This document shows, one piece after another, positions 1-64,000 of a stretch of DNA of 64,000 nt. The position numbers and the translations under genes were made by a program. The notes under the pieces were generated by a model. The model saw only the letters and a program-made list of their open reading frames with translations. It was not told where the DNA came from and did no database searches. The DNA comes from Minisyncoccota bacterium (GTDB taxonomy: Bacteria > Patescibacteriota > Minisyncoccia > Phycocordibacterales > Phycocordibacteraceae), in assembly GCA_018062765.1 (NCBI GenBank), contig JAGORR010000001.1, positions 356,930-420,929 on the forward strand, in the 5' to 3' direction. How positions within the stretch are numbered: position 1 is the stretch's first letter; every line of letters begins with the position of its first letter.

Positions 1-44
1 TCCGTGCTAAATATACCGCCTGATTCCGATAGGTACATAGAGAA

Positions 45-75
45 GGCCTCGGTCGTCCGAAGACGAGCCGAGGCC
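45..75. other. strong GC stem-loop in unassigned non-coding region
   Basis: GGCCTCGGTCGTC / CGAA loop / GACGAGCCGAGGCC (one bulged G), read directly. Region 187-572 has no ORF >=60 aa in any frame. Confidence 0.5.
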
Positions 76-396
76 CCGAAGTCTCTGCTATGTTTTCCCT
101 TTGCCGCGCGAAACTCACGCGCGACTCACAACAACTTAGATTGCGCTTTCGAGCCCAGCCTATGGTTCTCGTATGCGAGTTCCTAGCGTCTGGGTGAATC
201 GTCAGCCACCTCCTTTCTAGTTTGGGATCAGGCGATCAGATCATGGCGCCGGCCGATTTCTAACGGACGGACAAGCTGCGGTGCCAGGTCATGGTGACCT
301 CCCTTTTGGTGGAACACATCGTGGGGCGTCGCGCCCCGAGAACAGCCGAGACCTGTGCGTTGGGACGTATCCCGCCGCGCGTCTGGCGGTAGGAAG

Positions 397-424
397 ACTA
401 TACACGAAGCCTAAAAAATGTCAA
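397..424 (-). promoter_or_regulatory. sigma70-like promoter firing leftwards (TTGACA-16 nt-TATAGT)
   Basis: Minus-strand reading is cTTGACAttttttaggcttcgtgTATAGTc, with -35 at 419-424 and -10 at 397-402. Confidence 0.45.
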
Positions 425-783
425 GCACCCAAGAACGTGTCGAAATAACACGCCGCCGGCAAGCCTTTCCCAAGAACGCAGGGAAGTGCTCGCCGACGGC
501 GCTGGCTGAAATCAAATCAGCCTGGAAGGCGGTCGGTGCCGCGGGTCACTATTCGAGCGTACGTCGCTCTCGGTGATCGCGGTAGGCGGCATTCGTCGGA
601 AGCCCTGTCCCGAAGAAAGCCATCCCATCCAAAGATCTAGCCATATCGCCCTCGATGTTGCTATCGAAACGCAGGTCCCAGAGAAGGAGCTCAGGTCACT
701 CGGTACTCGTCAGATGCTCTCGTCTGGTCCTGCAGTCGTATCTACGCACGTAGAGGGAGCGTATGCAAGCTGCTGCTGTGTAC

Positions 784-817
784 GAAAAAGATAGGGCCCT
801 GCACTGAGGCAGGGCCC
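784..817 (-). terminator. intrinsic-terminator-like hairpin in minus orientation with no obvious gene
   Basis: On the minus strand, GGGCCCTGC-ctcagt-GCAGGGCCC is followed by tatCTTTTT. The only minus ORF upstream (710..1063) overlaps the plus-strand hydrolase gene and looks spurious. Confidence 0.4.
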
Positions 818-914
818 GGAGTTGGCTGCGCCGATACTAAGGGGTTCGGGCTGGGTGGCGCAGCTATAGGAAGCTATCACCAGGCCTTCATTTTTGCTAT
901 ACTTCCTATACACA

Positions 915-1556
915 ATGGTCATTACGCACCACGGCGGGCAGTGCTTCAAGGTCACGTTCGGGGACCTGACGCTTGCCTTCGACCCCATCTCAAAGTCAGG
1001 TACGCTGCCGCCGGTCAAATTCGGTGCGGATCTCGCGATCATCTCCCGCAACCACCCTGACATGAATGGCGCCGCGGAGGTGACCTATGGCGAGCGCGAA
1101 CCGTTTTTGATAAACGGTCCCGGCGAGTACGAACGCGCCGGAGTCGCGGTGCGCGGCTTTTTGACCAAGAGCCAGTACGGGCTTCCGAAGGGTCAGGCGG
1201 ATGCGATAAACACGATGTATTCGGTCGAGCTCGAGGATATGAATCTCGTCTTTCTAGGAGCGCTCTCCTCCACCGAGCTTCCTGCTGAGGCGCGCGAGGC
1301 GATAGATGAGATCGACATCCTATTCGTGCCGGTCGGCGGCGATGGGGTGTTGACGCCGGTCGAGGCGAACAAGCTCGCGGTCTCCCTAGAGCCCCACATC
1401 ATCATTCCTATGCACTGGAGCGGGATGGGAGAAACTAAGGCGCTCGATGCCTTCCTCAAGGAAGAGGGTGGAGAAGCTGAGAAGGTCGAGAAGCTCACCG
1501 TGCGCAAGAAGGACGTCGCCGGAAAGGACGGTGCTATCATCGTCATAACCCCGTAG
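915..1556 (+). CDS. metallo-beta-lactamase-fold hydrolase (UPF0173-like)
   Basis: ORF track 894..1556, with the start moved to ATG 915 (MVITHHGGQCFKV...). Length and pattern (DILFVPVGGDG, IIIPMHW) fit small MBL-fold hydrolases. Function is inferred from family resemblance only. Confidence 0.6.
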   Translation: MVITHHGGQCFKVTFGDLTLAFDPISKSGTLPPVKFGADLAIISRNHPDMNGAAEVTYGEREPFLINGPGEYERAGVAVRGFLTKSQYGLPKGQADAINTMYSVELEDMNLVFLGALSSTELPAEAREAIDEIDILFVPVGGDGVLTPVEANKLAVSLEPHIIIPMHWSGMGETKALDAFLKEEGGEAEKVEKLTVRKKDVAGKDGAIIVITP

Positions 1557-1558
1557 GT

Positions 1559-1879
1559 ATGAAGGAATACCTGGACTCACTTAGAAAGAAGCCGAAGGCG
1601 GTGCGCGAGCGCATCGCGATAGGCGCGTCGCTCGGCACTTCCGGCGTCATCGCCTTGGGCTGGCTTATGGTCATGATTTTCGTAACACCCTATGGGGGTG
1701 CTCCCGCTCCGTCCGAGGAGTTCAATGCATCTCTTTCTGAAACGCGCTCTTCTTTTACGGACGTGCTTGCTGGCGCGGGCGCTGCAGGCGCGACGACGAC
1801 GCGCGCAAGCGGCGTCGAGATCGTCGACACGACGCCGAATAAGCCCGCGGACGCGACGCCGTCCGCTATCGCGTTCTAG
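1559..1879 (+). CDS. hypothetical small membrane protein
   Basis: 106-aa ORF starting 3 nt after the previous stop. One TM helix (GVIALGWLMVMIFV). No family recognised. Confidence 0.5.
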   Translation: MKEYLDSLRKKPKAVRERIAIGASLGTSGVIALGWLMVMIFVTPYGGAPAPSEEFNASLSETRSSFTDVLAGAGAAGATTTRASGVEIVDTTPNKPADATPSAIAF

Positions 1880-1888
1880 ATCCTGACT

Positions 1889-4360
1889 ATGGCAAAAGCT
1901 AAGGAGCCTGAAGCAGGAGGGGAAGCCGCGCCGGTACAGCGCGTCATACAGCAGTCGATTACGGGCGAGATGCGCACGTCGTATCTCGACTACGCGATGT
2001 CCGTCATTACCTCGCGCGCCCTGCCTGATGTGCGTGATGGCCTCAAGCCGGTGCATCGCCGCATCCTCTTTACGATGCGCGAAGCAGGCCTCACGCCGTC
2101 CGCAAAGTTCCGTAAGTCAGCGACGGTGGTCGGAGACGTGCTCGGTAAGTATCACCCTCATGGCGACGTCGCCGTCTACGACTCCATGGCTAAGATGGCG
2201 CAGGATTTCTCATACCGGTATCCGCTTGTCATGGGTCAGGGAAACTTCGGATCCATCGATGGCGATTCTCCTGCTGCCTACCGTTATACGGAGGCGAAGA
2301 TGTCGCGCCTTTCCGACGAGCTTCTCGCAGACCTCGAGAAGGACACGGTGACCTGGGGCGCCAACTACGACAACACCCGACAGGAACCGAAGGTGCTTCC
2401 GGCGGCGCTCCCGAATCTTCTTTTGAACGGAACGTTGGGCATCGCTGTTGGTATGGCGACCAACATCCCGCCGCATAACCTGAAGGAGGTGGTAGATGCG
2501 ACCGTGCACCTTATCGATGAGCCGGAGGCGACAACCGATGACCTCCTGGGAATCGTGAAGGGTCCTGACTTCCCTTTGGGCGGCATCGCATTCAATCAGG
2601 CAGACATCAAGCACGCGTACGCTAACGGCAAGGGCGGCGTTGTCGTGCGCGGCGAGGCAGAGATTGTCGAGGACAAGAAGGGAAGCCACATCGTGATCAC
2701 TTCTATTCCGTATCGCGTTAACAAGGCAGAACTCATCACGCGCATCGCGGAGTTGGTGCAGGAGAAGAAGCTCGAGGGCGTCCGCGACCTTCGCGATGAG
2801 TCAGCGGCAGACATTCGCGTCGTTGTCGAGCTTAAGGGCACTGCACACCCGCAGGCGGTATTAAACGCTCTCTATAAGCACACGGAATTGGAGTCCACCT
2901 TCCACTACAACATGCTGGCGCTCGTCGACGGTGTGCCGCAGACGCTGTCCTTGAAGGGTATGCTCGAGCACTTCATCGAGCACCGCAGGGAGGTGGTGAA
3001 GCGTCGCACGGAGTACGACCTCCGGAAGGCCGAGGAGCGCGAGCATATCCTCTTGGGACTCTCGAAAGCGCTCGATCATATCGACGAGGTCATCGCCATA
3101 ATCAAGAAATCAGCGGACGTTGCTGCGGCTTCCTTGGCGCTCCAGAAGAAGTTCGCGTTCTCGCAGATACAGGCGGCAGCGATTCTCGAGATGCGCCTTT
3201 CGAAGCTTGCAGGCCTCGAGCGCAAGAAGATTGAGGATGAGCTTGCGGAGGTCCAGGCGCTCATCAAGAAGCTCAAAGAGATTCTCTCCTCCGCGAAGAA
3301 GATTCTCGCGGTGGTGAAGGCCGAGCTCGTCGCTATCGGCGAGAAGTACGGAGATGATCGCCGTACGAAGATCGTGAAGGGCGGAGTGAAGAACATCTCG
3401 GTCGAGGACATGGTTCCCGACGAGGAGAGCGTCTTGGTCATCACCGCAGGCGGCTATGTGAAGCGCACTAACCCATCAGAGTACAAGGCGCAGAAGCGCG
3501 GTGGCGTTGGTGTTATCGATATGTCTACCAAAGAAGAGGATGTGGTGACCCACTTCCTTTCTACTTCGGCGCACTCCGACCTTCTCTTCTTCACGAATCT
3601 CGGCAAGGCGTACCAGACCAAGATGTACGACATCCCAGAAGGAAGGCGCGCAACGAAGGGGAAGTCCATCATGAACTTCCTGCCTTTTGCAGCCGAGGAG
3701 AAGGCGACATCAGTGCTTGCGGTTCCAAAGGGCGCCGAGCGGGATGCCTTGTCTGTGTTCTTCGTGACCGAGCAGGGCGTCGTGAAGAAAGTTGCTGCCA
3801 AGTCATTCGCTGACGTGCGCAAGTCCGGCATCATCGCGATAAACCTCAAGGGCGGAGATAAGCTCGTCTCCGCGCACTTGGCCTCCGAGGGGGATACCAT
3901 TTCCATAGTGACCGCGAAGGGGCAATCGATACGGTTTGCGGCAGACGACGTGCGCGAGATGGGGCGCACGGCGGCGGGTGTGCGCGGCATGTCTGTGAAG
4001 AAGGGAGACTCGGTAGTTTCCGCAGAAGTCATTCCAGCTGCGGACGAGAAGCACGCAGCGCTCCTCGTCGTCATGGCCAAAGGGTATGGCAAACACACAT
4101 CTATCGATGAGTACAAAATTCAGGGACGCGGTGGATCGGGTATTAAGACCGCAGAGGTGACCGGCAAGACTGGTGAGATTATCGGCGCGAAGGTTCTCAC
4201 GGGTGAATTTAAGGAGGATGAAATCGTCGTCATCTCGAAGAAAGGCCAGGTCATCCGCACGAAGGTGGGGGAGATTTCGAGCCTTGGACGCGCGACGCAG
4301 GGGGTACGCATTATGAAGTTGCGAGAGGGAGATGCCATCGCCTCCATGGTGGCGTTGTAA
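1889..4360 (+). CDS. gyrA: DNA gyrase subunit A
   Basis: 823 aa. Hallmarks are [41 protein letters not shown] (catalytic Tyr region) and C-terminal beta-pinwheel repeats. Confidence 0.97.
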
Positions 4361-4581
4361 ACCGCGGATAAGGGTCATCTGCGTCGTTTCTCATTCCGGT
4401 GCTCGCTCACCGTATTTCAATACGGCTCGCTTCGCTCCTCATTCGTGCCTCGCATCTGAACCCTTCTTCACGGTTTATTGAGTGACTTAGTATCTGCTTC
4501 CAATTTTCGCCAAAATTCCTGTGGCGTTGCGCTTTATAGGTGTCGGGCTACACTCGAGAACGGAAAGAAAGGAGGGCCCCA

Positions 4582-5238
4582 ATGGACCTCGATGCACTTA
4601 AGGAACGTTTCTTCAGGCTCTGGCATTTCTCAGACGCCAAGCAGGTCATCTGGAACGATGTGATCGCTCGTTATGGTGAGAAGCATCGCTTCTACCACAC
4701 GCTCGAACATATCGGCCACTGTCTCACGGAGTTCGATATCGCCCGCAAGTATCTCACGCTTCCGCGCGCGACCGACTGGGCGGCTATCGAGCACGCGCTC
4801 TGGTTCCACGACATCGTCTACAGCACGACGTCGTCCGGTAACGAGGAGAAGAGCGCGGAGTACGCCTATCGCGAGCTTCGCGGCATGGACATGCCGGTGC
4901 TGTTCTGTGATCAGGTGAAGCGGCTCATTCTCGTGACGAAGCTGCATCTGCCGCAGGCTCCCGACGAAGAGGTGATGTGCGACATCGACCTCGCCATCCT
5001 CGGGCAGCCTCGGCTGCGTTTCTCGCAGTACGAGGAATACATCAAGTTCGAATACGGAGTCGAGCCGCACGTTTTTTCCGCCGGCCGCGCGAAATTCCTC
5101 GTCGGTATGCTGAAGCGGCGACCCATCTTCTCGACGAGCCTCTTCCAACATGCGTACGAGCTCCATGCGCGCGCGAACATGGCTCTCTCCCTGCATCAGT
5201 GCGAGATAGATGTCGACATGCATGAGAATGCCGCCTGA
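4582..5238 (+). CDS. HD-domain metal-dependent phosphohydrolase-like protein
   Basis: ORF track 4540..5238. ATG 4582 is preceded by AAAGGAGGG. FYHTLEHIGH ... LWFHDIVY gives the H...HD pattern. Confidence 0.6.
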   Translation: MDLDALKERFFRLWHFSDAKQVIWNDVIARYGEKHRFYHTLEHIGHCLTEFDIARKYLTLPRATDWAAIEHALWFHDIVYSTTSSGNEEKSAEYAYRELRGMDMPVLFCDQVKRLILVTKLHLPQAPDEEVMCDIDLAILGQPRLRFSQYEEYIKFEYGVEPHVFSAGRAKFLVGMLKRRPIFSTSLFQHAYELHARANMALSLHQCEIDVDMHENAA

Positions 5239-5260
5239 CAACGAGTGTGACGACTGTAAG

Positions 5261-5284
5261 CGGGACGCTTAGGCGTCCCGTTTT
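5261..5284. terminator. bidirectional intrinsic terminator between convergent genes
   Basis: CGGGACGC-ttag-GCGTCCCG followed by TTTT. It lies between the stop at 5238 (+) and the stop at 5285 (-). Confidence 0.65.
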
Positions 5285-5935
5285 CTATTTGCTACGGAGC
5301 GCAAGCAAGGAGAGGATGCCGGAGAACGCACCAGCGGACAGTAGTCCGTGCCACAGGAAGTGAGTGCCCATTGTTATGTACTCGCATGCCCACAAATCGA
5401 TAGACCGGAACAGGAGCGCGGATAGGGCGAGCACGAGTGCAAGGATGCCAAGGAGAGCGGCGCGTCCGGATACTCGATAGCTCCTCCACGTGAGTAAAAG
5501 CCCAAGGAGGACAACCGGAATTGCGACGCCTGCGAAAAAAGGTAGTTCAGGGAAGGTGGCATCGACCAGGAGTGCCGAGAGGTATTGGAGCGCGAGAAAT
5601 GCGACAAACATGAGGCCGGCGCCGAGCCATCCGTAGAACGTGCGAGCCCAAAAATATACGAAGAACAGTAGGAATAGAAGTCCTGGTGTCGTGTCGAAGG
5701 CAAGTGCCCACGGGGTGCGCAGTCCGTGCCATAGTAGGCTCCCAACGCCGTTCGTGACTAAGAGAATGCCAAGTACCCAGAGATCGTACGCGCGCGGTGC
5801 GCGGCGGTACACAAGGTAGAGTGCGAGGAGTCCGAACGCGACAATGATGAGGTTGGACCATGTATTCCATGTTTCCGCAGGGAACGCGGTTAACACATCT
5901 GGCGTCTCACAATACTGCGGACCGAAAGGGTACAT
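5285..5935 (-). CDS. polytopic membrane protein (about 7 TM, ceramidase/hemolysin-III-like topology)
   Basis: 216-aa ORF of consecutive hydrophobic helices (WNTWSNLIIVAFGLLALY...HFLWHGL). The family call is tentative. Confidence 0.6.
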   Translation of the reverse strand: MYPFGPQYCETPDVLTAFPAETWNTWSNLIIVAFGLLALYLVYRRAPRAYDLWVLGILLVTNGVGSLLWHGLRTPWALAFDTTPGLLFLLFFVYFWARTFYGWLGAGLMFVAFLALQYLSALLVDATFPELPFFAGVAIPVVLLGLLLTWRSYRVSGRAALLGILALVLALSALLFRSIDLWACEYITMGTHFLWHGLLSAGAFSGILSLLALRSK

Positions 5936-5986
5936 GCGCCTAGTTTAGCAAATCGCTATTCCTCGACCTCCTTGCTCTCTCCTAGT

Positions 5987-6026
5987 TTGCTCCATCTCGG
6001 TGCCTATAGGCACCGAGATGGAGCAA
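5987..6026. repeat. perfect 40-nt palindrome, copy 1 (TTGCTCCATCTCGGTGCCTA|TAGGCACCGAGATGGAGCAA)
   Basis: Read directly. A second copy at 62402-62441 differs only by a compensatory T..A to C..G pair. Confidence 0.9.
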
Positions 6027-6175
6027 AGAAGTTCACGGCATATCACGTTGTTACATGTACTAGCTCGCGTTTGCGCGCAAAAGCTCGCGCGCACCCAATA
6101 GTACTCACATCCTGTTCCTACTCTCCCCAAAAACCGACGACCCAAGGCAGATGCGTGCTATTTTTATACATATAT

Positions 6176-6712
6176 ATGTCATTCGCGGACCCGCGAGAGA
6201 ATGTTCTGCAGATAGGCCTTCATGACGGCATGAAGGTGGGAGACTTGGGCGCTGGATCGGGTCACTACGCGCTTGCTGCAGCTGGCGCCGTCGGAGACAC
6301 CGGTCGCGTGTACGCGATCGATGTCCAGGAGGAAGTCGTCATGCATATAAGGGACGCGGCACATCGCGCAGGGCTCAAGAATGTCGAGACGATATGGGGA
6401 GACTTCGAACGCCCTGGCGGCACCAAGCTTAAGGACGGAGTCCTCGATGCTGCCATACTCTCGAATGTCATGTTCCAGGTGGAGCATCATACGAGCGCGA
6501 TCTCGGAGGTGAAGCGCATCGTGCATCCTGGCGGAAAGGTGCTTGTCATCGACTGGGCGGGTTCCTACGGGCACTTGGGGCCTCATCCGGACCAGGTCGT
6601 TCCTGAGTCAGAAGCAGAGCGATTGTTTATACAGGCAGGATTCCACAAGGCGAAGAGTTTTCGCGCAGGTCCCCATCACTACGGTATCCTGTTTACGACA
6701 CCCGCCTCATGA
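6176..6712 (+). CDS. class I SAM-dependent methyltransferase
   Basis: ORF track 5972..6712 is over-extended, so the start is taken at ATG 6176 (MSFADPRENV). SAM motif I is VGDLGAGSGHYALAAAG. Confidence 0.8.
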   Translation: MSFADPRENVLQIGLHDGMKVGDLGAGSGHYALAAAGAVGDTGRVYAIDVQEEVVMHIRDAAHRAGLKNVETIWGDFERPGGTKLKDGVLDAAILSNVMFQVEHHTSAISEVKRIVHPGGKVLVIDWAGSYGHLGPHPDQVVPESEAERLFIQAGFHKAKSFRAGPHHYGILFTTPAS

Positions 6713-8007
6713 TGCCGAACCTGAACATTCGTCCGTTCCAACTCATCGTGATCTCCGTCTTCGGAGTACTGGCGCTCGTAGGTGTGTTCGTGTTCGCCAC
6801 CTACGAGCGCAACGCAACAGGAAGCACGAGTGCGGGCAAAGTAGTTATCTGGGGCATTATCCCCGAGCGCGAGATGCAGGGGGCGATGGAGGAGCTGACG
6901 CGAAACAGCGACTATCGCAACGTGTCGTATCTGTACGTGCGGCCCGAAGCATTCGCTTCAGAGCTTGCGAACGCGCTTGCTGAGGGTAATGGCCCCGATC
7001 TGGTACTTATCTCCCAAGAGGAGCTCGCAAGCCAAGAGTCGAAGCTCTCGCTCATCTCTTTCAAGTCCGTTCCGGAAAGGACGTATCGTGATATGTACGC
7101 CACCATATTCGAGATATTCCTTACGAATGAGGGCACATACGGATTCCCGCTCGCGCTCGACCCTATGGTCATGTATTACAATCGACAAACGCTCGCGAAC
7201 GCAGGCATCGCGACGCCGCCCACAACCTGGGCCGGGATACGCGGTCTCGTGGACACGCTTACGAGCCGGCAAGGGGATACTGTCGCGAAGTCGGCAATAC
7301 CCTTCGGGAGCTACGGGAACGTGGATAATGCGCGCGGAATTATCTCGACCCTGTTCTTGCAGGCAGGCTCGCGTCTCTCCGAGCGAGGCACGAGCGGCAT
7401 ACGCGCCACATTCACTAGCGACGCGGGTGGAGGAAGCCCGGTCCAATCCGCTCTTCTCTTTTATGCAGAGTTCGCTGACCCGGTGAAGCCGTTTTATACT
7501 TGGAACAGCGCGCGCGAATCGTCCCGACAAGCGTTTCTTTCTGGAACCTTGGCGTTCTACCCGGGCTACGCGTCGGAGGCGCGTTCCCTAGCCGCAGCAA
7601 ACCCTAATCTCGACTTTGATATGGCGCGCATGCCGCAGCCGGAGGCAGGCGGCACTAAGGCGGTGTACGCGAAAGCATACGCGCTCGCGATAACCAAGGT
7701 ATCGCGCAATTACCACGGGGCATTCTCTGCAGCGCTCGGGCTTACGGAGGCCCGCATAATGTCGCTTGCTGCGCAGAGTGCCGGTCTAGCACCTGCCATG
7801 CGCACCCTGATAGCGAAGCCGCCCGCGGACCTCTACTCACCGGTCTTCTATCCGGATGCGCTCATTGCGCGCGGTTGGCTCTCCCCAGCGCCCTCCGTCA
7901 CGGACGGCATCTTCGCTGGTATGATGCAGAACGTGACTTCAGGACGCTTTACTATCGCGCAAGCAATCAAGTATGCGTCAGATTCCATCGACGCGTCGTT
8001 AAGGTAA
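6709..8007 (+). CDS. membrane-anchored extracellular solute-binding protein (ABC-type, sugar-like family)
   Basis: 432 aa. ATGA overlap with the upstream stop. N-terminal TM anchor. Size and pattern fit periplasmic binding protein family 1. No permease or ATPase gene is adjacent. Confidence 0.6.
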   Translation: MMPNLNIRPFQLIVISVFGVLALVGVFVFATYERNATGSTSAGKVVIWGIIPEREMQGAMEELTRNSDYRNVSYLYVRPEAFASELANALAEGNGPDLVLISQEELASQESKLSLISFKSVPERTYRDMYATIFEIFLTNEGTYGFPLALDPMVMYYNRQTLANAGIATPPTTWAGIRGLVDTLTSRQGDTVAKSAIPFGSYGNVDNARGIISTLFLQAGSRLSERGTSGIRATFTSDAGGGSPVQSALLFYAEFADPVKPFYTWNSARESSRQAFLSGTLAFYPGYASEARSLAAANPNLDFDMARMPQPEAGGTKAVYAKAYALAITKVSRNYHGAFSAALGLTEARIMSLAAQSAGLAPAMRTLIAKPPADLYSPVFYPDALIARGWLSPAPSVTDGIFAGMMQNVTSGRFTIAQAIKYASDSIDASLR

Positions 8008-8011
8008 GGCA

Positions 8012-8464
8012 ATGAAACGCACAGCCATCTTCGTTTCTGCACTCTTGCTGACTCTTTCAGCGATGTCCGCCCCAGTGTACGCGCAGGACATGAATCTTGG
8101 GGGTGGAGCGACCGGTAACGCTAGTACCAATCTCGGCGGAGGTCCGTCAGGTAACGGTACCAATCTGGGGGGAGGCTCTCAGGGGTGCGGATTCCTTTTG
8201 AATCCACTCGACAACGAGTGCAATAGCGACATGACGCTCAATGATCTCCTTAGCAAAATATTGAACGTCATCGTCCAGATAGGTGTAGTCGTGCTCACTA
8301 TGATGCTCGTCTACGTTGGTTTTCTCTTTGTCACTGCCCAAGGGAACCCGGAAAATCTTTCCAAGGCCCGGAGCGCACTCATATGGACGATAATCGGCGG
8401 CTTCCTCGTGCTTGGCGCGAGCGTCATTGCAGAGGCGGTTAAGTCGACGGTTGAAGCGCTCTGA
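8012..8464 (+). CDS. VirB2/TrbC-like two-helix pilin paralogue 1 (signal peptide, NLGGG x3 repeats)
   Basis: Signal peptide ...APVYA/QD. C-terminal TM1-loop-TM2 module VVLTMMLVYVGFLFVTAQGNPENLSKARSALIWTIIGGFLVLGASVI. Confidence 0.7.
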   Translation: MKRTAIFVSALLLTLSAMSAPVYAQDMNLGGGATGNASTNLGGGPSGNGTNLGGGSQGCGFLLNPLDNECNSDMTLNDLLSKILNVIVQIGVVVLTMMLVYVGFLFVTAQGNPENLSKARSALIWTIIGGFLVLGASVIAEAVKSTVEAL

Positions 8465-8465
8465 T

Positions 8466-8738
8466 ATGGACGGCGAGGAGGTTATCGTCGTGGGACAGAA
8501 AGGCACCTTCGCCTCGATGGTGTACAAGTTCACCGGCTTCATTGACTCCAGTATTATCCCGTTATTGTTTGCGGCCGCATTCCTCGCGATGCTGGTGGGC
8601 ATATTTCGCTATTTCATGATTCCGGGCGAGGAGAATTTGCAGAAGGGTCGCCAGTTTTTGCTGTGGGGCGGTATCGCTTTTGTGTTCATGTTCCTTATCT
8701 GGGGGCTCGTAAACCTACTCCTCGATTCGGTATTCTAG
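8466..8738 (+). CDS. VirB2/TrbC-like pilin paralogue 2 (no signal peptide)
   Basis: ORF track 8412..8738, with the start at ATG 8466. Module is FLAMLVGIFRYFMIPGEENLQKGRQFLLWGGIAFVFMFLIWGLVNLLL. Confidence 0.65.
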   Translation: MDGEEVIVVGQKGTFASMVYKFTGFIDSSIIPLLFAAAFLAMLVGIFRYFMIPGEENLQKGRQFLLWGGIAFVFMFLIWGLVNLLLDSVF

Positions 8739-8786
8739 CTGTTTATAAGTACACATAGCCTGGCTCAGTACTGATACGCTAAACGT

Positions 8787-9215
8787 ATGAAAAAGACATT
8801 CTCCGCCCTATTGTTTTCACTAGCGCTCATGTTCACACTTACACCGTCCATTGCCTTTGCGCAGGGCCAGCAGCAGCCGCAACCTGATCAGCAGGGCACG
8901 GGTGAGTCACAGCCGAGCGAGCTCGAGCTTCGTATCGGATGGCTTCTCGACTTCGTCGATGGGTACGTCATTCCGCTCATATTCGGACTCGCATTCGTCG
9001 TATTCATCTGGTTCGTGTTCGTGTACTTCATCCTTGGCGGAGCTGAGGAAGAGCAGCGCGCTAAAGGAAAGCAGTTCCTGTTGTGGAGTCTTATTGGGTT
9101 CGTACTCATGCTCTCCTTGTGGGGTATCGTGAACCTGCTTCAGAACACCATAGGATTCGATAATAACTCCAAGCCGTGTCTGCCGGTGTTCGAACAGGAC
9201 AACGAAGACTGCTAA
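8787..9215 (+). CDS. VirB2/TrbC-like pilin paralogue 3
   Basis: Signal peptide ...SIAFA/QG. Module is FVVFIWFVFVYFILGGAEEEQRAKGKQFLLWSLIGFVLMLSLWGIVNLLQ. Confidence 0.7.
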   Translation: MKKTFSALLFSLALMFTLTPSIAFAQGQQQPQPDQQGTGESQPSELELRIGWLLDFVDGYVIPLIFGLAFVVFIWFVFVYFILGGAEEEQRAKGKQFLLWSLIGFVLMLSLWGIVNLLQNTIGFDNNSKPCLPVFEQDNEDC

Positions 9216-9299
9216 TGCGGTTGTCCCCACAGTGCACCCCATACGATTGACTTCGCGCCAAAGCCGCTTACCCTTAGTACATATCCGCTTACCACTGCT

Positions 9300-9689
9300 A
9301 TGAAGAAAATTCTCTTGCTCGTCGCTCTGTTCACCATCCCGGCCATTGCGTTCGCGCAGTTTGGCGAAGGCGGTAATAATCAGGACCTTGGCGATCTCGG
9401 TCAGGAGTTCACTGACATCATCAATAACATCGCGGTTCCGCTTATCTTCGCGCTCGCGTTCGTCATCTTTATTTGGGGAGTATTCAAGTACTTCATTCTT
9501 GGTGGCGGAGACGAGGAGGCTCGCGAGAAAGGTCGCGACCTCATGATTTGGGGACTTCTGGGATTCTTCTTCATGATTTCAGTCTGGGGACTCGTGAATC
9601 TCGTCGTGAACACCATCGACCTGGAGCAAAGCGGAGCACCGGACGAAAATGACTTGCCGGACGCTCCGGGAGTCAGGGACTCGAACTAA
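9300..9689 (+). CDS. VirB2/TrbC-like pilin paralogue 4
   Basis: Signal peptide ...AIAFA/QF. Module is FVIFIWGVFKYFILGGGDEEAREKGRDLMIWGLLGFFFMISVWGLVNLVV. Confidence 0.7.
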   Translation: MKKILLLVALFTIPAIAFAQFGEGGNNQDLGDLGQEFTDIINNIAVPLIFALAFVIFIWGVFKYFILGGGDEEAREKGRDLMIWGLLGFFFMISVWGLVNLVVNTIDLEQSGAPDENDLPDAPGVRDSN

Positions 9690-9704
9690 CTCATAGTGTA
9701 GGCG

Positions 9705-9729
9705 AAAAGACCCGCTCGGCGGGTCTTTT
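9705..9729 (+). terminator. intrinsic terminator
   Basis: aaaaGACCCGC-tcg-GCGGGTC-TTTT. Confidence 0.7.
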
Positions 9730-9783
9730 GCTATCCCCGATTAGTACGTGCCATAGATGAGTGCGGATATATACTGAACAGTA

Positions 9784-10053
9784 ATGAACGAAAGAGTAGA
9801 GATACCGCTTCTTGAGGGCATCAAAACGCAGATAGTGAATCCCATCATCACGCTTCTAGCGCTTGGAGCATTTGTAATGTTTCTTTGGGGTCTCGTCGTA
9901 TTCATATGGAATGCCGGGGATGCGGAGGCGCAGTCGACGGGGAAGCGCGTCATGCTGTGGGGTGTCATTGGGCTTGTTGTCATATTCGGTGCGTGGAGCA
10001 TTGTGGAGCTTATCGGAAGCACGATAGGGGTAGACCCAAATCAGTACCGGTAA
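9784..10053 (+). CDS. VirB2/TrbC-like pilin paralogue 5
   Basis: 89 aa. Module is GAFVMFLWGLVVFIWNAGDAEAQSTGKRVMLWGVIGLVVIFGAWSIVELIG. Confidence 0.65.
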   Translation: MNERVEIPLLEGIKTQIVNPIITLLALGAFVMFLWGLVVFIWNAGDAEAQSTGKRVMLWGVIGLVVIFGAWSIVELIGSTIGVDPNQYR

Positions 10054-10060
10054 AGAAGAA

Positions 10061-10090
10061 GGCCGCCGTCACCATCAGGTGCGGCGGCCT
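10061..10090. terminator. hairpin between convergent genes
   Basis: GGCCGCCG-tcaccatcaggtg-CGGCGGCC. Confidence 0.5.
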
Positions 10091-10103
10091 CAAGAGGAAA
10101 GAA

Positions 10104-10610
10104 CTAGTTCGGACCTTCTATCCAGTAATGGAAGACGAAGGGTTCTGCTGTAGAGCTTCGGATGCGAAATCCATCAGCAAACTCGCAGCCTTCTGCTGTC
10201 CAGTTGATCCAGGCTTCATGCACGTAGCACTGGGCCTCGTAGCCGCTCGTCTCTAGCACGTGAAGATCAGCGGCAGGGCAGTTTCTCGGCATCCAAAGCT
10301 CGGGAGCATGCGACCAGTCGTCTGGGGACGACTTGGCCGGAGCTATTCGCGCCTGGGGTCTCGTCTCGCCACTTGGCTTGCCGCAGATTGTTGGCACGTT
10401 TAAGCGCTCATCTTGAGACGAACTTCTGTAGCCACGCTCATTTGTAGCCTGCGTCGGATTCGATTCACCCCAAAACTGGAAGTGGTAGCCTAAGAATCCG
10501 AGCACGCTCAGAGCGATCGTAACCCAAAGCGCAATGTCCCACATGAAGGAATTGCCGCTCTTCTTCGCCTCACCAGGCGAGCCTGCTGAGGGTGTAGCGT
10601 GAGATGCCAC
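10104..10610 (-). CDS. hypothetical membrane-anchored protein, second gene of the SPFH operon
   Basis: 168 aa. One TM helix (IALWVTIALSVLGFLGYHF). Cys/Trp-containing C-terminal domain. Starts 12 nt after the upstream gene's stop. No family recognised. Confidence 0.55.
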   Translation of the reverse strand: MASHATPSAGSPGEAKKSGNSFMWDIALWVTIALSVLGFLGYHFQFWGESNPTQATNERGYRSSSQDERLNVPTICGKPSGETRPQARIAPAKSSPDDWSHAPELWMPRNCPAADLHVLETSGYEAQCYVHEAWINWTAEGCEFADGFRIRSSTAEPFVFHYWIEGPN

Positions 10611-10621
10611 AAGTTACTCCT

Positions 10622-11860
10622 TCAGATGTTCTTGGTTGCATTATGGCCGACAGCGGCGTCGAGAAGGCTGTTGCCGCTCGACTGCACGATGACCTTTTTT
10701 GCAGTCCCGCGCCGGGCTTGTACCCGGTCGAGAGCCTCGGTCAAGGTCATGATAGACTCCTTTGTTTTTTCAGAAGACTTTTCGGACGCCGCGACGAGCT
10801 TGAGCGCTTGCTCGAGTTCGGCATCGCTGTCCTTATCCTCGGCACGCTTCTCTGCGTCTTCCGCTGCGGCCTTGTTCTGTGCCAGTAGCATCACAGCATC
10901 TGGAGTGAGACGCGCGACGTTGAATCGCGTGATCTTAACACCAAGCTGCCGTACGTCACCGACACCGTTCGCAACCGCAGTGTTGAGGAAGAACTCAATC
11001 TCCTTCTCAACCTCGCGTTGCGCGGCGCGCTGCTCCTTCGCTTCGAGGCCCGCGCCTGCCTCAAGGAAGTAGGCTACGGGGTCGTCGATCGCTTTAAGCG
11101 TTCCGTCCTGAGTCTTCGCCTCGTAGTTCGTGGCAGTGATACCGAGACGTTTGATCTGCGCTTCGTCGACTTTCCCGCTTGCGTCGCGAGGAAGCTCAGC
11201 CATCTTGGTGTTCGCGATCATCGTGATGAGCTGAACGGATAGTGGAAGCTTGAGGAACAGGAACTGCTCCCAGGTATGGAAGAGTGCTGCACCACGCATG
11301 GCCTCCTTCGTCATGCCTTCAACGATGCTTCGGACGCCGTTCATGAGGCCGCTCTTGATCAACTCCTTCATGCGCTGAGGCCCGATCGGTCTTCCGCTGT
11401 CGTCCTTGGCTTCATGGTCTGGCTCGATCGTAAGATCGACCTTCACATCCACGGAACCGCCCGCGGTCTGTTTGCCCTCCTTGTCGGTCGCCTTGCAGGT
11501 GACCGAGAATGGGGCAAATTCGACATCGAGACGGGTTACGTCAATTGGTATCAGGCCGATTTCAAACGGCAGGTAGTCTGCCGTCATGTAGTCGCCTGGT
11601 CCGACGAGGATGTCCTGCGGTTCGCCATAGCAAGTCACCAAGGCGACATGCTGCGGCTTGGCAGAGACGTTCGTTTTCCAGCCCATCTTCACCATGAGGA
11701 TTCCGAGAGTGGCAAAGCTGACACCCATGAGGTAGTTCCCGTCGACTCGGTAGGCGAGAAACGCACAGAGCGCGCCGACCGCCATAAGTATGACGGCGAT
11801 GCGCCACAACTTCGAACTGAAGTCAGGACCGACTATGTATTGGCTTACAAGGTTCTTCAT
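10622..11860 (-). CDS. SPFH/band-7 (flotillin/prohibitin-like) membrane protein with coiled-coil tail
   Basis: 412 aa. Two N-terminal TM helices. SPFH-like core (HVALVTCYGEPQDILVGPGDYM..LPFEIGLIPIDVTRLDVEF). Ala/Glu/Lys-rich C-terminal coiled coil. Confidence 0.7.
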   Translation of the reverse strand: MKNLVSQYIVGPDFSSKLWRIAVILMAVGALCAFLAYRVDGNYLMGVSFATLGILMVKMGWKTNVSAKPQHVALVTCYGEPQDILVGPGDYMTADYLPFEIGLIPIDVTRLDVEFAPFSVTCKATDKEGKQTAGGSVDVKVDLTIEPDHEAKDDSGRPIGPQRMKELIKSGLMNGVRSIVEGMTKEAMRGAALFHTWEQFLFLKLPLSVQLITMIANTKMAELPRDASGKVDEAQIKRLGITATNYEAKTQDGTLKAIDDPVAYFLEAGAGLEAKEQRAAQREVEKEIEFFLNTAVANGVGDVRQLGVKITRFNVARLTPDAVMLLAQNKAAAEDAEKRAEDKDSDAELEQALKLVAASEKSSEKTKESIMTLTEALDRVQARRGTAKKVIVQSSGNSLLDAAVGHNATKNI

Positions 11861-11898
11861 TCCTATGACCCTCCTGGTCGTTAAGGTTCCCTGTATGT

Positions 11899-11927
11899 AT
11901 TATACACCACAGCCCACACAATGTCAA
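11899..11927 (-). promoter_or_regulatory. consensus sigma70 promoter of the SPFH operon (TTGACA-17 nt-TATAAT)
   Basis: Minus strand reads cTTGACAttgtgtgggctgtggtgTATAATac. RBS AGGAGGG lies before ATG 11860. Confidence 0.7.
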
Positions 11928-11974
11928 GCGTCAAATCAAGAAAAGAGCTCATAGGTACGGGCTCGTTTGTCGAT

Positions 11975-12128
11975 TGCTGGGGGAGGGCTTGGTCAGGCGC
12001 TCATTCGTCGCCGTCGCTCCTCACTCCGCCTGACCACCCTCGCGTGACAGACTTTGCTAAGTCTGTAGACCGCGCTCGGTTTCAAGTCTCCACCCCATGC
12101 CATTGCGGCTGCTTGCGCAGCCTTTATG
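11975..12128 (-). repeat. tRNA-trailer structured element, copy A (distal to tRNA-Leu-TAG)
   Basis: In tRNA orientation the order is:
- hairpin GGCTGC-gcaa-GCAGCC
- GGAGACTTGAA, antisense to the tRNA T-arm
- ACAGACTT-AGCA-AAGTCTGT
- GGTCAGGCG..(GAGTGAGG..GACG loop)..CGCCTGACC
- CAAGCCCTCCCCCAGCA, mimicking the tRNA 3' end. Confidence 0.8.
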
Positions 12129-12282
12129 TGCTGGGGAGGGCTTGGCGAAGCGTCTGCCGATCGTCGTCACTCCCGGCTCCGCTCGGCCCTGCTCGCACGA
12201 CACGGCGTGCTCGCCGCGTAGACCGTGCTTGCGTTCAAGTCTCCACCCATGCCTCTGCGCCAGGCTTGTGTCTGGTTACGTG
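12129..12282 (-). repeat. tRNA-trailer structured element, copy B (adjacent to tRNA-Leu-TAG)
   Basis: Also 154 nt. In tRNA orientation the order is:
- GCCT-ggcgcag-AGGC
- GGAGACTTGAAC
- ACGCGGCG-AGCA-CGCCGTGT
- GCCG-gGAGTGACGACGat-CGGC
- CCAAGCCCTCCCCAGCA. Confidence 0.8.
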
Positions 12283-12364
12283 TGCTGGGGAGGAGACTTG
12301 AACTCCTAACCCGTGAGGGACATGGTCCTAAGCCATGCGCGTATACCAATTCCGCCACCCCAGC
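12283..12364 (-). tRNA. tRNA-Leu (anticodon TAG), class II long variable arm
   Basis: Hand-folded. Acceptor GCTGGGG/CCCCAGC. Anticodon arm CATGG-cTTAGga-CCATG. T arm AGGAG-TTCAAGT-CTCCT. Discriminator A. No encoded CCA. Confidence 0.9.
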
Positions 12365-12416
12365 GTCCTTCACAGAATACTACGATTTGTTATATTGCGT
12401 TCTGTCGCGCCTATAG

Positions 12417-12489
12417 CTCAGTTGGTAGAGCAGATCCCTCTTAAGGATAAGGTCCCTGGTTCGAGCCCAGGTAGGCGCACTAACACGAA
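12417..12489 (+). tRNA. tRNA-Lys (anticodon CTT)
   Basis: Hand-folded. Acceptor GCGCCTA/TAGGCGC. Anticodon loop CTCTTAA. T arm CCTGG-TTCGAGC-CCAGG. Confidence 0.9.
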
Positions 12490-12639
12490 AAAGTCCTGGT
12501 CTGCACCAGGACTTTTCGGTTAGTGCGCGACGGAACCATGTTTTGCGAGCGCGCAAAACCGGTGAGCCAGGGTCGTAGCCTGAAGTGAGTGTCGACGAGC
12601 TTCAGGGCTATGACCACGTGCGAGGCACAGCGATGTTTT
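12490..12639 (+). repeat. tRNA-trailer structured element after tRNA-Lys
   Basis: Order:
- terminator-like H1 AAAAGTCCTGGT-ctgc-ACCAGGACTTTT
- TGCGCgaCGGAACCA (antisense-like to the tRNA 3' end)
- GTTTTGCG-AGCG-CGCAAAAC
- GGTCGTAGCCTGAAG-tgAGTGTCGACGag-CTTCAGGGCTATGACC
- ..GAGGCACA (compare tRNA end TAGGCGCA). Confidence 0.65.
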
Positions 12640-12725
12640 GTCTGCAGATAAAACCACGAGCCGGGATAGCGGAATTTCATGAATAATGACTAATGAAATA
12701 TCCGTGACCACAAATTGCAAAACGT

Positions 12726-13562
12726 TTAGATACCAGCGTACTTTCTGAATCGTCCAATTAGGTCAGTCGTGAGGGTCCCTGGCTTACCGCTGCCTACCTT
12801 ACGGTCATCGATGCGGATGACCGGCACTACGTCCTTGAACGACGAGGTGATAAACACCTCATCAGCGTTCCAAACGTCGTCCATGCTGACTGCGCGCTCT
12901 TCGGTCTTGTAACCGGCTTCAGCCGCAAGCTCTAGGATGACCTTCCTGGTAATGCCATGCAATACGCCCTCCTTCGCCGTGATAACCACTTTGTCCTTCA
13001 CGATGAACGCGTTTGATGTCGAGCACTCGAGCATGTTGCCGTTTGCGTGGTACAGGATTTCGAGTGCGTTCGCGGCTCGTCGCTTAGGCTGTAGCATCAC
13101 CGCATTTATGTAATTGATGGTCTTGTACTCCGGCATCATGCGCTGGTGCTCGCTCGTGATGAGAGAAACGCCATCAGTAAACACTTCGGGCGCAAGCACA
13201 AATGCCGGCTCGCAATTTATGAAGAATGTCTCGCGTCCAGGAACGTGCTCAAGCCCTCCGAGCGCTTCTCCGCCAGTAAGAACGACACGTACGGTTGCGC
13301 GCGTATCTGGTGAGTTGCGCTTGGCGATCTCTATCAGGGCAGCCTCAAACGCGTCGCGCTCGATAGGAATGGTAAGGGAGAGGGCAGCCGCTGACTTCAG
13401 TAACCGCTGCCAGTGGTCTTCGAAGCGAAACGGCTTTCCGCCAATGACCGTAATGCCCTCATAGACACCGTAGGAGCGTAGGACGCCGAGATCGAGGATG
13501 CCCACCTTCGCCTCCTGAAGCGGAAGAAATGCCCCATTAAGAAAGGCGACAGGCTCGTTCAT
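12726..13562 (-). CDS. class IV aminotransferase (branched-chain / D-amino-acid aminotransferase family)
   Basis: ORF track 12726..13700 runs into tRNA-Leu, so the start is taken at ATG 13562 (MNEPVAFLNG). Family pattern includes EYKTINY (PLP lysine region) and FITSSFKDVVPV. Confidence 0.85.
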   Translation of the reverse strand: MNEPVAFLNGAFLPLQEAKVGILDLGVLRSYGVYEGITVIGGKPFRFEDHWQRLLKSAAALSLTIPIERDAFEAALIEIAKRNSPDTRATVRVVLTGGEALGGLEHVPGRETFFINCEPAFVLAPEVFTDGVSLITSEHQRMMPEYKTINYINAVMLQPKRRAANALEILYHANGNMLECSTSNAFIVKDKVVITAKEGVLHGITRKVILELAAEAGYKTEERAVSMDDVWNADEVFITSSFKDVVPVIRIDDRKVGSGKPGTLTTDLIGRFRKYAGI

Positions 13563-13625
13563 CGGAGGATTATAACAGCAGTAATGTGTTATGGGTTTCT
13601 CGATATATGCTAGAACTAGTCGTAC

Positions 13626-13708
13626 GCCAGGGTGATGGAACGGTAGACATAGGGGACTTAAAATCCCCAGCTGTAACAAGCGTGTGGGTTCGACTCCCAC
13701 CCCTGGTA
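13626..13708 (+). tRNA. tRNA-Leu (anticodon TAA)
   Basis: Hand-folded. Acceptor GCCAGGG/CCCTGGT. Anticodon arm GGGGA-cTTAAaa-TCCCC. Long variable arm. T arm GTGGG-TTCGACT-CCCAC. Confidence 0.9.
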
Positions 13709-13738
13709 CTCGGTAGGGCGTGATAGGATTCTGCCATC

Positions 13739-13810
13739 GGCCCGATGGTGAAGTGGTAACACGGGGGACTGCAAATCCTCTATGCGCGGGTTCAATTCCC
13801 GCTCGGGCCT
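13739..13810 (+). tRNA. tRNA-Cys (anticodon GCA)
   Basis: Hand-folded. Acceptor GGCCCGA/TCGGGCC. Anticodon loop CTGCAAA. T arm GCGGG-TTCAATT-CCCGC. Confidence 0.9.
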
Positions 13811-13950
13811 CAAATTGGACGCGCAGCGTCTAATAGCGGGAATTGAAGGCCGTAGCTATATCGTGCGAGCACGCACGATTGCGAGGCGGGGTCACGAATA
13901 AGGTCTGCTCGACGGAGCAGACCTTATTCGTGACCAGTACCGCTCTGTCT
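13811..13950 (+). repeat. tRNA-trailer structured element after tRNA-Cys
   Basis: Order:
- GACG-cgcag-CGTC
- AGCGGGAATTGAA, an exact antisense of the tRNA-Cys segment TTCAATTCCCGCT
- ATCGTGCG-AGCA-CGCACGAT
- 20-bp hairpin GTCACGAATAAGGTCTGCTC-GACG-GAGCAGACCTTATTCGTGAC
- CAGTACCGCTCTGTCT (compare tRNA CAATTCCCGCTCGGGCCT). Confidence 0.75.
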
Positions 13951-14303
13951 TAAATTTGGTTCCCTAACTCATCCATTCGCTGACGGTTCTTCTCCCCAGC
14001 ATCGTGCTCAAACTTTACAGACGGAATGGCGCGCAGACGGGACTTCTGCTTGAGGAAGGTCCGGAATTCATCGCGGTTGCGATTTAAGAAATCTAGCGCG
14101 TAGGGAAGGGCGGTGTCAGGGAACACGGTGACGAACAAGGTGGCGCGGTCACCTCTTGAGGAGAGTACTGCGCGTGTCACCGTTATAAGCGATGTGTTAT
14201 TCGATTCGCGCGCAATAAACTCAGCCGCTAGATGCGCTACCTGCTCCTCGGCGCGCTCGCCGTGATGATTTGCCTTGCCGCCCCCGGTAAATGGAAGGCT
14301 CAT
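13950..14303 (-). CDS. rbfA: ribosome-binding factor A
   Basis: 117 aa. RbfA-like core (AEFIARESNNTSLITVTRAVLSSRGDRATLFVTVFPD). Overlaps the infB stop by 4 nt, matching the conserved infB-rbfA order. Confidence 0.85.
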   Translation of the reverse strand: MSLPFTGGGKANHHGERAEEQVAHLAAEFIARESNNTSLITVTRAVLSSRGDRATLFVTVFPDTALPYALDFLNRNRDEFRTFLKQKSRLRAIPSVKFEHDAGEKNRQRMDELGNQI

Positions 14304-15802
14304 GCTATATCCGTGCGAAAAGCTGCGACAACATCCCCGCCCTGCACCTCCGCCTTTGTCTCTATCTGCATACCAAAATCTCCTTCTACCTTAATCTCCG
14401 AGACATCCGCTCGTGCCTGCTGGAGGTTTACAATCTTTCCACGACCAATTTCTTCGTCCTGACGAAGTATCTTCACGAGCGCATTGAGAGCGAGCGTACC
14501 GGACACATGCTTTGCTCCGACAACCTTTTTCGTAGAGGTTGCACTGAAGACTTTAAGCAGTTTCGCCTCGCCGGTGACAGTCTCAACGTTTATTTTTGGC
14601 GTACGCTCGATTAGAAGTGCTTCTACACGCTCCTTGAGCTCGTAAATAATAGTAAATGTTTCTATGAGAACGCCAGAGCGCTCGGCGACATCGCGCGCAG
14701 CTGCATCGACGCTTACGGAGAACCCAATAACGACGCCTCCTGATGCTTGCGCGGTCTTTACGTCCGCTTCACCCACCGCGCCAATGCCCGTCTGGATGAT
14801 ACGGATAGCCGCACGCTCATGAGTAATCTTCGCGAGCTCGTGCTTGATTGCTTCTATGCTCCCCGTTACATCAGCCTTAATAACGAGTGCGAGGGTAGTG
14901 ATGCTGTCGTTTGTCTCCACATTCGCTGCTTGCTCCTTCTTGGCCTCGGCATTGAACGCCGTGGCAAGCGCCTCTGCGTCTTTGCGGGACTTTGCGGAGG
15001 AAAAGGGCGTGCCTGCAGGCGGAAGGATGGAAAACCCGGATATGCGTGCGGGCGCCGAGGGGAGTGCTGCATCGACGCGCTTTCCGGCGAAGTTCTCAAT
15101 AAATCGCACTGGTGCGTATGCGCCTCCTGCGACTACAAACGAGCCTGACGAGAGCGTGCCATCCTTGACTATCAAGGTCGCGGAAAGTCCCTGCTTAGGG
15201 TCCTGCGTGGATTCGAGAACGAATCCGGAGGCAGGAGCGTCCGCGTCAGCGGAAAGCTCTGCAAGGTCTGCGGTAAGAAGCACGAGATCCAAAAGTTCAG
15301 GCACGCCCACACCAGACTTTGAAGAGACGCCCGCGTATGGAATATCTCCGCCGAGTCCTTCGAGGTAGACACCGTTCTCAAGAAGCGATGACTTTGCGCG
15401 CTCCGCGTCAGCACCATTCTTATCAATCTTCGTGAGCGCGACGACGAACGGTGTCTTCGCCTCCTGAATCGACGCAAGTGCCTCCAGCGTCTGTGGCTTT
15501 ACGCCTTCATCGGCTGCGACGACGAGGATTGCGACATCAGCTACCGCAGCGCCGCGCGCGCGAAGCGCACGGAATGCCTCATGACCTGGGGTGTCGAGAA
15601 AGGTGATTTTGCGCACAGCGCCCTCGTGCTCGTGTAGAGCCTCGTATGCGGACACGTGTTGCGTGATGCCGCCTGCCTCGCCTGCGGTAACGTTCGCCTT
15701 ACGGATGTAGTCAAGCAAGGATGATTTGCCGTGGTCGATGTGACCCATAACAGCAACGATGGGAGGGCGTGGGGAGGCGGCCATATTCGCCGATTTCATC
15801 AC
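14300..15802 (-). CDS. infB: translation initiation factor IF-2 (short form lacking the N-terminal extension)
   Basis: 500 aa. G-domain VAVMGHIDHGKSSLLD, DTPGHEAF, TKID. C-terminal IF-2 domains are present. Confidence 0.95.
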   Translation of the reverse strand: MMKSANMAASPRPPIVAVMGHIDHGKSSLLDYIRKANVTAGEAGGITQHVSAYEALHEHEGAVRKITFLDTPGHEAFRALRARGAAVADVAILVVAADEGVKPQTLEALASIQEAKTPFVVALTKIDKNGADAERAKSSLLENGVYLEGLGGDIPYAGVSSKSGVGVPELLDLVLLTADLAELSADADAPASGFVLESTQDPKQGLSATLIVKDGTLSSGSFVVAGGAYAPVRFIENFAGKRVDAALPSAPARISGFSILPPAGTPFSSAKSRKDAEALATAFNAEAKKEQAANVETNDSITTLALVIKADVTGSIEAIKHELAKITHERAAIRIIQTGIGAVGEADVKTAQASGGVVIGFSVSVDAAARDVAERSGVLIETFTIIYELKERVEALLIERTPKINVETVTGEAKLLKVFSATSTKKVVGAKHVSGTLALNALVKILRQDEEIGRGKIVNLQQARADVSEIKVEGDFGMQIETKAEVQGGDVVAAFRTDIA

Positions 15803-15842
15803 GAAAATCGCCTTTTTGCAATGTTTTTTATATAGTGCGCAT

Positions 15843-17006
15843 ATGTTCAGGAACCTGTTTCAGAAGAAGCGAACGTATCTCGACTACGCAGCGAGCGCAC
15901 CGGCGTCGGTGCGGGCACTGCACGCACATGGAGAGGCGCTGCAGCTTGTCGGGAACCCGTCGTCCCCGCATACGGAAGGCCGTGCCGCAAAATCGCTTCT
16001 TGAGGGTGCGCGTACGCGCGTTGCGCGGGTGCTTTCGGTTAAATCGGACGATGTCATCTTTACCTCAGGTGCGACCGAGGCGAACAATATCGCGATTCAA
16101 GGGAACGTAATGTCCGCAAAAAGGCGAGGCGCCGCAGCGCCGCATGTTCTTTACCTCCCTAGCGCGCACGCTTCGGTCATTGAAACACTCAAATCTCTCT
16201 CACAATGGGGGGTGGTCATGGAACCGCTCGCGATACGAGACGGAGAAATCGATATAGAATATCTGAAGAAGCAGCTACGGCCAGATACCGTGCTCGTCGT
16301 GGTAGATATGGTGTGCGGGGAGACAGGAACGCTTTGGAATACGCGCGAAGTCGCACTTGCGCTTCGTGACACGAGCGCAAAGCTTCTCGTTGACGCGAGT
16401 CAGGCACCTTATACAGAGCAGATGGAGCGCACGCGCATTGCAGGTGACATCATTGTGCTCGATGCACAGAAGATTGGGGGCGTGCGGGGTACAGGTGTCC
16501 TTATTGCGCCGCGTATGCTCGGACTCATCCCGTATGCACATGGCGGCGGGCAGGAACGCGGGCTTTCACCTGGTACTGAGAACGTCGCAGGTGCAGTGGC
16601 TTTTGCGATAGCGCTCGAAGACGCTGAGCGCGAACGGGAGTCGCGGGTCACCGAATGGGAGCGAATGCGCAATGTGGTGATGGACGCCATAGCTGCCATT
16701 CCTGTTATCGAGATAAACGAAGGGAAGAAGCGTTCGCCACGCATACTCAATCTGTCGCTTCGTGGCCGCGATACCGATTATCTTGTCGCGCTTCTGGATG
16801 AAGCAGGATTCGCTGTTTCGACCAAAAGCGCCTGCGAATCCGATTCATCGCAAGGCTCGCGTGCAGTCACTGCTCTAACGCAGGACGAGGCGCGGGCGAC
16901 GTCGACGCTCCGTATCTCCTGGGGACCAGGCGTATCGATGCATGACCTGACACGTTTCGTTATCGCGCTCAAAAAGACCGTCGTATTCCTTGACGCATCC
17001 TTGTAG
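15843..17006 (+). CDS. cysteine desulfurase-like class V aminotransferase
   Basis: ORF track 15759..17006, with the start at ATG 15843 (MFRNLFQKK). Motifs are YLDYAASAP, FTSGATEANN and the PLP-lysine region DAQKIGGVRGTGVL. Confidence 0.8.
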   Translation: MFRNLFQKKRTYLDYAASAPASVRALHAHGEALQLVGNPSSPHTEGRAAKSLLEGARTRVARVLSVKSDDVIFTSGATEANNIAIQGNVMSAKRRGAAAPHVLYLPSAHASVIETLKSLSQWGVVMEPLAIRDGEIDIEYLKKQLRPDTVLVVVDMVCGETGTLWNTREVALALRDTSAKLLVDASQAPYTEQMERTRIAGDIIVLDAQKIGGVRGTGVLIAPRMLGLIPYAHGGGQERGLSPGTENVAGAVAFAIALEDAERERESRVTEWERMRNVVMDAIAAIPVIEINEGKKRSPRILNLSLRGRDTDYLVALLDEAGFAVSTKSACESDSSQGSRAVTALTQDEARATSTLRISWGPGVSMHDLTRFVIALKKTVVFLDASL

Positions 17007-17035
17007 CCATACCAGCCCCGGAGTATCCTAGATGC

Positions 17036-17758
17036 ATGGACATAGACGATCTCTCCAAATCACAGCTCCTGCTCTTGACGCTCCTCGTGAACTTCGTGAT
17101 GTCGATTGCAACCGGAATCGTAACCGTCTCGCTTCTTGATGAGGCACCTCCTGTTATCACGCAGACGGTGAACCGTATCGTCGAACACACGGTCGAGACT
17201 GTGGCTCCCGCTGTTGTCACGCCGGGAAAGCCACAACCGTCGGAGGAGGACCGTCTCGTCTCGGCCGTCGCGGTTGCAAACGCACGGACGGTATTCCTTT
17301 ATGATAAGTCGACAACGACTCCGGCTATCGCGCGCGGCATGTATCTCCCTACCTCGCGTAGCGCGGTATTCGTCACGGACGAGGCGCTTCCGAACGAAGC
17401 TATCGTCGGTTTCGCAAACGGCGCCTCTTCGCCAGTGTCTCTTACGCGCAAGAACGGGTCGCTCATGCTCTATGGATTCTCCGATAACGCGGCACTCCCG
17501 CCCGCAACGGCAGCGAATCCCGTCCCATCGTCATCGCTCAAGCAGGGACAGGCAGTAATAGCGATACGCGCCGACGGAAGCGCGGTGACCGGCATCGTAT
17601 CCAAGGTGGACGCCGGTAGCGTGACGACTACGCTTCCAGAAACCACGCGCGGTAGCGGAGCCGTGGATCTTTCAGGTCGGGTCGTCGGCATCTCAACGGG
17701 TGCGGCGAGCACGTACATCGGTGCAGAGAGCATTACGTCGATACTCGAAGCGCAATAG
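17036..17758 (+). CDS. membrane-anchored trypsin/HtrA-like domain protein, probably non-catalytic
   Basis: 240 aa. N-terminal TM helix. C-terminal GSGAVDLSGRVVGIST sits where serine proteases have GDSGGPL..G.VVGI. Weak call. Confidence 0.4.
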   Translation: MDIDDLSKSQLLLLTLLVNFVMSIATGIVTVSLLDEAPPVITQTVNRIVEHTVETVAPAVVTPGKPQPSEEDRLVSAVAVANARTVFLYDKSTTTPAIARGMYLPTSRSAVFVTDEALPNEAIVGFANGASSPVSLTRKNGSLMLYGFSDNAALPPATAANPVPSSSLKQGQAVIAIRADGSAVTGIVSKVDAGSVTTTLPETTRGSGAVDLSGRVVGISTGAASTYIGAESITSILEAQ

Positions 17759-17847
17759 CACGCTCCGTGCTATACTTTCAGTAACGCGGATGAATCTGGC
17801 ATCCGGGCGGTAAGGATAGCTAGGCGTTCGCGTCTTCTTCTAAAGCC

Positions 17848-20532
17848 ATGCCTCCCTTTAAGAATTTCACGACCAAGGCCAAGGAAGCGATACGCAAGGC
17901 CCATGAACTCGCCATTGAGCGCGGGCAGAATCACGTTTCCCCGCTACATCTTTTGACGGCGCTCATCCATCAGGAAGAGAGTCTTGTCTTTTCTATACTC
18001 GACCGCCTCGACATCGACACGATGCTTCTTGCGGATACTCTTCTTGAAACCTTGGAGGCGCCAGAGACTTCGAGCGTACTTTCGCCTTCCTATCAGCTGT
18101 ATCTCACTCCCGACCTCGCGCAGGCCTTGGAGGCCTCTGGCAAGGTTGCGGCACGCATGAATGATGCGTTCGTGGGCACTGAGCATCTTTTCGTTGCGCT
18201 TCTTGAGCACCCGGGCCCAGCCTCTGATGTGCTTGCACGCTTCAAAATAGACGAAGAGACGGTCGAAAGCGTGCTTAAGGAGTTGAAGAGCATGAAGGAA
18301 GGGCAGGGCGCGGAACCAAAGCGTTTCAAGGCGCTTGCCAAGTACACCAGGAATCTGACGAAGCTCGCCTCTGAGAATGCGCTCGACCCGGTTATTGGAC
18401 GCGATCAGGAAATAAACCGCGTCATCCAGATATTGTCGCGCCGCACGAAGAACAATCCAGTCCTTATCGGCGAAGCGGGGGTCGGAAAGACCGCGCTCGC
18501 GGAAGGACTCGCGTCAAGAATCGCGAGCGGGGACGTGCCGGAATCGCTCCGTAATAAGGAGCTCCTTTCCCTTGACCTCGGGCTTCTTATCGCCGGGACA
18601 AAGTACCGAGGCGAGTTCGAGGAGCGAATGAAGAACGTGATGAAGGAGGTGGAGAAGGCCGACGGAAAAGTCATCCTTTTCGTCGACGAGCTTCATACCT
18701 TGGTCGGAGCTGGCGCCGCTGAAGGTGCGATGGATGCATCGAACATGCTGAAGCCCGCACTGGCGCGTGGAGAGATACGCGTTATTGGCGCAACTACCCT
18801 GAAGGAGTATCAGAAGTACATAGAGAAGGATACGGCACTCACCCGCCGCTTCCAGCCTATTTTCGTACAGGAGCCGAGCCCCGAGGATGCTATCGCGATA
18901 CTGCGTGGCTTACGCGATAAATATGAGCTATTCCATGGCGTGCGCATCACGGACGGCGCGATTGTAAACGCAGTAGAACTCTCCAGCCGCTACATAAGCG
19001 ACCGTTTTCTTCCGGACAAGGCGATAGATCTTATTGATGAGGCCGCCTCGGGTCTCCGTATTGCGCTTGAGAACAAACCGCCTCTTCTTGAGGAGACTGA
19101 CCGTAAGATTCGCCGGCTTGAGATTGAACGCCAAGCGCTTGAAAAGGACGAGGACGGGGATCGTGCGAAAGAAATTAAGGAGCGCATAAAGTCTATCGAT
19201 ACCGAGGTTGCGGACCTGCGTGAGAAGACGGCGGAGCTCGAACTTAAGTGGAAGAACGAGAAAGAGGTACTCGATGGCATTCGAAAGGCTAAGACCGAGC
19301 TTGAGAAGCTTAGGAATCAAGCGGAGAACGCGGAAGCGCTCGCTGACCTTGGCACTGCTGCGGAAATTCGCTACGGCAAGATTCCTGCGTGGGAAAAAGA
19401 TCTTGAGACTAAGATGAAGCGCTTGAAGTCGCTTCAGAAGTCTCGCCGCGTGCTGAACGAAGAGGTAACTGAGCAGGAGATAGCGAGCGTGGTTTCGCGG
19501 TGGACCGGCGTCCCAGTCTCTAAGATGCTTGAGGAAGAGGCAGCAAAACTCGCACGCATGGATGACGCATTGAAGTCCGCGGTTATCGGTCAGGAAAAGG
19601 CAGTGCTTGCGGTGACGGACGCGGTGAAGCGCTCCCGCGTTGGCATCGCTGACCCTAACCGTCCTATCGGCTCGTTCCTCTTCCTTGGCCCAACCGGCGT
19701 CGGTAAGACGGAGCTTTCGCGGCGACTTGCGGAATTTATGTTCAACGACACAGACGCACTGGTGCGCGTTGATATGTCTGAGTTCATGGAGAAACACTCG
19801 ATTGCGAAGCTCATCGGCGCGCCGCCAGGCTACGTGGGTTACGAGGAGTCGGGAAGCCTGACTGAACGCATTCGTCATCGTCCGTATGCGGTCGTACTCT
19901 TTGACGAGGTCGAGAAAGCACATCCGGAGGTGTTCAACATTCTCCTCCAGGTTCTCGACTCGGGGCACCTTACCGATGGCAAAGGACGTAAAGTTAATTT
20001 CAAGAATACGATTATCGTCCTCACCTCGAACATCGGCGCGGAGTTCATGGACCGCATGTCCACGATGGGCTTTGGTGTATCGGGTGCTGACGACGCCGCG
20101 AAATACGAGCAGATAAAGGAGAAGGTGATGGGCGCCTTGAAAGATCATTTCCGTCCGGAGTTCCTCAATCGTCTCGATGATATCGTCATGTTCGATGTGC
20201 TCTCCAAAGCAGCGCTCGCGGACATCGTAGAGAAGCAGGTAGAGGAGGTAATTGCGCGCCTTGGCGGGAAGCGCATCACGCTCGCGCTCTCGCCCGAGAT
20301 TCGCGCATGGCTTGCGGAAAAGGGATACAACCCGCAATACGGCGCACGCCCCCTAAAGCGCCTCATCCAGGACAAAATACTGACGCCTATCGCGACCCTG
20401 ATGGTAGGCCAAGGCATCATGGAAGGCGGGTCTGTCGTCGTGACGCTTAAGAACGGCGAGCCGTCGTTTGAGGTCCGCAAGAACGCGCCGCGTGGCGGGC
20501 ACCGGGCTGCCGCGACCGCTCACGCGGCCTAA
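17848..20532 (+). CDS. clpB: ATP-dependent chaperone ClpB
   Basis: 894 aa. Clp N domain. Two AAA+ modules ([18 protein letters not shown]). Long middle coiled coil typical of ClpB. Confidence 0.96.
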
Positions 20533-20568
20533 ATTGCCGAAAAAAGGCCTTCCTGCTATAGTTTTCGC

Positions 20569-20724
20569 ATGTCACAGGACCACCTCATAAAGCTGAAGTC
20601 CACGAAGTCCGACTACGTGTACTTCACCCGCAAGAACCGCAAGCAGGTTGAGCGGAAGCTTGAATACATCAAATTCGACCCGACGCTTCGCAAGCGGGTC
20701 GCTTTCAAGGAGGCGAAGAAATAG
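20569..20724 (+). CDS. rpmG: 50S ribosomal protein L33
   Basis: 51-aa ORF, too short for the ORF track: MSQDHLIKLKSTKSDYVYFTRKNRKQVERKLEYIKFDPTLRKRVAFKEAKK. This is the typical L33 pattern. A terminator follows. Confidence 0.85.
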   Translation: MSQDHLIKLKSTKSDYVYFTRKNRKQVERKLEYIKFDPTLRKRVAFKEAKK

Positions 20725-20734
20725 ATTCTACCGA

Positions 20735-20756
20735 AACCGCCCGAAAGGGCGGTTTT
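20735..20756 (+). terminator. intrinsic terminator after rpmG
   Basis: AACCGCCC-gaaa-GGGCGGTT-TT. Confidence 0.7.
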
Positions 20757-20859
20757 GCATTACTCAGGCCAGCTTGACGAGGGGTCTTTCATGCAGCAGA
20801 GTGCGCACGGACCAGATACCGGATTCCCCGGTCACATCATCTGGCAGAGAGAGGTTCGA

Positions 20860-21342
20860 ATGAATTTCTGGCAAAAGCTTGGGATCGCGGTCGGTGCGCT
20901 TCTCGTCCTCACGATGCTCGGCTACGGCTTCTTCCGCGCCGGTTTCGTCGGCAAGGTCGAGAACTACGAGATCGGTTACGTCTTCCATCCGCTCTCAGGT
21001 GAAATCGAACGGCTCGATCGGCCCGGCTACCATCTGATGCTGCCGTGGGATAACCTCGGCGTCATCGACAAGCGCCCGATGCAGGTTTGCATCGCCGCGA
21101 ACAAACGCGTCCTCAACTGCAAGTTAGTGCAGTTCAACCCGAGCGAGGAGGGACTCAAGACGTTCCTCAGCTGGCACGGCGTCGACTACGCGAGCGGGAC
21201 AGTCGCCTCGGCCGGCTCGGGATCCCCTCTCGCGGAGATCCTGATGAGCTATGCATACGACGGGTCGGGGAAGACCTATCCCTTCCTCACGGTCATCCGC
21301 GAGATGAAGGGGATAGATGCTGACGCGGCATCCGTGCAATGA
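20860..21342 (+). CDS. hypothetical membrane protein, paralogue A (SPFH-N-terminal-like motif)
   Basis: ORF track 20755..21342. Start at ATG 20860 after AGAGAGAGG. One TM helix, then YEIGYVFHPLSGEIERLDRPGYHLMLPW..NCKLVQFNPSEE. Confidence 0.6.
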   Translation: MNFWQKLGIAVGALLVLTMLGYGFFRAGFVGKVENYEIGYVFHPLSGEIERLDRPGYHLMLPWDNLGVIDKRPMQVCIAANKRVLNCKLVQFNPSEEGLKTFLSWHGVDYASGTVASAGSGSPLAEILMSYAYDGSGKTYPFLTVIREMKGIDADAASVQ

Positions 21343-21791
21343 GGACCGTCGCGTACGCAACCCTCATGGGCCTCGCGATTGCGCTCGCTTCGTTCTATCT
21401 GCTCTGCGTGAACTATCTGGGTGCGAACGAGCGCGGACTTGCCTACGACGTGTTCTCGGGCGAGCTCTTCTTGCAGGAGCAGCCGGGCATCCAAGTGACC
21501 CCGCCGTGGATCTTCACGACGAGAATCGACCTGGAGCCGAATAAGGTGTGCGTCACTTCGACGGCGCATGCCCGGTTCAACTGCAGGCTTGTCCAGTTCA
21601 TACCGGAGGAATACCGTGCGTTCCTCGAGGTCGAAGGGTGGCGCTGGTATTGGTGGAGCAATCGCATCTCCTTCAACTGGGGGTACGACGACGAGTACCG
21701 AGGGTTCCGCGACGTGCTGCGCGGCTATGCACTCTCCGGCCAGGACTACCCGTTCATCCGCGTTCTCGAGGAGTTCGAAGAAGGAGCCTGA
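21339..21791 (+). CDS. hypothetical membrane protein, paralogue B
   Basis: ATGA overlap with paralogue A. Shares the TM helix plus ..SGELFLQEQPGIQVTPPW..NCRLVQFIPEE..YPFIRVLEE. Confidence 0.6.
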   Translation: MRTVAYATLMGLAIALASFYLLCVNYLGANERGLAYDVFSGELFLQEQPGIQVTPPWIFTTRIDLEPNKVCVTSTAHARFNCRLVQFIPEEYRAFLEVEGWRWYWWSNRISFNWGYDDEYRGFRDVLRGYALSGQDYPFIRVLEEFEEGA

Positions 21792-21895
21792 ATACCGACC
21801 CGCCACGCCCTTTGGGCCTGGCGGGTCATTCTTTTGGTGCGAGCACCAAGGCAACGTAGGCGTATACTGAAACAGGACAAGCGAAGGAGGTCCAC

Positions 21896-22096
21896 ATGTC
21901 ACGCACTAAGGGAGTCGACCTGCCGACTCATCTGCAGGAACTCGCTGACCGCATCGACGCGAACGATGACTCGTTCGGGAATCCTATGAAGCTCAAGTTT
22001 GCTTCGGAAGATCGTGTCGATCTACGCCAGCAGATGTTTGAGGCCGGGTACACCGTCGACGAAGTCGATGCGGTAACTGGAAGTAACTGCGATTAA
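21896..22096 (+). CDS. hypothetical small acidic protein
   Basis: 66 aa. RBS GAAGGAGG lies upstream. A terminator hairpin follows. Confidence 0.55.
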   Translation: MSRTKGVDLPTHLQELADRIDANDDSFGNPMKLKFASEDRVDLRQQMFEAGYTVDEVDAVTGSNCD

Positions 22097-22100
22097 CCAC

Positions 22101-22126
22101 CGATAGCCAGCAGCTGCTGGCTATCG
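22101..22126 (+). terminator. terminator hairpin
   Basis: CGATAGCCAGC-agct-GCTGGCTATCG followed by tcTTTaT. Confidence 0.6.
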
Positions 22127-22138
22127 TCTTTATATGGG

Positions 22139-22239
22139 TGCGGCTCCCAGGTGGTCACAAATACTTCCGCGTCGACACTTGGAAGTTTCGCGACCCCGCC
22201 AAAAAGGAAAAACCTGGAGCAGTCCAGGTTTTTCCTTTT
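22139..22239 (-). repeat. tRNA-trailer structured element after tRNA-Trp (short form, no AGCA hairpin)
   Basis: In tRNA orientation the order is:
- GGAAAAACCTGGA-ctgc-TCCAGGTTTTTCC then TTTTT
- TGGCGGGG (antisense to tRNA end GCCCGCCA)
- GGTC..CTTCC-aAGTGTCGACGc-GGAAG..GACC
- ACCTGGGAGCCGCA (compare tRNA CTACTGGGCCCGCCA). Confidence 0.65.
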
Positions 22240-22313
22240 TGGCGGGCCCAGTAGGAATCGGACCTACGCTAACGGTTTTGGAGACCGTTGTACTACCACT
22301 ATACGATGGACCC
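22240..22313 (-). tRNA. tRNA-Trp (anticodon CCA), CCA end encoded
   Basis: Hand-folded. Acceptor GGGTCCA/TGGGCCC. Anticodon arm ACGGT-cTCCAaa-ACCGT. T arm GTAGG-TCCGATT-CCTAC. Confidence 0.88.
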
Positions 22314-22411
22314 GTTGTGCAAATGGCGAGCTACCTCTAGACGATACCAGAGGCGCGTTCGTGGGGAAAGCAGCACGCACTAGCCATTATTGAAGCTACA
22401 ATCAAAGCCAC

Positions 22412-23368
22412 ATGCGCCGCTTGGCACTTTACCTCCTCGCAGCTTCTCTCATACCGCTTGCCGCGGCGGCACAAGGGCTTCCGTCAGGCTCAATCATCCC
22501 GGACCTCGATGAGGGAGATCAGAACCTGCGCACGTGCGCTGCAGGTTGGAAGGCGGTTCTCATAATATCGGGAGGGTTCCTAGAGCTCGCAATTTACATC
22601 GCGATGCTTATCGCCGTTCTCGTTATCGTCTATGCAGGGATTATATTCCTGTTTAATGCGACAAACCCCGAGAACCTGTCGAAAGGGAAAAAGATTCTTG
22701 GAAACGCGGCGATTGGTCTTCTTATTACGCTTTGCGCATGGCTACTTGTGAATACGGTGCTCACAAGCCTGGGCGCAGGAGACATCGCAAGCCGCACAAG
22801 CGTCATAGGTTCAGGCGGCTCGCTCTGTATCACGATACAACCTCCGCAATCTCAAATACCAACCAGTCAGGAAGTAGCTGCCGGTTTGCCACTGGCACCA
22901 CCTCCTCGAGGTACCGGCTCGTGTGACCCGATTGCTGTGCGCGCAGCCGCAGCGGCCGGTGGGTACCAAATCTCGGAGCGAGAGGCGAACACATTTGCCT
23001 GCCTTGCAGGTCCCGAGAGCTCGTGCGGCGCAAATGTCGATGGTGCGACGACGCCTTCTGGGCAGCGTACGAGTGCAGCGGGTCCGTGGCAGAACATTCT
23101 TGGTTTTAAGGATAAGTGCCACTCACTCAACATCCCCGCCTGTGGCAACTTGCAGTGTCACCAGGCATTTTCAGGCGGAGTGGAGAAGTCTGATCCGGCC
23201 TCGAGAGCTCTCGCTGCCAAGTGTCGTCAGGCACTTGCAAACCTTACGTGCGCTGCCGCCGCAGCCGTGTGTCTTAATAACGCGAGCGGAAACGACTTCA
23301 GCGACTGGACTGCGGATTCGCGCAGCTCGAAACAGAAGAAGTGTATTCGCGACCATGCGGGGCTCTAG
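22412..23368 (+). CDS. pilin-like N-domain fused to a Cys-rich lytic-transglycosylase-like (SLT-like) domain
   Basis: 318 aa. Signal peptide. N-module is IAVLVIVYAGIIFLFNATNPENLSKGKKILGNAAIGLLITLCAWLLVNTVL. The C-domain has SLT-like motif order: PESS, GPWQNIL, LNNASGNDFSDW. Confidence 0.6.
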   Translation: MRRLALYLLAASLIPLAAAAQGLPSGSIIPDLDEGDQNLRTCAAGWKAVLIISGGFLELAIYIAMLIAVLVIVYAGIIFLFNATNPENLSKGKKILGNAAIGLLITLCAWLLVNTVLTSLGAGDIASRTSVIGSGGSLCITIQPPQSQIPTSQEVAAGLPLAPPPRGTGSCDPIAVRAAAAAGGYQISEREANTFACLAGPESSCGANVDGATTPSGQRTSAAGPWQNILGFKDKCHSLNIPACGNLQCHQAFSGGVEKSDPASRALAAKCRQALANLTCAAAAAVCLNNASGNDFSDWTADSRSSKQKKCIRDHAGL

Positions 23369-23383
23369 CGCTATACTTTACCT

Positions 23384-23926
23384 ATGAGCCGAACAGCCTT
23401 TTGGATACTCGCACTCGCATCGGTTGGGCTTTTGGCTGCTGGCACACTTTTCTATCTCAATTTGAATCCTGAGCCGGAAGCTCCTCCCATGGTAACTCCT
23501 GACCCATTTGGGAGTACTAACGATGGCGTAATTATTACGGCCGTGGGCGGGGAGGACATACGCGCTCGTGACTTCGTTAACGATGGCGAGACTGAACCTG
23601 ATCCCGGTAATCCCGGAACGTACTTCCTTGCCGGTTATTTCGGCTACTGCGACGGGGACGAGGAGTGTGAACCTATTGCAACAAGCGACTTCAACATTAA
23701 GTACGATAGCAAGATTGATGCCTTCACGATCGGTCTTGCCACCGAGCCGATAGGTGAAGTTAGGAAGCGTGCAGAAGCATTTCTAATGAAGAAGCTCGGG
23801 ATTGGGGAAAATGATATGTGTGCACTCAATTACTATGTCGGCACTTCGTATTGGGTAAATGAAACTTACTCGGGAGGTAATCTTGGGTGGAGTTTCTGTC
23901 CCGGCTCCATAGCACTTCCTGACTAG
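23384..23926 (+). CDS. hypothetical membrane-anchored secreted protein
   Basis: 180 aa. N-terminal TM helix. Acidic, Cys-containing ectodomain. Sits between the two pilin-hydrolase fusion genes. Confidence 0.55.
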   Translation: MSRTAFWILALASVGLLAAGTLFYLNLNPEPEAPPMVTPDPFGSTNDGVIITAVGGEDIRARDFVNDGETEPDPGNPGTYFLAGYFGYCDGDEECEPIATSDFNIKYDSKIDAFTIGLATEPIGEVRKRAEAFLMKKLGIGENDMCALNYYVGTSYWVNETYSGGNLGWSFCPGSIALPD

Positions 23927-23927
23927 T

Positions 23928-24839
23928 ATGCGACGTACTACGACATTGCTCCTGCTTCTCCCGTTGCTACTTACAGCTATGCCCGCGCATGCGCAGTTCA
24001 CCGAGGGCTGGACCATCGTCCCGGCAGCGTGCCATTCGTGCCCTGCGGCTTGGGTTTGCGTACTTGAGATGCTCAACAATCTGGTGACGCTCATCATGAC
24101 CATCGCGGTCTTAATCGTCGTACTCGTCATCACCTACGCCGGCATCCTGCTTGTGTTTACTGCGACGAACCCCGAGAACAAGAGCAAAGCAAAAAGCATG
24201 CTTATTAATGCTGCGGTAGGTCTCGTCATCGCTCTTGGCGCGTGGCTCATCATCGATAAGGTCCTCGAGTCTTTGGGTGCGGGCGGTATAGACGAGACAA
24301 CGCGCGTTATTGGTACCGGTGGCAGCGCATGTGTTGTTGCTCAGGATCCGATCACTGAGCCGCCTGAGGGAACGGATCCATCGCCTATTACTCCCGGTCC
24401 TGGCGGTGGAGGCAGCGGCGCTAATTGCCCGGTCCCGGCGGCGTCCGGGATGGTGGCATTCCCTGCGGAGGCTACAAGCGGTGAAACTGAATACGCAACA
24501 CCGAGTACGGTCGAGAACTTCCTTGCGATGCGCGCCGCAGCGCTTGCCGATGGAATTGACATTAAGGTGACTGACGGATATCGGTCCGAAGCCGAACAGG
24601 TTCAGTTATGGTATCGCTACAATCAGGACACGAGCCAAGTCGCAAGGCCGTGTACGCTAGGTGGCAGCGGTTCAAACCACAACTCAGGTGTCGCTCTGGA
24701 CCTCACCGTCGGCTGTAGAAAGACAGATAGTTCCTGTGATAGCGCCCAATACCGATGGCTTAAAGCAAATGGTTCTCAGTGGGGCTTCAACAACAATTTG
24801 CCTACCGATACGGTGCACTGGTCACCATCGGGTCGCTAG
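23928..24839 (+). CDS. pilin-like N-domain fused to a peptidase M15 (VanY-type D,D-carboxypeptidase) domain
   Basis: 303 aa. Signal peptide. N-module is IAVLIVVLVITYAGILLVFTATNPENKSKAKSMLINAAVGLVIALGAWLIIDKVL. M15 motifs are VTDGYRSEAEQ, SNHNSGVALDL (SxHxxGxAxD) and DTVHW. Confidence 0.75.
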   Translation: MRRTTTLLLLLPLLLTAMPAHAQFTEGWTIVPAACHSCPAAWVCVLEMLNNLVTLIMTIAVLIVVLVITYAGILLVFTATNPENKSKAKSMLINAAVGLVIALGAWLIIDKVLESLGAGGIDETTRVIGTGGSACVVAQDPITEPPEGTDPSPITPGPGGGGSGANCPVPAASGMVAFPAEATSGETEYATPSTVENFLAMRAAALADGIDIKVTDGYRSEAEQVQLWYRYNQDTSQVARPCTLGGSGSNHNSGVALDLTVGCRKTDSSCDSAQYRWLKANGSQWGFNNNLPTDTVHWSPSGR

Positions 24840-25687
24840 ACAAGCGCAGAAAGCTTTCGAAGCCACGCCTTCTGACGGCGCGCATACTGCCATAGCTTCG
24901 CGTTAAGGGAAGGGAGAAGTGATGCTTCCTCGCGCTCACCACGCAGATACTCGCCGACAATGCGGTACTCAAGTCCGAGCTCGTTAAGGCGTGCATCACC
25001 CACGCGCTCGCGTGTTCGCCGTACTTCCTCGATGAGTCCCTTCTCGAGCGCCTCCTCAAGACGCGCCTCTATGCGAGGCTTCAATTCCTCAGCCTCCGGG
25101 TTCAGCACTATCCATTCGACTTCGTACTTCTCGGTCAGTGATTCGCGCTCAGGCACCGAGCCCTTGGCTTCGATGATTTCCAGAGCGCGCAAGAGCCGAC
25201 GGCGATTCTTTGGGTCAAGCTCCACAGCTCGCCGCGGGTCTAGTTTCTGAAGTCTAGCGAAGAGTTCTTCGCTAGAAACATCGGCCAGTTCTGACTGAAG
25301 CGCTGGGTTTGTGGGAACTGCTTCTGGTATGCCGCGCAGAAGCGCGTCGAAATAGAAGTGCGTGCCGCCGGCAAGAATTGGAATCTTCCCTCGCGCGTGG
25401 ATATCTTCAATAAAACGCGTCGCATCATCCCGAAAGTCGCCGGCGCTGTAGGAGTCCTCCGGTTCCCGTATGTCGATGAGGTGATGGGGAACGCCACGCA
25501 TCTCTTCCGGCCGAATCTTTTCCGTGCCGATATCAAGCGTTCGATAGACTTGGCGTGAATCGACGGAAATGATTTCGCCCCCTCTCTTAAGAGCTTCATC
25601 GACTGCGCGCGCGGTCTTGCCGCTTGCGGTCGGACCCGCAACGAGAATAAGCCGTATTTTGGCGCTCATAGGGCGAAATGCTATCAT
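24836..25687 (-). CDS. miaA: tRNA dimethylallyltransferase
   Basis: 283 aa. P-loop VAGPTASGKT. Also ISVDSRQVYRTLDIGTEK and GVPHHLID. Confidence 0.93.
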   Translation of the reverse strand: MIAFRPMSAKIRLILVAGPTASGKTARAVDEALKRGGEIISVDSRQVYRTLDIGTEKIRPEEMRGVPHHLIDIREPEDSYSAGDFRDDATRFIEDIHARGKIPILAGGTHFYFDALLRGIPEAVPTNPALQSELADVSSEELFARLQKLDPRRAVELDPKNRRRLLRALEIIEAKGSVPERESLTEKYEVEWIVLNPEAEELKPRIEARLEEALEKGLIEEVRRTRERVGDARLNELGLEYRIVGEYLRGEREEASLLPSLNAKLWQYARRQKAWLRKLSALV

Positions 25688-25723
25688 GTGCCCACCTATT
25701 TACTAGCTAGCGGCTAATCTACT

Positions 25724-26386
25724 ATGGCAAAAGACACCAAGAGCAATTACTGCGAGCACTGTGGTAACTTCCACGACGAAGCAAAGGAGTATTCGTTGAA
25801 CGTGAAAGTGGGTGAGGCCGTCCCGGACTACGAGTTCGAGGTGTTTCAGAATAACGAAGCAAAGACGATGAGTTTCTCATCGCTTCGCGGAAAGTGGGTG
25901 GTAGTTGCATTCTACCCAGCAGACTTTACGTTCGTCTGCCCGACGGAGCTTGAGGAGCTCGCTGCGCTCTATCCGAAGTTCAAGGAGCTCAATGCGGAGG
26001 TTATTTCTGTCTCCTCCGACACGGTGCACAGCCATAAGGCATGGCACGATACTTCACCTTCCATCAAGAAGATTGAGTATCCGATGGCCGCAGACCCGTC
26101 AGGAAAGCTTGGCTACGCGTTTGGCGTACTCATCGAAGGTGGCGAGGCTGAGTTCACTCCGGATGAAGGGCTCTCAATGCGCGGAACCTTCATCATCGAT
26201 CCTTCCGGCATACTTCGTTCGATGGAAATCAACGACAACAGCATGGGGCGCAAGGGTGCGGAGACGCTCCGCAAACTCCAGATGGCGCAGTATGTCGAGA
26301 CGCATAAGGGGCAGGTATGTCCCGCAAGTTGGGAGCCGGGCGGCGACACCTTAGAGCCCGGCATGGATCTCGTCGGTAAGATATAG
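25724..26386 (+). CDS. 2-Cys peroxiredoxin (AhpC/Prx family)
   Basis: 220 aa. Contains FYPADFTFVCPTELEEL (peroxidatic Cys) and VCPASW (resolving Cys). Confidence 0.93.
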   Translation: MAKDTKSNYCEHCGNFHDEAKEYSLNVKVGEAVPDYEFEVFQNNEAKTMSFSSLRGKWVVVAFYPADFTFVCPTELEELAALYPKFKELNAEVISVSSDTVHSHKAWHDTSPSIKKIEYPMAADPSGKLGYAFGVLIEGGEAEFTPDEGLSMRGTFIIDPSGILRSMEINDNSMGRKGAETLRKLQMAQYVETHKGQVCPASWEPGGDTLEPGMDLVGKI

Positions 26387-26483
26387 CAATCAGCAACCCG
26401 CCATAGTGCGGGTTGCGCATTTACCTGACTCAGCCTAGATTCGGATGGGGGTGCATGCTGCACCCGAACGGCTAGGAGGCCAA

Positions 26484-27245
26484 ATGACCGACAATACCGA
26501 GTACGACCTGCACGGATACGAGCCAGGGCATGACGATACGCCGCTCGTACTTCTAGAGAAAGCAGGAGGATTTTACGAATGTCCGCGCGATGCTGATGGC
26601 AAGCGCATCGGACCGCTTGTTGGCTACGCGGGGAAGTACGGATCCGACGAGCTCCAGTACGTCGGCGATGTCTATGCGAATTTCGGGAAGCTCGAGCGAT
26701 GGCCACATCTGGTCGAATCGATCGTCGATACGACGGACCTGATCGCGCTCTACGAATATCCGATTGACGTGATCTGCGGCGTCCCTGAAGGCGGCCGTAC
26801 GCTCGGTCAAGAAGTGGCTCGTCAGCTGCGCTCTGCGTTCGTCTATCCGGTCAAATCCATCGTGAAGCCCGCGACCGAGACGCACCGACAGGAAGAAGCG
26901 CTGGTCTTCAGTCGCGAAGAGCCGTGGGCCGGTCATCGGGTCTGGATATCGGAAGATGTCGTCAATAACATGACGAACACCGAAGAGACCATCGCCGGCA
27001 TCGAAGCATTCGGTGCAACTGTCGAGGGCATCTGCTGTTTCTTGAATCGTTCGGAAACGAACGATCACGAGTACACCACGAGGTCGGGTCGCACGATACC
27101 TATCGTCTATGCGGTCAGGAAGACCTACTCGCAGTGGCAGCAGGATGACCCTGCGGTCGCCCTCGATATGCAGTCGGGAAATTTCGCCTTGAAGCCGAAG
27201 AAGGAGTGGTCGCGCCTCATGAGCGCCATGAATGCCGCTCGCTAA
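26484..27245 (+). CDS. phosphoribosyltransferase-family protein (orotate PRTase-like)
   Basis: ORF track 26445..27245. ATG 26484 is preceded by AGGAGG. PRPP-binding-like motif VWISEDVVNNMTNTEET. Convergent with pyrF. Confidence 0.6.
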   Translation: MTDNTEYDLHGYEPGHDDTPLVLLEKAGGFYECPRDADGKRIGPLVGYAGKYGSDELQYVGDVYANFGKLERWPHLVESIVDTTDLIALYEYPIDVICGVPEGGRTLGQEVARQLRSAFVYPVKSIVKPATETHRQEEALVFSREEPWAGHRVWISEDVVNNMTNTEETIAGIEAFGATVEGICCFLNRSETNDHEYTTRSGRTIPIVYAVRKTYSQWQQDDPAVALDMQSGNFALKPKKEWSRLMSAMNAAR

Positions 27246-27256
27246 GATAAACGATA

Positions 27257-27284
27257 AAGGCCGCGCGTGTAAACGCGCGGCCTT
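27257..27284. terminator. bidirectional terminator hairpin
   Basis: AAGGCCGCGCG-tgtaaa-CGCGCGGCCTT. Confidence 0.65.
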
Positions 27285-27297
27285 CTACGTTGCAAGC

Positions 27298-28017
27298 CTA
27301 AAGATCGCCAAGGTGCTTGCGATACTCCAGGTACCGTTCTTGAGGGTTCGCATGCGACAGATAGTCGCGGCCGATAATCGTGACTGTCGCGCCGCTCTCG
27401 TAGGCGAACAGAGTTGTCTCGATGTTCTTCTGGTCATGTGCATTGCCGCCCGGAAGACGTGTTCCAGGAACAACAGTCCGAAGGTCGGGGAACTTCTCCG
27501 AGATCTCCCTCACTTCGTTCGCAGCACAGACGACGCCCCAGAGTCCGGATTCGAGTGCGAAACCGGCAAGCTGCAGCACCTTCTCAAGGCGCCGCATGCC
27601 GTACATCTCGACGCACTGCCGGTCGCTGAGCGAAGTCGGCACGGTAACGCCCAGGATGCCGAAGTCGGTACCGCCGTTGTCATCGAAGGCCTTCACTGCC
27701 GCGCGCATCATCTCCCTCCCGCCGGTAGTGTGGACGGTGATGAGAGAAGCGCCCGCTCTCGTGAACTTCGCGACGCTGTTTGCGACCGTGTTAGGTATGT
27801 CGTGCAGCTTTGGGTCTGCGAAGACATGTCCGTACTCTTTCAGAATCTCGATGAGCGTCGTAGCACCTACTTCGCCGATGAGCGCGTCATTTACCTTGAC
27901 GCCGAGGAAACGCTCCTTGTTGTCGGATGCCACCGATATCGCGGTGCCAAGAGACATCCCGTCGAGCGCGAGAAACGCAGACTCATGCAGGCGAAACACA
28001 CGTGTCGATTCGGTCAC
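27298..28017 (-). CDS. pyrF: orotidine 5'-phosphate decarboxylase
   Basis: ORF track 27298..28059 starts at GTG. GTG 28017 is preceded by GGGAGG and is preferred. Motifs are FLALDG, LGVKV and FADPKLHDIPNTV. Confidence 0.88.
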   Translation of the reverse strand: MTESTRVFRLHESAFLALDGMSLGTAISVASDNKERFLGVKVNDALIGEVGATTLIEILKEYGHVFADPKLHDIPNTVANSVAKFTRAGASLITVHTTGGREMMRAAVKAFDDNGGTDFGILGVTVPTSLSDRQCVEMYGMRRLEKVLQLAGFALESGLWGVVCAANEVREISEKFPDLRTVVPGTRLPGGNAHDQKNIETTLFAYESGATVTIIGRDYLSHANPQERYLEYRKHLGDL

Positions 28018-28115
28018 AGTGACCTCCCAAGGCTCAGAATTGAGCCATTCCGGACGCACCCTACCACAGAGACTACATTCTCAAAAACCGAGGAGTGACG
28101 TAGGATGTGAGCTAC

Positions 28116-28196
28116 GCCGGGGTGGCGAAATGGTAAACGCAGAGGATTCAAAACCCTCCGCCGCAAGGCTTGAGAGTTCAAGTCTCTCCCCCGGCA
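28116..28196 (+). tRNA. tRNA-Leu (anticodon CAA)
   Basis: Hand-folded. Acceptor GCCGGGG/CCCCGGC. Anticodon loop TTCAAAA with an A-C mismatch closing the stem. Long variable arm. T arm GAGAG-TTCAAGT-CTCTC. Confidence 0.88.
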
Positions 28197-28362
28197 CAAA
28201 GCGCGAAGCGCGCATGGTCGGGGAGTACCCTGCCTGCGCAGGGTACGTGAGAGACTTGAACGCCGGAGCGATGATTCGTCAGCAGACGAATCCGCGAGGC
28301 AAGGCTATGAAAATTCTCGAGTGACGGCGAGAGAATTATTCCTGGCCAAGCCTTCCCCGGCA
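28197..28362 (+). repeat. tRNA-trailer structured element, copy 1 after tRNA-Leu-CAA
   Basis: Order:
- TACCCTG-cctgcg-CAGGGTA
- GAGAGACTTGAAC, a 13-nt exact antisense of the tRNA T-arm
- GATTCGTC-AGCA-GACGAATC
- AATTCTC-gAGTGACGGCg-GAGAATT
- CCAAGCCTTCCCCGGCA (mimic). Confidence 0.8.
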
Positions 28363-28509
28363 CATGAAGCACGCGCAGCGTGCGAAGGGCTCGTGGGTGG
28401 GACTTGAACGCCGGAGCGATGCTTCATCAGCAGATGAAGCCGTGAGCTGGGGTCGCGGAAAATGCCATGTGACGACATGGCATTTATTCGCGACCAAGCC
28501 ACCCCGGCA
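28363..28509 (+). repeat. tRNA-trailer structured element, copy 2 after tRNA-Leu-CAA
   Basis: Order:
- GCACG-cgcag-CGTGC
- GGGTGGGACTTGAAC
- GCTTCATC-AGCA-GATGAAGC
- GGTCGCG..AAATGCCATGT-GACG-ACATGGCATTT..CGCGACC
- AAGCCACCCCGGCA. Confidence 0.8.
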
Positions 28510-28555
28510 CGTGACAAATATGTTGCGCGCATAAGCGCATGCTAAAATCCTTCAC

Positions 28556-29575
28556 ATGACAGAGCCGATGCGATCAGTAGAGCCGACACGATACGACTCC
28601 GTGTATTGGGTCGATACTGACAAGGTCAAACCGAATCCCTATCAGCCCCGGAAGGAGTTCGACGAAGAGCGTCTGAAGTCGCTTGCAGAAAGTATTCGCC
28701 AGTACGGGATACTGCAGCCCTTGACCGTAACACGCGTCGAGATAGCGCGCATGGATGGAGGACTCGCGACCGAGTACGAGCTCATCGCTGGAGAGCGCCG
28801 GCTCCGTGCCTCGAAGCTTATCGGTCTCAAGCAGGTACCGGTCGTTATTCGTATCGGAGAAGAATCAGGCAAGGTAAAGCTCGAGCTTGCCATCATCGAG
28901 AACCTGCAGCGTGAGGACCTTAACGCAATCGACCGAGCGCAGGCACTGAACCAGCTCGTAAAGGAGTTCGATCTCTCTCATGCGGAAGTGGGTGAAAAGA
29001 TAGGACGCTCGCGTGAGTATGTCTCGAACTCCATCCGTCTGTTGGCGCTCCCGCCGCAAGTGCAGCAGGCTGTCGTCAATCGCGAGCTTTCCGAGGGGCA
29101 TGCCCGGGCACTCCTCATGATCGCCGATAAGCCGGTTGAGATGGAAACTCTGTTCAAGGAAATTGTCCTTAAGAAAACGTCTGTGCGCCACGTCGAGCAG
29201 ATGGTGCGTCGACTTGCACAGGACAAGATTCGCAAGCACGACAAGACACCAGAGATGATGGCGCTCGAGAAGTCGCTTACGGAAACCCTAGGTACGCGCG
29301 TCCTCATCGAGAATCGCCCGCAAGGCGGACGTCTCCTCATCGAGTTTTTCTCGCCAGAGGACCTTTCCAATATAGTCTCTCAGCTTGCGACGAAGGAGGA
29401 TACTTCTTTCGGAGAGCCGGGAGCACCAGAGGTGTCCGCAACTTCCCATATCGAACATGCGAACACGTCTCAGATTACGGATGAGGTAGCAACAACTCCG
29501 CTAGCAGCACCAGCACCAGCATCAACAGCAGCAGAGCAGGATGATCTTGATTCCATCAAGAACTTCAGCGTCTAG
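28556..29575 (+). CDS. parB: ParB/Spo0J chromosome-partitioning protein
   Basis: 339 aa. Contains IRQYGILQPLTV and YELIAGERRLRASKL (ParB box), then an HTH region. No parA gene is adjacent. Confidence 0.92.
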   Translation: MTEPMRSVEPTRYDSVYWVDTDKVKPNPYQPRKEFDEERLKSLAESIRQYGILQPLTVTRVEIARMDGGLATEYELIAGERRLRASKLIGLKQVPVVIRIGEESGKVKLELAIIENLQREDLNAIDRAQALNQLVKEFDLSHAEVGEKIGRSREYVSNSIRLLALPPQVQQAVVNRELSEGHARALLMIADKPVEMETLFKEIVLKKTSVRHVEQMVRRLAQDKIRKHDKTPEMMALEKSLTETLGTRVLIENRPQGGRLLIEFFSPEDLSNIVSQLATKEDTSFGEPGAPEVSATSHIEHANTSQITDEVATTPLAAPAPASTAAEQDDLDSIKNFSV

Positions 29576-29700
29576 CGCGTGCGTCAAAAAAGCCCCGATA
29601 CTTTGTCACGCATCACTCGAAAACGCTCAACGTACAGATGCGTACGCCTCGCATTTTCTCGATCGCGCTCCTTGTCTCAGGGCTTTTTTGACAGCACGCG
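29576..29700. repeat. about 20-bp inverted repeat enclosing about 84 nt between convergent parB and rel
   Basis: Left arm CGCGTGCGTCAAAAAAGCCC (29576-29595). Right arm GGGCTTTTTTGACAGCACGCG (29680-29700). They are complementary apart from one extra base. Confidence 0.7.
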
Positions 29701-29705
29701 AGATC

Positions 29706-31352
29706 CTAACGGCGCGTTTTCGGAAGTATCCGCTTTTTCGCGCGCCTCCTCGGTACTGCCGCTTCCGCGACCTTGTGCTCCTTATCGGCGACTTGTAGCC
29801 GAATGTGGCGCTTCGCGAGAGAGGTCTTCGCATACTCGAGCCACTTTTTCGTTGGATGTGCTGAGTCTCGCGTCATAATTTCAACCTGATCTCCGTTACG
29901 AAGCTTCGTATCAAGAGATACAAGCTTGCCGTTAATCTTTGCGCCATTCATGTGGTTACCGAGGTCCGAATGTATAGCGTACGCAAAATCGACAGGGGTA
30001 GATTCGTACGGAAGGTCGATTGCATCGCCTCTCGGAGTGAATACAAATACGCGGTGTGAGAAGAAGTCCTCTTTGAGTCCTTCGATGAATTCTTCTGAGC
30101 CCTCAATTCCTGCGTGACCATCACGTAAATCTCTAAGCCACTGCGGGGTGTCTTTTATTTCTACTGGCGATGTGCCAGGAGCCGTCGGTTTCTTGGAATA
30201 GCGAAGTAGGGACGGAATGAGTCCGCGTATCCAGGAAAGTGAAAGCCGCTCAAATGCGCTCTTCTGACTTGCCGCGTCTAGTTTCTCGATACCCTTACCG
30301 AGCTGCTTGTAGGAAAGGTGTGAAGCGATACCGAACTGCGCGCGCTGGTGCATCTCCTCTGTGCGTACCTGCATCTCTACGATTCCCGCTTCAGCAGTGA
30401 GTGTCGTCGTATGGAGGGACTGATAACCGTTCGGCTTGGGGAACGCGATGTAGTCCTTGAACTCGCCCGGCAATGGTTTCCATAAGGAGTGGATGACACC
30501 AAGCGCCAAGTAACAGTCATCTACCGTAGGCACGATGACGCGAAGCGCCGCTATGTCGTGAATCTTTGTGATGTCGTCATGCTTTCGCTTCAACTTCTGG
30601 TGCAGACTCCAGAGACCCTTTGTGCGAATCTCGGTCTTGAACTTCGTGACGCCGCGCTTGGCGAGCTCTTTTTGGAGCGCTTTCTGTATACGTGCGAGTC
30701 CCTCCTCGTTCTCTTTGGTCTTGAGCTTCCTTACTTCTACCGCGTGCGCATAGGCGTCCGGGTCCACGTAGGGGAATGCCATATCTTCTAACTGCTTTTT
30801 TATACGTCCCATGCCAAGTCGGTCGGCAATCGGTGCGTATATTTCCAACGTCTCCATCGCGATGCGCTTACGCTTCTCCTCAGGCACATGCTCGATAGTC
30901 GTCATGTTATGGAAACGGTCGAGAAGCTTCACGATGAGTACGCGGATATCAGCAGAAGTAGCGACCAAGAGGCGTCTAAGGCTCTCTGCATGACGCTCGG
31001 CGCCCCGATACTTGTGCTTCCCGAGCTTCGTCACTCCTTCGACAAGAAAAAGGACTTCCTTGCCAAACTCGCGCTCGACTTCTTCGGATGTGGCCTTCGC
31101 GTCTTCGATTGAATCATGTAAAAGACCTGCGGCTATCGCAGGTGCATCCATGCCAAACTCCGCTAAATGCTTCGCGACAGCGGATGGGTGTACGAAATAC
31201 GGCTCACCGGAATAGCGCGCGTGTCCCTCATGCGCTCTCTTTCCAAACTCGTACGCTTTTGTGATAAGGGCGATGTCCTCTGCAGAGGGACTTCGCATGG
31301 CTGCCACAATCTCTTTGGCGCTCGTCACGGCTACAGCATACCAAATCGGCAC
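29706..31352 (-). CDS. rel: RelA/SpoT-family (p)ppGpp synthetase/hydrolase (HD + synthetase + TGS, no ACT domain)
   Basis: 548 aa. HD region is HEGHARYSGEPYFVHPSAVA...LLHDSIED. RelA_SpoT synthetase core is present. TGS region is VFVFTPRGDAIDLPYESTPVDFAYAIH. Confidence 0.93.
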   Translation of the reverse strand: MPIWYAVAVTSAKEIVAAMRSPSAEDIALITKAYEFGKRAHEGHARYSGEPYFVHPSAVAKHLAEFGMDAPAIAAGLLHDSIEDAKATSEEVEREFGKEVLFLVEGVTKLGKHKYRGAERHAESLRRLLVATSADIRVLIVKLLDRFHNMTTIEHVPEEKRKRIAMETLEIYAPIADRLGMGRIKKQLEDMAFPYVDPDAYAHAVEVRKLKTKENEEGLARIQKALQKELAKRGVTKFKTEIRTKGLWSLHQKLKRKHDDITKIHDIAALRVIVPTVDDCYLALGVIHSLWKPLPGEFKDYIAFPKPNGYQSLHTTTLTAEAGIVEMQVRTEEMHQRAQFGIASHLSYKQLGKGIEKLDAASQKSAFERLSLSWIRGLIPSLLRYSKKPTAPGTSPVEIKDTPQWLRDLRDGHAGIEGSEEFIEGLKEDFFSHRVFVFTPRGDAIDLPYESTPVDFAYAIHSDLGNHMNGAKINGKLVSLDTKLRNGDQVEIMTRDSAHPTKKWLEYAKTSLAKRHIRLQVADKEHKVAEAAVPRRRAKKRILPKTRR

Positions 31353-31373
31353 TCTCGACGACAGAATGCGAAG

Positions 31374-33803
31374 TTACTTGAGGTATTCGAGTGCCTCGAC
31401 AACAGAAAGCGAGTGAGGAGAAACGCTTTCGGGAATGTAGATGCGCCGCAGACCCTTCTTAAGGAAATGACCCTGCTTTGACTTATAGAGAATGACTGTC
31501 TTTCCGGTGCGCGGATGCTTACCCAGTTCCTTCATGCTCTCAACGCCGCGTGGCGGCTTCTTCGGCTCCTTGATGAGCGCGAGCGCGTGCTCGAGAGTGA
31601 TTGTATAAGGGTCCAGAGGCGCCTTTAACGAACGAAACTCGCCATCATGGACTACGAACGGGCCGAATCGACCGACTCCCGACGAAATCATCTTCCCGGT
31701 GTCGGGGTTCACGCCAAGTTCTCGCGGAAGCGATAGCCACTTCACCGCGTCGGCAAGGGTGATGGTAGCGAGGTCAGTTCCAGGAGGGACGCTGGCGCGC
31801 TTCGCTTCAATCTTCACCTTCTTAGGTTTTTTGGCTCGCGCCGGTTTCTTCGCTGCTTTTCTCTTCTTGGGTTTCTCTTCTTCCTTGGGCTCCTCAGTCA
31901 GGCTGTCAGCTACCAGCTCTGAGCTAACAGCTTGTTTCAATGGCATCTCCACATACGGGCCGAAGCGTCCGGTTTTGATGTATACGGGCATCCCGGTGTC
32001 CGGGTGCGTGCCGATAGGCTCATCCGGACGTATCTCGGTTCCATCCTCGCCGCGCGCACCTTCGCACTCCGGGTAGCGCTTGCAGCTCATGAATACACCA
32101 CCACGCCCGAGCTTGAATTCCATCGCGCTCTCACAGTCAGGGCAATGGAACTTCTCAGGGACGTCACCCAGCGAAGTCGCTTTCGGCAGATCCTCCTTCG
32201 CATCGACCGCTTTCCTGAACGGCTTATAGAATTCCGCGAGCGTCTTCTCGTACTCGCGTTCGCCGCGCGCTATCTCGTCGAGCTCGTCCTCCATCTCAGC
32301 CGTGAATGAATCGCTGATGTACTCGGCAAAATGCTCCTCGAGCCACCCCGACACCACCATGCCGGTAGCCGTAGGCATCAAGGTACGTCCTTCCTTGAGA
32401 GCATACTCGCGGTCCTGGATTGTCTTCATGATGGACGCGTACGTCGATGGGCGGCCGATGCCGCGCTTCTCAAGCTCCTTCACAAGCCCTGCCTCGGTGT
32501 AGCGGTTGGGCGGCTCCGTCTGCTTCTCGGTCCCTTCGAGAGACTTCAACTCGACGACCTCTCCCTCAGCGAGCTTCGGAAGCTCCACGTCCTCACCGCG
32601 CGCTTTGGTGTCGAGCGCGAGCCATCCAGGGAAGGTAACGCGGGAGCCGTTCGCGGTAAACGCAGGTACACCCGGCGTCGCAACCGATACGCTCGTGCGC
32701 AACACCTTGGCTGCTGCCATCTGGCTCGCAAGCGCACGCGTACGGATGAGCTCATAGAGATTCGCCTCATCGGTCGTCGAGCCGGCTTTCTCGCGCGCAG
32801 GGTCAGTCGGGCGCACTGCCTCGTGCGCTTCCTGAGCATTCTTCGACTTGGTCTTGTATTCCCGACGGTCGACGTACTCCTTGCCGAACTTCCTCTCGAC
32901 GATGCTGAGTATCGCGTTTACGGCATCCTTGCCTAGATTCACGGAGTCCGTGCGCATGTAGGTGATGTGACCGGCTTCATAGAGCTTCTGCGCGGCGCGC
33001 ATGGTGCGTGATGGCGAGAATCCGAGACGCGTAGAAGCAACCTGTTGCAGGGTGGAGGTCGTGAACGGCGGACGGGGATTACGATCCTCCGCACGCTCTA
33101 CGACCTTTGCGACAGACCATGCGCCTGCCTTGCCTGCAGCCAGGAGCTTGTCCGCTTCCTCGCGTGTCTTCGGCTCTTCGGAACAGGTCGCGGAGAATTC
33201 CCCGCTCTTCGCCTTGAAAAGTGCGGAGAGCACGAAATACGTCACCGGAACGAATGCCTGGATCTCGCGCTCGCGCTCGGCGAGTATGCGAAGCGCAGGG
33301 GACTGCACGCGGCCGGCGGAGAGCCCGTAGCGCACTTTCTTCCAGATAAGGCCCGAGAGGTCGTACCCCACGATGCGGTCGAGGACGCGGCGCGCCTCCT
33401 GCGCCTTTCTGAGGTCCTCATCTATATGGCGCGGGTGCGTAAGCGCTTCCTCAATGGCCGCCTTGGTGATCTCATGGAATACGACGCGCTTAGGGTGTTT
33501 CAGTCCAACCGCCTCCTTTATATGCCACGAGATGGCCTCGCCCTCGCGATCGGGGTCGGTCGCAAGGTATATCTCATCCGCCTTCGCAGCAGCCCGTCTG
33601 ATGCGTTCGATAACGTCGAGCTTTCCAGGGGAAATGATGTAGTGAGGACGGAATCCCTTCTCGATATCTATAGCGTTCTTGTCGCTTTTCGGGAGGTCAC
33701 GCACGTGACCCACGGAGGCAAGCACCTCGTATTCCTTACCGAGGTACTGCTGTATGGTGCGCGCTTTCGCGGGCGACTCGACTATGAGCAGCTTCTTCGC
33801 CAT
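31374..33803 (-). CDS. topA: DNA topoisomerase I
   Basis: 809 aa. Toprim start LLIVESPAKARTI. Catalytic region includes GHITYMRTDS. C-terminal zinc-ribbon motifs (CPDCES..C, CKRYPEC). Confidence 0.96.
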   Translation of the reverse strand: MAKKLLIVESPAKARTIQQYLGKEYEVLASVGHVRDLPKSDKNAIDIEKGFRPHYIISPGKLDVIERIRRAAAKADEIYLATDPDREGEAISWHIKEAVGLKHPKRVVFHEITKAAIEEALTHPRHIDEDLRKAQEARRVLDRIVGYDLSGLIWKKVRYGLSAGRVQSPALRILAEREREIQAFVPVTYFVLSALFKAKSGEFSATCSEEPKTREEADKLLAAGKAGAWSVAKVVERAEDRNPRPPFTTSTLQQVASTRLGFSPSRTMRAAQKLYEAGHITYMRTDSVNLGKDAVNAILSIVERKFGKEYVDRREYKTKSKNAQEAHEAVRPTDPAREKAGSTTDEANLYELIRTRALASQMAAAKVLRTSVSVATPGVPAFTANGSRVTFPGWLALDTKARGEDVELPKLAEGEVVELKSLEGTEKQTEPPNRYTEAGLVKELEKRGIGRPSTYASIMKTIQDREYALKEGRTLMPTATGMVVSGWLEEHFAEYISDSFTAEMEDELDEIARGEREYEKTLAEFYKPFRKAVDAKEDLPKATSLGDVPEKFHCPDCESAMEFKLGRGGVFMSCKRYPECEGARGEDGTEIRPDEPIGTHPDTGMPVYIKTGRFGPYVEMPLKQAVSSELVADSLTEEPKEEEKPKKRKAAKKPARAKKPKKVKIEAKRASVPPGTDLATITLADAVKWLSLPRELGVNPDTGKMISSGVGRFGPFVVHDGEFRSLKAPLDPYTITLEHALALIKEPKKPPRGVESMKELGKHPRTGKTVILYKSKQGHFLKKGLRRIYIPESVSPHSLSVVEALEYLK

Positions 33804-33864
33804 TCAGTCAGTCATAACGCGACACTATATATATGGTCAAGCATCGAATATGCGATGAAGGCGA

Positions 33865-34722
33865 CTACACGCGTCTCCACAGGCCGAATTCCTCACGGAC
33901 GAAGCCATTCAATTCGAGTGATGCGAGCGCGGAAAGCGCACGACCGGCTGGAAGGCTCGTAGCACGCAACAGGTCATCGCGGGACAACGGCTCAACTAGG
34001 GCGTCATGCATGACACGCTCATCATCGGACATCGCCTGCGAGGGCGAAGCGAGAGCAGAACGTTCCTGTATGCCGAGAACCTCAAGGATATGGGCAGGCT
34101 CAGAGACGAGTACGGCACCAAGGCGTATGAAAAGGTGCGCCCCAAATCCGCCTGGGTCGCCGATGCGGTAGGGAACGCAGAGCAGGTCGCGGTTATAGTC
34201 GGTCGCGAGCCTTGCGGTAATGAGCGTCCCGGACTTTTCACCGGCTTCGATGATCAGAGTCCCCGCGGACATTCCCGCCATGATGCGGTTACGAGACGGG
34301 AAGAACTCGGGGCGAGCAAGCGTACCTGGTGCGTGCTCCGAAAGAAGTGCTCCTCCCGAGCCCAGTATCCGCTTCGCGAGCGCTTGATTAGTCACGGGCG
34401 CTATCGAATCATCATCTATCGCGGAGCCTGGTATGGCGATCGTATGGAGTCCGGTACGGAGCGCTGCCTCGTGCGCGCAGGCGTCTGCACCCAATGCAAG
34501 ACCCGAGACGATGGATACGGGATAGCCGCGAAGCCCTGTGATCAGTTTCGTGCATGCTTCGCGCCCGTACGAGGAAAGCGCGCGGGAACCGACGACTGCG
34601 AGATATGTCGTACCTTCCGGCGCGAGCGTGCCGCGCAGCCAGAGCGAAGGCGGCGCATCAGGAATCTCCCGGAGCAGCGCCGGATATTCGCTTGCTTCAA
34701 GTTGTCGCAAGCCCTCCGCCAT
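33865..34722 (-). CDS. dprA: DNA processing protein DprA (Smf)
   Basis: 285 aa. Contains AVVGSRALSSYGREA and IVSGLALGADACAHEAAL. The dprA-topA order is conserved. Confidence 0.9.
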   Translation of the reverse strand: MAEGLRQLEASEYPALLREIPDAPPSLWLRGTLAPEGTTYLAVVGSRALSSYGREACTKLITGLRGYPVSIVSGLALGADACAHEAALRTGLHTIAIPGSAIDDDSIAPVTNQALAKRILGSGGALLSEHAPGTLARPEFFPSRNRIMAGMSAGTLIIEAGEKSGTLITARLATDYNRDLLCVPYRIGDPGGFGAHLFIRLGAVLVSEPAHILEVLGIQERSALASPSQAMSDDERVMHDALVEPLSRDDLLRATSLPAGRALSALASLELNGFVREEFGLWRRV

Positions 34723-34742
34723 ACTATGCTGGCTAAGTATAT

Positions 34743-36059
34743 ATGCTGGATATCCACTTCATCCGCGAGAATGCTGACATCGTGAAGATGGCAGCCCAGA
34801 AGAAGAAGGTCGATGTCGATATCGATCGCCTCCTCGTCGTCGACGAAGAACGAAAGGCGATACGACAGCAATTGGACGACAAGCGCGCCGAGCAGAACCG
34901 AGCATCCGGACGAATCTCGCTTGCGGGCGGTGAGGAGCGCTCGAAACTCATAGAGTCCATGCAGCACCTGAAGGAGGGTATGAAGGAGCTCGAGGAGCAG
35001 TTCACTAAGGCGACCGAGGAGTGGACGAAGCTCATGCTCGCGGTCCCTAATCTCCCGTCTCCGGACACTCCGGAGGGCGAGGACGAGGCAGGTAACAAAG
35101 TGGTGCGCGAGTGGGGTAAGCCGACTGCGTTTTCGTTCGCACCCAAGGCGCACTGGGATATCGGTCGCGACCTCGACATCATCGATACCGATACCGCAGG
35201 CGCGGTTTCCGGCGCGCGGTTCTCATACCTTAAGGGTGACCTCGCGATGATGCAGTTCGCGCTCATCCAATTCGCGATGAAGACGCTCACTTCGCGAGAA
35301 ACTTTGGAGAAGATAGCGCAGGAGGCAGGGCTTGAGGTGGACACGCGCCCGTTCGTGCCGGTCATCCCGCCCGTGATGGTGCGCGCAGAGGTCGCCGGCC
35401 GCATGGCACGCCTGCATCCTTTGGACGAGCGCTACTACTTTGAGAAGGACGACATCCTCCTGGTCGGGAGCGCCGAGCATACCCTGGGTCCTATACACAT
35501 GGACCAGATTCTCGAGGACGAGCGGCTGCCGATACGGTATGTCGGCTATTCGACCGCATTCCGGCGCGAAGCCGGTGCTGCCGGGAAGGACACGCGCGGG
35601 ATACTGCGCCAGCATCAGTTCGATAAGATAGAGATGGAGAGCTTCACCAGGCCCGAGGACGGATACAAGGAGCAGGATTTCTTCGTCGCGATACAGGAAT
35701 ACCTCATGCGTTCCCTGGAGCTCCCGCACCAGACGTTGATCGTCTGCACTGGCGATATGGGAAAGCCCGATCAGCGGCAGTTCGATATCAATACGTGGAT
35801 GCCGGGACAGGATACCTATCGCGAGACGCACACTTCCGACTACATGGGAAGCTATCAGGCGCGTCGCCTCAATACGCGCGTCAGGCTCGCGTCCGGCGAT
35901 ACGACGCCGGTGCATATGAACGACGCCACCGCATTCGCCATCGGCCGTACCCTTATAGCGATACTCGAGAACTACCAGCAGGAGGACGGGAGCGTGCGCG
36001 TTCCGACGGTACTCGTTCCTTATGTCGGCAAAGAGATCCTGGGACATAACGCCGGGTAA
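34743..36059 (+). CDS. serS: seryl-tRNA synthetase
   Basis: 438 aa. N-terminal coiled-coil arm. Class II core (FRREAGAAGKDTRGILRQHQF, TAFAIGRTL). Confidence 0.95.
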   Translation: MLDIHFIRENADIVKMAAQKKKVDVDIDRLLVVDEERKAIRQQLDDKRAEQNRASGRISLAGGEERSKLIESMQHLKEGMKELEEQFTKATEEWTKLMLAVPNLPSPDTPEGEDEAGNKVVREWGKPTAFSFAPKAHWDIGRDLDIIDTDTAGAVSGARFSYLKGDLAMMQFALIQFAMKTLTSRETLEKIAQEAGLEVDTRPFVPVIPPVMVRAEVAGRMARLHPLDERYYFEKDDILLVGSAEHTLGPIHMDQILEDERLPIRYVGYSTAFRREAGAAGKDTRGILRQHQFDKIEMESFTRPEDGYKEQDFFVAIQEYLMRSLELPHQTLIVCTGDMGKPDQRQFDINTWMPGQDTYRETHTSDYMGSYQARRLNTRVRLASGDTTPVHMNDATAFAIGRTLIAILENYQQEDGSVRVPTVLVPYVGKEILGHNAG

Positions 36060-36930
36060 GAAGAGCGCGTCCGCTGGCGCGTCTTCACGCAGACCCGCGC
36101 CGAAAGCGGGCAAACGTGTCGATACCTCCGTGCCTTTGCGGGCGCGCAGGAAGCGAGCCCGTAATCGCTCGCTCGTCATAGCGTGCGTCGTCCTCGCGCT
36201 TCTTGCGGGAGGTGCGATCTACGCGCTTAATCATCCGTCGCTACGCATACGGACGATCGAGACGGATGGCGCGCACAAGCTCGAGATGGAAGCGATAGCG
36301 AAAACCGCCATGGGGGGTACGTTCATCGGCGTGATACCGCAGGACTCGATACTCTTTTTCTCACAGCACGAGATACGCTCCTCGATACTCGCGAAGCTTC
36401 CGGATGTTTCCGCGCTCTCCATACAACGCACCGGGCTTTCCTCGATACGCATCTCGGCGGTCGAACGCGCGGAGGCCTTCTCATGGTGCGGAGTTTCAGC
36501 GGCCCTTCCCGCCGCAGGATGCTACGAGGCCGATGGCGAGGGGTTTATCTACCGGCTCCGAGAGAGTGCTACTACATTGCTGCGTATCTATGCGCCCCTT
36601 GCAGACGGCGACACGGAGCCGGTGGGTGCGACCGTGGAAGCCGCGCGACAGGTACCCTTCGCGCTCCAGCTCGTACGCGCTATAGAGTCCTTGGGTGCTG
36701 GCGTCGAGTCTGTGGAGCTGCGGGGAGATGAGGCAGATCTCTATGTATACGGCAGCCGCTCCCGCATCACGTATATCCTCGGGCAGGAGGCCGCGGCAGC
36801 GGCCCTCGCTGCGAGCGTGATGCCGACGATCTCCATGACGGATGGGTCCATCGACTACCTGGATCTCCGCTTCGAGGGGAAGGCATACGTGAGCCGCAGG
36901 CAATCCCCAGTAGACAACGCCGCAGAGTGA
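36022..36930 (+). CDS. FtsQ/DivIB-like cell-division protein (basic tail, TM, POTRA-like)
   Basis: 302 aa. Arg/Lys-rich N-terminus. TM helix LVIACVVLALLAGGAIYAL, then LRIRTIETDG... The start overlaps the serS end by 38 nt and is uncertain. Confidence 0.5.
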   Translation: MSAKRSWDITPGKKSASAGASSRRPAPKAGKRVDTSVPLRARRKRARNRSLVIACVVLALLAGGAIYALNHPSLRIRTIETDGAHKLEMEAIAKTAMGGTFIGVIPQDSILFFSQHEIRSSILAKLPDVSALSIQRTGLSSIRISAVERAEAFSWCGVSAALPAAGCYEADGEGFIYRLRESATTLLRIYAPLADGDTEPVGATVEAARQVPFALQLVRAIESLGAGVESVELRGDEADLYVYGSRSRITYILGQEAAAAALAASVMPTISMTDGSIDYLDLRFEGKAYVSRRQSPVDNAAE

Positions 36931-36945
36931 TATAAGACTTTACGT

Positions 36946-37947
36946 ATGGATTCCTTCTGGAGCCGGCTGCCACGGCCCTTTTTCGTGCTCGCCCCTATGG
37001 CGGACGTGACCGACGCAGCCTTCCGCTCACTCATCGCGGAGAAGGGCGCGCCGCACGTAACCTGGACCGAGTTCGTCTCGGCTGACGGCCTCTATCACAC
37101 GCGCGAGCCGCGCAGCGATGGTTCCGTCGTGTACGCCTCGGACGCTGAGAATCCGCTCATCCGGGACCTCCGCTTCACGGAGGGCGAGCGACCCATCGTC
37201 GCACAGCTCTTCTCCGCAAAGCCGGAAATGATGAGATACGGTGCGAAGCTGTGCGCGGAGCTCGGATTCGATGGTATCGATATCAATATGGGTTGCCCGG
37301 ATAAGACCATCGAGAAGCAGGGCTGCGGCGCGGCGATGATCAAGGACCCGGCACTTGCTGCGAGCGTTCTTGAGGCTGCACGCGAGGGCGCTCGAGAAGG
37401 GAGGGCAGGCGGATTGCCGGTCTCCGTAAAGACCCGTATCGGATACAGCCGCGAAGACATCGACGGCTGGATACGTCATGCCATAACCATGCGTCCTGAT
37501 GCTCTTACGGTGCATCTGCGTACACGCAAAGAGATGTCCTTAGTGCCCGCGCACTGGGAGCTGATGCCGCGTATCGTTGCGCTGCGTGATGAAATAGCGC
37601 CCGGGATGCCAATCATCGGAAACGGGGATGCGGAGGATCTGGATGATGCGCGAAAAAAAGCAGAAGCGTCCGGATGCGATGGCGTCATGCTCGGCCGAGG
37701 TATATTCGGCAATCCATGGCTGTTTTCAGGCAGGAATCTCGCTGATATTCCTCTCGACGAGAGGCTAGCAGCACTCGTCGAGCTCGCCAAGCGCTTCGAG
37801 ACGCTCGCACCCCGAAAATCATTCCACATACTAAAGAAGCACGTAAAAGCGTTCGTAAAGGATTTCGATGGGGCGGCCGAATTGCGCGGCAAGCTCATGC
37901 AAACGGAAACTGCGGCAGAACTCGAGAACGTCGCTGGTACGCTATAA
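36946..37947 (+). CDS. dus: tRNA-dihydrouridine synthase
   Basis: 333 aa. Contains LAPMADVTDAAFR and GFDGIDINMGCP. Confidence 0.9.
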   Translation: MDSFWSRLPRPFFVLAPMADVTDAAFRSLIAEKGAPHVTWTEFVSADGLYHTREPRSDGSVVYASDAENPLIRDLRFTEGERPIVAQLFSAKPEMMRYGAKLCAELGFDGIDINMGCPDKTIEKQGCGAAMIKDPALAASVLEAAREGAREGRAGGLPVSVKTRIGYSREDIDGWIRHAITMRPDALTVHLRTRKEMSLVPAHWELMPRIVALRDEIAPGMPIIGNGDAEDLDDARKKAEASGCDGVMLGRGIFGNPWLFSGRNLADIPLDERLAALVELAKRFETLAPRKSFHILKKHVKAFVKDFDGAAELRGKLMQTETAAELENVAGTL

Positions 37948-37959
37948 TCGGGGCACGCT

Positions 37960-39003
37960 ATGGCAGAACTCTCCTTGTATCGTCGCTACCGTCCGCAGTC
38001 CTTCAAAGAAGTCATGGGGCAGGAGCATATTACGGGGACTCTTGAAAGTCAGGTCGAGGGTAAGACGTTCGCGCACGCGTACCTGTTTGCCGGCTCTAGG
38101 GGTTTGGGAAAGACGTCCATAGCGCGCATTTTCGCTCGCGAACTAGGTGCGGATGAGCGCGACATAAGGGAGATCGACGCAGCAAGCCACAACGGCGTCG
38201 ATCACATCCGCGCGCTTTCAGAAGAGGTGTACACGATGCCGTTCTCCTCGCCCTATAAGGTCTACATACTGGATGAGGCGCACATGCTCTCTAAGAACGC
38301 ATGGAATGCGTTTCTGAAGACTTTGGAGGAGCCGCCCGCGCACGCGGTTTTCATCCTCGCGACGACAGAGCTCGAGAAAGTACCGGAGACCGTAAAATCC
38401 CGGTGCCAGGTGTTCGAGTTCAGGAAGCCATCTAAAGGTGCGCTCGCAAAGCTCGTGGCGTCGGTCGCGAAGAAGGAGGGGTACCAGATAGAGACTGCAG
38501 CAGCAGACCTCGTCGCCATGCTCGCCGACGGTTCGTACCGTGATTCACTCTCGGTACTCGAGCGCGTCCTCGCTTCCGCGAGCGACAGGAGCATCACGCT
38601 TTCAGAGACTGAGAAGGTCACGGGAGCTCCGAAGCGCGAGCTCGTGGCAACGCTTGCCGCAGCGCTCGGCAAAGGGGACGCTGGCGAAGCGCTCGCCACG
38701 CTTAGAAGGGCATCAGAAGGGGACGTAGATATGTCGCTTTACCTCGATCTTCTGCTCGAATACGTGCGCGCAACGCTGCTCGTTCGTTACGCACCGACGC
38801 TCCGCAAGGTGATAGAGGAGGAGCAGGGGGGCGATGCGTACGCGGGAATCCTCGCGCTCGCTGAAGACAAGGACTCGAAGCTGACGCACGACGTCCTGAA
38901 AGCACTCCTTGAAGCAGCCTCCCAGATGCGGTACGCGAGCGTGCCTGCGCTACCCCTGGAGCTTGCGATACTCGGGCTTTTTGCAGGCAGCAGAGAGTTA
39001 TAA
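37960..39003 (+). CDS. dnaX: DNA polymerase III gamma/tau subunit (short form)
   Basis: 347 aa. Contains YRPQSFKEVMGQEH, GSRGLGKTS, ILDEAHML and SRCQVFEF. Confidence 0.9.
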   Translation: MAELSLYRRYRPQSFKEVMGQEHITGTLESQVEGKTFAHAYLFAGSRGLGKTSIARIFARELGADERDIREIDAASHNGVDHIRALSEEVYTMPFSSPYKVYILDEAHMLSKNAWNAFLKTLEEPPAHAVFILATTELEKVPETVKSRCQVFEFRKPSKGALAKLVASVAKKEGYQIETAAADLVAMLADGSYRDSLSVLERVLASASDRSITLSETEKVTGAPKRELVATLAAALGKGDAGEALATLRRASEGDVDMSLYLDLLLEYVRATLLVRYAPTLRKVIEEEQGGDAYAGILALAEDKDSKLTHDVLKALLEAASQMRYASVPALPLELAILGLFAGSREL

Positions 39004-39013
39004 TCAAAACACC

Positions 39014-39328
39014 ATGCAGAAAAGGATACTGCTCATAGAAGTGCTCCTGACGCTTGCGGTTAACTCGTTGCTTCTCATCAACCTGCCATACCTCACTGAT
39101 TCATACCCAGACTTAGCTGCGCTCGCTGGCGCGGTAATCTTGTTTGCTTTCCTTTCGGTGATCAACATAACGATGATCATCCGTTCGTTTGTGAATAAGG
39201 AAGCAAATAACCGCAAGGCGTATGTACTGGCATTGATCGTTACATTCCTGCTCGGCCCAGTATTGATGTATTTCATGCTCGACACGTTCGGTAGCTGGAT
39301 CATGGAGGTGAGCGCGTCCCTCGTTTAA
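39014..39328 (+). CDS. hypothetical membrane protein
   Basis: ORF track 38909..39328, with the start at ATG 39014 (MQKRILLIEV). Three or four TM helices. Lower GC than its neighbours. Confidence 0.5.
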   Translation: MQKRILLIEVLLTLAVNSLLLINLPYLTDSYPDLAALAGAVILFAFLSVINITMIIRSFVNKEANNRKAYVLALIVTFLLGPVLMYFMLDTFGSWIMEVSASLV

Positions 39329-39372
39329 TCAAGTCTTTTCAATTTTCGTAACCGTTGTATCGTTAGAGTCAT

Positions 39373-39443
39373 TGGGGGGTCGTCTAATGGTAGGACAGAG
39401 GCCTTTGAAGCCTTTAATTTTGGTTCGACTCCAAGCCCCCCAG
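39373..39443 (+). tRNA. tRNA-Gln (anticodon TTG)
   Basis: Hand-folded. Acceptor TGGGGGG/CCCCCCA (U1-A72). Anticodon arm GAGGC-cTTTGaa-GCCTT. T arm TTTGG-TTCGACT-CCAAG. Confidence 0.88.
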
Positions 39444-39538
39444 CCAACTTGAGCGAGGTTCTTGCGTCCGAGACGCATTGAACTAAGCCAAGACTCCATT
39501 CAGAAAAGGCATACCGGCTGAGAGTCGCATTCAGAACG

Positions 39539-39562
39539 AAAAACCGCCCTAGGGCGGTTTTT
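39539..39562 (+). terminator. intrinsic terminator
   Basis: AAAAACCGCCC-tag-GGCGGTTTTT. Confidence 0.75.
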
Positions 39563-39585
39563 CGTTTGCGCGTTATAATTGGATT

Positions 39586-40233
39586 ATGAAGGTTACGAAA
39601 TTCGCCCATTCCTGTCTCCTCATCGAAACCGATGAAGTTCGTATCCTTACCGATCTGGGCTCTTGGAATACTGGGGTTCCAGATATATCCGATCTCAATG
39701 CAGTTCTTATAACCCACGAACATGCGGATCATTTCGAGCCAGAGAAGCTCAAGGTTGTTCTAGAGAAGAACCCCGAAGCGAAGGTTATAACTCATGCGGC
39801 TGTAGGCTCGAAGCTCGAGGAAGTGGGAATCGCCTATACCACTATCGAGCCAGGGCAGAACATCGACGTAAACGACGTTTCTATTGAAAGCTACGGAACT
39901 GACCATGCGATTATCTACGGCGATACTTCACCTTGCCGCAACACGGGCTACCTCATTGCCGGAAAGCTATTTATTCCAGGTGATGCGCTTCATGATGTGC
40001 CACCAAAACAGGTTGAGATTCTTGCGCTCCCAACAGGGGGCCCATGGCTGAAGATCTCAGAAGCTATCGACTACGGTAAGGCAATAAAACCGAAGATTAC
40101 ATTTCCAATACACGACGCGATGTATACCGATGCATACAAGCAAACTAGTATTCCTCGCTGGATCGGGACGCAGCTTGAGGCGAACGGAACTAAGTTTATA
40201 AACATGGCGGATAACTCCACTGAAGAATTCTAG
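39586..40233 (+). CDS. MBL-fold metallo-hydrolase
   Basis: 215 aa. Contains LITHEHADH (HxHxDH). Confidence 0.85.
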   Translation: MKVTKFAHSCLLIETDEVRILTDLGSWNTGVPDISDLNAVLITHEHADHFEPEKLKVVLEKNPEAKVITHAAVGSKLEEVGIAYTTIEPGQNIDVNDVSIESYGTDHAIIYGDTSPCRNTGYLIAGKLFIPGDALHDVPPKQVEILALPTGGPWLKISEAIDYGKAIKPKITFPIHDAMYTDAYKQTSIPRWIGTQLEANGTKFINMADNSTEEF

Positions 40234-40235
40234 AC

Positions 40236-40337
40236 ATGAAACTCTTTCTAGCTTCGTCAGCAGATAAGACTCTTTCAGAATTAGAAAAAGTTTGCCCTAA
40301 GATTGGGAAGAGGGTTCTATTCAGGAACCGCCCATAG
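40236..40337 (+). pseudogene. 33-codon fragment resembling the N-terminus of a peptidase S51 (PepE-like) gene
   Basis: MKLFLASSADKTLSELEKVCPKIGKRVLFRNRP then stop. AT-rich relative to flanks. The resemblance is short and unverified. Confidence 0.3.
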
Positions 40338-40384
40338 GGGCCGCGTGTCTGGTACATCGGCGAAGGCTCGCTTAGAATGCACGA

Positions 40385-40783
40385 ATGGCGACAAAAGCGA
40401 CGATTCGTACTCCGGAAACAGAGGCCAGGTACGCGGCAGAGCGGAGCAGACGCCCTGCGGACTACGGGTGTCCTCTCTGTAAGGCAGAGACGGTGAAGGA
40501 TTTCACCCATTGGAGGATCGTGCGCAATGATTTCCCGTACGACCTTATTGCGAAGCAGCACGACATGATCCTCTCCAAGAGGCACGTGACGGAGCATGAG
40601 CTCACGGAGGAAGAGAAAGCAGAGTACGCGACTATCAAGGACGGATATGCCCAGGAGCAGGGATATAACTACATCGCTGAAGCGACGCATGACGCGAAAT
40701 CCGTACCTGCGCACCACCACGTACATCTCATAACGCTGCGGGACGATAACTGGGAGAGGATAGCTTCACCGGCAGTTCATTAA
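40385..40783 (+). CDS. HIT-family (histidine triad) protein
   Basis: 132 aa. C-terminal histidine triad-like PAHHHVHLI. Confidence 0.65.
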   Translation: MATKATIRTPETEARYAAERSRRPADYGCPLCKAETVKDFTHWRIVRNDFPYDLIAKQHDMILSKRHVTEHELTEEEKAEYATIKDGYAQEQGYNYIAEATHDAKSVPAHHHVHLITLRDDNWERIASPAVH

Positions 40784-40884
40784 GCACGCGGTACAAGTAG
40801 CTGCTGAGTCGTGGTGCGTTGCGGCGTCAACCGACGGCGCGCGTAGTACGATTAAGACGCGCCTTATCAGGAATCACTTCACCC

Positions 40885-41037
40885 ATGCTTTACACCATCG
40901 CGACCATCCTGCTGATCCTCTGGATCCTAGGATTCGTGACCGGCTACACCATAGGGAATTTCATCCATATTCTCCTCGTGATTGCCGTGATCATGATCCT
41001 CATCCGTCTCATCCGCGGAGAGAACCCCATCGCCTGA
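40885..41037 (+). CDS. lmo0937-family small membrane protein
   Basis: ORF track 40819..41037, with the start at ATG 40885. MLYTIATILLILWILGFVTGYTIGNFIHILLVIAVIMILIRLIRG matches this family's characteristic sequence. Confidence 0.75.
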   Translation: MLYTIATILLILWILGFVTGYTIGNFIHILLVIAVIMILIRLIRGENPIA

Positions 41038-41067
41038 CCTTTACCCGTACCCACTAGCATTATCCTC

Positions 41068-41250
41068 ATGAACCAAGGCAACAGCACCACCAACGTCATA
41101 CTCGTACTCCTCTTAGTCGCTGTCGTAGGCCTCGGTGTCTGGTACTTCGCGTACCGCACACCTGTTGAAGAGTCGTCAGACGCCGGGATTAACATCGAAC
41201 TTGATGGCGGCGGAAGCGGAGAGTCCGACGGAACTGACACAACCTTCTAG
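41068..41250 (+). CDS. hypothetical small membrane protein
   Basis: 60 aa. One TM helix and an acidic Gly-rich tail. Confidence 0.5.
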   Translation: MNQGNSTTNVILVLLLVAVVGLGVWYFAYRTPVEESSDAGINIELDGGGSGESDGTDTTF

Positions 41251-41271
41251 CGAGCGAGGTGCTCTAAGCGC

Positions 41272-41544
41272 ATGGATGACTTTCTCAAGATGGACGTGTT
41301 CTTCGTTGTCGCGACGGGGAGCATGCTCATCCTCAGCGCGTTCGCCGCAATCATCCTTTGGCGCATCGCGCGTATCCTCAAGGAAGTAGAGCGCGTAACC
41401 CGTGAGGTCGCGGCCGAGAGCGAGCTCATCCGCGCGGATATAGAGGACTTCAGAGGTCGCGTTCGCACTGGGAAGGCGACATTCCGCTCATTCATGCGGC
41501 TTATCGGGAACCTCGGGAAACATGGACGAAGCAAGGACGATTAG
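41272..41544 (+). CDS. hypothetical membrane protein (DUF948-like: TM helix + coiled coil)
   Basis: 90 aa. TM helix, then a charged helical region EVERVTREVAAESELIRADIEDF. Confidence 0.5.
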   Translation: MDDFLKMDVFFVVATGSMLILSAFAAIILWRIARILKEVERVTREVAAESELIRADIEDFRGRVRTGKATFRSFMRLIGNLGKHGRSKDD

Positions 41545-41561
41545 CGGCTAAGCATACGCAC

Positions 41562-41960
41562 ATGGATAAGAAAACCACCCAAGCACTTGAGATCGGCGCA
41601 GGCGTCGCGGCCGCAGCGGCGATAGTCGGTGCCGGTTATTACTTCTACGCGAGTCCGGAAGCGAAGAAGCATCGGCAAGCGGCTTCGAAGTGGGCTACCG
41701 GTCTTAAGCGGTCGGTTATCAAGGAAGCGAAGAAGCTCGGGAAGCTCGACGCTAAATCAATCGCTCGCATCGTCGACGATGCGGCTATGGCATACGAGGA
41801 TGCAAGAAACCTCAAGAAGTCGGACCTCACAGCAGCGATGAAGGAGCTGAAGTCGAACTGGAAGCTGGTTGCGGCAGAGGCTGGGGCCGGTGCTACTGGC
41901 GCAGCAAGGACTGCCGTGAAGCGGGCGGCGCCTAGGAAGTCTGCAAAGAAGAGATCATAG
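41562..41960 (+). CDS. hypothetical membrane protein (YtxH-like architecture)
   Basis: 132 aa. N-terminal Gly/Ala TM helix, then a Lys/Ala-rich helical region. Confidence 0.5.
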   Translation: MDKKTTQALEIGAGVAAAAAIVGAGYYFYASPEAKKHRQAASKWATGLKRSVIKEAKKLGKLDAKSIARIVDDAAMAYEDARNLKKSDLTAAMKELKSNWKLVAAEAGAGATGAARTAVKRAAPRKSAKKRS

Positions 41961-41963
41961 CGC

Positions 41964-42296
41964 ATGAACATACTCATCCGTTGGCTGCTGTTCGCTCTCG
42001 CTATCTACGTATCTGCATATGTCGTGCCGGACGTGGAGACGACCGTGCCCGCCGCCTTCGTGCTCGCGATCGTACTGGGCCTCATCAATGCGTTCCTGAA
42101 GCCGATTCTCGTGCTTCTGACGCTCCCCATAACGATCGTCACGCTCGGTCTCTTCGCGCTCGTCCTCAACGCACTCCTCGTCATGCTCGCGGACGCCATC
42201 GTGCCTGGGTTCGAGACAGCTGGATTCATTTCAGCGCTCCTGTTCTCAATCGTGCTTGCGCTGGTCGGCTATGTACTGAAGCGCTTCGATGATTAA
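41964..42296 (+). CDS. phage-holin-4-like (YvlD/DUF360-type) membrane protein
   Basis: 110 aa, four TM helices. INAFLKPILVLLTLPITIVTLGLFALVLNALLVMLA is typical of this family. Confidence 0.7.
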   Translation: MNILIRWLLFALAIYVSAYVVPDVETTVPAAFVLAIVLGLINAFLKPILVLLTLPITIVTLGLFALVLNALLVMLADAIVPGFETAGFISALLFSIVLALVGYVLKRFDD

Positions 42297-42356
42297 GTGC
42301 TATAGTCCCCGACAGGCTCAGGTTCCTTCCTGAAGCGGACAAGCAAGGGGGTATAG

Positions 42357-42902
42357 ATGGTCACTAAGCCACGTGCCTGGGGTGTAAAAGCACCTGCGGC
42401 AGAGCCAGGCACGGATACGAAACTCAAAGTTCTCATTCTGGTAAAGAAGGGGTGCGACGATCTGGCTCGAGCAGTGAAAATGGAGCTCGAACAGTTCGGC
42501 ATCGCATACGGATGCGTGCCCTTGAAGTCCAGCACCGGGTGCGGTGCTGCCTCGAGCATAGTGCGCACCTGCCCGGAGAGCGGTTACGGCGCGATTATCG
42601 TCATCTCAGGCGACTCCGTCCACGAAGCACACATGCTCACGCGAGCGAGCGTCGTGCCCATGTGCCTGGTGCTCAACACCGGAGGCAGGTCAGCTAAGCA
42701 TTGGTTGCGCTCCATGTCGGACCTGATTGGCGTTGAGGTCGGAAGCGGCATACCGGTCTTTCTCTCGGGTGATCCGCATGATGACCTAACCGCAGCAGGG
42801 AACGCGGCGCTCCACGCCGCGAAGTGCCTCGCGCTCCACGACCAAAAGCTGCGCAAACGCATCTACATGCTCATCGTAGAGGGTTCTCCAGCTTCGATAT
42901 GA
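42357..42902 (+). CDS. degenerate PurE/AIR-carboxylase-fold protein
   Basis: 181 aa, aligned by eye to E. coli PurE. GYGAIIVISGDSVHEAHM matches [18 protein letters not shown]. GIPVF...AGNAALHAAKCLALHDQKLRKRI matches GIPVG...AANAALLAAQILATHDKELHQRL. The SAHR and GGAAHLPG motifs are lost. Confidence 0.6.
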   Translation: MVTKPRAWGVKAPAAEPGTDTKLKVLILVKKGCDDLARAVKMELEQFGIAYGCVPLKSSTGCGAASSIVRTCPESGYGAIIVISGDSVHEAHMLTRASVVPMCLVLNTGGRSAKHWLRSMSDLIGVEVGSGIPVFLSGDPHDDLTAAGNAALHAAKCLALHDQKLRKRIYMLIVEGSPASI

Positions 42903-42989
42903 CATCGCGCGCCGCACGCTCTGTGCGGCGCGTTCCTTTATCCCTCATCGCGAGGCATGGTGCTCTACGCGTAGCCTATACTAGAGCGC

Positions 42990-45731
42990 ATGGAGGGAAC
43001 ACGGCAGCTTACGACTCCCGAGGAGGAGCTTGCCTACTTGCGTGCGCAAGTAGAGGAGAAAGAACGCGAGCTCGCGGGGCGCGCGCAGGAAGCACCGCGC
43101 AACACTCTCGTGCACGAGCGTATCCTTCATCACCGGCGCGAGATGCCAGAGACGGTGCTCGCTCCGTCCTACAAGCTACCTGAAGCTGAAGTGGAAGGCA
43201 TCGCGCTGGATCTCGATCCGGATGATAACGACGCAACGATGGCGGAACTTCAGGGAATCATGGAGGAGAAGGGTATCAAGAATGCGCTCTCGGTCCTTGA
43301 AAAGCTCCGGAATCCGCATCTCGATGACGACTTCCATCGATTCCTGGTGCAGTACGTCGTCGCTGGAATGCAGGTGAAGGGGCTCGGGGAACGGGAACCA
43401 GCATGGAAGGCGCTCCACATGACTCTCTACGAGGTCATCCTTCCGGAGCCCGGCAAGGACTCGGACGCGCGAGAGAAGACCTTGAAGGAACTCATCTCCT
43501 CGATGGAGCAGTTCTATGCAGGCATGCTCTCGGTGGGGGATGCGAGCGCGAGCGAGCCGGGCTATTTCTCGATGGAGCTCGCTGTTCCCGCTAATCGTCC
43601 GGAGCTCCTTTTCTATGTCGCTGTGCCTAACGGCAAGCGCGCGCTCTTTGAGCAGCAGCTCTTGGCAACCTTTCCGAACGCGAACATTCGTCCGCAGCCG
43701 AACGATTACAACATATTCAGCGAGGATGGCGTTGCCGTAGGCGCCTCTGCGACGCTAGCTGACAAAGGCGTGCTTCCTCTCAAGGATTATGCTGATTTCG
43801 ACTACGACCCGTTGAATACGGTTCTGGGTGCCTTCGCGAAGATCGAGAAGGCGAGCGAGGGAGCGGCGCTCCAAGTCATCATCGAGCGCGATACGCACCA
43901 CCTGGAACATTACCGCCGGATACTCGGAGCGCTCCGTCGCGGCGAATCGAAGGATCGTGCGCTCTCGATGCCGGAGACATTCGTGGGCGAGGCCGCGCGC
44001 GAGATCGGGTCAGCGCTCTTCCCGGGCTCACGCAAATGGGAGAACGAAGTTGAGAAGAGAGCCGAAAGGAAAGATGGGAACCAGGCTTTGATTGAGCAGA
44101 TAGAGAAGAAGATCGCAGCTCCCATCGTAAAGACGACGCTCCGTCTCATGGTGTCCTCGCCGACCCACACCCGCGCGGAGTCAGGGCTCGCGGACCTTGA
44201 GGCGGCATTCAATCAGTTCACCAACACCGTAGGCAACAAAATCAACTGGAATCGGTTCTCAGGCACCAAGGTACAGAGCCTTTTCCATGCATTCTCTTAC
44301 CGTTTGCCGGCGAAGGACGCGATACCGCTTTCTCTTCGAGAGGTCACGAGCCTCTACCACTTCCCGCCCGAGGGCATCAGCTCTACGCCGCAACTCCGGC
44401 AGTCGCGCTTCACTGCGGCCGCTGCGCCCTTGGATCTCCCTGACTCGGGGACGTATCTCGGGGATAACGAGTTCCGCGGACGGAAGACTGCGGCATTCCT
44501 GTCGCCGGAGGACCGCATGCGGCACCTCTATGTCGTCGGACAGACGGGAACCGGTAAGTCGGTATTCATGAGGAATCTCGCCATACAGGACATCAAGGCA
44601 GGGAACGGCGTCTGCTTCATCGACCCCCACGGGAACGACATCCTCGATATCCTCGCGGCTGTACCTCCCGAGAGATACGAGGATGTCATCTATTTCGATC
44701 CGGCGAACCTGGCGCGTCCGTTCGGCCTCAACTTGCTTGAATACGATGCGAGCCGCCCAGAGCAGAAAACCTTCATCGTTAATGAGATCCTCGCGATATT
44801 CCGCCGCCTCTACGGGGACGTGCCGGAGTCGATGGGTCCTGCGTTCGAGCAGTACTTCCGCAACTCAACCCTCCTGGTGATGGAGGACCCGGCATCGGGC
44901 TCGACCTTACTCGATATCGCGCGAGTCCTTTCGAACAAGGAGTTCCGCGACCTGAAACTCTCGCGAAGTAATAATCCGGTCATAAACCAGTTCTGGAACG
45001 AGATAGCGACGAAGGCTGAAGGAGAGGCATCGCTTCAAAACATCGTTCCGTACATCACTAACAAGTTCGATGACTTCACCGCGAACGACTTCATGCGGCC
45101 AATCGTCGGGCAGCAGGAATCCTCGTTCAAATTCCGTGAGGTGATGGACAACAAGAAGATACTCCTTGTGAACCTCTCTAAAGGAAGGCTCGGGGAACGA
45201 AACGCCAACCTCCTGGGCCTCATCCTCGTCGGGAAGATATTCATGGCTGCGCTCTCTCGTGCAGATAACCCGAGGGCAGACTACGCGCCGTTCTACCTCT
45301 ATATCGACGAATTCCAGAACATAACTACGGACTCCATACCGGGAATCCTCTCCGAGGCTCGCAAATACCGGCTTTCGCTTACCATGGCGCACCAGTTTCT
45401 GGCGCAGGTGGATGAGAAGGTGCGGGATGCCGTGTTCGGGAACGTCGGCTCCATGGCCGTGTTCCGCGTCGGCGAGGAAGATGGCGAGTACTTCGAGAAG
45501 CAGTTCGCGCCGGTGTTCTCCGCGCTCGATTTCGTGAACATAGAGAATTACAACGCGTACGTCAGACTCCTTGCGCGCGGCGTGCCGCAGAAGCCATTCA
45601 ATATAAAGACGCCGCCACCGGCCGCCACGAACCCTGCGCAGGTGGACGACCTCAGAGAGCTCTCAGCACTCGTCTACGGCCGCGACCGTACACAGGTGGA
45701 AAACCTTATCAGAAGCAGGTACATGTCATAA
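42990..45731 (+). CDS. TraD/VirD4-like FtsK-HerA-superfamily ATPase (type IV coupling-protein-like) with a large soluble N-terminal domain
   Basis: 913 aa. Walker A VVGQTGTGKS. Walker B FYLYIDEFQN. SEARKYRLSLTMAHQFLAQ is typical of the TraD/TraG C-terminal region. I found no N-terminal TM helix. Confidence 0.7.
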   Translation: MEGTRQLTTPEEELAYLRAQVEEKERELAGRAQEAPRNTLVHERILHHRREMPETVLAPSYKLPEAEVEGIALDLDPDDNDATMAELQGIMEEKGIKNALSVLEKLRNPHLDDDFHRFLVQYVVAGMQVKGLGEREPAWKALHMTLYEVILPEPGKDSDAREKTLKELISSMEQFYAGMLSVGDASASEPGYFSMELAVPANRPELLFYVAVPNGKRALFEQQLLATFPNANIRPQPNDYNIFSEDGVAVGASATLADKGVLPLKDYADFDYDPLNTVLGAFAKIEKASEGAALQVIIERDTHHLEHYRRILGALRRGESKDRALSMPETFVGEAAREIGSALFPGSRKWENEVEKRAERKDGNQALIEQIEKKIAAPIVKTTLRLMVSSPTHTRAESGLADLEAAFNQFTNTVGNKINWNRFSGTKVQSLFHAFSYRLPAKDAIPLSLREVTSLYHFPPEGISSTPQLRQSRFTAAAAPLDLPDSGTYLGDNEFRGRKTAAFLSPEDRMRHLYVVGQTGTGKSVFMRNLAIQDIKAGNGVCFIDPHGNDILDILAAVPPERYEDVIYFDPANLARPFGLNLLEYDASRPEQKTFIVNEILAIFRRLYGDVPESMGPAFEQYFRNSTLLVMEDPASGSTLLDIARVLSNKEFRDLKLSRSNNPVINQFWNEIATKAEGEASLQNIVPYITNKFDDFTANDFMRPIVGQQESSFKFREVMDNKKILLVNLSKGRLGERNANLLGLILVGKIFMAALSRADNPRADYAPFYLYIDEFQNITTDSIPGILSEARKYRLSLTMAHQFLAQVDEKVRDAVFGNVGSMAVFRVGEEDGEYFEKQFAPVFSALDFVNIENYNAYVRLLARGVPQKPFNIKTPPPAATNPAQVDDLRELSALVYGRDRTQVENLIRSRYMS

Positions 45732-45743
45732 TCACAGCTATAT

Positions 45744-48700
45744 ATGGCAGGCGAGGGTCCAGGAAACGGTAATGGCAGCAAGCTCGCGGAGCAGCTTGCG
45801 AAACTCGTCGAGCAGAAAGGCCTTCAAGGGATGGCAGTCGCTGATGCTGGTGAGGAACAGGTGCCTGCTCAAGTTGCCACCCCCGCTGTTGTTGAACAGC
45901 ATGAAGTGCCCGTTTCCAGCTACGATGAGGCAGCGGTCTCGAAAGCGCACAAGCGATTCACCGCGCTCATAAGGGGGCTTGAGAAACACCCCGAGATACA
46001 GGTACGTCCTGATGCGCTTGCGAGCCTGAAGACGGCATTCGATGCTATGGGTAAGGCAAAAGGCAGGCTGAAGGCTATGGATGACGCGAATGAAGTGAAT
46101 CACGAACGCCGTAAGAAACAGTTGGATATCATCCAGGCATCGTTTTCCGTGATATTCGGAGAAATCGGAAACGAAGTATCCGAAGGGCTGCGCCCGGTCG
46201 ATGGGACTGCGACAGGAAGGAACGAGGCCACTTCGCGCGACGAAGTGGATACGCGCTACTATCCGCTCGCAGATGAGATTTTCGCAAAGGGGTATAACCC
46301 GAATGAGCTCGAATCGTGGCGAAACATCGCTAAGCGAGTCAAAAGGCCGATTCCAGGAAAGCCTTACAACCCGGGGATATCGCTTACTGATCGCGAGATA
46401 CGCGCGGTTCGCGCCGAACTTGCCAAACTCGAGCAGAAGGACCCGATAGTGCTTCCGACTAAAGCTGCGTCAGAACCAGCACCGCAAGTGCCGCGCGAGC
46501 GGGCACGAAAGCCAAAGCGATCGGAAAAGGATCGCGAGTCACGCGCGATTCGCGATGAACCAAGCATATACGACTCACCTGGCCCGATGCGCCGTACCGA
46601 CATGGACCGCATTGATCCTGCGGTCGTATCAGGGGTAGTTGGAACGTTTGACACGAATGCTCCTGATACGGTTACGGAGCCTTCTGGAGCGGATGCCGCC
46701 TCTGAACTCGACGTCGAGCCTGCTATTCACGACAGCACGCCGAGGCTCCCTGCGGATAAGTTCAAGGATGCGACCCCGAAGAGCGTACGCGAGAGTCTGC
46801 GCCGTTCGATACTGAGTATCAAAGAGCTGCCGCCTACGGAAATGCCAGCCGGGGCTATCGATACCTTGCCGCCTGACCTCGGGTTGAGAACCACTACTCC
46901 CGCAAGAGCGGAAGCGCTGAGGTCCGTAGTCACCCCGCCCGGATCGATAGACACGCTTCCTCCGGTCATCGATACTGCGCCGCAAGCATCTGCAGCCCCA
47001 GAGCCTGTGCTGGTTGCGGAGGTAGATCCGGACGCCGCTGATGCGGCACTTGCGCACGCCGTGTTCCCGAGTGCGTCAACGGAAGGTGTAGCAAATCTTC
47101 CCGCAGTGGTGAATTCGGAAGCTACGCCTACATGGCAGCCGCTCTCGGAGCAAGGTCTCACGCAAGAAGAACTTGTGCATCGGCGTGCTGAGCGCCGTGT
47201 GCAGATTGGCGTCGAGGCTGGCCTTACACAGGAGCTTGGCGACATGTACAACGCACGCGAAGCGTACCTCACTGCGTACCGGGCATTTTATGCGAATAAC
47301 AACCTGGCTGCGCGCGCTGCAGTACAGGCAACGAATTCCACCGAGTGGCAGAACTTGAAGCGACTTGAGGCTGCCTCGGCGACAGCAAGCCTTGCATACC
47401 AGCAAGCACTCGAGCGTTCCGCGACGGAACGGCTAACGGCTAACGCGCCTGAGCGCGAGGCGCTGCTACGTGCAAAGGGAGAGGCCAGGTACCTACTTCT
47501 TGTCGGCGTCGGCTGGAATGCGCCGCGGTACGAAGACGGCCGGCTGATGTCTAAAGAGGACTACGTGAACCAGTACATGACGCAGTACCAGGGCCGCGTA
47601 CTCGATCGCTACATGTCTACTATTGCGTGGCGCGAAGTCACAGCCGGGAACGAGAACGCACGCATCGAGACTCGTGCGGAGGCGCTAGGAGCAAAACAAC
47701 GCAACGTCTTCGATAGGATGCGCTCGTTGGTCCAGGCAACGAACCAGGGACTCGAACGGACGCTTACTCCGACGGGCGCTCGCGCATTCCGTATCGTCGC
47801 AGCTGCGGGCGTCGGTACCGTGCTTGGCGGGTGGGCAGCAGGTGCGATGCGTGGTGCCTCGGTTATCGCAGGTATGCTCACTGGCTCCACCGCGGGTGCG
47901 GCAGCAGGCTCCTTGTTCCAGCGTCTCGTGGGTGCGCGCCGGGCAGCTGCCGTTGATACTGTGCGACACTCGCGTATCACAAGTGCCGCAGACTTAACAG
48001 CGGCAGCTGCTGCGTTCCGCAAGGGTGACGCTGCGCAAATAGCAGCTACGCGAAGGCGTTGGGAGATGGGCGTCGCGCTCGGCGTCGCCTTCCTTACGGC
48101 ACGTTCTATGCCGGGACTAGAGCCCGTCGTTACTAGCTCCCTTAGCGATTTGAGGCGCATCGGCGGAGAGATTATGGGAACAGGCGAGAGCGCCGGCGCG
48201 ACAGCGGCCGTACCCACTGGTGGCGAGTCAGCGTCGCCTTCGTCAGCGGTCACGGGAGGCGCTGGCGGCAGTGAAGGCCAGTCTGCGCCTGTCGCCGGGG
48301 GTGAGAGCGGTACGGGAAGCGGAGCACCAAGAGCAGGCGGTGAAGGCTCCGGGGGCGCAGCTCCGCTCGACTCATCCGTGCCGCCACCTGCGAACAATCC
48401 AGGCCCTGCGGGGAGTCCCTTCGGACGCATTCCGGTACCGACGGATTCCGTTCCGCAGGCGGACGCTATCGGGGGATTCGCTCGTGAGTCGGCGATAATC
48501 TCGGGCGGTAACGGAGGTGACGCCGTGTCGAGTGAAGGACTCGACGATATGCGCGCAGTTGCGGCCGAAGTGCGCGGCACCTCGACAGAATACGTGGCAC
48601 GTTCAGGTGACGGCGGCATTAAGCTCGTCGAAGGTCTCCAGCAGCAGCTTGCGCGCGAGGGCATCACTGAGACGACACCAGGCATTTCAGCTATGACGCG

Positions 48701-49547
48701 TGAGATAGCATCGGCTGATACGAATGCGGAAGCCGAGGCAGTCGCGAAGAAATACGGACTCTACAAGCCAGGGGTCACCGATGAGAGTGCAGCAATCGGT
48801 AAGGAAGCTCGAATCAGGATAGACGGAGAGAAGCTCGTGCTTACGGACGCAAAAGGCGAGGCAGTTTTCATAGACGAGAAGAATCCATATAGCGGAAAGA
48901 TGTTTGATAGCAATCCACCACCTCCTGTTCGTGAGATTCCACCGGAAACAAGGGCTTCCGGTGAACGCGTAGCTCCAAGTGAGGCGCCACCACCTGCTCA
49001 AAGAGAAGTAGTCTCGAGCGCAGGACAAGAGCAGATAGTTCCAAGAGAGGAGCCTCCTCGAGTAGCTGGTCAAACGAAGTCCTATTGGGACATGACAGAA
49101 GTCGAGAAGACGCAGCACCTGAACCGACTCTCGATAGCGGACGCGCGACAGGCACGTCTCGATTGGGAGGACTACGCACGTAAGTATGACGCGTATCTCG
49201 AAGAGGTGGCACGCGAGAGGGGAGTTCCTGCAGCCGCGGTTGTGGGAAGTGCTCCCGTCGCGTCCCCCGCTGCCATCGAACGCGATCTTCAACCGGTACG
49301 TGTAGACGCCTCACCAACGCCTGCGTCAGAACCTGCGCCTTCGGCGGCAAAACCCGCACCAGAGCCAGTTCGTCCTGTACCGTCTCCGGAAGGACCACCG
49401 CGCGATACCATTTCTACCGACGAAGCGATCCGTCAATTCGGCGATCCGCAGGCAGCGGCGTCACGAGGAGCAACGCCGACGCCAGCAGCGAGCGAGTCGA
49501 TAACCACGGACGAGGCTATTAACCAGCTTCGTGCGCAGAAGAAGTAA
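45744..49547 (+). CDS. giant low-complexity Ala/Pro/Gly-rich protein with central TM cluster
   Basis: 1267-aa ORF starting 12 nt after the ATPase stop. Coiled-coil N-terminus. IDTLPP repeats. Hydrophobic Gly/Ala segments (FRIVAAAGVGTVLGGWAAGA...). Pro-rich tail with repeated (S/T)TDEAI(R/N)Q. Confidence 0.7.
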   Translation: MAGEGPGNGNGSKLAEQLAKLVEQKGLQGMAVADAGEEQVPAQVATPAVVEQHEVPVSSYDEAAVSKAHKRFTALIRGLEKHPEIQVRPDALASLKTAFDAMGKAKGRLKAMDDANEVNHERRKKQLDIIQASFSVIFGEIGNEVSEGLRPVDGTATGRNEATSRDEVDTRYYPLADEIFAKGYNPNELESWRNIAKRVKRPIPGKPYNPGISLTDREIRAVRAELAKLEQKDPIVLPTKAASEPAPQVPRERARKPKRSEKDRESRAIRDEPSIYDSPGPMRRTDMDRIDPAVVSGVVGTFDTNAPDTVTEPSGADAASELDVEPAIHDSTPRLPADKFKDATPKSVRESLRRSILSIKELPPTEMPAGAIDTLPPDLGLRTTTPARAEALRSVVTPPGSIDTLPPVIDTAPQASAAPEPVLVAEVDPDAADAALAHAVFPSASTEGVANLPAVVNSEATPTWQPLSEQGLTQEELVHRRAERRVQIGVEAGLTQELGDMYNAREAYLTAYRAFYANNNLAARAAVQATNSTEWQNLKRLEAASATASLAYQQALERSATERLTANAPEREALLRAKGEARYLLLVGVGWNAPRYEDGRLMSKEDYVNQYMTQYQGRVLDRYMSTIAWREVTAGNENARIETRAEALGAKQRNVFDRMRSLVQATNQGLERTLTPTGARAFRIVAAAGVGTVLGGWAAGAMRGASVIAGMLTGSTAGAAAGSLFQRLVGARRAAAVDTVRHSRITSAADLTAAAAAFRKGDAAQIAATRRRWEMGVALGVAFLTARSMPGLEPVVTSSLSDLRRIGGEIMGTGESAGATAAVPTGGESASPSSAVTGGAGGSEGQSAPVAGGESGTGSGAPRAGGEGSGGAAPLDSSVPPPANNPGPAGSPFGRIPVPTDSVPQADAIGGFARESAIISGGNGGDAVSSEGLDDMRAVAAEVRGTSTEYVARSGDGGIKLVEGLQQQLAREGITETTPGISAMTREIASADTNAEAEAVAKKYGLYKPGVTDESAAIGKEARIRIDGEKLVLTDAKGEAVFIDEKNPYSGKMFDSNPPPPVREIPPETRASGERVAPSEAPPPAQREVVSSAGQEQIVPREEPPRVAGQTKSYWDMTEVEKTQHLNRLSIADARQARLDWEDYARKYDAYLEEVARERGVPAAAVVGSAPVASPAAIERDLQPVRVDASPTPASEPAPSAAKPAPEPVRPVPSPEGPPRDTISTDEAIRQFGDPQAAASRGATPTPAASESITTDEAINQLRAQKK

Positions 49548-49574
49548 TAGTTTCGCATTGTAACAACCTGAAGT

Positions 49575-49859
49575 ATGGATACTCACACAAACGGAGCACT
49601 CGATATCGGCTCGCTTCCACCCGATGAGCAGGAGGAGGTTCTCCTTACTGCCGGAGACCTTATCATGAAGGAATCCCTAGTGCGGCTCGCGGAGCAGATG
49701 GATGATGCGACCGCAACCGAATTCGATGCGCTCCTCACTAAGGGCGCGAGCGAAGAAGAGATAGCAGCCTTCATACAGACTCGTGTGCCTGGTGCGGACG
49801 TTGCTATGAAGGGCTCCGTTGACGATGTGCAGGGTGCTATACTCGGGGACAAGCCTTAA
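49575..49859 (+). CDS. hypothetical small acidic protein
   Basis: 94 aa, acidic. Same strand as the giant ORF and close behind it. Confidence 0.5.
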   Translation: MDTHTNGALDIGSLPPDEQEEVLLTAGDLIMKESLVRLAEQMDDATATEFDALLTKGASEEEIAAFIQTRVPGADVAMKGSVDDVQGAILGDKP

Positions 49860-49871
49860 TACACATAGCGT

Positions 49872-50363
49872 ATGAATGTCACTGGTACCGGAGTAGCTGT
49901 CGCCCTCGCGGTCGTCTTTGCTCTCGGATTCCTGTTCTTCGGCCCCGCCATACTTACTCCGTCAGCAGTCATTTCTCCCCCTGTCACTATGAATTCAGAA
50001 GAAAACCTAGCAGCTTACGCAGATGTGCTGCCGACCGAGCTCACCGTAACCGATCTGAGTGTCGGGGAAGGCGCTGAGGCTGCGAGCGGCGACCTTATCT
50101 CCGTGAATTACATAGGAGCGTTCCCGGATAACACGATATTCGATGCGTCCGCAAGCCACGGCGGCCCCTTCACGTTCCGTCTTGGCGTGGATTCAGTCAT
50201 CCAAGGATGGCAGAAGGGACTCGTCGGGATGAAGGAGGGAGGTACGCGTATCCTTATCATTCCACCCCATGAGGGATACGGACCTGACGGATACGGCTCC
50301 ATTCCGCCAAACGCGACGCTCATCTTCAAGGTCGAACTCGTAAAAGTTGAAAAAGCTCAGTAG
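49872..50363 (+). CDS. FKBP-type peptidyl-prolyl cis-trans isomerase (membrane-anchored)
   Basis: 163 aa. FKBP core is VNYIGAF.DNTIFDAS......FRLG...VIQGWQKGLVGMKEGGTRILIIPP..GYG. Confidence 0.9.
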   Translation: MNVTGTGVAVALAVVFALGFLFFGPAILTPSAVISPPVTMNSEENLAAYADVLPTELTVTDLSVGEGAEAASGDLISVNYIGAFPDNTIFDASASHGGPFTFRLGVDSVIQGWQKGLVGMKEGGTRILIIPPHEGYGPDGYGSIPPNATLIFKVELVKVEKAQ

Positions 50364-50386
50364 CTTTCGAACATAGTATAAAAAGT

Positions 50387-50414
50387 AAGCGCCGGAGATT
50401 TCTCTCCGGCGCTT
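50387..50414. terminator. bidirectional terminator hairpin
   Basis: AAGCGCCGGAGA-tttc-TCTCCGGCGCTT. Confidence 0.65.
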
Positions 50415-50446
50415 GTAGTTTCCCACGAAGGGATGGTTGTCTCGGT

Positions 50447-51175
50447 TCAGTCCCGGATGGGATCCTGATACCGCTGTTCGACCTGGACTAGGCGGCCGTT
50501 CGCTTCGACGTAGCCGACGAAGGACGGGCACCATTCTCCCATCGCGTCGAGCCAGATGTCGTTCTGGGCGAACCAGAACCGCGACATGGCGAGCCACATG
50601 CTGTTCTGCATGTCGTACCCATCCAACATCGTGTTGTACATCATCTGGTTGGAGAGCGACGGAATCACACTGCCCAAGAGGTAGGTGGCGCCATAGTCGG
50701 CACCAAACGCACTCCAGGCCTGGATTCCGCCGGCAACCACCGAGCCGATGGTCACGATGTTGCTCGTGTCGCGCTGGGACTTGGCCTTCAGCTGGAAGGC
50801 CTCGATGTGATCCGCCTGACGGCGGAGCTCAGCGAGCCACAGGCGCTGCAACTCGATGCGGCCACAGGCGCGCACCACCTGCGGGATGTGATACCGCAGG
50901 TCGCGTTCGCCGAACTGTTCTATCGCGTAGCGGGTCGACAGGAAGGTCTGACGACCCAAGTCGTCAGTCTTTTCGGTCAGAGGCGCGATGTTCGGGGGCA
51001 GATTGCCCTCGTAGTACATGCCACGACCATCGAGGTTCGCATGGATCGACGCGTTCTGGACGCGCGCTTCGAAGTCAGCCGTCCGTTCCAGTGGTGCGAT
51101 TCCCTGACGGGAAGCGCATGCGCTGAGCGGAACGACGATCGCCATGGCGAGTGCCACGGCACGGAAGATACGCAT
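50447..51175 (-). CDS. hypothetical lipoprotein (long paralogue)
   Basis: 242 aa. Lipobox VVPLSAC. Shares N- and C-terminal blocks with the 51370..51729 gene. Confidence 0.65.
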   Translation of the reverse strand: MRIFRAVALAMAIVVPLSACASRQGIAPLERTADFEARVQNASIHANLDGRGMYYEGNLPPNIAPLTEKTDDLGRQTFLSTRYAIEQFGERDLRYHIPQVVRACGRIELQRLWLAELRRQADHIEAFQLKAKSQRDTSNIVTIGSVVAGGIQAWSAFGADYGATYLLGSVIPSLSNQMMYNTMLDGYDMQNSMWLAMSRFWFAQNDIWLDAMGEWCPSFVGYVEANGRLVQVEQRYQDPIRD

Positions 51176-51266
51176 GTCAGTGCCCTCCTCGGGCGTTTCA
51201 GTTGATTGGTTTCAGTTTCGGAAGGGAATTGGCTCAGATGAGCCTCCTCCGGCACTCCTGCAGTCA

Positions 51267-51294
51267 AATATACATGATTATAGTAGCTTGTCAA
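51267..51294 (-). promoter_or_regulatory. sigma70-like promoter (TTGACA-16 nt-TATATT)
   Basis: Minus strand reads cTTGACAagctactataatcatgTATATTtg, upstream of the lipoprotein gene. Confidence 0.5.
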
Positions 51295-51320
51295 GCTCAT
51301 GATCGTCGCTGGAAAAGTAA

Positions 51321-51349
51321 AAGGCGCCGAGGGGTTTCCTCGGCGCCTT
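51321..51349 (-). terminator. intrinsic terminator after the short lipoprotein paralogue
   Basis: Minus strand reads AAGGCGCCGAGG-aaacc-CCTCGGCGCCTT-TTacTTTT. Confidence 0.65.
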
Positions 51350-51369
51350 GTTTGCGCGGCTGTCGTCGC

Positions 51370-51729
51370 TTATTCGTCGACGATGGCGCCGTGCTTGTCG
51401 ATCCACATGGTGAAGAGCGAGCACCAGGCGGCCATCTCGCCGAGCTGCGTGTGCTGCCTGTCGCCGAACCAGAACCGGTTCAGCTAATGCCAATGCGCGT
51501 TCTGTGCGCATTCCTGCTTCATCGCGGCGACGCGGATGCGGACGGCGTTCTCGCCGAACGTGGCGCTCGCGGCATCGGTTCGGACGAAGAGCAGGCGGCC
51601 GAGGTCATCGGTCTGCACGGTCGCCGGCAGGATGTTCGGCGGCAACGGGCCTTCATAGGTCGGAGCCGCCGAAGAACAGCCGATCAGCATGAGCGCACAG
51701 GCGGCGCTTAACAACAGTTTGCGGGCCAT
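51370..51729 (-). pseudogene. short lipoprotein paralogue interrupted by an in-frame TAG (stop at 51484..51486)
   Basis: ATG 51729 follows GAAGGAGG. Lipobox LMLIGCSS. After ..AQNAHWH the TAG is followed in the same frame by LNRFWFGDRQHTQLGEMAAWCSLF... This aligns without gaps to QNSMWLAMSRFWFAQNDIWLDAMGEWCPSF of the long paralogue. Confidence 0.6.
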
Positions 51730-51880
51730 AAGGCCTCCTTCAGGCTTGGGTTGCCGGGCACTTGTGCCCGTGGTCTTAGAACGTAAAACCGTGAGTGATA
51801 ATGAACTTATTACTGAATATGTCAAGTCTTCATGGCAGTCGCGGCTTGCCGTTTACGCCCGTCGCCCGTAGGCTTTTTAG

Positions 51881-53101
51881 ATGTCAGCCATCTTGTTTTC
51901 CATAGGTTCGCGTTCACCGCGCTCGAAGGCGCGTGCAGGAACGCTCACGACGCCGCATGGTGTCATCGAGACGCCCGCCTTCGTACCGGTAGGAACCAAG
52001 GCGAACGTGAAAGGCATCCTGCCGGAAACGCTAACGGCCATAGGAGCTCAGGTCGTTCTTGCTAATACCTACCACCTGTATCTCACGCCCGGCGAGGCTG
52101 TCGTAGAGCAGGCGGGAGGACTCGGGCAGTTCATGAACTGGAGCGGCCCTACGATGACGGACTCAGGCGGGTTTCAGGTGTTCTCTTTAGGTGTAGCGTT
52201 TGGAAAGACCATATCGAAGTTCGTGAAAGGCGAGGAGCCTGCCGAAGACGGGGTGGCGGTGTACGACGAGGGCGTCGCTTCGCAACACGGCCAGCTTGCG
52301 GTCATCGATGAGGAAGGCGTTACCTTCACCTCGCACTACGACGGTACCTTGCATCGCTTCACGCCGGAACGCTCGGTAGAGATTCAGCAACGACTTGGCG
52401 CAGACATGTTCTTCGCGTTCGATGAGTTCAAATCACCGACCGCGCCCTACGAGGAGCAAAAGGACTCGATGAATAGGACGCACCGCTGGGCGGAGCGCTC
52501 CCTTAAGGCGCATCGGCAGAATATCGCCGCGCGCGAGCGCCAGGCGATATTCGGCATCGTGCAGGGCGGGCGTCACGAAGACCTGCGGAAGGAATCCGCT
52601 AGAGAAATTGCCTCACTCGGATTCGACGGTATCGGCATCGGCGGCTCCTTCAGCAAGGAGGACATGCGAGGAGCGCTTCAAGCCGCGGTAAACGAATTGC
52701 CCGAAGAGCTACCCAAGCACTTCCTCGGGATAGGCGAGCCCGGCGATATCCTGGAGGGTATCGCTAACGGGATGGACCTCTTCGACTGTGTGGCGGCTAC
52801 CCGCATCGGCCGCCATGGCTCCATCTATACGAAGCGCGGGATACTTCACCTCCGGAATGGTTCCTTTAAGAACGACTTCTCGCCGCTTGACCCGGAGACG
52901 GTGATTCCGGGCACGGAAGGCTTCACACGCGCATACGTCTCGCACCTGACGCGAAGCGGGGAGCTACTCGGCTCCATGCTGTGCTCGATGCATAACGTCG
53001 GATTCATCCTTCAGCTCGTGGATGAAGCGCGACGTGCGATACAGGATGGTCGCTTCGAAGCATTTCGTGAGGAGTTTGTACGCAACTACTACAGCAATTG
53101 A
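51881..53101 (+). CDS. tgt: queuine tRNA-ribosyltransferase
   Basis: 406 aa. Contains TPHGVIETPAFVPVGT, LANTYHL, DSGGFQV and a C-terminal zinc-site region. Confidence 0.93.
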   Translation: MSAILFSIGSRSPRSKARAGTLTTPHGVIETPAFVPVGTKANVKGILPETLTAIGAQVVLANTYHLYLTPGEAVVEQAGGLGQFMNWSGPTMTDSGGFQVFSLGVAFGKTISKFVKGEEPAEDGVAVYDEGVASQHGQLAVIDEEGVTFTSHYDGTLHRFTPERSVEIQQRLGADMFFAFDEFKSPTAPYEEQKDSMNRTHRWAERSLKAHRQNIAARERQAIFGIVQGGRHEDLRKESAREIASLGFDGIGIGGSFSKEDMRGALQAAVNELPEELPKHFLGIGEPGDILEGIANGMDLFDCVAATRIGRHGSIYTKRGILHLRNGSFKNDFSPLDPETVIPGTEGFTRAYVSHLTRSGELLGSMLCSMHNVGFILQLVDEARRAIQDGRFEAFREEFVRNYYSN

Positions 53102-53152
53102 CATATGCCTTGATTAGTGGTATACAGTACTCAGTCAGCTAAGGAGGTACAG

Positions 53153-53260
53153 ATGGTTGCGAACGATAATTTTGCGTACGGCAAATGGAAGCGTCGCGTG
53201 TGGTGGGTAGCCGGCATCCTTGCAGCGATCGGAGCGATCGTCTACGCGATGTCGACGTGA
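53153..53260 (+). CDS. hypothetical 35-aa membrane peptide
   Basis: AAGGAGG, 6 nt, then ATG. Sequence is MVANDNFAYGKWKRRVWWVAGILAAIGAIVYAMST. A terminator follows. Too short for the ORF track. Confidence 0.45.
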   Translation: MVANDNFAYGKWKRRVWWVAGILAAIGAIVYAMST

Positions 53261-53280
53261 GCCCGCCGATCAGGCGAAGG

Positions 53281-53307
53281 GCGGCAGTCATTTTGACTGC
53301 CGCTTTT
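53281..53307 (+). terminator. intrinsic terminator
   Basis: GCGGCAGTC-atttt-GACTGCCGC-TTTTT. Confidence 0.75.
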
Positions 53308-53351
53308 TCTACATCCGCGGGCTGGCGCGTAAAGTGCTAGAATGTCCTGTC

Positions 53352-55418
53352 ATGGCGAATTTCAAGCTCCATACGCCCTTTCCGCCGGCTGGCGATCAGC
53401 CTGCGGCTATCAGCGCGCTCACCAAGGGGCTTAAGAACGGTCTCGAACACCAGACCTTGCTCGGCGTAACCGGCTCCGGAAAGACGTTCACCTGCGCAAA
53501 CGTCATCGCGAATTATGATAAGCCGACACTCGTCCTCGCGCACAACAAGACGCTTGCCGCGCAGCTCGCGCAGGAGTACCGCGAATTCTTCCCGGATAAC
53601 GCGGTGCACTTCTTCGTTTCGTACTATGACTACTACCAGCCGGAGGCATACATCGCGCACTCTGATACCTACATAGAGAAGGAGGCGCAGATAAACGCCG
53701 AGATAGATCGCCTAAGGCATGCTGCGACGCAGGCGCTTTTGACACGCAAGGATGTCATCATTGTGGCGTCCGTTTCAGCTATATACGGCCTCGGCTCGCC
53801 GGAAGAGTACGAGAAGGTGCATGTGAAGCTCGAGAAGGGAAAGGAGATAGAGGGCGGCCGGGCGGGACTTATCCGCAAGCTCATACGCATCTATTTCGAG
53901 CGCACGAACGCGGACCTTGAGCCTGGAAAGATCCGCGCCGTAGGGAACGCGGTGGAGTTCATGCCGGTCAACGAACGCTCTATATACCGGGTACGCTTCG
54001 ACGGGGATGTCGTCGCGGAGATCGAATGCCTCGACCCGGTATCCCGCGCGAAGTCGACTTCCGTGGACTCTGCGTTCATATTCCCGGCCAAGCACTTCGT
54101 ATCAGACGAGGAGGACAGAAACCGGGCAATCGAGGACATTAAGCTCGAGCTCGACGAGCACTTGGCGAAGCTGAAGCGCGAGGGCAAGGACCTCGAGGCG
54201 GAGCGCATGAAGCGCCGCACGCTTCATGATCTCGCTCTCATAAAGGAGATCGGCTATACGACGGGCATCGAAAACTACTCGCGTCACTTCGACGGCAGAA
54301 AGCCGGGAGAGCCGCCGCATACGCTGCTCTCCTACTTTCCACACAAGAAGGACGGTTCCGCGGATTTCCTCACGGTGATAGACGAGTCCCACGTAACCGT
54401 CTCGCAGATAGGCGGCATGTTCGCGGGTGACCGAAGTCGCAAAGATAACCTCGTTGAATACGGTTTCCGGCTGCCTTCGGCACGCGACAATCGTCCTTTG
54501 ATGTTCGAGGAATTCGAAAAGCGCATCGGACAAGTCATCTACACGTCTGCAACGCCAGGAAATTATGAACGTGAGCACTCGGTGGCACCTAGCGGCCAGG
54601 TTGTGGAGCAGATCATCCGTCCGACGGGCCTTATCGACCCGGAATTGGTCATACGGCCGGTCACCGAGGAAAAGGATTTCCCGGGGCAGGTGAAGGACTT
54701 TATCGCAGAGTCCGAGATTGTCATCAAGCGCGGCGGGCGTGCGCTTGCGACGACCCTCACCAAGCAGATGGCAGAGGACCTTGCGACGTTCCTGCGCGAG
54801 AAGGGAATCAAAGCCGAGTATCTTCACTCGGACATAAAGACCATCGACCGTATCGAGATACTCACGGCGTTCCGTAAGGGAACGTTCGACATACTGGTCG
54901 GCGTCAATCTCCTTCGAGAGGGGCTCGACCTGCCGGAAGTAGAGCTCGTTGGCATTCTCGACGCCGATAAGGAGGGATTCCTGCGCTCCGAGACCTCCCT
55001 CATCCAGACCATCGGACGCGCAGCGCGTAACGTTCTGGGGCGTGTGATTTTGTATGCGGATCAGATGACAGGGTCGCTTGAGAAGGCGATAGGGGAAACC
55101 AACCGACGTCGCGCGATTCAGGTTGCCTATAACGAGAAGCACGGCATAACGCCGCTTTCCATAAAAAAAGAGATTCGTGATATCGCTGAGTCGATACGCA
55201 CCGAGCATCAGAAGACAGTAGATTCGCTCCTCTCACTCGACGCAATCATGTATCGGGACGACCCAGAGGCGTTCGTGAAGGACAAGCGACAGCAGATGGC
55301 AGAGGCGGTGGAGTCCCTGGACTTCGAGACCGCAGCCCTCATCCGGGACGAGCTCTACGTGCTTGAAGGAAACGGCCCGGTTAAGAAAGCACGACCGAGA
55401 AATCGTCGTGGGCGGTAG
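53352..55418 (+). CDS. uvrB: excinuclease ABC subunit B
   Basis: ORF track 53220..55418, with the start at ATG 53352 (MANFKLHTPF). Contains GDQPAAI, GVTGSGKTF, helicase motifs and a C-terminal UVR domain (LDFETAALIRDEL). Confidence 0.95.
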   Translation: MANFKLHTPFPPAGDQPAAISALTKGLKNGLEHQTLLGVTGSGKTFTCANVIANYDKPTLVLAHNKTLAAQLAQEYREFFPDNAVHFFVSYYDYYQPEAYIAHSDTYIEKEAQINAEIDRLRHAATQALLTRKDVIIVASVSAIYGLGSPEEYEKVHVKLEKGKEIEGGRAGLIRKLIRIYFERTNADLEPGKIRAVGNAVEFMPVNERSIYRVRFDGDVVAEIECLDPVSRAKSTSVDSAFIFPAKHFVSDEEDRNRAIEDIKLELDEHLAKLKREGKDLEAERMKRRTLHDLALIKEIGYTTGIENYSRHFDGRKPGEPPHTLLSYFPHKKDGSADFLTVIDESHVTVSQIGGMFAGDRSRKDNLVEYGFRLPSARDNRPLMFEEFEKRIGQVIYTSATPGNYEREHSVAPSGQVVEQIIRPTGLIDPELVIRPVTEEKDFPGQVKDFIAESEIVIKRGGRALATTLTKQMAEDLATFLREKGIKAEYLHSDIKTIDRIEILTAFRKGTFDILVGVNLLREGLDLPEVELVGILDADKEGFLRSETSLIQTIGRAARNVLGRVILYADQMTGSLEKAIGETNRRRAIQVAYNEKHGITPLSIKKEIRDIAESIRTEHQKTVDSLLSLDAIMYRDDPEAFVKDKRQQMAEAVESLDFETAALIRDELYVLEGNGPVKKARPRNRRGR

Positions 55419-55487
55419 CTATTGACAGATATGTGTTTAGGTGCTATTATGCACATCAGCAATCACGCTAGCGGGTAGGAGATCCCA

Positions 55488-55901
55488 ATGCGGCAGTTCG
55501 TTTCCATGTCACTCGTTCTCGGCACTCTCTGCCTTTGTCTCGGGCTCGTTGCCTGCGGCGGGGCCCCTGGCGAACGCACCGTTCGCCGCGAATACGACGC
55601 ACTCATCGACTCTGTGAAGAACGAGGTCGGCTGGGCGGTCACGAAAGAGTCGCCGCGTCTGGAGAATCACGGAAAGGCGTCGATCGTCGCCGACAACGGC
55701 AACGGGCGCTGGATCGTGAAGACCGACGAGACGATCGCGATCGAGTTCTGGGACAATACGTTCTCAGAGCCGTACGATCAGCTCGAGATTCGCGAGGACG
55801 GCACCTGCGGCGATACACCCCAGGTTTGCATGTTCTTCAAAACCGAAGAGCTCGAGCGCGTCTATCGCACGCTCGACGACATGCTCATACATCGGTCCTG
55901 A
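55488..55901 (+). CDS. hypothetical lipoprotein
   Basis: 137 aa. Lipobox LGLVACGG. Confidence 0.6.
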   Translation: MRQFVSMSLVLGTLCLCLGLVACGGAPGERTVRREYDALIDSVKNEVGWAVTKESPRLENHGKASIVADNGNGRWIVKTDETIAIEFWDNTFSEPYDQLEIREDGTCGDTPQVCMFFKTEELERVYRTLDDMLIHRS

Positions 55902-55922
55902 GGTCCAGTGCCGAACTTCCAA

Positions 55923-55948
55923 CCTCCCCTGCATATCTGGGGAGGTTT
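55923..55948 (+). terminator. intrinsic terminator
   Basis: CCTCCCC-tgcatatc-TGGGGAGG-TTTcgTTT. Confidence 0.7.
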
Positions 55949-55975
55949 CGTTTATATATTGCTATCATTCAGGTA

Positions 55976-57004
55976 ATGCCTCTGGCGCTCTTGTTCTTCG
56001 TGTCTTATGTCATCCTAGCCGCCGTAGCTGCTGGCTCGGTCTGGTACTCGGTCATGGTGCAGGGCCATCCGCTATACGAGGCCGGTTCTACCGCTGTTGC
56101 CGCGGTCATCGTCCTTGCGCCGCTTTTCATATACTTATGGCTCACGATTGCGAAGCCGATGCGCGCTCTGAGAAGGGCGATGGCTGCATTCGCACAGGAC
56201 GGCACGCGACTCCCGTTCACGGTCCCGTCCTCCGCGCCGACAGATGTACGCTCATTGGCGCAATCGCTCTCAGCCTTGATCGAGGGCGTCGAGAAGCTGC
56301 ACAAGCGAGATGCGGAAGTGTCCCGCGTGAAGTCCGATTTCATCTCGACAGCCGCCCATCAGCTCCGGACCCCTTTGACCGGCATCCGCTGGGCGCTTGA
56401 AGCCCTAGAGAAGGACAACATCACGGAGGAACAGCGCTCCCTGGTAAAGAGCGCGACGGATAAGAGTCATGAGCTCGTCGCTATCGTCGGGACCCTGCTC
56501 GACATCTCTTCCATCGAATCAGGGAAGTACAAGTACAAGTTCGAGCTGGTGAATATCGATGCGCTTGCGGCCGAGGTCATCGCGGATCTGAAGCCACTCG
56601 CTGAGATGCGGAGCGTGTCATTGTCCCTGATGCACGCGACCGTCGCTGTGCCGAGCGTGAACGCGGACCGAGAGCGTATGAAGTGGGTCGTAACGAACCT
56701 CATCGAGAACGCAATACGGTACACGCCCTCCGGCGGAAGCGTTACCGCGGCGATGGACGTAGCTCCCGGCCGGGTGTACCTCATGGTGCGCGACACCGGC
56801 ATAGGCATCGCGCCAGAGGACAAGGGGAACATCTTCGAACGCTTCTATCGCGCGCAGAACGCGGTGGCCAAAGAGAATCAGGGCAACGGACTCGGTCTCT
56901 ATATCGCCCGCACCATCGCGACCGACCACGGCGGAGACCTGAATTTCACCCAGAACAAGGAGGGGCCAGGAACGACTTTCACCCTCTCCTTGCCGGCCGC
57001 ATAG
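55976..57004 (+). CDS. sensor histidine kinase (2 TM, HisKA + HATPase_c)
   Basis: ORF track 55535..57004 is over-extended across the terminator, so the start is ATG 55976 (MPLALLFFV). H-box is STAAHQLRTPLTGI. N, G1 and G2 boxes are present (NLIENAIRYT, DTGIGI, GNGLGL). Confidence 0.88.
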   Translation: MPLALLFFVSYVILAAVAAGSVWYSVMVQGHPLYEAGSTAVAAVIVLAPLFIYLWLTIAKPMRALRRAMAAFAQDGTRLPFTVPSSAPTDVRSLAQSLSALIEGVEKLHKRDAEVSRVKSDFISTAAHQLRTPLTGIRWALEALEKDNITEEQRSLVKSATDKSHELVAIVGTLLDISSIESGKYKYKFELVNIDALAAEVIADLKPLAEMRSVSLSLMHATVAVPSVNADRERMKWVVTNLIENAIRYTPSGGSVTAAMDVAPGRVYLMVRDTGIGIAPEDKGNIFERFYRAQNAVAKENQGNGLGLYIARTIATDHGGDLNFTQNKEGPGTTFTLSLPAA

Positions 57005-57023
57005 CCGTGCTATCCTAGCCTCC

Positions 57024-57404
57024 ATGACCGACACCAAATTCCTCCTCGTCGTCGAGGACGACCCCATCCTTAAGAACCTCCTAGGGCATACGTTTGCGGG
57101 GAAGTACCAGACCCTGTACGCATCCGACGGTAACGAGGCTATGTCGCTCTTCGAGCAATACCGGCCTGCTATGGTCCTTCTCGACCTCATGCTCCCAGCG
57201 ATGGACGGATTCGCCGTTCTCGAGACTATCCGCAAGCGACCGGATGAGGCAGGGAAGACGCCTATCATCGTCGTTTCGAATCTCGGACAGGAGAAAGATA
57301 AAGAGCGCGCGAAACAGCTTGGTGCTACCGAGTACCTGGTGAAGGCGGAGAATTCCGTGGAGGAGATAGTCGCACGGATGGAGAAGGTGCTCGGTTCTGC
57401 GTAA
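57024..57404 (+). CDS. single-domain response regulator (CheY-like receiver)
   Basis: 126 aa. Contains LLVVEDDP, VLLDLMLPAMDG and VSNLG..., with no output domain. Confidence 0.88.
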   Translation: MTDTKFLLVVEDDPILKNLLGHTFAGKYQTLYASDGNEAMSLFEQYRPAMVLLDLMLPAMDGFAVLETIRKRPDEAGKTPIIVVSNLGQEKDKERAKQLGATEYLVKAENSVEEIVARMEKVLGSA

Positions 57405-57631
57405 CGGTACTGCAGCAGGTGCATATACGGAGTACACGTCAGCTCCTCCAGCGAGGAGCTGCGACTCTCTCGGCCTAGCAAATCCGCTCGCAGCTGCCCT
57501 ACAGCTCGCGGATTGCCATGCTGCTGCGGCCTGCGACGCCTCCTCCTGTGCACCTGCTTCCGTCACCTTCTATGTCAATCCTCGCTAGGAAAGGGTCGAT
57601 TTGATAGTATGTCTGGTGACCCTGTGCCTCC

Positions 57632-60298
57632 ATGCGCGGGCGCAAATCTATGGCAAGCAAGGCAAAAAAGGACGAGCATCACGCACGGGGAGCTGATTGG
57701 CTCACCGTTAAGGGTGCGCGTACCCATAACCTCAAGAACATATCGGTAAAGATGCCTCGTGGCGCGATGAGCGTCATCACAGGACTCTCCGGCTCCGGAA
57801 AGTCTTCTCTCGCTTTCGATACGATATTCGCCGAAGGGCAGCGTCGCTACGTCGAGTCGCTCTCCGCGTACGCGCGCCAATTCCTCAATCAGATGGGGAA
57901 GCCGGATGTTGACGAGATTACCGGCCTCTCGCCCGCTATTTCCATAGATCAGAAGAGTCGCTCGAATAACCCGCGCTCGACGGTGGCGACCATCACCGAG
58001 ATTTACGACTACCTGCGCGTCCTTTATGCGCGCGCGGGGCAGCCCTACTGCGTGAATCACGACGTACCCATCGTGAAGCTTTCAAAAGAGGAGATGGTGA
58101 AGATCGTCATGATGCGCCTTTCCGCCAGAGGCGAAGCTGGAGGCAAGGAGAAGGTGATGGGAGTTGCGGTCGATGCGCGGCAGGTAGCCGTTATGGCGCC
58201 GGTCGTTGTTGGTCGCAAGGGAGAGTACTACCAGCTTCTCTACGACCTCTTGGGTAAGGGTTACGAAAAAGTCGTAGTCGACGGAAAGACGCAGTCCTTG
58301 CGCGAGAAGATCGTGCTCGATCGGAACAAGCGGCATGACATCGACGCTCTGGTCGATACTATTTACCTTTCGGAATTCGAGAAGAACCCGAGCGCCGCGC
58401 GTGAGCGCCTGTCGGAAGCGCTTGAACTCGCGCTTAAGGAAGCGGACGGTCTGGTAAAGATTCGCCACGCAGACGGTACGACCGAGACCCTATCCTCGAA
58501 ATTCATCTGTCCAGAGGACGGTGCCTCGTTCCCTGAAGTCGAGCCTCGTCTGTTCTCGTTCAATAGTCCGTATGGTGCATGTCCCATATGTAACGGACTC
58601 GGTACCGAGTCTCTTTTCTCAGATGAGGTTTGCTCTACGTGCGAGGGAGCGCGCCTGCGTCCCGAAGCGCTCCGTGTCTTCCTGAAGGGTAAGGTCAAAA
58701 AGGGTGAAAACCCGCTTGGAAAGAACATTGTCGACTTCACGTCGATGTCGATACGCGACGCGAAGGAATTCGTCGACTCCTTGGAGTTCTCGGAACTGAA
58801 GACAGAGATCGCCGCGCCTATCGTCCGCGAAATAGACGGACGCCTGAAGTTCATGCTTGATGTCGGCCTTGATTACCTCTCGCTCTCGCGCACCGCGGCG
58901 ACGTTATCTGGTGGCGAGGCGCAGCGTATCCGTTTGGCGTCACAGCTTGGCACCGGTCTTGTGGGCGCACTCTATGTGCTTGATGAGCCCACTATAGGTC
59001 TTCATCAGCGCGATAACGACCGACTCATAAAGACCTTGGTATCTCTTAAGGAGCTCGGGAACACCATCATCGTCGTTGAGCACGACGAGGACACTATTTA
59101 CGCATCTGATTACCTCATCGATATCGGACCAGGAGCCGGAACCCATGGCGGGCAGGTAGTGGTCTCCGGCTGGCTTGAAGATCTCTTAACCGCAAAGACG
59201 AACGAAAGCGGGTCATCAACGCTTGCGTATCTTCGAGAGGAGAACGAGATTCCGGTTCCGGAGGAACGTCGCACAAGCGAGAAGGGAGCCATTAAGATCC
59301 GCGGCGCGACTCTGCATAACCTCGTGAATCAGAATGTTGATATTCCGCTTGGAAAGCTCGTGGGTATCACCGGCGTATCGGGCTCCGGGAAGTCTACGTT
59401 TCTGTATGACGTGCTTCATAAGAACGTCGCTGCAAAGTACTCAAGGCGTCAGTCTGAGGCGGTGCACGCGGCAAGCATTACCGGCACGGAGTACCTTTCC
59501 CGTGTCGTTCTCATTGACCAGTCCGCGATAGGCCGTACGCCACGCTCTAACCCCGCGACCTATACGGGCGCGTTTACGCACATACGCGATCTGTTCTCGG
59601 CGACGCCCGAGGCACGCGCACGCGGATGGAAGCCAGGCCGGTTCTCGTTCAACGTTCCGGGTGGCCGCTGCGAGGCATGCCAGGGCAACGGCATGGTAGC
59701 GGTGGAGATGCACTTCCTGCCGACCGTCTATGTCGTGTGTGACGTATGCGAGGGAAAGCGATTCATGAAAGAGACCCTAGACGTCACCTTCCGCGGTAAG
59801 AACATCCACGAAGTGCTCGGGCTCACCATCGAGGACGCGGTGGCGTTCTTCAAGGATATTCCGGCAATCGAGGATCGTCTCGCGACCTTGGTATCTACGG
59901 GACTCGGATACCTCACGCTGGGGCAGTCCGCGACAACGCTGTCCGGAGGCGAGGCGCAGCGCGTGAAGATTGCCACGGAGTTCTATCGTCCTATCACGAT
60001 GAAGACGCTTTACTTGCTTGATGAGCCAACGGTGGGGCTTCATTACGATGACGTACGCCGCCTCGTCGAGATCCTCCAGGAATTGGTACGACGCGGAAAC
60101 ACCGTAGTCGTCATCGAGCATAACCTCGACGTCATCAAGTGCGCTGACTACCTCATCGACTTCGGTCCTGAGGGTGGCGCCGGTGGCGGGAAGGTCGTCG
60201 CTAGAGGAACGCCGGAGGAAGTTTCCAATACTGAAGGCTCTCATACCGGCTACTACCTCAAGAAGGTCCTTGCTCGCAAAATAAAGCGGCCCAAGTAA
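57632..60298 (+). CDS. uvrA: excinuclease ABC subunit A
   Basis: 888 aa. The start could instead be ATG 57650. Contains [10 protein letters not shown], two ABC modules ([18 protein letters not shown]; LSGGEAQR twice) and zinc-finger Cys clusters. Confidence 0.96.
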
Positions 60299-60409
60299 TC
60301 GGACAGACTAAGGTGCGAAGTAGAAAACGACTGTTGGTGTTGCGCAAGGCGCTCGGAAGCTGCTAGTCTTAAATCTTCAGAAGCTCTCCATACGAAAAGG
60401 ACCTGTGCG

Positions 60410-60913
60410 ATGAAGGGAACTCGAACGCTAGAAGAACTCCTCGAGCGACACAAGATGCCGAAGCGTCCGCGCTGGGATGCGGAGCGGCCGCTGTACTACG
60501 TGCAACCGACTCCTCCCAAGGATTGCGGGCCGTGGAAGATGAACCGATGGTTCCCCACGGTGAATTCGATATGCGAGCCGTTGCTCGGGCACAGCGTGCG
60601 CGACCGAGCGACAGGGAAGATCGACGGAGTACGCTACCCGCCCATGGCCGCGAAGTACCGGATGTATCGCGAGGCGCTCGAGCTTGTAGCCGTAACCGGC
60701 AACCGTTCGGAACTCCTTACGATAGCCGTCTATCGCCGGAACGTGAGCCTCGGGAATCTCGAGCTCGACAAGCTCCTGGTGGCGCTCGGCGACCGGTTTG
60801 CGGATACGCCCTGGGAACTCATACAGGTGCGTATGCCGCACGGCACGTGGGTGGAGGCCCAGTGCATGCTGCGCGCGAACGAAGCGCGAGCCGTACTCAT
60901 CGCTGCCCAATAG
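60410..60913 (+). CDS. hypothetical protein between uvrA and uvrC
   Basis: 167-aa ORF with G/C-biased third codon positions. No family recognised. The opposite-strand ORF 60428..61000 looks like a shadow. Confidence 0.45.
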   Translation: MKGTRTLEELLERHKMPKRPRWDAERPLYYVQPTPPKDCGPWKMNRWFPTVNSICEPLLGHSVRDRATGKIDGVRYPPMAAKYRMYREALELVAVTGNRSELLTIAVYRRNVSLGNLELDKLLVALGDRFADTPWELIQVRMPHGTWVEAQCMLRANEARAVLIAAQ

Positions 60914-60980
60914 ACCGCGAACCCGACCTAGGTTGGGTTCGCTTCTTTCCAATGACCGATTGAGCGCGTACGATTTACCC

Positions 60981-62279
60981 ATGATTCGCGACGACCTCAA
61001 GAAATTCGACCTTCCGGATGTCCCTGGGGTCTATCTCTTTTCCGCGGGGAAGGGGTCAGCGAAGCGCATTCTCTACGTAGGAAAGGCGACGTCCTTGCGG
61101 GATCGCGTGCGTTCCTATTTCGATGACGACCTTATTGCGACCCGGGGCCCGCGGCTTGTCGATATGGTGACGAAGGCGGACCGGGTGTCGTTTGAAACGA
61201 CGCCCACCGTGCTTGAGGCGCTGGTGCGCGAGGCTGCACTCATACGCGAGTATCTGCCGCCGGCCAATAGCGAGGGCAAGGATGATAAGTCGTTCCTGTA
61301 CGCGGTGGTAACCGATGAGGATGTGCCTCGTGTGCTCCCAGTGCGCGCTACCGCTATTGATATGGCTGCGAAGACGATATCCGAGCCGCAGGAAGTGGGC
61401 GTACGGAGCATTCACGGACCGTTTACCTCCGGGTACCAGCTTCGAACCGGCCTTGGCCTCATACGGAAGATATTTCCGTTTTTTGATACGGCGCAGCCAA
61501 TCATCCTGGTCGATGGACGGACGACGCTCGCGACCACCAATAAGCATCAGAAGGCGAAAGTAGAATTTAACAGGCAGATAGGTCAGTACCCGCGCGAGTT
61601 CGATCGGAAGTCCTACATGCGCTCGATACGGAACATCGAGCTATTTCTCTCCGGCGAGACGAAGGCGCTCCGGCGCAAGCTCGAAAAGTATATGAAGGAA
61701 GCGGCGGACGAGGAGCGCTTCGAGGATGCAGGCGAGGCGCGCCGGCAGCTATTCTCGCTCGACCACATACAGGATGTGTCGCTCATCAAGGCGGAGCGCA
61801 CGGAAGACAAGGCGTCTCCGCGTATAGAGGCATACGACACCGCGCATATCTCTGGTACGAATGCGATAGGCGTTATGACGGTTCTCGACTCAGGGCTCCC
61901 GGTAAAGCGGGACTATCGCACTTTCCGCATACGCGGGAAAGGCGGGAAGTCCCTAAACGATGACATCGCCTCCATGCGCGAGATCCTCGCGCGCCGCTTC
62001 AATCACCCGGAATGGCCGTACCCGCGCGCTATCGTGGTGGATGGCGGAAAGACGCATAGGAAGCAGGCAGAGTCGCTTCTCGCGGAGCTCGGCATAGGTA
62101 TCCCGGTACTCGCAGTCGTAAAGGACGAGCGCCACCGCCCGCGCGAGGTGCTCGGGATGAAGCCGGGATTTGCCGAGCAGGGCATTACTCCGGCGGATGC
62201 GGTGCTCGCAAATAGTGAAGCACATCGCTTCTCCCTGCGGCGCCATCGCGAAGCGCGCTCAAGAAGCCTGCGCAAGTAA
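60981..62279 (+). CDS. uvrC: excinuclease ABC subunit C (short form lacking the C-terminal HhH region)
   Basis: ORF track 60798..62279, with the start at ATG 60981 (MIRDDLKKF). GIY-YIG region is PGVYLF...ILYVGKATSLRDRV. UVR domain is ERFEDAGEARRQL. Endonuclease domain is IEAYDTAHISG. Confidence 0.9.
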   Translation: MIRDDLKKFDLPDVPGVYLFSAGKGSAKRILYVGKATSLRDRVRSYFDDDLIATRGPRLVDMVTKADRVSFETTPTVLEALVREAALIREYLPPANSEGKDDKSFLYAVVTDEDVPRVLPVRATAIDMAAKTISEPQEVGVRSIHGPFTSGYQLRTGLGLIRKIFPFFDTAQPIILVDGRTTLATTNKHQKAKVEFNRQIGQYPREFDRKSYMRSIRNIELFLSGETKALRRKLEKYMKEAADEERFEDAGEARRQLFSLDHIQDVSLIKAERTEDKASPRIEAYDTAHISGTNAIGVMTVLDSGLPVKRDYRTFRIRGKGGKSLNDDIASMREILARRFNHPEWPYPRAIVVDGGKTHRKQAESLLAELGIGIPVLAVVKDERHRPREVLGMKPGFAEQGITPADAVLANSEAHRFSLRRHREARSRSLRK

Positions 62280-62401
62280 AAGAGTATTCCCGTTTGCGTA
62301 TGAGTTGCCTCGGGTGCTAGCTGCCCTGGTTGGTCGTGCGTTGCCCGGCAGCGCGTATCAAGCAGCCCGCTTCAGAACTTCTCTTTCCTCCTTACTTTCA
62401 C

Positions 62402-62441
62402 TTGCTCCATCCCGGTGCCTATAGGCACCGGGATGGAGCAA
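62402..62441. repeat. perfect 40-nt palindrome, copy 2 (TTGCTCCATCCCGGTGCCTA|TAGGCACCGGGATGGAGCAA)
   Basis: Read directly. It differs from copy 1 (5987-6026) only at the symmetric positions T/A to C/G. Confidence 0.9.
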
Positions 62442-62557
62442 TGCATAAATAGGGCATATATGTGCGAGTCATACATACACGAGCGGTACATATGATGCGG
62501 TGGGAGTTGAAATGGTGTGCTGAAACTTGAGTGCAGGAGCTGCGTTATACTTTGCAT

Positions 62558-63526
62558 ATGCAAGGCACGGTAGTAGGAGTTCTGCGCGGCGGCCCGTCTC
62601 GCGAGCATGAGGTATCGCTTAAGTCAGGCGCTGCAATGCTCGCGCATCTGCCCGCTGATCACTACACCGTCCGCGACCTCTATATAGACAAGCGGGGAGT
62701 CTGGCATGACCGCGGGAGGGAAGTAGAGCCCATGAATGCGCTACGTTCCATCGATGTCGCCCTCTTGGGACTTCACGGGGAGTACGGAGAAGACGGACAG
62801 GTGCAGCGCCTTTTGGAGAATGCCGGGGTGCCCTATGCGGGGTCAGACTCCTTCTCTTCGCATGTAGCGATGCACAAGGCGATGACGAAGCACAGAGCGC
62901 GCGAGGCGGGCTTCCAGCTTGCGCGCGACGTGTACATCGAATCGGTAGACGGGGTGGAGGCCGGGGTGCATGACGCGATACGCGCATTTCATCAGCCGGT
63001 CGTGGTAAAGCCTGTGGGCTGGGGCTCGTCGGTGGGTGTTTCCATAGTTGCGGGTTATCAGCCTGTGCACGATGTCGTTGTGACCTTGTTTGAGGAGGGG
63101 GCTTCAGGTGTCCTTATCGAGGAACGCATCGTTGGTACAGAAGCGACTGTAGGAGTGGTCGAGAATCTTCGTGGAGAGGAGTTGTACCTATTGCCCGCAA
63201 TCGAAATCGTGCCACCACCACGCGACTTTTTTTCATACGACGCTAAATACTCGGGTTCTTCAAACGAGGTTTGCCCAGGACGCTTCTCTTCGGACGTGTC
63301 AGCGGAGTTGCGACGTCTCGCAGGCGAGGCGCACCGCATTCTAGGACTACGTCACTACTCGCGGTCTGACTTCATCGTGGCGCCCTCGGGCATTTACTAT
63401 CTTGAGACGAATACGCTCCCCGGCCTGACTTCCGAGTCACTCATGCCAAAGGGTCTTGCTGCCGTCGGCGTGTCGTTCCCTGAGTTCCTCCATCACCTCG
63501 TCGGGCTCGCAAAGCATGCGGTATGA
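62558..63526 (+). CDS. ddl: D-alanine--D-alanine ligase
   Basis: ORF track 62531..63526 starts at GTG, so ATG 62558 is used (MQGTVVGVLRGGPSREHEVSL). ATP-grasp core and LETNTLPG are present. Confidence 0.92.
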   Translation: MQGTVVGVLRGGPSREHEVSLKSGAAMLAHLPADHYTVRDLYIDKRGVWHDRGREVEPMNALRSIDVALLGLHGEYGEDGQVQRLLENAGVPYAGSDSFSSHVAMHKAMTKHRAREAGFQLARDVYIESVDGVEAGVHDAIRAFHQPVVVKPVGWGSSVGVSIVAGYQPVHDVVVTLFEEGASGVLIEERIVGTEATVGVVENLRGEELYLLPAIEIVPPPRDFFSYDAKYSGSSNEVCPGRFSSDVSAELRRLAGEAHRILGLRHYSRSDFIVAPSGIYYLETNTLPGLTSESLMPKGLAAVGVSFPEFLHHLVGLAKHAV

Positions 63527-63852
63527 GCGAGCTCGCTAGGCGCAAGTGCGTTCCGTGCGAGGGGGATTTCCCTGCGCTTACGAAGGCGCAGGCAGGGGAT
63601 TTCCTCCCGCATGTTCCGGGTTGGGAAATGAACGTAGAAGCCAAGGAGATTTCGCGAGACTATACGTTCCCGGACTTTGCCGAAGCGCTCGCATTCGTCG
63701 ACAAGGTCGGTGCGCTTGCAGAGGAGGAAGGTCACCACCCCGATATTGTCTTGTCCTGGGGAAAGGTCGGCATCCGCCTTTCCACCCATGCTGTGAAGGG
63801 CCTCTCCGAGAACGACTTCATTCTCGCAGCCAAAATCGATCTACTCGACTAG
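63523..63852 (+). CDS. pterin-4-alpha-carbinolamine dehydratase
   Basis: 109 aa. Contains EEEGHHPDI and TH...GLSENDFILAAKID. Confidence 0.88.
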   Translation: MSELARRKCVPCEGDFPALTKAQAGDFLPHVPGWEMNVEAKEISRDYTFPDFAEALAFVDKVGALAEEEGHHPDIVLSWGKVGIRLSTHAVKGLSENDFILAAKIDLLD

Positions 63853-63913
63853 TGGTGAAAAGGGGTTGGCGAGAAAACGGCGATAGGGTAAAGTTCTACC
63901 TGTCCCTATATAT

Positions 63914-63986
63914 GGGCCGTTAGCTCAGTTGGTAGAGCACCTCATTTGCAATGAGGGGGTCGCAGGTTCGAATCCTGTACGGTCCA
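63914..63986 (+). tRNA. tRNA-Ala (anticodon TGC)
   Basis: Hand-folded. Acceptor GGGCCGT/ACGGTCC with the G3:U70 identity pair. Anticodon arm CCTCA-tTTGCaa-TGAGG. T arm GCAGG-TTCGAAT-CCTGT. Confidence 0.9.
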
Positions 63987-64000
63987 CAATCAGCCAGGCG

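Follow-up and report, generated by a model that had tools for sequence, protein, structure and literature searches.

The stretch of DNA analysed here (64 kb, the window) belongs to a metagenome-assembled genome of an uncultured Candidatus Paceibacterota (Parcubacteria / CPR), with housekeeping gene content that includes gyrA, a T4SS-pilin cluster, infB, clpB, parB, topA, dprA, serS, dnaX, tgt and uvrBAC. The same perfect palindrome lies in two of its spacers, one of 240 nt between divergent genes and one of 278 nt between co-directional genes:

5285-5935, minus strand: ceramidase-like gene, ATG at 5935, left neighbour of copy 1
5986-6027, no strand: palindrome copy 1, perfect, 21+21 nt, zero spacer, TATA centre
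6176, plus strand: ATG of a SAM methyltransferase gene, right neighbour of copy 1, which ends 149 nt before it
62279, plus strand: stop of uvrC, left neighbour of copy 2, which begins 122 nt past it
62402-62441, no strand: palindrome copy 2, perfect, 20+20 nt, zero spacer
62558, plus strand: ATG of ddl, right neighbour of copy 2, 116 nt past the palindrome

Both copies are intergenic, as a first-pass annotation of this DNA had stated, and coding sequence in the window holds none. The 40-nt palindrome described there at 5987-6026 (TTGCTCCATCTCGGTGCCTA/TAGGCACCGAGATGGAGCAA) is present and even longer than reported, one extra pair extending this core to 5986-6027. Copy 2 reads TTGCTCCATCCCGGTGCCTA/TAGGCACCGGGATGGAGCAA at 62402-62441; the form TTGCCTCCATCCCGG was not found. 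In both copies the arms are 100% complementary with zero spacer. The two differ only at T5997, which becomes C62412, and at A6016, which becomes G62431. These are mirror positions, so copy 2 carries C at arm position 11 and G at position 30 of the 40-mer and keeps its symmetry, exactly as first described.

With 38 of 40 nucleotides identical (95% over 40 nt; direct-repeat family D8), the pair is the sole high-identity dispersed direct repeat of the 64-kb window, which holds two copies of the palindrome, standing alone 56.4 kb apart. Searching the window with the 16-nt core at up to three mismatches returned the two copies alone, and a search for further arm copies at up to five mismatches found none except a chance coding match inside gyrA. 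By our own calculations, about 6e-8 perfect 40-nt palindromes are expected in 64 kb, and, given two substitutions, a mirrored complementary second change has a chance of about 1/117. The predicted RNA hairpin of copy 1 reaches -45.1 kcal/mol in its 101-nt context (z = -7.9), and the DNA hairpin of the 42-mer -23.9 kcal/mol (z = -12.5).

The centre and right arms of both copies also occur in independent Logan assemblies of two samples, indicating that the palindromes are not assembly artefacts. At both loci and in both samples the Logan contigs (k=31; L021, L022, L023 and L024) begin 7-9 nt left of the palindrome centre, ending inside the palindromes because these exceed k. Such break points are too uncertain for inferring left arms, and the right-side parts were used for comparison. 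Perfect palindromes longer than k break de Bruijn-graph contigs and are therefore systematically lost, or left at contig ends, in short-read metagenome assemblies. The palindrome pair is a real, non-random and conserved feature.

Extent of the repeat unit

Shuffled sequences equalled or beat the observed local alignment score of the flanks in 406 of 2000 cases for the 80 nt upstream and in 616 of 2000 for the 100 nt downstream. On the left, CCTAGT at copy 1 and TTCAC at copy 2 are followed by TTGC, and the right flanks are AAAG and AATG. Neither copy has a target-site duplication or flanking direct repeat, and the flanks share no GTAG/CTAC-type tetranucleotide beside the hairpin. The repeat unit is the 40-42 nt palindrome alone, with sharp edges. 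A larger unit or a MITE was rejected on the alignment scores and the missing target-site duplication. The palindrome resembles MITEs of two abutting terminal inverted repeats in its perfect inverted halves and its insertion-like presence and absence among relatives; unlike them, it brings no target-site duplication, is accompanied by unrelated extra spacer DNA and has no parent insertion sequence that we could see.

A CCTCCTT tract had been reported before both copies. It is indeed there, at 5967-5973 and 62387-62393, but the association is weak: its offsets to the palindrome differ (13 nt at copy 1, 8 nt at copy 2), the window contains 25 such motifs, and the flanks align no better than shuffles. 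A role of CCTCCTT/AAGGAGG as a Shine-Dalgarno or anti-Shine-Dalgarno partner was rejected on the unequal offsets, the 25 occurrences and the lack of a properly spaced start on the minus strand.

Several other candidates were set aside. Small open reading frames starting from ATGGAGCAA inside each arm are conserved no further than Met-Glu-Gln. As recombination sites the copies would bound a 56-kb segment, but a relative without the palindromes has the methyltransferase gene and ddl collinear as well, at a distance of about 59 kb. The palindrome is unlike parS, and the window, which encodes ParB at 28556-29575, holds no match to canonical parS TGTTTCACGTGAAACA at up to three mismatches anywhere along its length; a relative described below, despite conserved ParB recognition, has an unrelated palindrome. 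In TIGR stem-loop units the loops contain box C/D motifs as well as spacers (PMC12045711). CRISPR/TIGR-type arrays do not fit this architecture, as the copies are isolated, form no tandem arrays and have a loop of 4 nt.

Promoters and terminators around the palindromes

Just 5 of the 59 window genes have a Shine-Dalgarno-like motif, and at many first genes a TAnnnT hexamer stops 6-7 nt short of the ATG (TATACT at ddl, TGCTAAAAT at parB, TATAAT at 39586, TATACT at 42990 and TGCTAAACT at the ceramidase-like gene). Gene-start segments with such -10-like hexamers include 62546-62560, 28541-28558, 39571-39588 and 42975-42992. The scarcity of Shine-Dalgarno motifs, together with -10-like hexamers abutting ATGs, suggests that leaderless mRNAs dominate this genome. 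We infer that the genes flanking the palindromes are leaderless or nearly so, with these putative promoters:

5942-5950, minus strand: extended -10 TGCTAAACT of the ceramidase-like gene, ending 6 nt before the ATG
6156-6164, plus strand: extended -10 TGCTATTTT of the methyltransferase gene, ending 11 nt before the ATG
62546-62551, plus strand: -10 TATACT of ddl, ending 6 nt before the ATG

The palindromes would therefore lie outside the mRNAs of these genes, their centres at about -71.5 (ceramidase-like), -169.5 (methyltransferase) and -136.5 (ddl) from the predicted starts. Both copies had been placed upstream of a plus-strand gene; the distances are right (149 and 116 nt before the ATG), but the framing misleads, because the putative leaderless promoters abut the ATGs, copy 1 has divergent neighbours and copy 2 lies 122 nt past the uvrC stop.

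These distances bear on whether the palindrome is an operator, that is, a site in duplex DNA bound by a lineage-specific regulator, dimeric or tetrameric, of the ceramidase-like and/or methyltransferase gene at copy 1 and of ddl at copy 2, a reading that we consider distinctly unlikely. Like operators of dimeric regulators (CIRCE/HrcA and LexA boxes, for example), the palindrome combines dyad symmetry, perfect here to the very centre, with sequence conservation and a place in promoter-bearing spacers, and the centre of copy 1, about 71.5 bp upstream of the predicted ceramidase-like start, is at a plausible activator position. However, the other starts, at -136.5 and -169.5, show no common geometry with it, so that the promoter distance varies as it does not at CIRCE/HrcA or LexA-type sites. 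The uninterrupted, spacerless symmetry of 40-42 bp is about twice the usual operator length, the adjacent genes are functionally unrelated, and no DNA-binding regulator gene, cognate or otherwise, lies beside either copy. The mirrored double substitution (about 1/117 by chance) is what a hairpin would be expected to show, not independently evolving half-sites.

The usual terminators of this genome consist of an A-run, an 8-12 bp GC stem, a 4-nt loop and a T-run, and stand in convergent or co-directional spacers. Neither palindrome spacer has a T-run or terminator-like site on either strand, in agreement with the first-pass remark that no T-run follows the copies, and the palindrome, with its arm of 20-21 bp and no A- or T-run, forms a stem twice as long. 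Copy 1 is the sole large hairpin within a well-defined divergent spacer. The only other such hairpin, with a stem of 12 bp, lies in the apparent 705-nt spacer between a minus-strand hypothetical gene (hyp242) and tgt (51176-51880), which probably contains an unannotated gene, given its terminator-like hairpin (51321-51349) and open reading frame (51151-51711).

We regard it as unlikely that the copies are plain terminators or RNA 3'-end hairpins, of uvrC in the case of copy 2 and of an unannotated small transcript in that of copy 1, with their shared sequence an incidental duplication. Like bidirectional intrinsic terminators, the palindrome is a stable, symmetric, intergenic stem-loop, and copy 2 stands between the uvrC stop, 122 nt before it, and the ddl promoter. 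Two other long T-run-free hairpins of the window (13890-13935 and 22195-22246) are at convergent or tRNA 3' ends, and an unannotated RNA would suit the spacer right of copy 1, which is 95% conserved in the closest relative against about 20% four-fold divergence. Unlike such terminators, however, the palindrome lacks the U-tract and A-run of the genome's norm, has a stem of doubled length and, at copy 1, sits between the 5' ends of divergent genes. Nor would independent terminators be expected to share 38 of 40 nucleotides. In a scan of the window against Rfam 15, tRNAs alone reached the gathering score, and the palindrome hairpins matched miRNA precursors far below threshold, at the level of noise. 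A larger structured RNA in the copy 1 spacer was rejected for want of covariation and of any Rfam match.

The window has three further long inverted repeats of unique sequence. A perfect hairpin with a 21-bp stem lies between tRNA-Cys and rbfA (13890-13935), and one with a 24-bp stem abuts the 3' end of tRNA-Trp (22195-22246), both without a T-run. A 32-nt zero-spacer palindrome follows tRNA-Gln (39535-39566).

Conservation in the closest relative

Both palindromes are present in a Logan sample (SRR22000166; contigs L023 and L024) with 88-93% DNA identity to the window. The right 30 nt of copy 1 are identical in L023, as are the right 27 nt of copy 2 in L024, the locus-specific G included. The 30 + 27 visible nucleotides thus show no change, and each locus holds its own variant (A or G). 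At four-fold degenerate sites the relative differs by 21.7% in the methyltransferase gene and 19.1% in ddl. The spacer right of copy 2 is about 20% different and carries a 26-nt indel; the probability of 0 changes in 27 at a rate of 18% is about 0.005. To the right of copy 1, 7 of 148 nt differ (6028-6175; 4.7%, or 95% identity).

Divergence from L023/L024 is mosaic, with differences at four-fold sites of 0% in a pterin-4a dehydratase gene, 3% and 10% in two pilin genes, about 20% in ddl and the methyltransferase gene and 42% in a solute-binding protein gene, which suggests recombination between strains. With such a mosaic, and a copy 1 spacer differing by only 4.7%, the argument from conservation is strong for copy 2 alone. 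Within that limit, the palindromes appear to have been kept perfectly self-complementary since the common ancestor with this relative. Selection on self-complementarity, proposed at first pass, is borne out by the mirrored pair and by the 57 visible nucleotides that stayed unchanged against four-fold divergence of about 19-22%. The two variants are older than the split from the relative, and the copies have not been homogenised with each other since. All visible positions being conserved in L023/L024 would also suit an operator.

Directly right of copy 2, L024 has a tandem expansion of the decamer GGCATGTATA (37-70 in the contig; about 62450-62470 in the window), and this spot is probably a local hotspot of length variation.

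Absence from more distant relatives

Beyond this relative, the same gene neighbourhoods occur without the palindrome. Contigs L034 and L035, from one ENA sample (71% identity in the ceramidase-like protein, 73% in Ddl), have both gene pairs with conserved core promoters, and the palindrome is absent from both of their short spacers (62 nt between the ceramidase-like and methyltransferase genes in L034, 53 nt between uvrC and ddl in L035). In L026 (JGI) the uvrC-ddl gap is 21 nt. Between gyrA and the methyltransferase gene, a 123-aa gene takes the place of the ceramidase-like gene in L029 and L031, which likewise lack the palindrome. In L036, gyrA directly precedes the methyltransferase gene with no gene between, and a different, terminator-like hairpin stands there, again without the palindrome.

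A different situation is found in L027 (GCA_964565655.1; Ddl 76%), whose uvrC-ddl spacer holds an unrelated perfect zero-spacer palindrome of 38 nt, GTAGAGGAGATGTATCATA/TATGATACATCTCCTCTAC, 40 nt past the uvrC stop and 79 nt before the ddl ATG. A perfect palindrome in this spacer has been gained or replaced more than once. Its position so soon after uvrC speaks for the terminator reading, and an unrelated palindrome at the same place speaks against an operator. To us it suggests that structure matters rather than sequence, and that genome-specific palindromes turn over.

The promoters themselves persist. The ceramidase-like geometry (TATAGT, 6 nt, ATG) recurs in L034, the methyltransferase -10 is kept in L029 and L034, both without the palindrome, and the ddl -10 is kept in L027 and L035. 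Conservation of the orthologous ddl and methyltransferase promoters without the palindrome (L027, L029, L034, L035) sets it further apart from CIRCE/HrcA or LexA-type operators. The DNA that holds the copies can be delimited as follows:

about 5976-6152, no strand: lineage-specific spacer DNA with copy 1, between the ceramidase-like and methyltransferase promoters; approximate, homology to L029, L031 and L034 resuming at about 6153
about 62280-62515, no strand: lineage-specific spacer DNA with copy 2, from the uvrC stop to the conserved ddl promoter; approximate, homology to L035 and L027 resuming right of the copy at CTGAAAC / CGTTATACT

Because the relatives have short spacers or a different palindrome at these sites, the palindrome is lineage-specific and lies in added spacer DNA. 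This DNA is large (about 180-235 nt) and its two stretches are mutually unrelated, which argues that the palindrome was not simply dropped alone into an existing spacer. It came to both of these unrelated spacers in the ancestor that the window genome shares with its closest relative. The first-pass annotation had named absence from all related genomes as an outcome that would count against its reading, and the comparison came out half that way: the closest relative carries the palindrome, and both sites lack it in every relative with a Ddl identity of 76% or less.

The region left of the methyltransferase gene is itself part of a lineage-specific replacement (4416-6152) between gyrA and that gene, comprising a hypothetical gene and the ceramidase-like gene (PF05875). 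The nearest homologues of the latter beyond the clade are alphaproteobacterial, and it scores poorly on window codon usage. In the Paceibacterota relative L027, SMODS / DncV-like nucleotidyltransferase and patatin genes, a CBASS-like defence pair, lie downstream of ddl (12014-14336).

Long palindromes in public collections

Scans with an 18-nt core found 9 loci among genome contigs and 11 among metagenome contigs, equal to the chance expectation; the source genome was not among them. A single long palindrome turned up among these matches, a 50-nt perfect zero-spacer palindrome in a Saccharibacteria metagenome-assembled genome (4972-5021 in L003, 6364-6413 in L011). It has the same 20-nt core as copy 2, CCGGTGCCTATAGGCACCGG, with unrelated outer arms. 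The match is possibly a coincidence, as CPR genomes may hold many long palindromes. More perfect hairpins, with stems of 17-24 bp, occur on the same Saccharibacteria contig. Viral contigs yielded one coding-sequence match and one ordinary terminator, and BLAST searches of plasmids and phages gave no meaningful match.

The recurrence of perfect zero-spacer palindromes, in L027 (38 nt), in L003/L011 (50 nt) and at 39535-39566 of the window, is one argument for a neutral by-product, made and kept perfect by fold-back or template-switch synthesis (quasipalindrome correction) and tolerated in a reduced genome with no function. Zero-spacer perfection and a self-complementary TATA centre are what a template switch would produce, an RNA loop needing neither, and arm-to-arm copying would yield the mirrored change directly. 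Three observations make this account decidedly improbable. Template switching leaves unexplained how the same 40-mer came to loci 56 kb apart; arm-to-arm correction would not slow substitution, yet 0 of 27 positions changed beside a spacer that is about 20% different; and the variant at each locus has not changed since before the lineages of the window and L023/L024 separated.

The L027 palindrome at uvrC-ddl, the Saccharibacteria 50-mer (a chance match being possible) and the TATA centres, found in three of five independent perfect zero-spacer palindromes, also led us to consider a CPR class of palindromes, 38-50 nt long, that are perfect, have zero spacer and a TATA centre, and occupy particular spacers such as uvrC-ddl. 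These could act as cruciform insulators between tightly spaced leaderless promoters, or be targets of a structure-specific protein or mobile system. In such a class, previously undescribed and belonging to Paceibacterota, perhaps to CPR more widely, the sequence would turn over between lineages and perfection would be kept within each. We regard this proposal as rather improbable.

A possible REP-like structural repeat

Most likely, the palindrome is a new low-copy palindromic repeat of a Paceibacterota genome, whose function we infer. The reading that we tentatively prefer, while holding it short of probable, is a REP/REPIN-like repeat of low copy number that forms a hairpin or cruciform, is under selection for self-complementarity and might serve as a transcription barrier. 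A dispersed 40-mer, its sharp edges, the mirrored change, conservation, lineage specificity and the L027 palindrome together fit a REP-like repeat better than an operator or an ordinary terminator. Of the three options originally offered (operator, RNA hairpin and REP-like element), the REP-like and hairpin options hold up best, and the operator fares poorly on length, distances, palindrome-free orthologous promoters and the symmetric change.

The palindrome would behave like a REP-type hairpin repeat, and its membership of that group is putative. Like REPs and REPINs (PMC3116915, PMC3337134), it is short, genome-specific, confined to spacers and able to form a hairpin in single-stranded DNA or RNA. 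It likewise persists by vertical inheritance, is a potential transcript-end or stability element and shows a compensatory change across the hairpin, in the mirrored T-A to C-G pair; such changes are described as frequent in REPINs (PMC3116915). The differences are also clear. REPs are imperfect palindromes interrupted by a loop or spacer; the present one has perfect arms and zero spacer. A REPIN comprises two REPs and a spacer (about 70-100 nt), as against one palindrome of 40-42 nt here. REP/REPIN families run to tens to hundreds of copies per genome, compared with two in 64 kb, and there is neither a GTAG-like flank nor a RAYT in the window. REPs are mobilised by RAYT Y1 transposases (PMC3116915, PMC3337134), and among about 50 window proteins scanned with Pfam we found no Y1/RAYT or other transposase. 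A cognate RAYT gene usually has REPs on its flanks. Copying between the sites might be the work of a Y1 (RAYT-like) transposase that binds hairpins and whose gene lies elsewhere in the genome, or of recombination.

We propose that the repeat acts through nucleic-acid structure rather than as a site that a dimeric regulator recognises by its sequence. In RNA or single-stranded DNA the structure would be a hairpin of 18-19 bp closed by a UAUA/TATA loop; in supercoiled DNA it could be a cruciform. Judged from position alone, its likeliest role would be that of a bidirectional transcription barrier or 3'-end structure. Copy 2 would then insulate the leaderless ddl promoter from uvrC read-through, and copy 1 would separate the back-to-back ceramidase-like and methyltransferase promoters. 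Two features weaken the case for a barrier: no T-run is present, and copy 1 has divergent neighbours and stands past no gene's 3' end.

Patescibacteria genomes are regarded as very compact and repeat-poor. To our knowledge, REPs have not been described in them, and a full-text literature search on REPs in Patescibacteria returned nothing relevant. If the palindrome belongs to a dispersed family, it would be the first described REP-like repeat in a Patescibacteria genome, and one would have to ask what copies it. Should it act as a transcription barrier, it would illustrate how an organism whose genes seem almost all leaderless, with promoters abutting their start codons, keeps neighbouring transcription units apart without canonical U-tract terminators. 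A conserved perfect 40-nt palindrome in a CPR genome is in any case noteworthy to the specialist, if not astonishing.

Other features of the window

The 358-nt spacer upstream of parB contains an imperfect 105-nt direct repeat (28253-28357 and 28401-28505; 71% identity, 148-nt spacing). Two partial tRNA 3'-end-like copies (ending …GTTCAAGTCTCCACCC; 12065-12095 and 12218-12248) lie in a 421-nt spacer beside tRNA-Leu (12282-12364) and may be remnants of integration sites. Several T4SS-pilin (PF18895) genes are found at 23928-24839, 8012-10053 and 22412-23368, and one open reading frame joins a pilin-like N-terminus to a VanY D-Ala-D-Ala carboxypeptidase domain.

Follow-up and report, generated by a model that had tools for sequence, protein, structure and literature searches.

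Five small genes for VirB2/TrbC-like proteins of an ultra-small bacterium of the CPR/Patescibacteria, here called p1 to p5, lie one behind the other within the window, by which we mean the whole 64-kb stretch of DNA that was analysed, and follow directly on genes for a methyltransferase and a solute-binding protein. The features of the locus are:

6176-6712, + strand: class I SAM methyltransferase, 178 aa, with NCBIfam and Pfam matches; opens the conserved block
6709-8007, + strand: MalE-like solute-binding-fold protein (SBP), 432 aa; SBP_bac_8 58.9 bits, SBP_bac_1 54.6 bits
8012-8464, + strand: pilin p1, 150 aa; signal peptide VYA/QD, NLGGG-repeat head, TrbC-like hairpin
8466-8738, + strand: pilin p2, 90 aa, without signal peptide; starts 1 nt past the p1 stop
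8787-9215, + strand: pilin p3, 142 aa; signal peptide AFA/QG, Gln/Pro-rich head
9300-9689, + strand: pilin p4, 129 aa; signal peptide AFA/QF, acidic head
9701-9732, + strand: terminator-like hairpin between p4 and p5 (GACCCGC...GCGGGUC plus UUUUG)
9784-10053, + strand: pilin p5, 89 aa, without signal peptide
10060-10091, unstranded: GC-rich hairpin between p5 and a convergent gene (10104-10610)

All five consecutive reading frames proposed in a first-pass annotation are present on the + strand, with the ends given there. The start of the array is tightly packed: the methyltransferase stop overlaps the SBP start by 4 nt (ATGA, 6709-6712), the SBP and p1 are separated by 4 nt, and p1 and p2 by a single nucleotide. 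The start of p2 is taken as the ATG at 8466, following gene calls in three metagenome contigs; its longest open reading frame begins with a TTG at 8412 and encodes 108 aa. The hairpin between p4 and p5 folds with a dG of -20.7 kcal/mol (z -2.9), and p5 may be carried on a transcript separate from that of p1-p4. The hairpin beyond p5 (dG -26.9 on the + strand and -28.6 on the - strand, z about -6 to -7) is likely to be a bidirectional terminator. Scanning for consensus promoters and terminators gave nothing above shuffled expectation; the hairpins were confirmed by folding.

The plan attributed to the five proteins, a first transmembrane helix, a short acidic-basic loop, an invariant Trp and a second transmembrane helix, is seen both in their alignment and in hydropathy plots, which give two strong hydrophobic segments in each. 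AxA-type cleavage motifs are predicted in p1, p3 and p4, leaving p2 and p5 without signal peptides as had been proposed, though the p1 site reads VYA/Q rather than AYA/Q. The WG(I/L)VN motif held to be common to the array is found in p2-p4, is only loosely kept in p5 (WSIVE) and is absent from p1. The head segments are as originally described, with NLGGG repeats in p1, a Gln/Pro-rich stretch in p3 and an acidic one in p4. With the hairpin loop AQGNPENLSKAR and only 24-33% identity to p2-p5, p1 is a divergent subtype; the C-terminal tail of p3 contains Cys, and p4 is the best-conserved member of the array, with 97 homologue clusters.

The protein encoded upstream of p1 had been called an orphan solute-binding protein, and this description fits within the 64-kb window, where its two SBP family matches come with no ABC permease or ATPase partner among the annotated genes. 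Its relatives in the PDB are MalE-type sugar-binding proteins (E=4e-6). The N-terminus forms a conserved transmembrane helix, (K/R)PFQII...LFA, and has neither a lipobox nor a prepilin motif.

Family membership and predicted fold

The search against pilin families returned significant matches for the whole array. All five proteins exceed the gathering score of PF18895 (T4SS_pilin, 26.6 bits), with 47.9 bits for p1, 26.9 for p2, 37.6 for p3, 43.2 for p4 and 39.7 for p5 and E-values of 5e-6 to 1e-12, p2 being borderline as it clears the threshold by just 0.3 bits. With the canonical TrbC/VirB2 family, PF04956 (gathering score 27.9 bits), p1 passes at 32.8 bits, p5 stays below at 12.3 bits and p2-p4 have no match. 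A custom HMM matched 7 of the 792 open reading frames in the window at E below 1e-8. Homologues come from Paceibacterota/Minisyncoccia, and some of them carry the NCBI name 'pilin'. Together with the predicted hairpin described below, these matches bear out the initial reading of the locus as an array of VirB2/TrbC-like paralogues.

The best NCBIfam match of all five is NF045849, the Mbov_0395 family of Mycoplasma ICEs (E 1e-7 to 3e-5), the 80-residue model of which is covered nearly whole by p1, p2, p4 and p5 and to about two thirds by p3. The scores, 23.6-31.6 bits, are all under the family cut-off of 40, and the five proteins are therefore not members of NF045849.

The array has the hallmarks of VirB2-type proteins: small size, two hydrophobic helices, a short charged loop and, in some, a signal peptide. 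An AlphaFold (AF2) model of p4 (pLDDT 78.7) has a signal helix at residues 3-19 followed by hairpin helices at 30-67 and 72-105. Among p4 homologues the transmembrane cores are conserved (entropy 1.2-1.5 bits), and variability is concentrated in the exposed head and tail (2.6-2.8 bits). When the p4 model was compared to the PDB with Foldseek, the best match had an E-value of 1.5 and no pilin was found; since a bare hairpin is a fold that carries little information, we consider this result uninformative rather than negative. A profile of p4 homologues likewise found no pilin among PDB sequences. That profile also matched a transmembrane segment of FliL (E=0.0015), a match that we regard as spurious.

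Conservation of the cassette and other secretion-type genes

Loci of relatives were located with a p4 profile in 80 GTDB species representatives. A cassette of methyltransferase, SBP and four to seven pilins, usually five, is present in at least 57 species-level genomes, and the full order of methyltransferase, SBP and five pilins is kept in five loci of relatives and in one JGI contig. In 62 of 65 loci the array is immediately preceded by the SBP (the remaining three also carry an SBP match), the gene 3' of the SBP is always a pilin, and the methyltransferase precedes the SBP in every relative for which a gene table was obtained.

The first-pass annotation had proposed that such a set of subunits with variable heads might reflect antigenic or host-range variation, or else a heteropolymeric fibre, and had called for copy number and head variability to be compared among relatives. 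The exposed ends are indeed variable, but copy number is nearly fixed, with five pilins in 35 of 57 loci, six in 18, four in three and seven in one. Paralogues within the array are 24-49% identical. The ortholog in another genome scored higher than the best paralog in every comparison of p1, p4 and p5 and in most of those of p2 and p3, and this between genomes where the SBPs are only 47-49% identical. The paralogues have thus kept their positions and are therefore old and non-redundant, rather than a recent or switching antigenic cassette. Three contigs from other samples carry an array that is 100% identical to this one, and in one of the three the adjacent SBP gene differs at 191 nt. A search for long DNA repeats, gene-conversion tracts and invertible elements that might support switching found none. 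Variation is disfavoured by these results, and a heteropolymeric set, or one whose members divide the labour, appears, from sequence comparison, to be the better fit.

Outside the array the window contains four further genes of interest:

22412-23368, + strand: pilin hairpin with a Cys-rich lysozyme-like (VirB1-like) C-terminal domain, 318 aa; PF18895 36.8 bits
23384-23926, + strand: exported or anchored protein, 180 aa, between the two fusion genes; no Pfam match
23928-24839, + strand: pilin hairpin with a VanY/M15 D,D-peptidase, 303 aa; PF18895 43.8 bits, PF02557 VanY 50.9 bits
42990-45731, + strand: soluble TrwB/VirD4-like (T4CP-type) P-loop ATPase, 913 aa; DUF87 and TraG-D_C

The fusion of a pilin to VanY is an architecture common to about 70 homologue clusters. 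The lysozyme-like assignment of the other fusion has only moderate support. A gene of the same size as that at 23384-23926 occupies the same position in the loci of two relatives. The statement that no secretion gene lies nearby is thus correct within about 10 kb of the array, though not for the window at large, given the two pilin-domain fusions at 22.4-24.8 kb and the T4CP-like ATPase at 43-45.7 kb. With these in the window and significant similarity to a pilin family, the suspicion that the five might be generic membrane proteins unrelated to any secretion ATPase finds no support, although VirB4 itself was not found in the 64 kb and the ATPase present is only a putative partner of the pilins.

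We considered the 913-aa ATPase as a candidate for the missing VirB4 and rejected it, since its TraD/VirD4-like NCBIfam matches are stronger than those to VirB4, its only meaningful PDB relative is TrwB (E=2.5e-4) and it has the TraG-D_C domain. ATPases of the T4CP class are dispensable in Southlakia epibionticum ML1 and may have been turned to another use, according to the literature. No gene for VirB4, VirB6, PrgI/VirB3 or TrsD was found in the 64-kb window, and none of the 80 related loci has a T4SS core gene within 10 kb of the array. Large unmatched reading frames near the arrays of relatives were also considered as VirB4 and discarded, as they have no T4SS domain, matching Schlafen/AlbA_2, DUF2339 or Band_7 or nothing at all. 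With VirB4 and other core genes absent from the neighbourhood of the array, both in the window and in the 80 loci, it is family membership and the prevalence reported in the literature that tie the array to a T4SS. Published surveys find VirB4 in 2,417 of 3,035 Patescibacteria assemblies (about 80%), and in about 40% of the assemblies that have both, the pilins are located apart from virB4.

Interpretation

We give a probability of about 0.6 to the reading that the locus is a chromosomal operon of the Paceibacteria class (Parcubacteria/Kaiserbacteria-like), in which a methyltransferase, an anchored MalE-like SBP and five ancient VirB2-like pilins are encoded together, and that the pilins form a heteromeric T4SS pilus or stalk. 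Each pilin would enter the cytoplasmic membrane in the form of a helical hairpin, both ends outward and the charged loop in the cytoplasm, as the sequences and the model predict, with a cleavable Sec signal peptide probably used by three of the five. The five subunits would then be extracted from this pool and assembled by an MPF-FATA-related monoderm T4SS encoded elsewhere in the genome, presumably in a VirB4-dependent manner. The product may be a heteromeric pilus or stalk, the variable N- and C-terminal segments of which would be exposed at the surface and touch the host cell. Related hairpins may carry the lysozyme-like and VanY peptidase domains to the cell surface, and this pair of enzymes would be the same as that in the essential T4SS cluster of S. 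epibionticum, where lysozyme-like and DD-peptidase-fold proteins are found beside VirB4 and six PF18895 pilins. The SBP and the methyltransferase may have roles of their own in such a system.

The five proteins may instead never form a fibre, the PF18895 hairpin being an anchoring or oligomerisation module with both termini outside and the proteins remaining resident in the membrane. An example would be components of a T4SS channel or stalk base such as those of the wall-less Mycoplasma ICEs. Two genes of this window in which the hairpin is joined to a VanY peptidase in one case and to a lysozyme-like domain in the other agree with this view, the VanY arrangement recurring across those 70 or so clusters, and the best NCBIfam matches are the 'pilin-like' protein of Mycoplasma ICEs and transmembrane conjugation proteins of pLS20, both monoderm systems that are not known to make pili; Gram-positive T4SSs in general are mostly reported to be without them. 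We nevertheless think it unlikely, as p1 scores above the cut-off for canonical TrbC/VirB2 proteins, and anchors without cargo would hardly account for a fixed set of five or six small proteins whose ectodomains are tiny. The proposal that the array is a variation cassette, with interchangeable major pilins of which one or another is used to evade recognition or to match host strains, has been offered in the literature for Patescibacterial arrays, with the VirB2 paralogues of Bartonella and Anaplasma as parallels, and it agrees with the exposed heads and tails being the most variable parts, wholly different between paralogues. Position-specific orthology across deeply diverged genomes, near-constant copy number, identity of the array in three contigs although the SBP gene has diverged in one of them, the lack of detected repeats, conversion tracts or invertible elements, and gene packing as tight as expected for co-expression together make it quite unlikely; paralogues that are ancient and non-redundant argue for a heteromeric structure over antigenic switching.

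The constant company of the SBP brings in another idea, namely that the SBP and the five hairpins make up one uptake complex for host sugars or glycans, resembling a bindosome by analogy and either independent of the T4SS or loosely coupled to it. The SBP immediately precedes the array in essentially all loci examined, ends 4 nt before p1 and has no transport partner in the window; its N-terminal transmembrane helix, with the (K/R)PFQII motif, is unusually conserved, which suggests a partner within the membrane. The 80 species have no VirB4 close to the cassette, and an uptake role for the Patescibacterial T4SS has been speculated upon in reviews. Still, PF18895 pilins sit in an essential T4SS cluster that has no SBP in Saccharibacteria, no transporter subunit is known that is a two-helix hairpin with a signal peptide and a variable ectodomain, and adjacency of genes alone does not prove a complex, so we regard this as very unlikely. 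A fuller version, that the cassette encodes one heteromeric surface machine of this kind in Paceibacteria for capturing host glycans or nutrients, which a T4SS may build or feed while the pilin-fused lysozyme-like and VanY domains may open the wall of the host or of the cell itself, is a speculation of equally low probability. If true, it would supply a concrete component for the uptake role that has been sought for the essential T4SS pilins of Patescibacteria.

The locus bears on Patescibacteria, which account for a large part of bacterial diversity and spend their lives attached to other microbes; both the T4SS and the pilin array are essential in the only species that is open to genetics. 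The locus adds an example from Paceibacteria of an array that stands apart from the T4SS core, and gives useful constraints for work on the interface between epibiont and host, while leaving the published picture unchanged.

Comparison with known systems

Like the VirB2, TrbC and TraA pilins of diderm T4SSs, the array proteins are small precursors with two hydrophobic helices, a short charged loop and, in some, a signal peptide, but the organism is monoderm, p2-p5 match PF18895 only and no VirB3-B11 genes are adjacent; with p4 as query, neither sequence nor Foldseek comparison detected similarity to the solved VirB2 and TraA structures. The pilin-like protein of Mycoplasma ICEs has a monoderm envelope in common with the present case, though the context of the array is not an ICE. 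The VirB2 expansions of Bartonella and Anaplasma (cited in PMC12102498) also consist of tandem divergent copies with variable exposed parts, which lie inside a VirB operon and are read as antigenic or host-range variants, whereas here the orthologues keep their positions over deep divergence and do not vary between the strains sampled.

An analogy for the association with an SBP is the Bas bindosome of Sulfolobus, where several small pilin-like membrane proteins are encoded or assembled with sugar-binding proteins. Those small proteins are of the type IV pilin type, have class III signal peptides and depend on a T4P-like ATPase for their assembly. The small proteins described here differ in being of the T4SS VirB2 type, and the SBP has no prepilin motif.

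The closest systems are the arrays already known in the phylum from work of 2023-2025, to which the present locus is a well-supported addition. There are 441 known Patescibacterial VirB2 arrays of 2-11 genes each, an array being defined as at least two PF18895 or PF04956 genes in tandem or one gene apart (Quinonero-Coronel et al. 2025, PMC12102498), and this kind of array is therefore known. Five tandem PF18895 genes of low identity and Patescibacterial origin fall within that definition. As in the published cases, the genes are small, chromosomal and without a relaxase, and their within-array identity of 24-49% may be set beside published values that average 25% and reach 54% at most. The literature has no record of a Patescibacterium with a pilus built of these proteins. 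The essential six-gene array of S. epibionticum ML1 (SEML1_0014-0019; Wang et al. 2023, PMC10633639) lies inside a VirB4/VirB6/PrgI cluster by dnaA and has no SBP, in contrast to the present array, which is more than 10 kb from T4SS core genes (in the window and in the 80 species) and is preceded by the methyltransferase and the SBP. What the locus adds is the strict link to an SBP, position-specific orthology and the pilin-hydrolase fusions; the SBP partner and the fusions are not mentioned in the literature that we searched. Published arrays are most abundant in Microgenomatia and Saccharimonadia, whereas the one described here belongs to the Paceibacteria lineage.

Five tandem genes and the family they belong to

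Five consecutive small reading frames occupy 8012-10053 of the forward strand, as the first-pass annotation had described, directly behind a gene for a MalE-like solute-binding-fold protein (SBP, 6709-8007, +):

8012-8464, +, p1, 150 aa reading frame
8466-8738, +, p2, 90 aa from the ATG at 8466
8787-9215, +, p3, 142 aa reading frame
9300-9689, +, p4, 129 aa reading frame
9784-10053, +, p5, 89 aa reading frame

The start used for p2 is that called on three independent metagenome contigs; the longest reading frame would begin at a TTG at 8412. The methyltransferase (6176-6712, +), SBP and pilin genes are tightly packed, with the methyltransferase stop overlapping the SBP start (ATGA), 4 nt between SBP and p1, 1 nt between p1 and p2, and later gaps of 48, 84 and 94 nt. 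RNA folding places a terminator-like hairpin 3′ of p4 and a strong bidirectional one 3′ of p5. A perfect 42-nt palindrome (5986-6027; 21-nt arms, no spacer), which may serve as an operator or form a hairpin, lies in the divergent intergenic region between a ceramidase-like gene (5285-5935, -) and the methyltransferase heading the block.

A MAFFT alignment and hydropathy bear out the plan proposed for all five proteins, namely a hydrophobic helix, a short acidic/basic loop, an invariant Trp and a second hydrophobic helix, and the head segments (NLGGG repeats, Q/P-rich, acidic) are unrelated, as claimed. Signal peptides are indeed present in p1, p3 and p4 and lacking in p2 and p5, but the p1 site reads VYA/Q rather than AYA/Q (p3 and p4 both end AFA/Q); the C-terminal WG(I/L)VN is exact in p2-p4, but loose in p5 and missing in p1. 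The proposed VirB2/TrbC-like identity held: all five exceed the curated Pfam cut-off for PF18895 T4SS_pilin (47.9, 26.9, 37.6, 43.2 and 39.7 bits for p1-p5; cut-off 26.6), and p1 also exceeds that for PF04956 TrbC/VirB2 (32.8 versus 27.9 bits). The top NCBIfam match of each is a Mycoplasma ICE 'pilin-like conjugal transfer protein' family, in every case under its cut-off. An AlphaFold2 model of p4 built from 89 homologues (mean pLDDT 78.7) has a signal helix at 3-19 and a hairpin of 30-67 and 72-105, for which neither a PDB-sequence profile search nor Foldseek found a solved pilin; such a fold is too simple for these searches to inform, so membership was judged on HMM scores. Across 89 p4 homologues the exposed ends vary and the transmembrane cores do not (column entropy 1.2-1.5 bits in the helices, 2.6-2.8 bits in the N-terminus of the mature protein and in the C-tail).

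Conservation of the array and its neighbour

The window is ordinary chromosome, with gyrA, clpB, relA/spoT, topA, uvrABC, IF-2, serS, dprA, ddl and eight tRNAs. MAGs of 'Candidatus Paceibacterota' and 'Minisyncoccia' supply the homologues of p4, and NCBI names some of these proteins 'pilin'; one protein of the window matches KBC38_00240 of a 'Candidatus Pacebacteria bacterium' MAG at 100% identity. The block from gyrA through methyltransferase and SBP to the pilins is kept in relatives with an SBP of just 47-49% identity, and is present in more distant ones too. Scanning GTDB species representatives with a p4 profile gave at least 585 relatives, of which the best 80 loci were analysed with custom HMMs. 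Among these, an SBP homologue lies directly 5′ of the array in 62 of the 65 loci with enough upstream DNA, and an SBP match was likewise listed for the other three; copy number, a comparison suggested earlier, is 4-7 pilin domains over the 57 complete loci (five in 35, six in 18, four in three, seven in one).

Each of p1, p4 and p5 finds its top match in every other genome at its own array position, and this match outscores the best within-genome paralogue; the same applies to p2 and p3 in most comparisons. Identity is 24-49% between paralogues, as against 43-69% between orthologues, and the five pilins are therefore ancient and individually maintained. There is no sign of switching at the array: no long repeats or invertible elements were found there, and three contigs from other samples carry it at 100% identity. 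One of them, the strain variant L001 (ERZ27275549), matches the window exactly in the five pilins and a downstream 412-aa gene, and all 191 nucleotide differences fall within the 1299 nt of the SBP gene (26-1324 versus 6709-8007; 28 aa, mostly synonymous), reflecting either recombination of the SBP allele or a chimeric end of the contig. This 412-aa protein, TM-anchored and with weak SPFH/Band_7 similarity (2.4e-9 in a homologue from a relative), and a 168-aa protein without assigned role are encoded by a gene pair that lies 3′ of the array and converges on it (10104-11860, -); a gene at this position recurs 3′ of the array in many, not all, relatives.

Within the window the SBP is an orphan, as first noted, having no transporter partner there. 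Its N-terminal TM segment (6709-6810) shows strong conservation in about 70 species (loci L014-L093), with the pattern (K/R)PFQ(I/V)I..(A/V)(F/V)(G/A)..A..G(L/V)..FA, and lacks both a lipobox Cys and a prepilin motif. A segment that did no more than anchor the protein would not usually be so conserved, which suggests that it has a partner within the membrane.

Pilin fusions and secretion-type genes

The first-pass annotation had seen no secretion gene nearby. This stands for VirB4, VirB6 and VirB3, which were found neither among the annotated reading frames of the window nor, in the 80 relatives, among the large ones up to 10 kb from the array, but not for secretion-type genes generally, as a custom pilin HMM found two further pilin-domain genes and the window also holds a coupling-type ATPase:

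22412-23368, +, pilin-Cys-rich fusion, 318 aa (PF18895 36.8 bits, plus a Cys-rich domain)
23384-23926, +, between the two fusions, exported 180-aa protein without assigned function
23928-24839, +, pilin-VanY fusion, 303 aa (PF18895 43.8 bits; VanY/M15 D,D-peptidase 50.9 bits)
42990-45731, +, soluble TrwB/VirD4-type ATPase, 913 aa (DUF87 and TraG-D_C)

Distant Paceibacteria keep these three clustered genes (22412-24839) in synteny, and the pilin-VanY architecture is common to about 70 protein clusters. The Cys-rich domain, modelled at pLDDT 85-94, has invariant E-S..G and G..Q motifs and aligns to C-type lysozymes (E=0.005), which gives moderate, not strong, grounds for calling it lysozyme-like. 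The two fusion hairpins are 50% identical; that of the VanY fusion is clearly closest to p1, and the other gets about the same score against each of p1, p2 and p5. ATPases of the TrwB/VirD4 class are abundant in Patescibacteria, usually far from virB4, and dispensable in Southlakia epibionticum ML1 (PMC12102498).

Several further proteins of the window have no family match. Directly 3′ of the ATPase (region 42990-49547, +) is a 1267-aa low-complexity Ala/Pro/Glu-rich protein whose central segment is hydrophobic and rich in Gly and Ala. Two TM-anchored frames lying side by side (20755-21791, +; 195 and 150 aa; no Pfam match), apparently paralogues, have in common C..(R/K)..NC(K/R)LVQF.PEE, and neighbouring frames of 242 and 113 aa (50447-51825, -), with signal or lipoprotein-like N-termini and an 'LPPNI.P.T..TDDLGR' segment in both, are probably paralogous exported proteins.

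Interpretation and known systems

The best-supported reading (probability about 0.6) is that these proteins are VirB2-family subunits that would insert in the membrane as N-out/C-out hairpins and be used together by the monoderm-type T4SS of the phylum, encoded elsewhere, to make a heteromeric pilus or stalk that contacts the host. The analysis shows their family membership, topology signals, co-organisation and ancient non-redundancy, whereas assembly, reliance on VirB4 and contact with the host are extrapolated from the family and from ML1 genetics. It is improbable, though the likeliest of the alternatives, that p1-p5 are non-polymerising membrane anchors or channel parts, as the hairpins fused to enzymes and the matches to monoderm conjugation proteins might indicate. 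That the copies are interchangeable, serving host range or antigenic evasion, which was one of the two options first envisaged, is disfavoured by the position-specific orthology, the lack of long repeats or invertible elements and the unchanged array in other samples, and seems unlikely. We give slightly less credence still to a bindosome-like complex of the pilins with their invariably linked SBP, a proposal based on adjacency; what makes it attractive is that the window offers the SBP no transporter partner and that its TM helix is unusually conserved.

The array is real and its interpretation as pilins right, and the idea is already published as a class, since the T4SS cluster of ML1 holds a series of PF18895 pilins (SEML1_0014-0019) essential by Tn-seq (Wang et al. 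2023, PMC10633639), and a search for PF04956 and PF18895 in 3,035 Patescibacteria genomes found VirB2-like pilins in 1,948 VirB4-containing assemblies, near virB4 in 1,135 of these (Quinonero-Coronel et al. 2025, PMC12102498). Those authors proposed adaptation to different host strains, and a 2025 review echoing the Patescibacteria pilin findings speculates on a pilus for exchange or uptake (PMC12857230). To this the locus makes modest additions: the SBP linkage, the positional orthology and the pilin-hydrolase fusions. The enzyme pair of these fusions has a parallel in ML1, where lysozyme-like and DD-peptidase-fold proteins are T4SS-associated, as both adjoin VirB4 in the essential cluster.

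Follow-up and report, generated by a model that had tools for sequence, protein, structure and literature searches.

The locus raises the question of what occupies the DNA directly behind tRNA-Leu(TAG), where a first-pass annotation had placed two tandem 154-nt structured units. The two units were borne out at 11975-12282 of the window (the whole 64-kb stretch of DNA analysed), both on the minus strand and directly 3′ of the tRNA gene (Table 1), and inside them the 3′ end of the tRNA, from the T-loop to the discriminator, is copied in both orientations. Each unit opens with H1 and continues with an antisense arm that can pair with the tRNA over its T-loop, T-stem and acceptor 3′ strand, then with H2 and H3 seated on a conserved junction, and ends in a direct copy of the tRNA 3′ end (the mimic); this anatomy, proposed earlier, agreed with the inverted repeats and the folds. 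The antisense block GGAGACTTGAAC matches GTTCAAGTCTCC of tRNA-Leu(TAG) as its exact complement (inverted repeats I2 and I3), the arm of unit 1 being exact at 12/12 positions over the T-loop and T-stem 3′ strand, and the terminal CCAAGCCCTCCCC(C)AGCA of the units repeats the tRNA 3′ end apart from a 2-nt gap. The arm of unit 2 is still complementary to tRNA-Leu(TAG) and not to the decayed mimic of unit 1, which lies just upstream of it. The predicted duplex of the unit 1 arm was -30.6 kcal/mol with the tRNA 3′ end vs -15.2 kcal/mol with its own mimic, and that of the unit 2 arm -32.2 vs -18.5 kcal/mol. H2 of the focal units has 7-8 bp and an AGCA loop and the closing pairs of H3 are GGYC...GRCC, with which the predicted folds agree; the H2 upper stems of the two units are unrelated in sequence, with pairing kept in both. 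The copies are too diverged for the pair to appear in the output of Tandem Repeats Finder, and a simple tandem repeat was rejected on that output.

Table 1. Positions in the window of tRNA-Leu(TAG), of the parts of its two units and of the units behind other tRNA genes
Feature	Position	Strand	Evidence
tRNA-Leu(TAG)	12283-12364	-	ARAGORN; Rfam tRNA, 57.6 bits
Unit 1, tRNA-proximal, 154 nt	12129-12282	-	Covariance-model match 12129-12250, 105.6 bits
Unit 1 H1, hairpin GCCT-GGCGCAG-AGGC	12251-12265	-	Read from sequence
Unit 1 antisense arm GCATGGGTGGAGACTTGAAC, reverse complement of tRNA ~53-72	12233-12252	-	Inverted repeat I3
Unit 1 H2, lower stem GCACG/CGTGC, bulge, upper stem CGCGGCG/CGCCGTG, AGCA loop	12195-12228	-	
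Unit 1 H3, closed by GGCC...CGCC, apex GA-GTGACGAC-GA	12144-12188	-	
Unit 1 mimic CCAAGCCCTCCCCAGCA, decayed direct copy of T-loop C56 to discriminator A73	12129-12145	-	
Unit 2, tRNA-distal, 154 nt	11975-12128	-	Covariance-model match 11975-12098, 91.8 bits
Unit 2 H1, hairpin GGCTGC-GCAA-GCAGCC	12107-12122	-	
Unit 2 antisense arm GCATGGGGTGGAGACTTGAAA	12080-12100	-	Inverted repeat I2
Unit 2 H2, upper stem CAGACTT/AAGTCTG, AGCA loop	12041-12075	-	
Unit 2 H3, GGTCAGGCG...CGCCTGACC	11991-12035	-	
Unit 2 mimic CCAAGCCCTCCCCCAGCA	11975-11992	-	
tRNA-Lys unit, 150 nt	12480-12629	+	86 bits
Second tRNA-Lys unit, degenerate, AT-richer, H2 and H3 only	12629-12710	+	29.4 bits, E=4e-7
tRNA-Cys unit, 142 nt	13811-13952	+	107.6 bits
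tRNA-Trp unit, 106 nt	22137-22242	-	30.7 bits
tRNA-Leu(CAA) unit 1, 166 nt	28197-28362	+	116.9 bits
tRNA-Leu(CAA) unit 2, 147 nt	28363-28509	+	106.2 bits

An identical plan was found in the window after tRNA-Lys, tRNA-Cys, tRNA-Trp and tRNA-Leu(CAA). A covariance model trained on six window units and run over the 64 kb recovered the Trp copy and the degenerate unit at 12629-12710, and matched nothing beyond these eight copies; the family described earlier therefore stands, with eight members in place of the seven that had been counted. Every copy lies behind a tRNA, and five of the seven tRNAs in the window have units. In Leu(CAA) unit 1 H1 interrupts the arm, which leaves GGTCGGGGAG for the acceptor and GAGAGACTTGAAC for the T-arm, and the Trp unit is without H2. 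H1 consists of a hairpin and T-run resembling an intrinsic terminator in the Lys and Trp copies, with a CTGC loop in both, but not in the focal, Leu(CAA) or Cys units, and the core never has this form. The large ORFs of the window are housekeeping genes.

The core of the family is a three-way junction with GSC-GGA-GCG, then H2 and its AGCA loop, CGC-GA-GSC, H3 containing a conserved G·U, and finally GTGAC. Covariation, first noted from the focal pair, was confirmed by compensatory changes at 25/32 pairs in six window copies and at all 32 modelled pairs in 91 aligned family members. Compensatory cells numbered 715 vs 198 in shuffles, none of 500 shuffles reaching the observed value, and in the 91 members 94.8% of cells were paired for this structure vs 29-41% in slid-partner controls. 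The metagenome copies were collected with a core pattern, which exaggerates how conserved the core looks; the covarying core of ~90 nt is kept across genomes of 43-77% GC. Among the modelled pairs G·U outnumbered A·C by 156 to 13, which assigns the fold to the single strand in tRNA sense, and one particular G·U is kept in 76/91 copies. Across the family the typical H1 loop is CTGC (38/90 units), in place of the GCGCA(G/A) type given in the first-pass annotation. The CTGC type of H1 and the AGCA type of H2 were not associated, and a kissing interaction between these loops was rejected; a K-turn at the GGA/GA internal loop was rejected by eye for an apparent lack of the 3-nt bulge.

The units could not be assigned to any known family. 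With Rfam 15 at gathering thresholds only the tRNA genes of the window gave matches, the units at 11900-14000 being overlapped at E<=10 only by chance miRNA-type matches of ~18 bits, and searches of 16 and a further 7 other loci gave no match falling on units. A tRNA, tmRNA, Y RNA, riboswitch, ribozyme or T-box was thus rejected, in agreement with the first-pass annotation, in which the units were not recognised as tmRNA, RNase P, SRP, T-box or a known riboswitch, and the match to a known family that had been named as grounds for abandoning the reading did not appear. Nor did the lack of covariation named beside it. The ORFs drawn across the units (11921-12301 and others), already suspected to be spurious, had no Pfam match at E<=0.01 and differ between copies by paired stem substitutions that are not codon-like; a protein-coding reading was rejected. 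Full-text literature searches found no description of such elements, and this structured tRNA-trailer family is previously undescribed.

Beyond the window the family is widespread in the small-genome Patescibacteria of Paceibacteria type, with ~115 further copies in genomes and metagenomes, behind ~30 tRNA species, one tmRNA and one 16S rRNA gene, always in the orientation of the tRNA and immediately 3′ of the gene. They are ORF-less and ~110-170 nt long; the core pattern gave >120 metagenome matches, while 433 kb from other phyla gave no significant covariance-model match. In IMG/VR the only core-pattern match was a false positive in a GC-rich coding repeat, and a phage or plasmid origin was rejected. 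Occupancy of orthologous sites, assessed in 53 related genome loci, was 8/46 for Cys, 3/42 for LeuTAA, 7/36 for Lys, 2/34 for LeuTAG and 4/23 for Trp, so that such sites are filled in just 6-20% of relatives. Copy-rich genomes exist, one (L121) carrying five, and the majority carry none. Empty sites hold ordinary terminators, and a AAAGACAGAAA-stem-CTGC-stem hairpin recurs behind differing tRNAs, so that H1 is carried along by the element. A terminator-like hairpin with a T-run precedes 26/68 copies; the T-run is absent from the other 42/68 tRNA-unit spacers, where read-through is likely. Tandem arrays were found at several loci, the focal and Leu(CAA) loci included.

The earlier claim that both arms are re-tuned to the cognate tRNA was upheld by scoring them against their own and other tRNAs. 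The antisense arm had a median score of 11 vs its own tRNA and 5 vs other tRNAs (p=4e-17), the corresponding values for the copy being 8.5 and 4.5 (p=3e-14), and tuning was also seen behind tmRNA and at non-tRNA sites (L157, L115). Units behind tRNA-Pro, Trp, Arg and Lys have cores that share 85-92% identity, yet their arms differ. Of 30 T-loop-type units from ~15 tRNA species, 27 have an antisense arm that reaches T54 and 18 a copy that begins at C56; the 12 later starts are consistent with decay. In Lys/Arg/Ile-type units the copy begins 2-3 nt before the tRNA end. Numerous copies are exact over 16-21 nt and extend beyond the discriminator or CCA, the duplicated stretch ranges from ~15 to 55 nt, and perfect direct repeats of 34-55 nt lie on both sides of young copies (L033, L051). 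In L033 and L115 the direct repeats take in the entire terminator hairpin. With X for the sequence of the tRNA 3′ end and X′ for the antisense arm, one locus (L047) forms a long perfect X-H1-X′ hairpin of ~24 bp. In five units with split arms (L113, L110, L121, L127 and Leu(CAA) unit 1 of the window) H1 lies at the T-stem/acceptor boundary (65/66 ±1), so that P1, the helix of arm and copy that closes the junction, would correspond to acceptor stem plus T-stem with the branch where the tRNA body would emerge. The arm agrees with the tRNA rather than with its own mimic at 10/10 informative positions and includes T54-T55, which are missing from the mimic. An orthologous unit compared between the window and L004 shows compensatory changes and tracks a change in the tRNA T-stem.

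Taken together, these data are best read as the traces of a non-autonomous insertion element homing to the 3′ ends of tRNAs, with a folded single strand that mimics the target duplex, a tentative reading that we rate at somewhat under an even chance. Of the three hypotheses in the first-pass annotation the integrative element fits best, given the fixed T54/C56 junctions with the copy starting in the T-loop, the local tuning of the arms, near-identical cores at differing tRNAs, patchy sites, the tmRNA and rRNA sites and an H1 borne by the element; antisense control is a live rival and the minihelix decoy has become weak. The active form would be a single strand (ssDNA or RNA-derived) with the order X-H1-X′-core, folding into a dumbbell in which the X′:X stem reproduces the double-stranded target, from the T-loop to the 3′ end of the tRNA gene. 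A putative trans-acting recombinase or nuclease, encoded elsewhere, would recognise the conserved core and carry out a single-strand exchange, located at T55|C56 or, for Lys/Arg/Ile-type copies, at the acceptor end. The predicted sense-strand product, tRNA(...T55)-X-H1-X′-core-X-old trailer, has the order observed, and insertion would keep the tRNA intact while duplicating its 3′ end. Tandem pairs such as 11975-12282 may come from a second insertion or from unequal crossing-over between X copies, and the inserted element would be co-transcribed with the tRNA as a structured trailer. A more specific and unlikely version is that of a programmable ORF-less strand of ~100 nt (RNA or ssDNA), in which the antisense guide and sense copy read the final ~20 bp of any stable-RNA gene on both strands and a trans-acting enzyme that reads only the core inserts it at T55|C56, a homology- or guide-directed system unrelated to CRISPR, IS110, TIGR and group II introns.

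Several findings weigh against mobility. No recombinase, nuclease or reverse transcriptase is linked to the units, and 288 ORFs within 3 kb of ~80 units clustered into scattered families with no recurrent neighbour and no transposase-like recurrence. No circular or excised form was seen, and exact-protein look-ups of neighbouring genes gave near-identical strains that carry identical units, and no empty/filled pair within one strain, the one difference being an inversion of tRNA-Lys between strains 98.3% identical. A sequence-specific recombinase cannot explain ~30 differing targets, unless only the conserved T-loop is read or the arms act as guides, and movement to a new tRNA would yield a transient chimeric tRNA, which is a problem for a simple integrase model. 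Direct repeats that include a whole terminator hairpin are not predicted by a simple crossover within X. An arm that follows the tRNA and binds it ~15 kcal/mol better would also be expected of antisense action at the RNA level or of templated palindrome correction, and the compensatory changes that an orthologous site has gathered over the long term suggest selection in place and not just a decaying parasite.

The strongest competitor, possible though we judge it unlikely, is a co-transcribed, cis-acting trailer RNA that controls how the upstream stable RNA is matured, quality-checked or degraded, for example through an RNase III-type cut. The arm would pair either with the tRNA T-arm and acceptor 3′ strand, as a long hairpin tipped by H1, or with the downstream copy, as P1 closing the junction, and the unit would serve as a two-state switch or, through a protein or ligand that binds the core, as a docking platform; the copy would resemble the tRNA only as both must pair with the same arm. 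The invariable tRNA orientation and position immediately 3′ of the gene, the likely read-through at 42/68 spacers, the sense-strand-specific fold with its conserved G·U, and the presence of units behind tmRNA and 3′ of 16S, genes of strongly transcribed stable RNAs, all favour such a trailer, as do the arm that tracks the tRNA over the mimic (10/10) and covers T54-T55, the predicted energies of -30.6/-32.2 kcal/mol with the tRNA vs -15.2/-18.5 kcal/mol with the mimic, and the compensatory evolution of the orthologous unit along with the tRNA T-stem. However, an occupancy of 6-20%, with most relatives lacking any copy, is odd for a maturation device, 26/68 copies stand behind a terminator-like hairpin and T-run, and tandem and decaying copies occur (12629-12710). 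The exact start at C56 and the extension into trailer or terminator resemble a DNA duplication rather than a need for pairing, and a T-arm competitor of -30 kcal/mol should harm a single-copy tRNA. To our knowledge nothing comparable to such an antisense clamp on the 3′ half of a tRNA has been described in tRNA maturation. It is improbable that the unit instead gives a small, stable RNA of tRNA-like form, serving as minihelix mimic or decoy, that titrates or recruits a factor binding tRNA ends (CCA-adding enzyme, synthetase, toxin or phage nuclease), in which P1 would, after RNase P/RNase Z-type processing, present the cognate acceptor stem and T-stem with the discriminator. The split-arm H1 at 65/66 ±1 in five units and the frequent inclusion of the discriminator and CCA in copies point that way, but this geometry follows automatically from an arm that is the reverse complement and is therefore weak evidence of function, the T-loop is paired so that there is no tRNA elbow, and the Rfam tRNA, tmRNA and Y-RNA-like models are unmatched; moreover the focal mimic is decayed, with a weak P1 (-15 to -18 kcal/mol), and the distribution is patchy.

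Template switching during replication could leave a functionless, enzyme-less direct-inverted-direct triplication, with the nascent strand turning at H1 and at the core and with quasi-palindrome correction against the selected tRNA keeping the arms perfect. This would account for the direct-inverted-direct order with a hairpin at each turn, for the correction of the arm to the tRNA and not to the mimic, for perfect X-H1-X′ hairpins of ~24 bp (L047) and for direct repeats that take in the terminator (L033, L115). It leaves unexplained how one ~90-nt core spread to ~30 tRNA sites and many genomes, why the junctions fall exactly at T54 and C56, and why the core has kept its fold on one particular strand, together with a conserved G·U and junction bases that are unpaired yet conserved, and we regard it as doubtful, with little probability. 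It is established from the sublocation classes of tRNA integration sites that tyrosine-integrase elements classically leave direct repeats of a tRNA 3′ end starting from the T-loop and use tmRNA as another site, and the T-loop-start repeats and the tmRNA site of the units could accordingly suggest plain att-site scars, that is attL/attR remnants of integrase islands or prophages that have since been deleted; tRNA spacers in the clade do gather insertions, for example HNH genes. This origin is very improbable and already largely refuted. None of ~115 units brackets or adjoins an island or integrase, the outcome on which the earlier hypothesis had been said to turn, and no protein family recurs among the neighbours within 3 kb. 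The examined gaps hold HNH or unrelated ORFs and no integrases, the long tRNA spacers of relatives containing a free-standing HNH gene, a receiver-like ORF or a 706-aa ORF, and no integrase with unit ends, on which the units were rejected as the ends of larger elements. Scars would preserve neither a covarying, strand-specific ~90-nt core across 43-77% GC nor an antisense arm tuned exactly to each tRNA.

The homing element preferred here has partial likenesses among known systems. In integrons the attC sites carry conserved R″ (RYYYAAC) and R′ (GTTRRRY) boxes and sit in the integron beside intI. Like attC and the folded attP(+) of CTX-type phages (IMEX), used by IntI or XerCD, the units are ORF-less, similarly small (~60-150 nt) and found in arrays, they keep structure over sequence, only one strand would be functional, folded inverted arms imitate a double-stranded site, and exchange of one strand would give the order target-left, element, target-right; a strand-specific fold with a stem imitating the target duplex was indeed found. 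Unlike attC, their arms copy whichever tRNA is upstream, the conserved part is an internal three-way junction, and they lie at tRNA, tmRNA and rRNA trailers with no linked integrase. An attC identity was rejected by eye on the alignments, which contain no GTTRRRY and have the conserved ends AG-GSCGGAGCG and GTGAC, with arm ends derived from the tRNA (such as GGAATCGAA at one end and CGATTCC at the opposite one), and an attC cassette array was rejected on the housekeeping context behind tRNA, tmRNA and rRNA genes, with no recurrent neighbour gene.

With prophages, ICEs, islands and CIMEs that target tRNA or tmRNA genes the units share sites at 3′ ends, a direct repeat of the tRNA 3′ part in which the duplication begins at the T-loop or acceptor end, an intact tRNA, tandem accretion and an element that supplies the sequence past the crossover. 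Those elements measure kilobases and use an integrase, their own or ancestral, specific for one tRNA, whereas the units also carry an inverted copy of the site, have one core for ~30 tRNA species and show RNA-like covariation; at 110-170 nt, without ORFs and with no recurrent family among their neighbours, they are not integrase-coding elements.

A short target-complementary segment that is re-tuned at each site recalls group II introns (EBS/IBS), IS110 bridge RNAs and tigRNAs, with IS110 and TIGR the likeness extends to segments matching both DNA strands, and with class C group II introns to insertion beside terminator hairpins. The differences are that no intron or ribozyme core was found with Rfam and no transposase or Tas gene is present, and that the two arms of a unit span the same stretch and pair mutually, where guide-bearing elements have adjacent half-sites in open loops. 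A TIGR array consists of tandem 36-nt units with box C/D-like motifs beside a tas (Nop-domain) gene, the 36-nt tigRNAs having two 9-nt spacers (10.64898/2026.07.30.739390); with a unit of 110-170 nt, a different core and no linked gene, this identity was rejected. REP/BIME, ERIC, Correia and BOX/RUP elements are likewise short, numerous, non-coding, hairpin-forming, intergenic, often near terminators and patchy between strains, but they have fixed terminal sequences unrelated to the adjacent gene, and none is confined to stable-RNA 3′ ends or has arms copied from a neighbour. A MITE was rejected in the lack of family-specific terminal inverted repeats and of a target duplication of fixed length, the inverted arms varying from site to site because they copy the local tRNA. 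The tRNA-like domain of tmRNA, YrlA, mascRNA and viral tRNA-like structures share an acceptor- and T-stem-like helix with a discriminator end; in the units there is no T-loop or elbow and no Rfam match, and the helix is isoacceptor-specific and derived from the adjacent gene.

Should the units be mobile, they would be the smallest known site-directed insertion elements, with target choice held in two short arms, and would point to a new recombination or nuclease activity in Patescibacteria that takes its specificity from nucleic-acid pairing; pairing-directed activities have repeatedly turned into genome-engineering tools. Should they act as RNA, they would form a new and widespread class of structured RNA on the tRNA, tmRNA and rRNA precursors of a vast uncultivated radiation. 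In either case 91 aligned members with all 32 pairs covarying make a well-supported new family for Rfam-type resources, and the units explain why spurious ORFs and assembly breaks recur behind the tRNA genes of these bacteria. They are also a likely substrate for the frequent inversions and shuffling of tRNA clusters in these genomes.

The two units behind tRNA-Leu(TAG) were arranged head-to-tail and started directly past the discriminator of this tRNA. A short hairpin (H1) came first in each, followed by the antisense block GCATGGG(G)TGGAGACTTGAA, a second hairpin (H2; lower stem, bulge, 7-bp upper stem and AGCA loop), the junction GAG, a third hairpin (H3; closing GGYC...GRCC, apex GA-GYGACGRC-GA) and the end sequence CCAAGCCCTCCCC(C)AGCA. 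At 12/12 positions the antisense block was complementary to GTTCAAGTCTCC of tRNA-Leu(TAG) (inverted repeats I2 and I3), with complementarity extending into the acceptor 3' strand, and the end sequence corresponded to TCAAGTCTCCTCCCCAGCA of the same tRNA minus two bases. Only short stretches were common to both units (direct repeats D1 and D3), and the pair was not detected by Tandem Repeats Finder. The stems of H2 and H3 differed in sequence between the units, yet paired in both. The description of 11975-12282 in the first-pass annotation was therefore confirmed, and was accurate to the base.

Coordinates of the tandem pair, its tRNA and the degenerate copy in the window
Feature	Position	Strand	Remarks
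tRNA-Leu(TAG)	12283-12364	-	
Unit 1	12282-12129	-	154 nt, read in tRNA orientation
Unit 2	12128-11975	-	154 nt, read in tRNA orientation
Eighth copy	12629-12710		AT-richer, degenerate; behind first Lys unit; R1 match

A consensus-like promoter, TTGACA-N17-TATAAT (11885-11930, - strand), was located between unit 2 and a gene for a 412-aa membrane protein (10622-11860), which would also receive read-through from the tRNA and the two units.

The first-pass annotation had proposed a seven-copy family of tRNA trailers. As had been claimed, the same plan was present behind tRNA-Lys, tRNA-Cys, tRNA-Trp and, with a pair of units, tRNA-Leu(CAA); the count required correction. The covariance model that had been suggested as a check (R1) was built from a MAFFT alignment of six cores, in which 25/32 pairs of the RNAalifold structure showed double compensatory changes, and was run unfiltered over all 64 kb. 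It matched the six training units, the Trp copy and an eighth copy, with no further significant match in the 64-kb window. Each copy in the window lay directly 3' of a tRNA gene in the same orientation, and at least one unit was found behind 5/7 tRNAs with trailers inside the window. Rfam 15 matched the tRNAs of the window alone, both at gathering thresholds and at E<=10, in agreement with the earlier annotation, which had not recognised tmRNA, RNase P, SRP, T-box or a known riboswitch. A protein-coding reading was rejected, as the ORFs drawable across the units, already suspected to be spurious, had no Pfam match. At 13988-14001 (+ strand), 36 nt past the Cys unit and within the 3' end of rbfA, the sequence TCTTCTCCCCAGCA matched the tRNA-Leu(TAG) 3' end TCTCCTCCCCAGCA at 13/14 positions (inverted repeat I9); this may be a relic copy or chance.

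In an alignment of 91 model-aligned copies (A4), which was fitted to R1 and whose metagenome members were picked by core pattern, 94.8% of pair cells were canonical, compared with 68% in column shuffles, and double changes were found in 32/32 pairs. Compensatory cells numbered 715, as against 198 ± 12 after shuffling (0/500 shuffles reached 715), and pairing fell to 29-41% when partners were slid by 1-3 columns. These figures were matched by the independent MAFFT/alifold result and by an unbiased genome-locus subset. The core consensus was ...AG-GSC-GGA-GCG-A-TG[H2, AGCA loop]CGC-GA-GSC-GGGGTCGCGRAA[H3]TATYCGTGAC-C..., the GSC:GSC pair flipping between C-G and G-C (45 versus 39). A G·U at the base of H3 was kept in 76/91 copies and a second position was G·U in 29. 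Over all stems G·U outnumbered A·C by 156 to 13, and by 51 to 12 without these two conserved positions (p=7e-7); selection thus acts on the fold of the tRNA-sense single strand (RNA or ssDNA) and not on a symmetric double-stranded palindrome.

Further copies in related genomes, which the first-pass annotation had advised looking for, were found: R1 identified 25 across 57 loci of related genomes, and almost every one directly followed tRNA-Cys, Leu(TAA), Leu(TAG), Leu(CAA), Lys or Trp. No significant R1 match was obtained in 433 kb from other phyla. The conserved-core pattern matched at least 120 metagenome stretches, and a single match in viral contigs was a false positive. Among the matches listed, R1 located 93 copies in 80 metagenome loci, 69 of which had a same-strand tRNA <=400 nt upstream, mostly 20-70 nt off. 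These tRNAs represented ~30 anticodons (Leu, Arg, Val, Ile, Ala, Glu, Cys, Trp, Lys, Asn, Pro, Thr, His, Tyr, Asp, Ser and Met). Eight metagenome copies abutted contig ends, one (locus L144) lay behind a tmRNA gene, another (L157) ~230 nt 3' of a 16S rRNA gene, and several of the remainder behind terminator-like hairpins with no recognisable RNA gene.

Unit-like trailers scoring below the R1 threshold were seen behind tRNA-Trp in L028 (~4226-4300) and L047 (~4171-4250), consisting of acceptor antisense, a hairpin and then GTAGGAATCGAAG, and the trailer behind tRNA-Leu(TAG) in L014 (11769-11840) was a minimal H3-only version; the diversity of the family therefore exceeds what R1 captures. A sub-family behind Leu(TAA) and Lys (L005 12159-12292, L006 12078-12203, L033 3631-3756) had a longer H3 apex with a conserved sequence, …GAGAGTGCGAGAC.GATTGCGAATAC.TGGAGCAAT…CGCAACTC, which may be an additional functional module. 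In L157 (100-780) the 16S rRNA gene was broken after ...AAGTCGT by a ~680-nt intron, which matched group I below threshold (36 bits) and contained an ORF bearing a LAGLIDADG-like motif (VVGLVDGEGYFSV); the 3' end of the 16S gene was ...GGAACATATCC as opposed to the usual GGATCACCTCC. A fluoride riboswitch (46.7 bits) at L132 795-880, near a unit-bearing tRNA-Val locus, is unrelated to the units.

The arms were scored in 68 copies <=110 nt from a tRNA, as median ungapped scores. The 5' arm scored 11 against the reverse complement of the last 24 nt of its own tRNA and 5 against other tRNAs (p=4e-17), and the 3' arm 8.5 against its own and 4.5 against others (p=3e-14). Many 3' arms were exact 16-21-nt copies running through the discriminator and the next 1-3 bases, including CCA where encoded. 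Junctions were mapped in 30 units whose exact arms were >=8 nt long: the antisense stretch started at T54 in 27/30 and at G53 in 3/30, and the copy at C56 in 18/30 and later in the rest, where its start had decayed. The T54 and C56 junctions thus had a constant 2-nt offset. Wherever copy and tRNA differed, the antisense arm agreed with the tRNA (10/10) and never with the copy. A second arm type, behind Lys, Arg, Ile, Val and Trp genes, took in only a few bases from the tRNA end, together with an element-borne hairpin, AAAGACAGAAA-stem-CTGC-stem-TTTCTGTCTTT, doubling as terminator. Since this hairpin recurred behind different tRNAs and empty sites had unrelated terminators, H1 is part of the element; its loop was CTGC in 38/90 copies. 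At non-tRNA sites the arms matched the local stretch immediately 5' of the hairpin (for L157, target end CACAACATCTTTTC, arm ATGTTGTGTG and copy CACACATCTTTTC), and some of these copies (L115, L129, L140) retained a fossil T-loop arm inside the new arm.

Occupancy of orthologous sites in 53 related loci was low and patchy: Cys 8/46, Leu(TAA) 3/42, Lys 7/36, Leu(TAG) 2/34, Leu(CAA) 1/5 and Trp 4/23. Copy-rich genomes were few (that of the window, L004, L024 and L121) and most genomes had none. On different contigs, cores behind tRNA-Pro(GGG), Trp, Arg(GCG) and Lys were 85-92% identical with differing arms. Some copies (L033, L051, L024) were flanked by perfect 34-55-nt direct repeats that included the hairpin after the tRNA, and others formed tandem pairs. 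The closest relative was L004 (IF-2 86% identical), where the Leu(TAG) unit was orthologous to that of the window, with compensatory changes in H2 and H3 and an arm that had followed a T-stem change in the tRNA. H1 of this L004 unit resembled that of window unit 2 and its core that of unit 1, which suggests recombination between units. The Cys units of L004 and the window were nearly identical in H1 and arm but had completely different stems in H2 and H3, as if by a swap of the core. In strains 98.3-98.8% identical to the window (L206 4480-4661 and L209 1665-1836, compared with window 12365-12736), an oppositely oriented tRNA-Lys lay 47 nt after the aminotransferase gene, whose last codons in the window were altered by the inverted tRNA-Lys and units from ...KYAQLD* to ...KYAGI*. 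The orientation of tRNA-Lys and the order of tRNAs, including the Leu tRNAs, also varied among more distant relatives. Units in opposite orientation may plausibly have recombined to give these differences.

The units constitute a large, previously undescribed, ORF-less family with strand-specific structure, tied to the 3' ends of stable-RNA genes, in which a conserved core has a copy of the adjacent gene end as one arm and its reverse complement as the other, with junctions fixed at T54/C56. The interpretation in the first-pass annotation was partly supported, and of its hypotheses that of a miniature integrative element is favoured; we tentatively regard the unit as a non-autonomous homing element. 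One-strand exchange with a folded site is the route of integration for integron cassettes (attC x attI) and for CTX phage (folded attP x dif). By analogy, a single-stranded circle or fold with tRNA end, H1, antisense arm and core would exchange one strand with the target at T55|C56, the fold being a dumbbell whose stem of antisense arm and copy would imitate the target duplex. Such an exchange would place a second copy of the tRNA end after the core, which gives the order of parts seen in the units and leaves the tRNA intact with its 3' end duplicated. Tandem pairs such as that behind tRNA-Leu(TAG) would result from a second event or unequal crossing-over, the enzyme would have to act in trans, and arms might be re-tuned at a new tRNA through a target choice directed by a guide, gene conversion from the native copy downstream or palindrome correction.

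As the main alternative, it is possible, if somewhat doubtful, that the unit is a co-transcribed trailer RNA, its antisense arm clamping the tRNA 3' half or closing a three-way junction. The antisense arm tracks and prefers the tRNA (predicted -30.6 and -32.2 kcal/mol for the two Leu(TAG) units, and only -15.2 and -18.5 kcal/mol with their own copy), the fold has changed in a compensatory manner at an orthologous site and every site is behind a strongly transcribed gene; however, the distribution is patchy, H1 is terminator-like in ~40% of copies, copies decay and the DNA-like duplication extends beyond the tRNA end. The homing-element and trailer-RNA readings are not exclusive, and the absence of a T-run in most copies (42/68) means that the inserted element would there be co-transcribed with the tRNA. 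In many copies (L113, L110, L121, L127 and Leu(CAA) unit 1 of the window) H1 split the arm exactly at the T-stem/acceptor boundary, so that the paired arms reproduced acceptor stem plus T-stem; that the units are tRNA-minihelix decoy RNAs is nonetheless unlikely, and we consider hairpin-driven template switching improbable as their origin. No recurrent protein family was found <=3 kb from ~80 units, the long tRNA spacers of relatives contained a free-standing HNH gene or unrelated ORFs instead of an integrase, and no integrase, transposase or reverse transcriptase was seen in the window; scars of ordinary islands are very unlikely.

As a homing element, the unit would be closest in its working to recombination sites that fold as single strands (attC, CTX attP) and to integrative elements that target tRNAs, while its likeness to group II intron EBS/IBS pairing, IS110 bridge RNAs and TIGR tigRNAs is one of programmability. 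Unlike these, the units lack the R boxes and intI of attC, the integrase of tRNA-targeting elements and the 36-nt dual-spacer units of TIGR; they have neither family-specific terminal repeats nor a fixed target duplication, and are matched by no Rfam model. A literature search found no prior description of such elements, and the family seems to be of a new kind. It occurs widely, with exceptionally clean covariation, and its target-derived, position-exact arms imply a new guide-directed insertion mechanism or a new mode of tRNA-precursor control.

The gene content of the window was that of an ordinary chromosome (GyrA, TopA, DprA, SerRS, Dus, DnaX, TGT, UvrA/B/C, MiaA, ClpB, ParB, RelA/SpoT, IF-2, RbfA and a cluster of T4SS-pilin paralogues). 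Relatives identified through IF-2 (86-43% identity) were Patescibacteria MAGs labelled Paceibacteria, Parcubacteria, Kaiserbacteria or Minisyncoccia, among which the synteny infB-rbfA-tRNACys-tRNALeu(TAA)-...-tRNALys-tRNALeu(TAG) was kept. In L007 (~11990-12455), L010, L026, L038 and L046 the tRNA-Cys/tRNA-Leu(TAA) spacer was filled by a free-standing ~150-aa HNH endonuclease ORF (...KCEECGW...IELDHINGD...NLRILCPNCHS...) ending a few nt ahead of tRNA-Leu(TAA), which may have to do with double-strand breaks at tRNA genes. The same spacer contained a receiver-domain-like ORF in L012 and a 706-aa ORF on the other strand in L022. Two adjoining very large ORFs of the window (42990-45731 and 45744-49547, + strand; 913 and 1267 aa) had no Pfam match at E<=1e-5. 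Small T4SS-pilin (PF18895/TrbC-like) paralogues were present in clusters, which are typical of episymbiotic Patescibacteria, at 8787-10022 and 22412-24839 and in L001-L003, one paralogue (window 23928-24839) being fused to a VanY-type peptidase domain.
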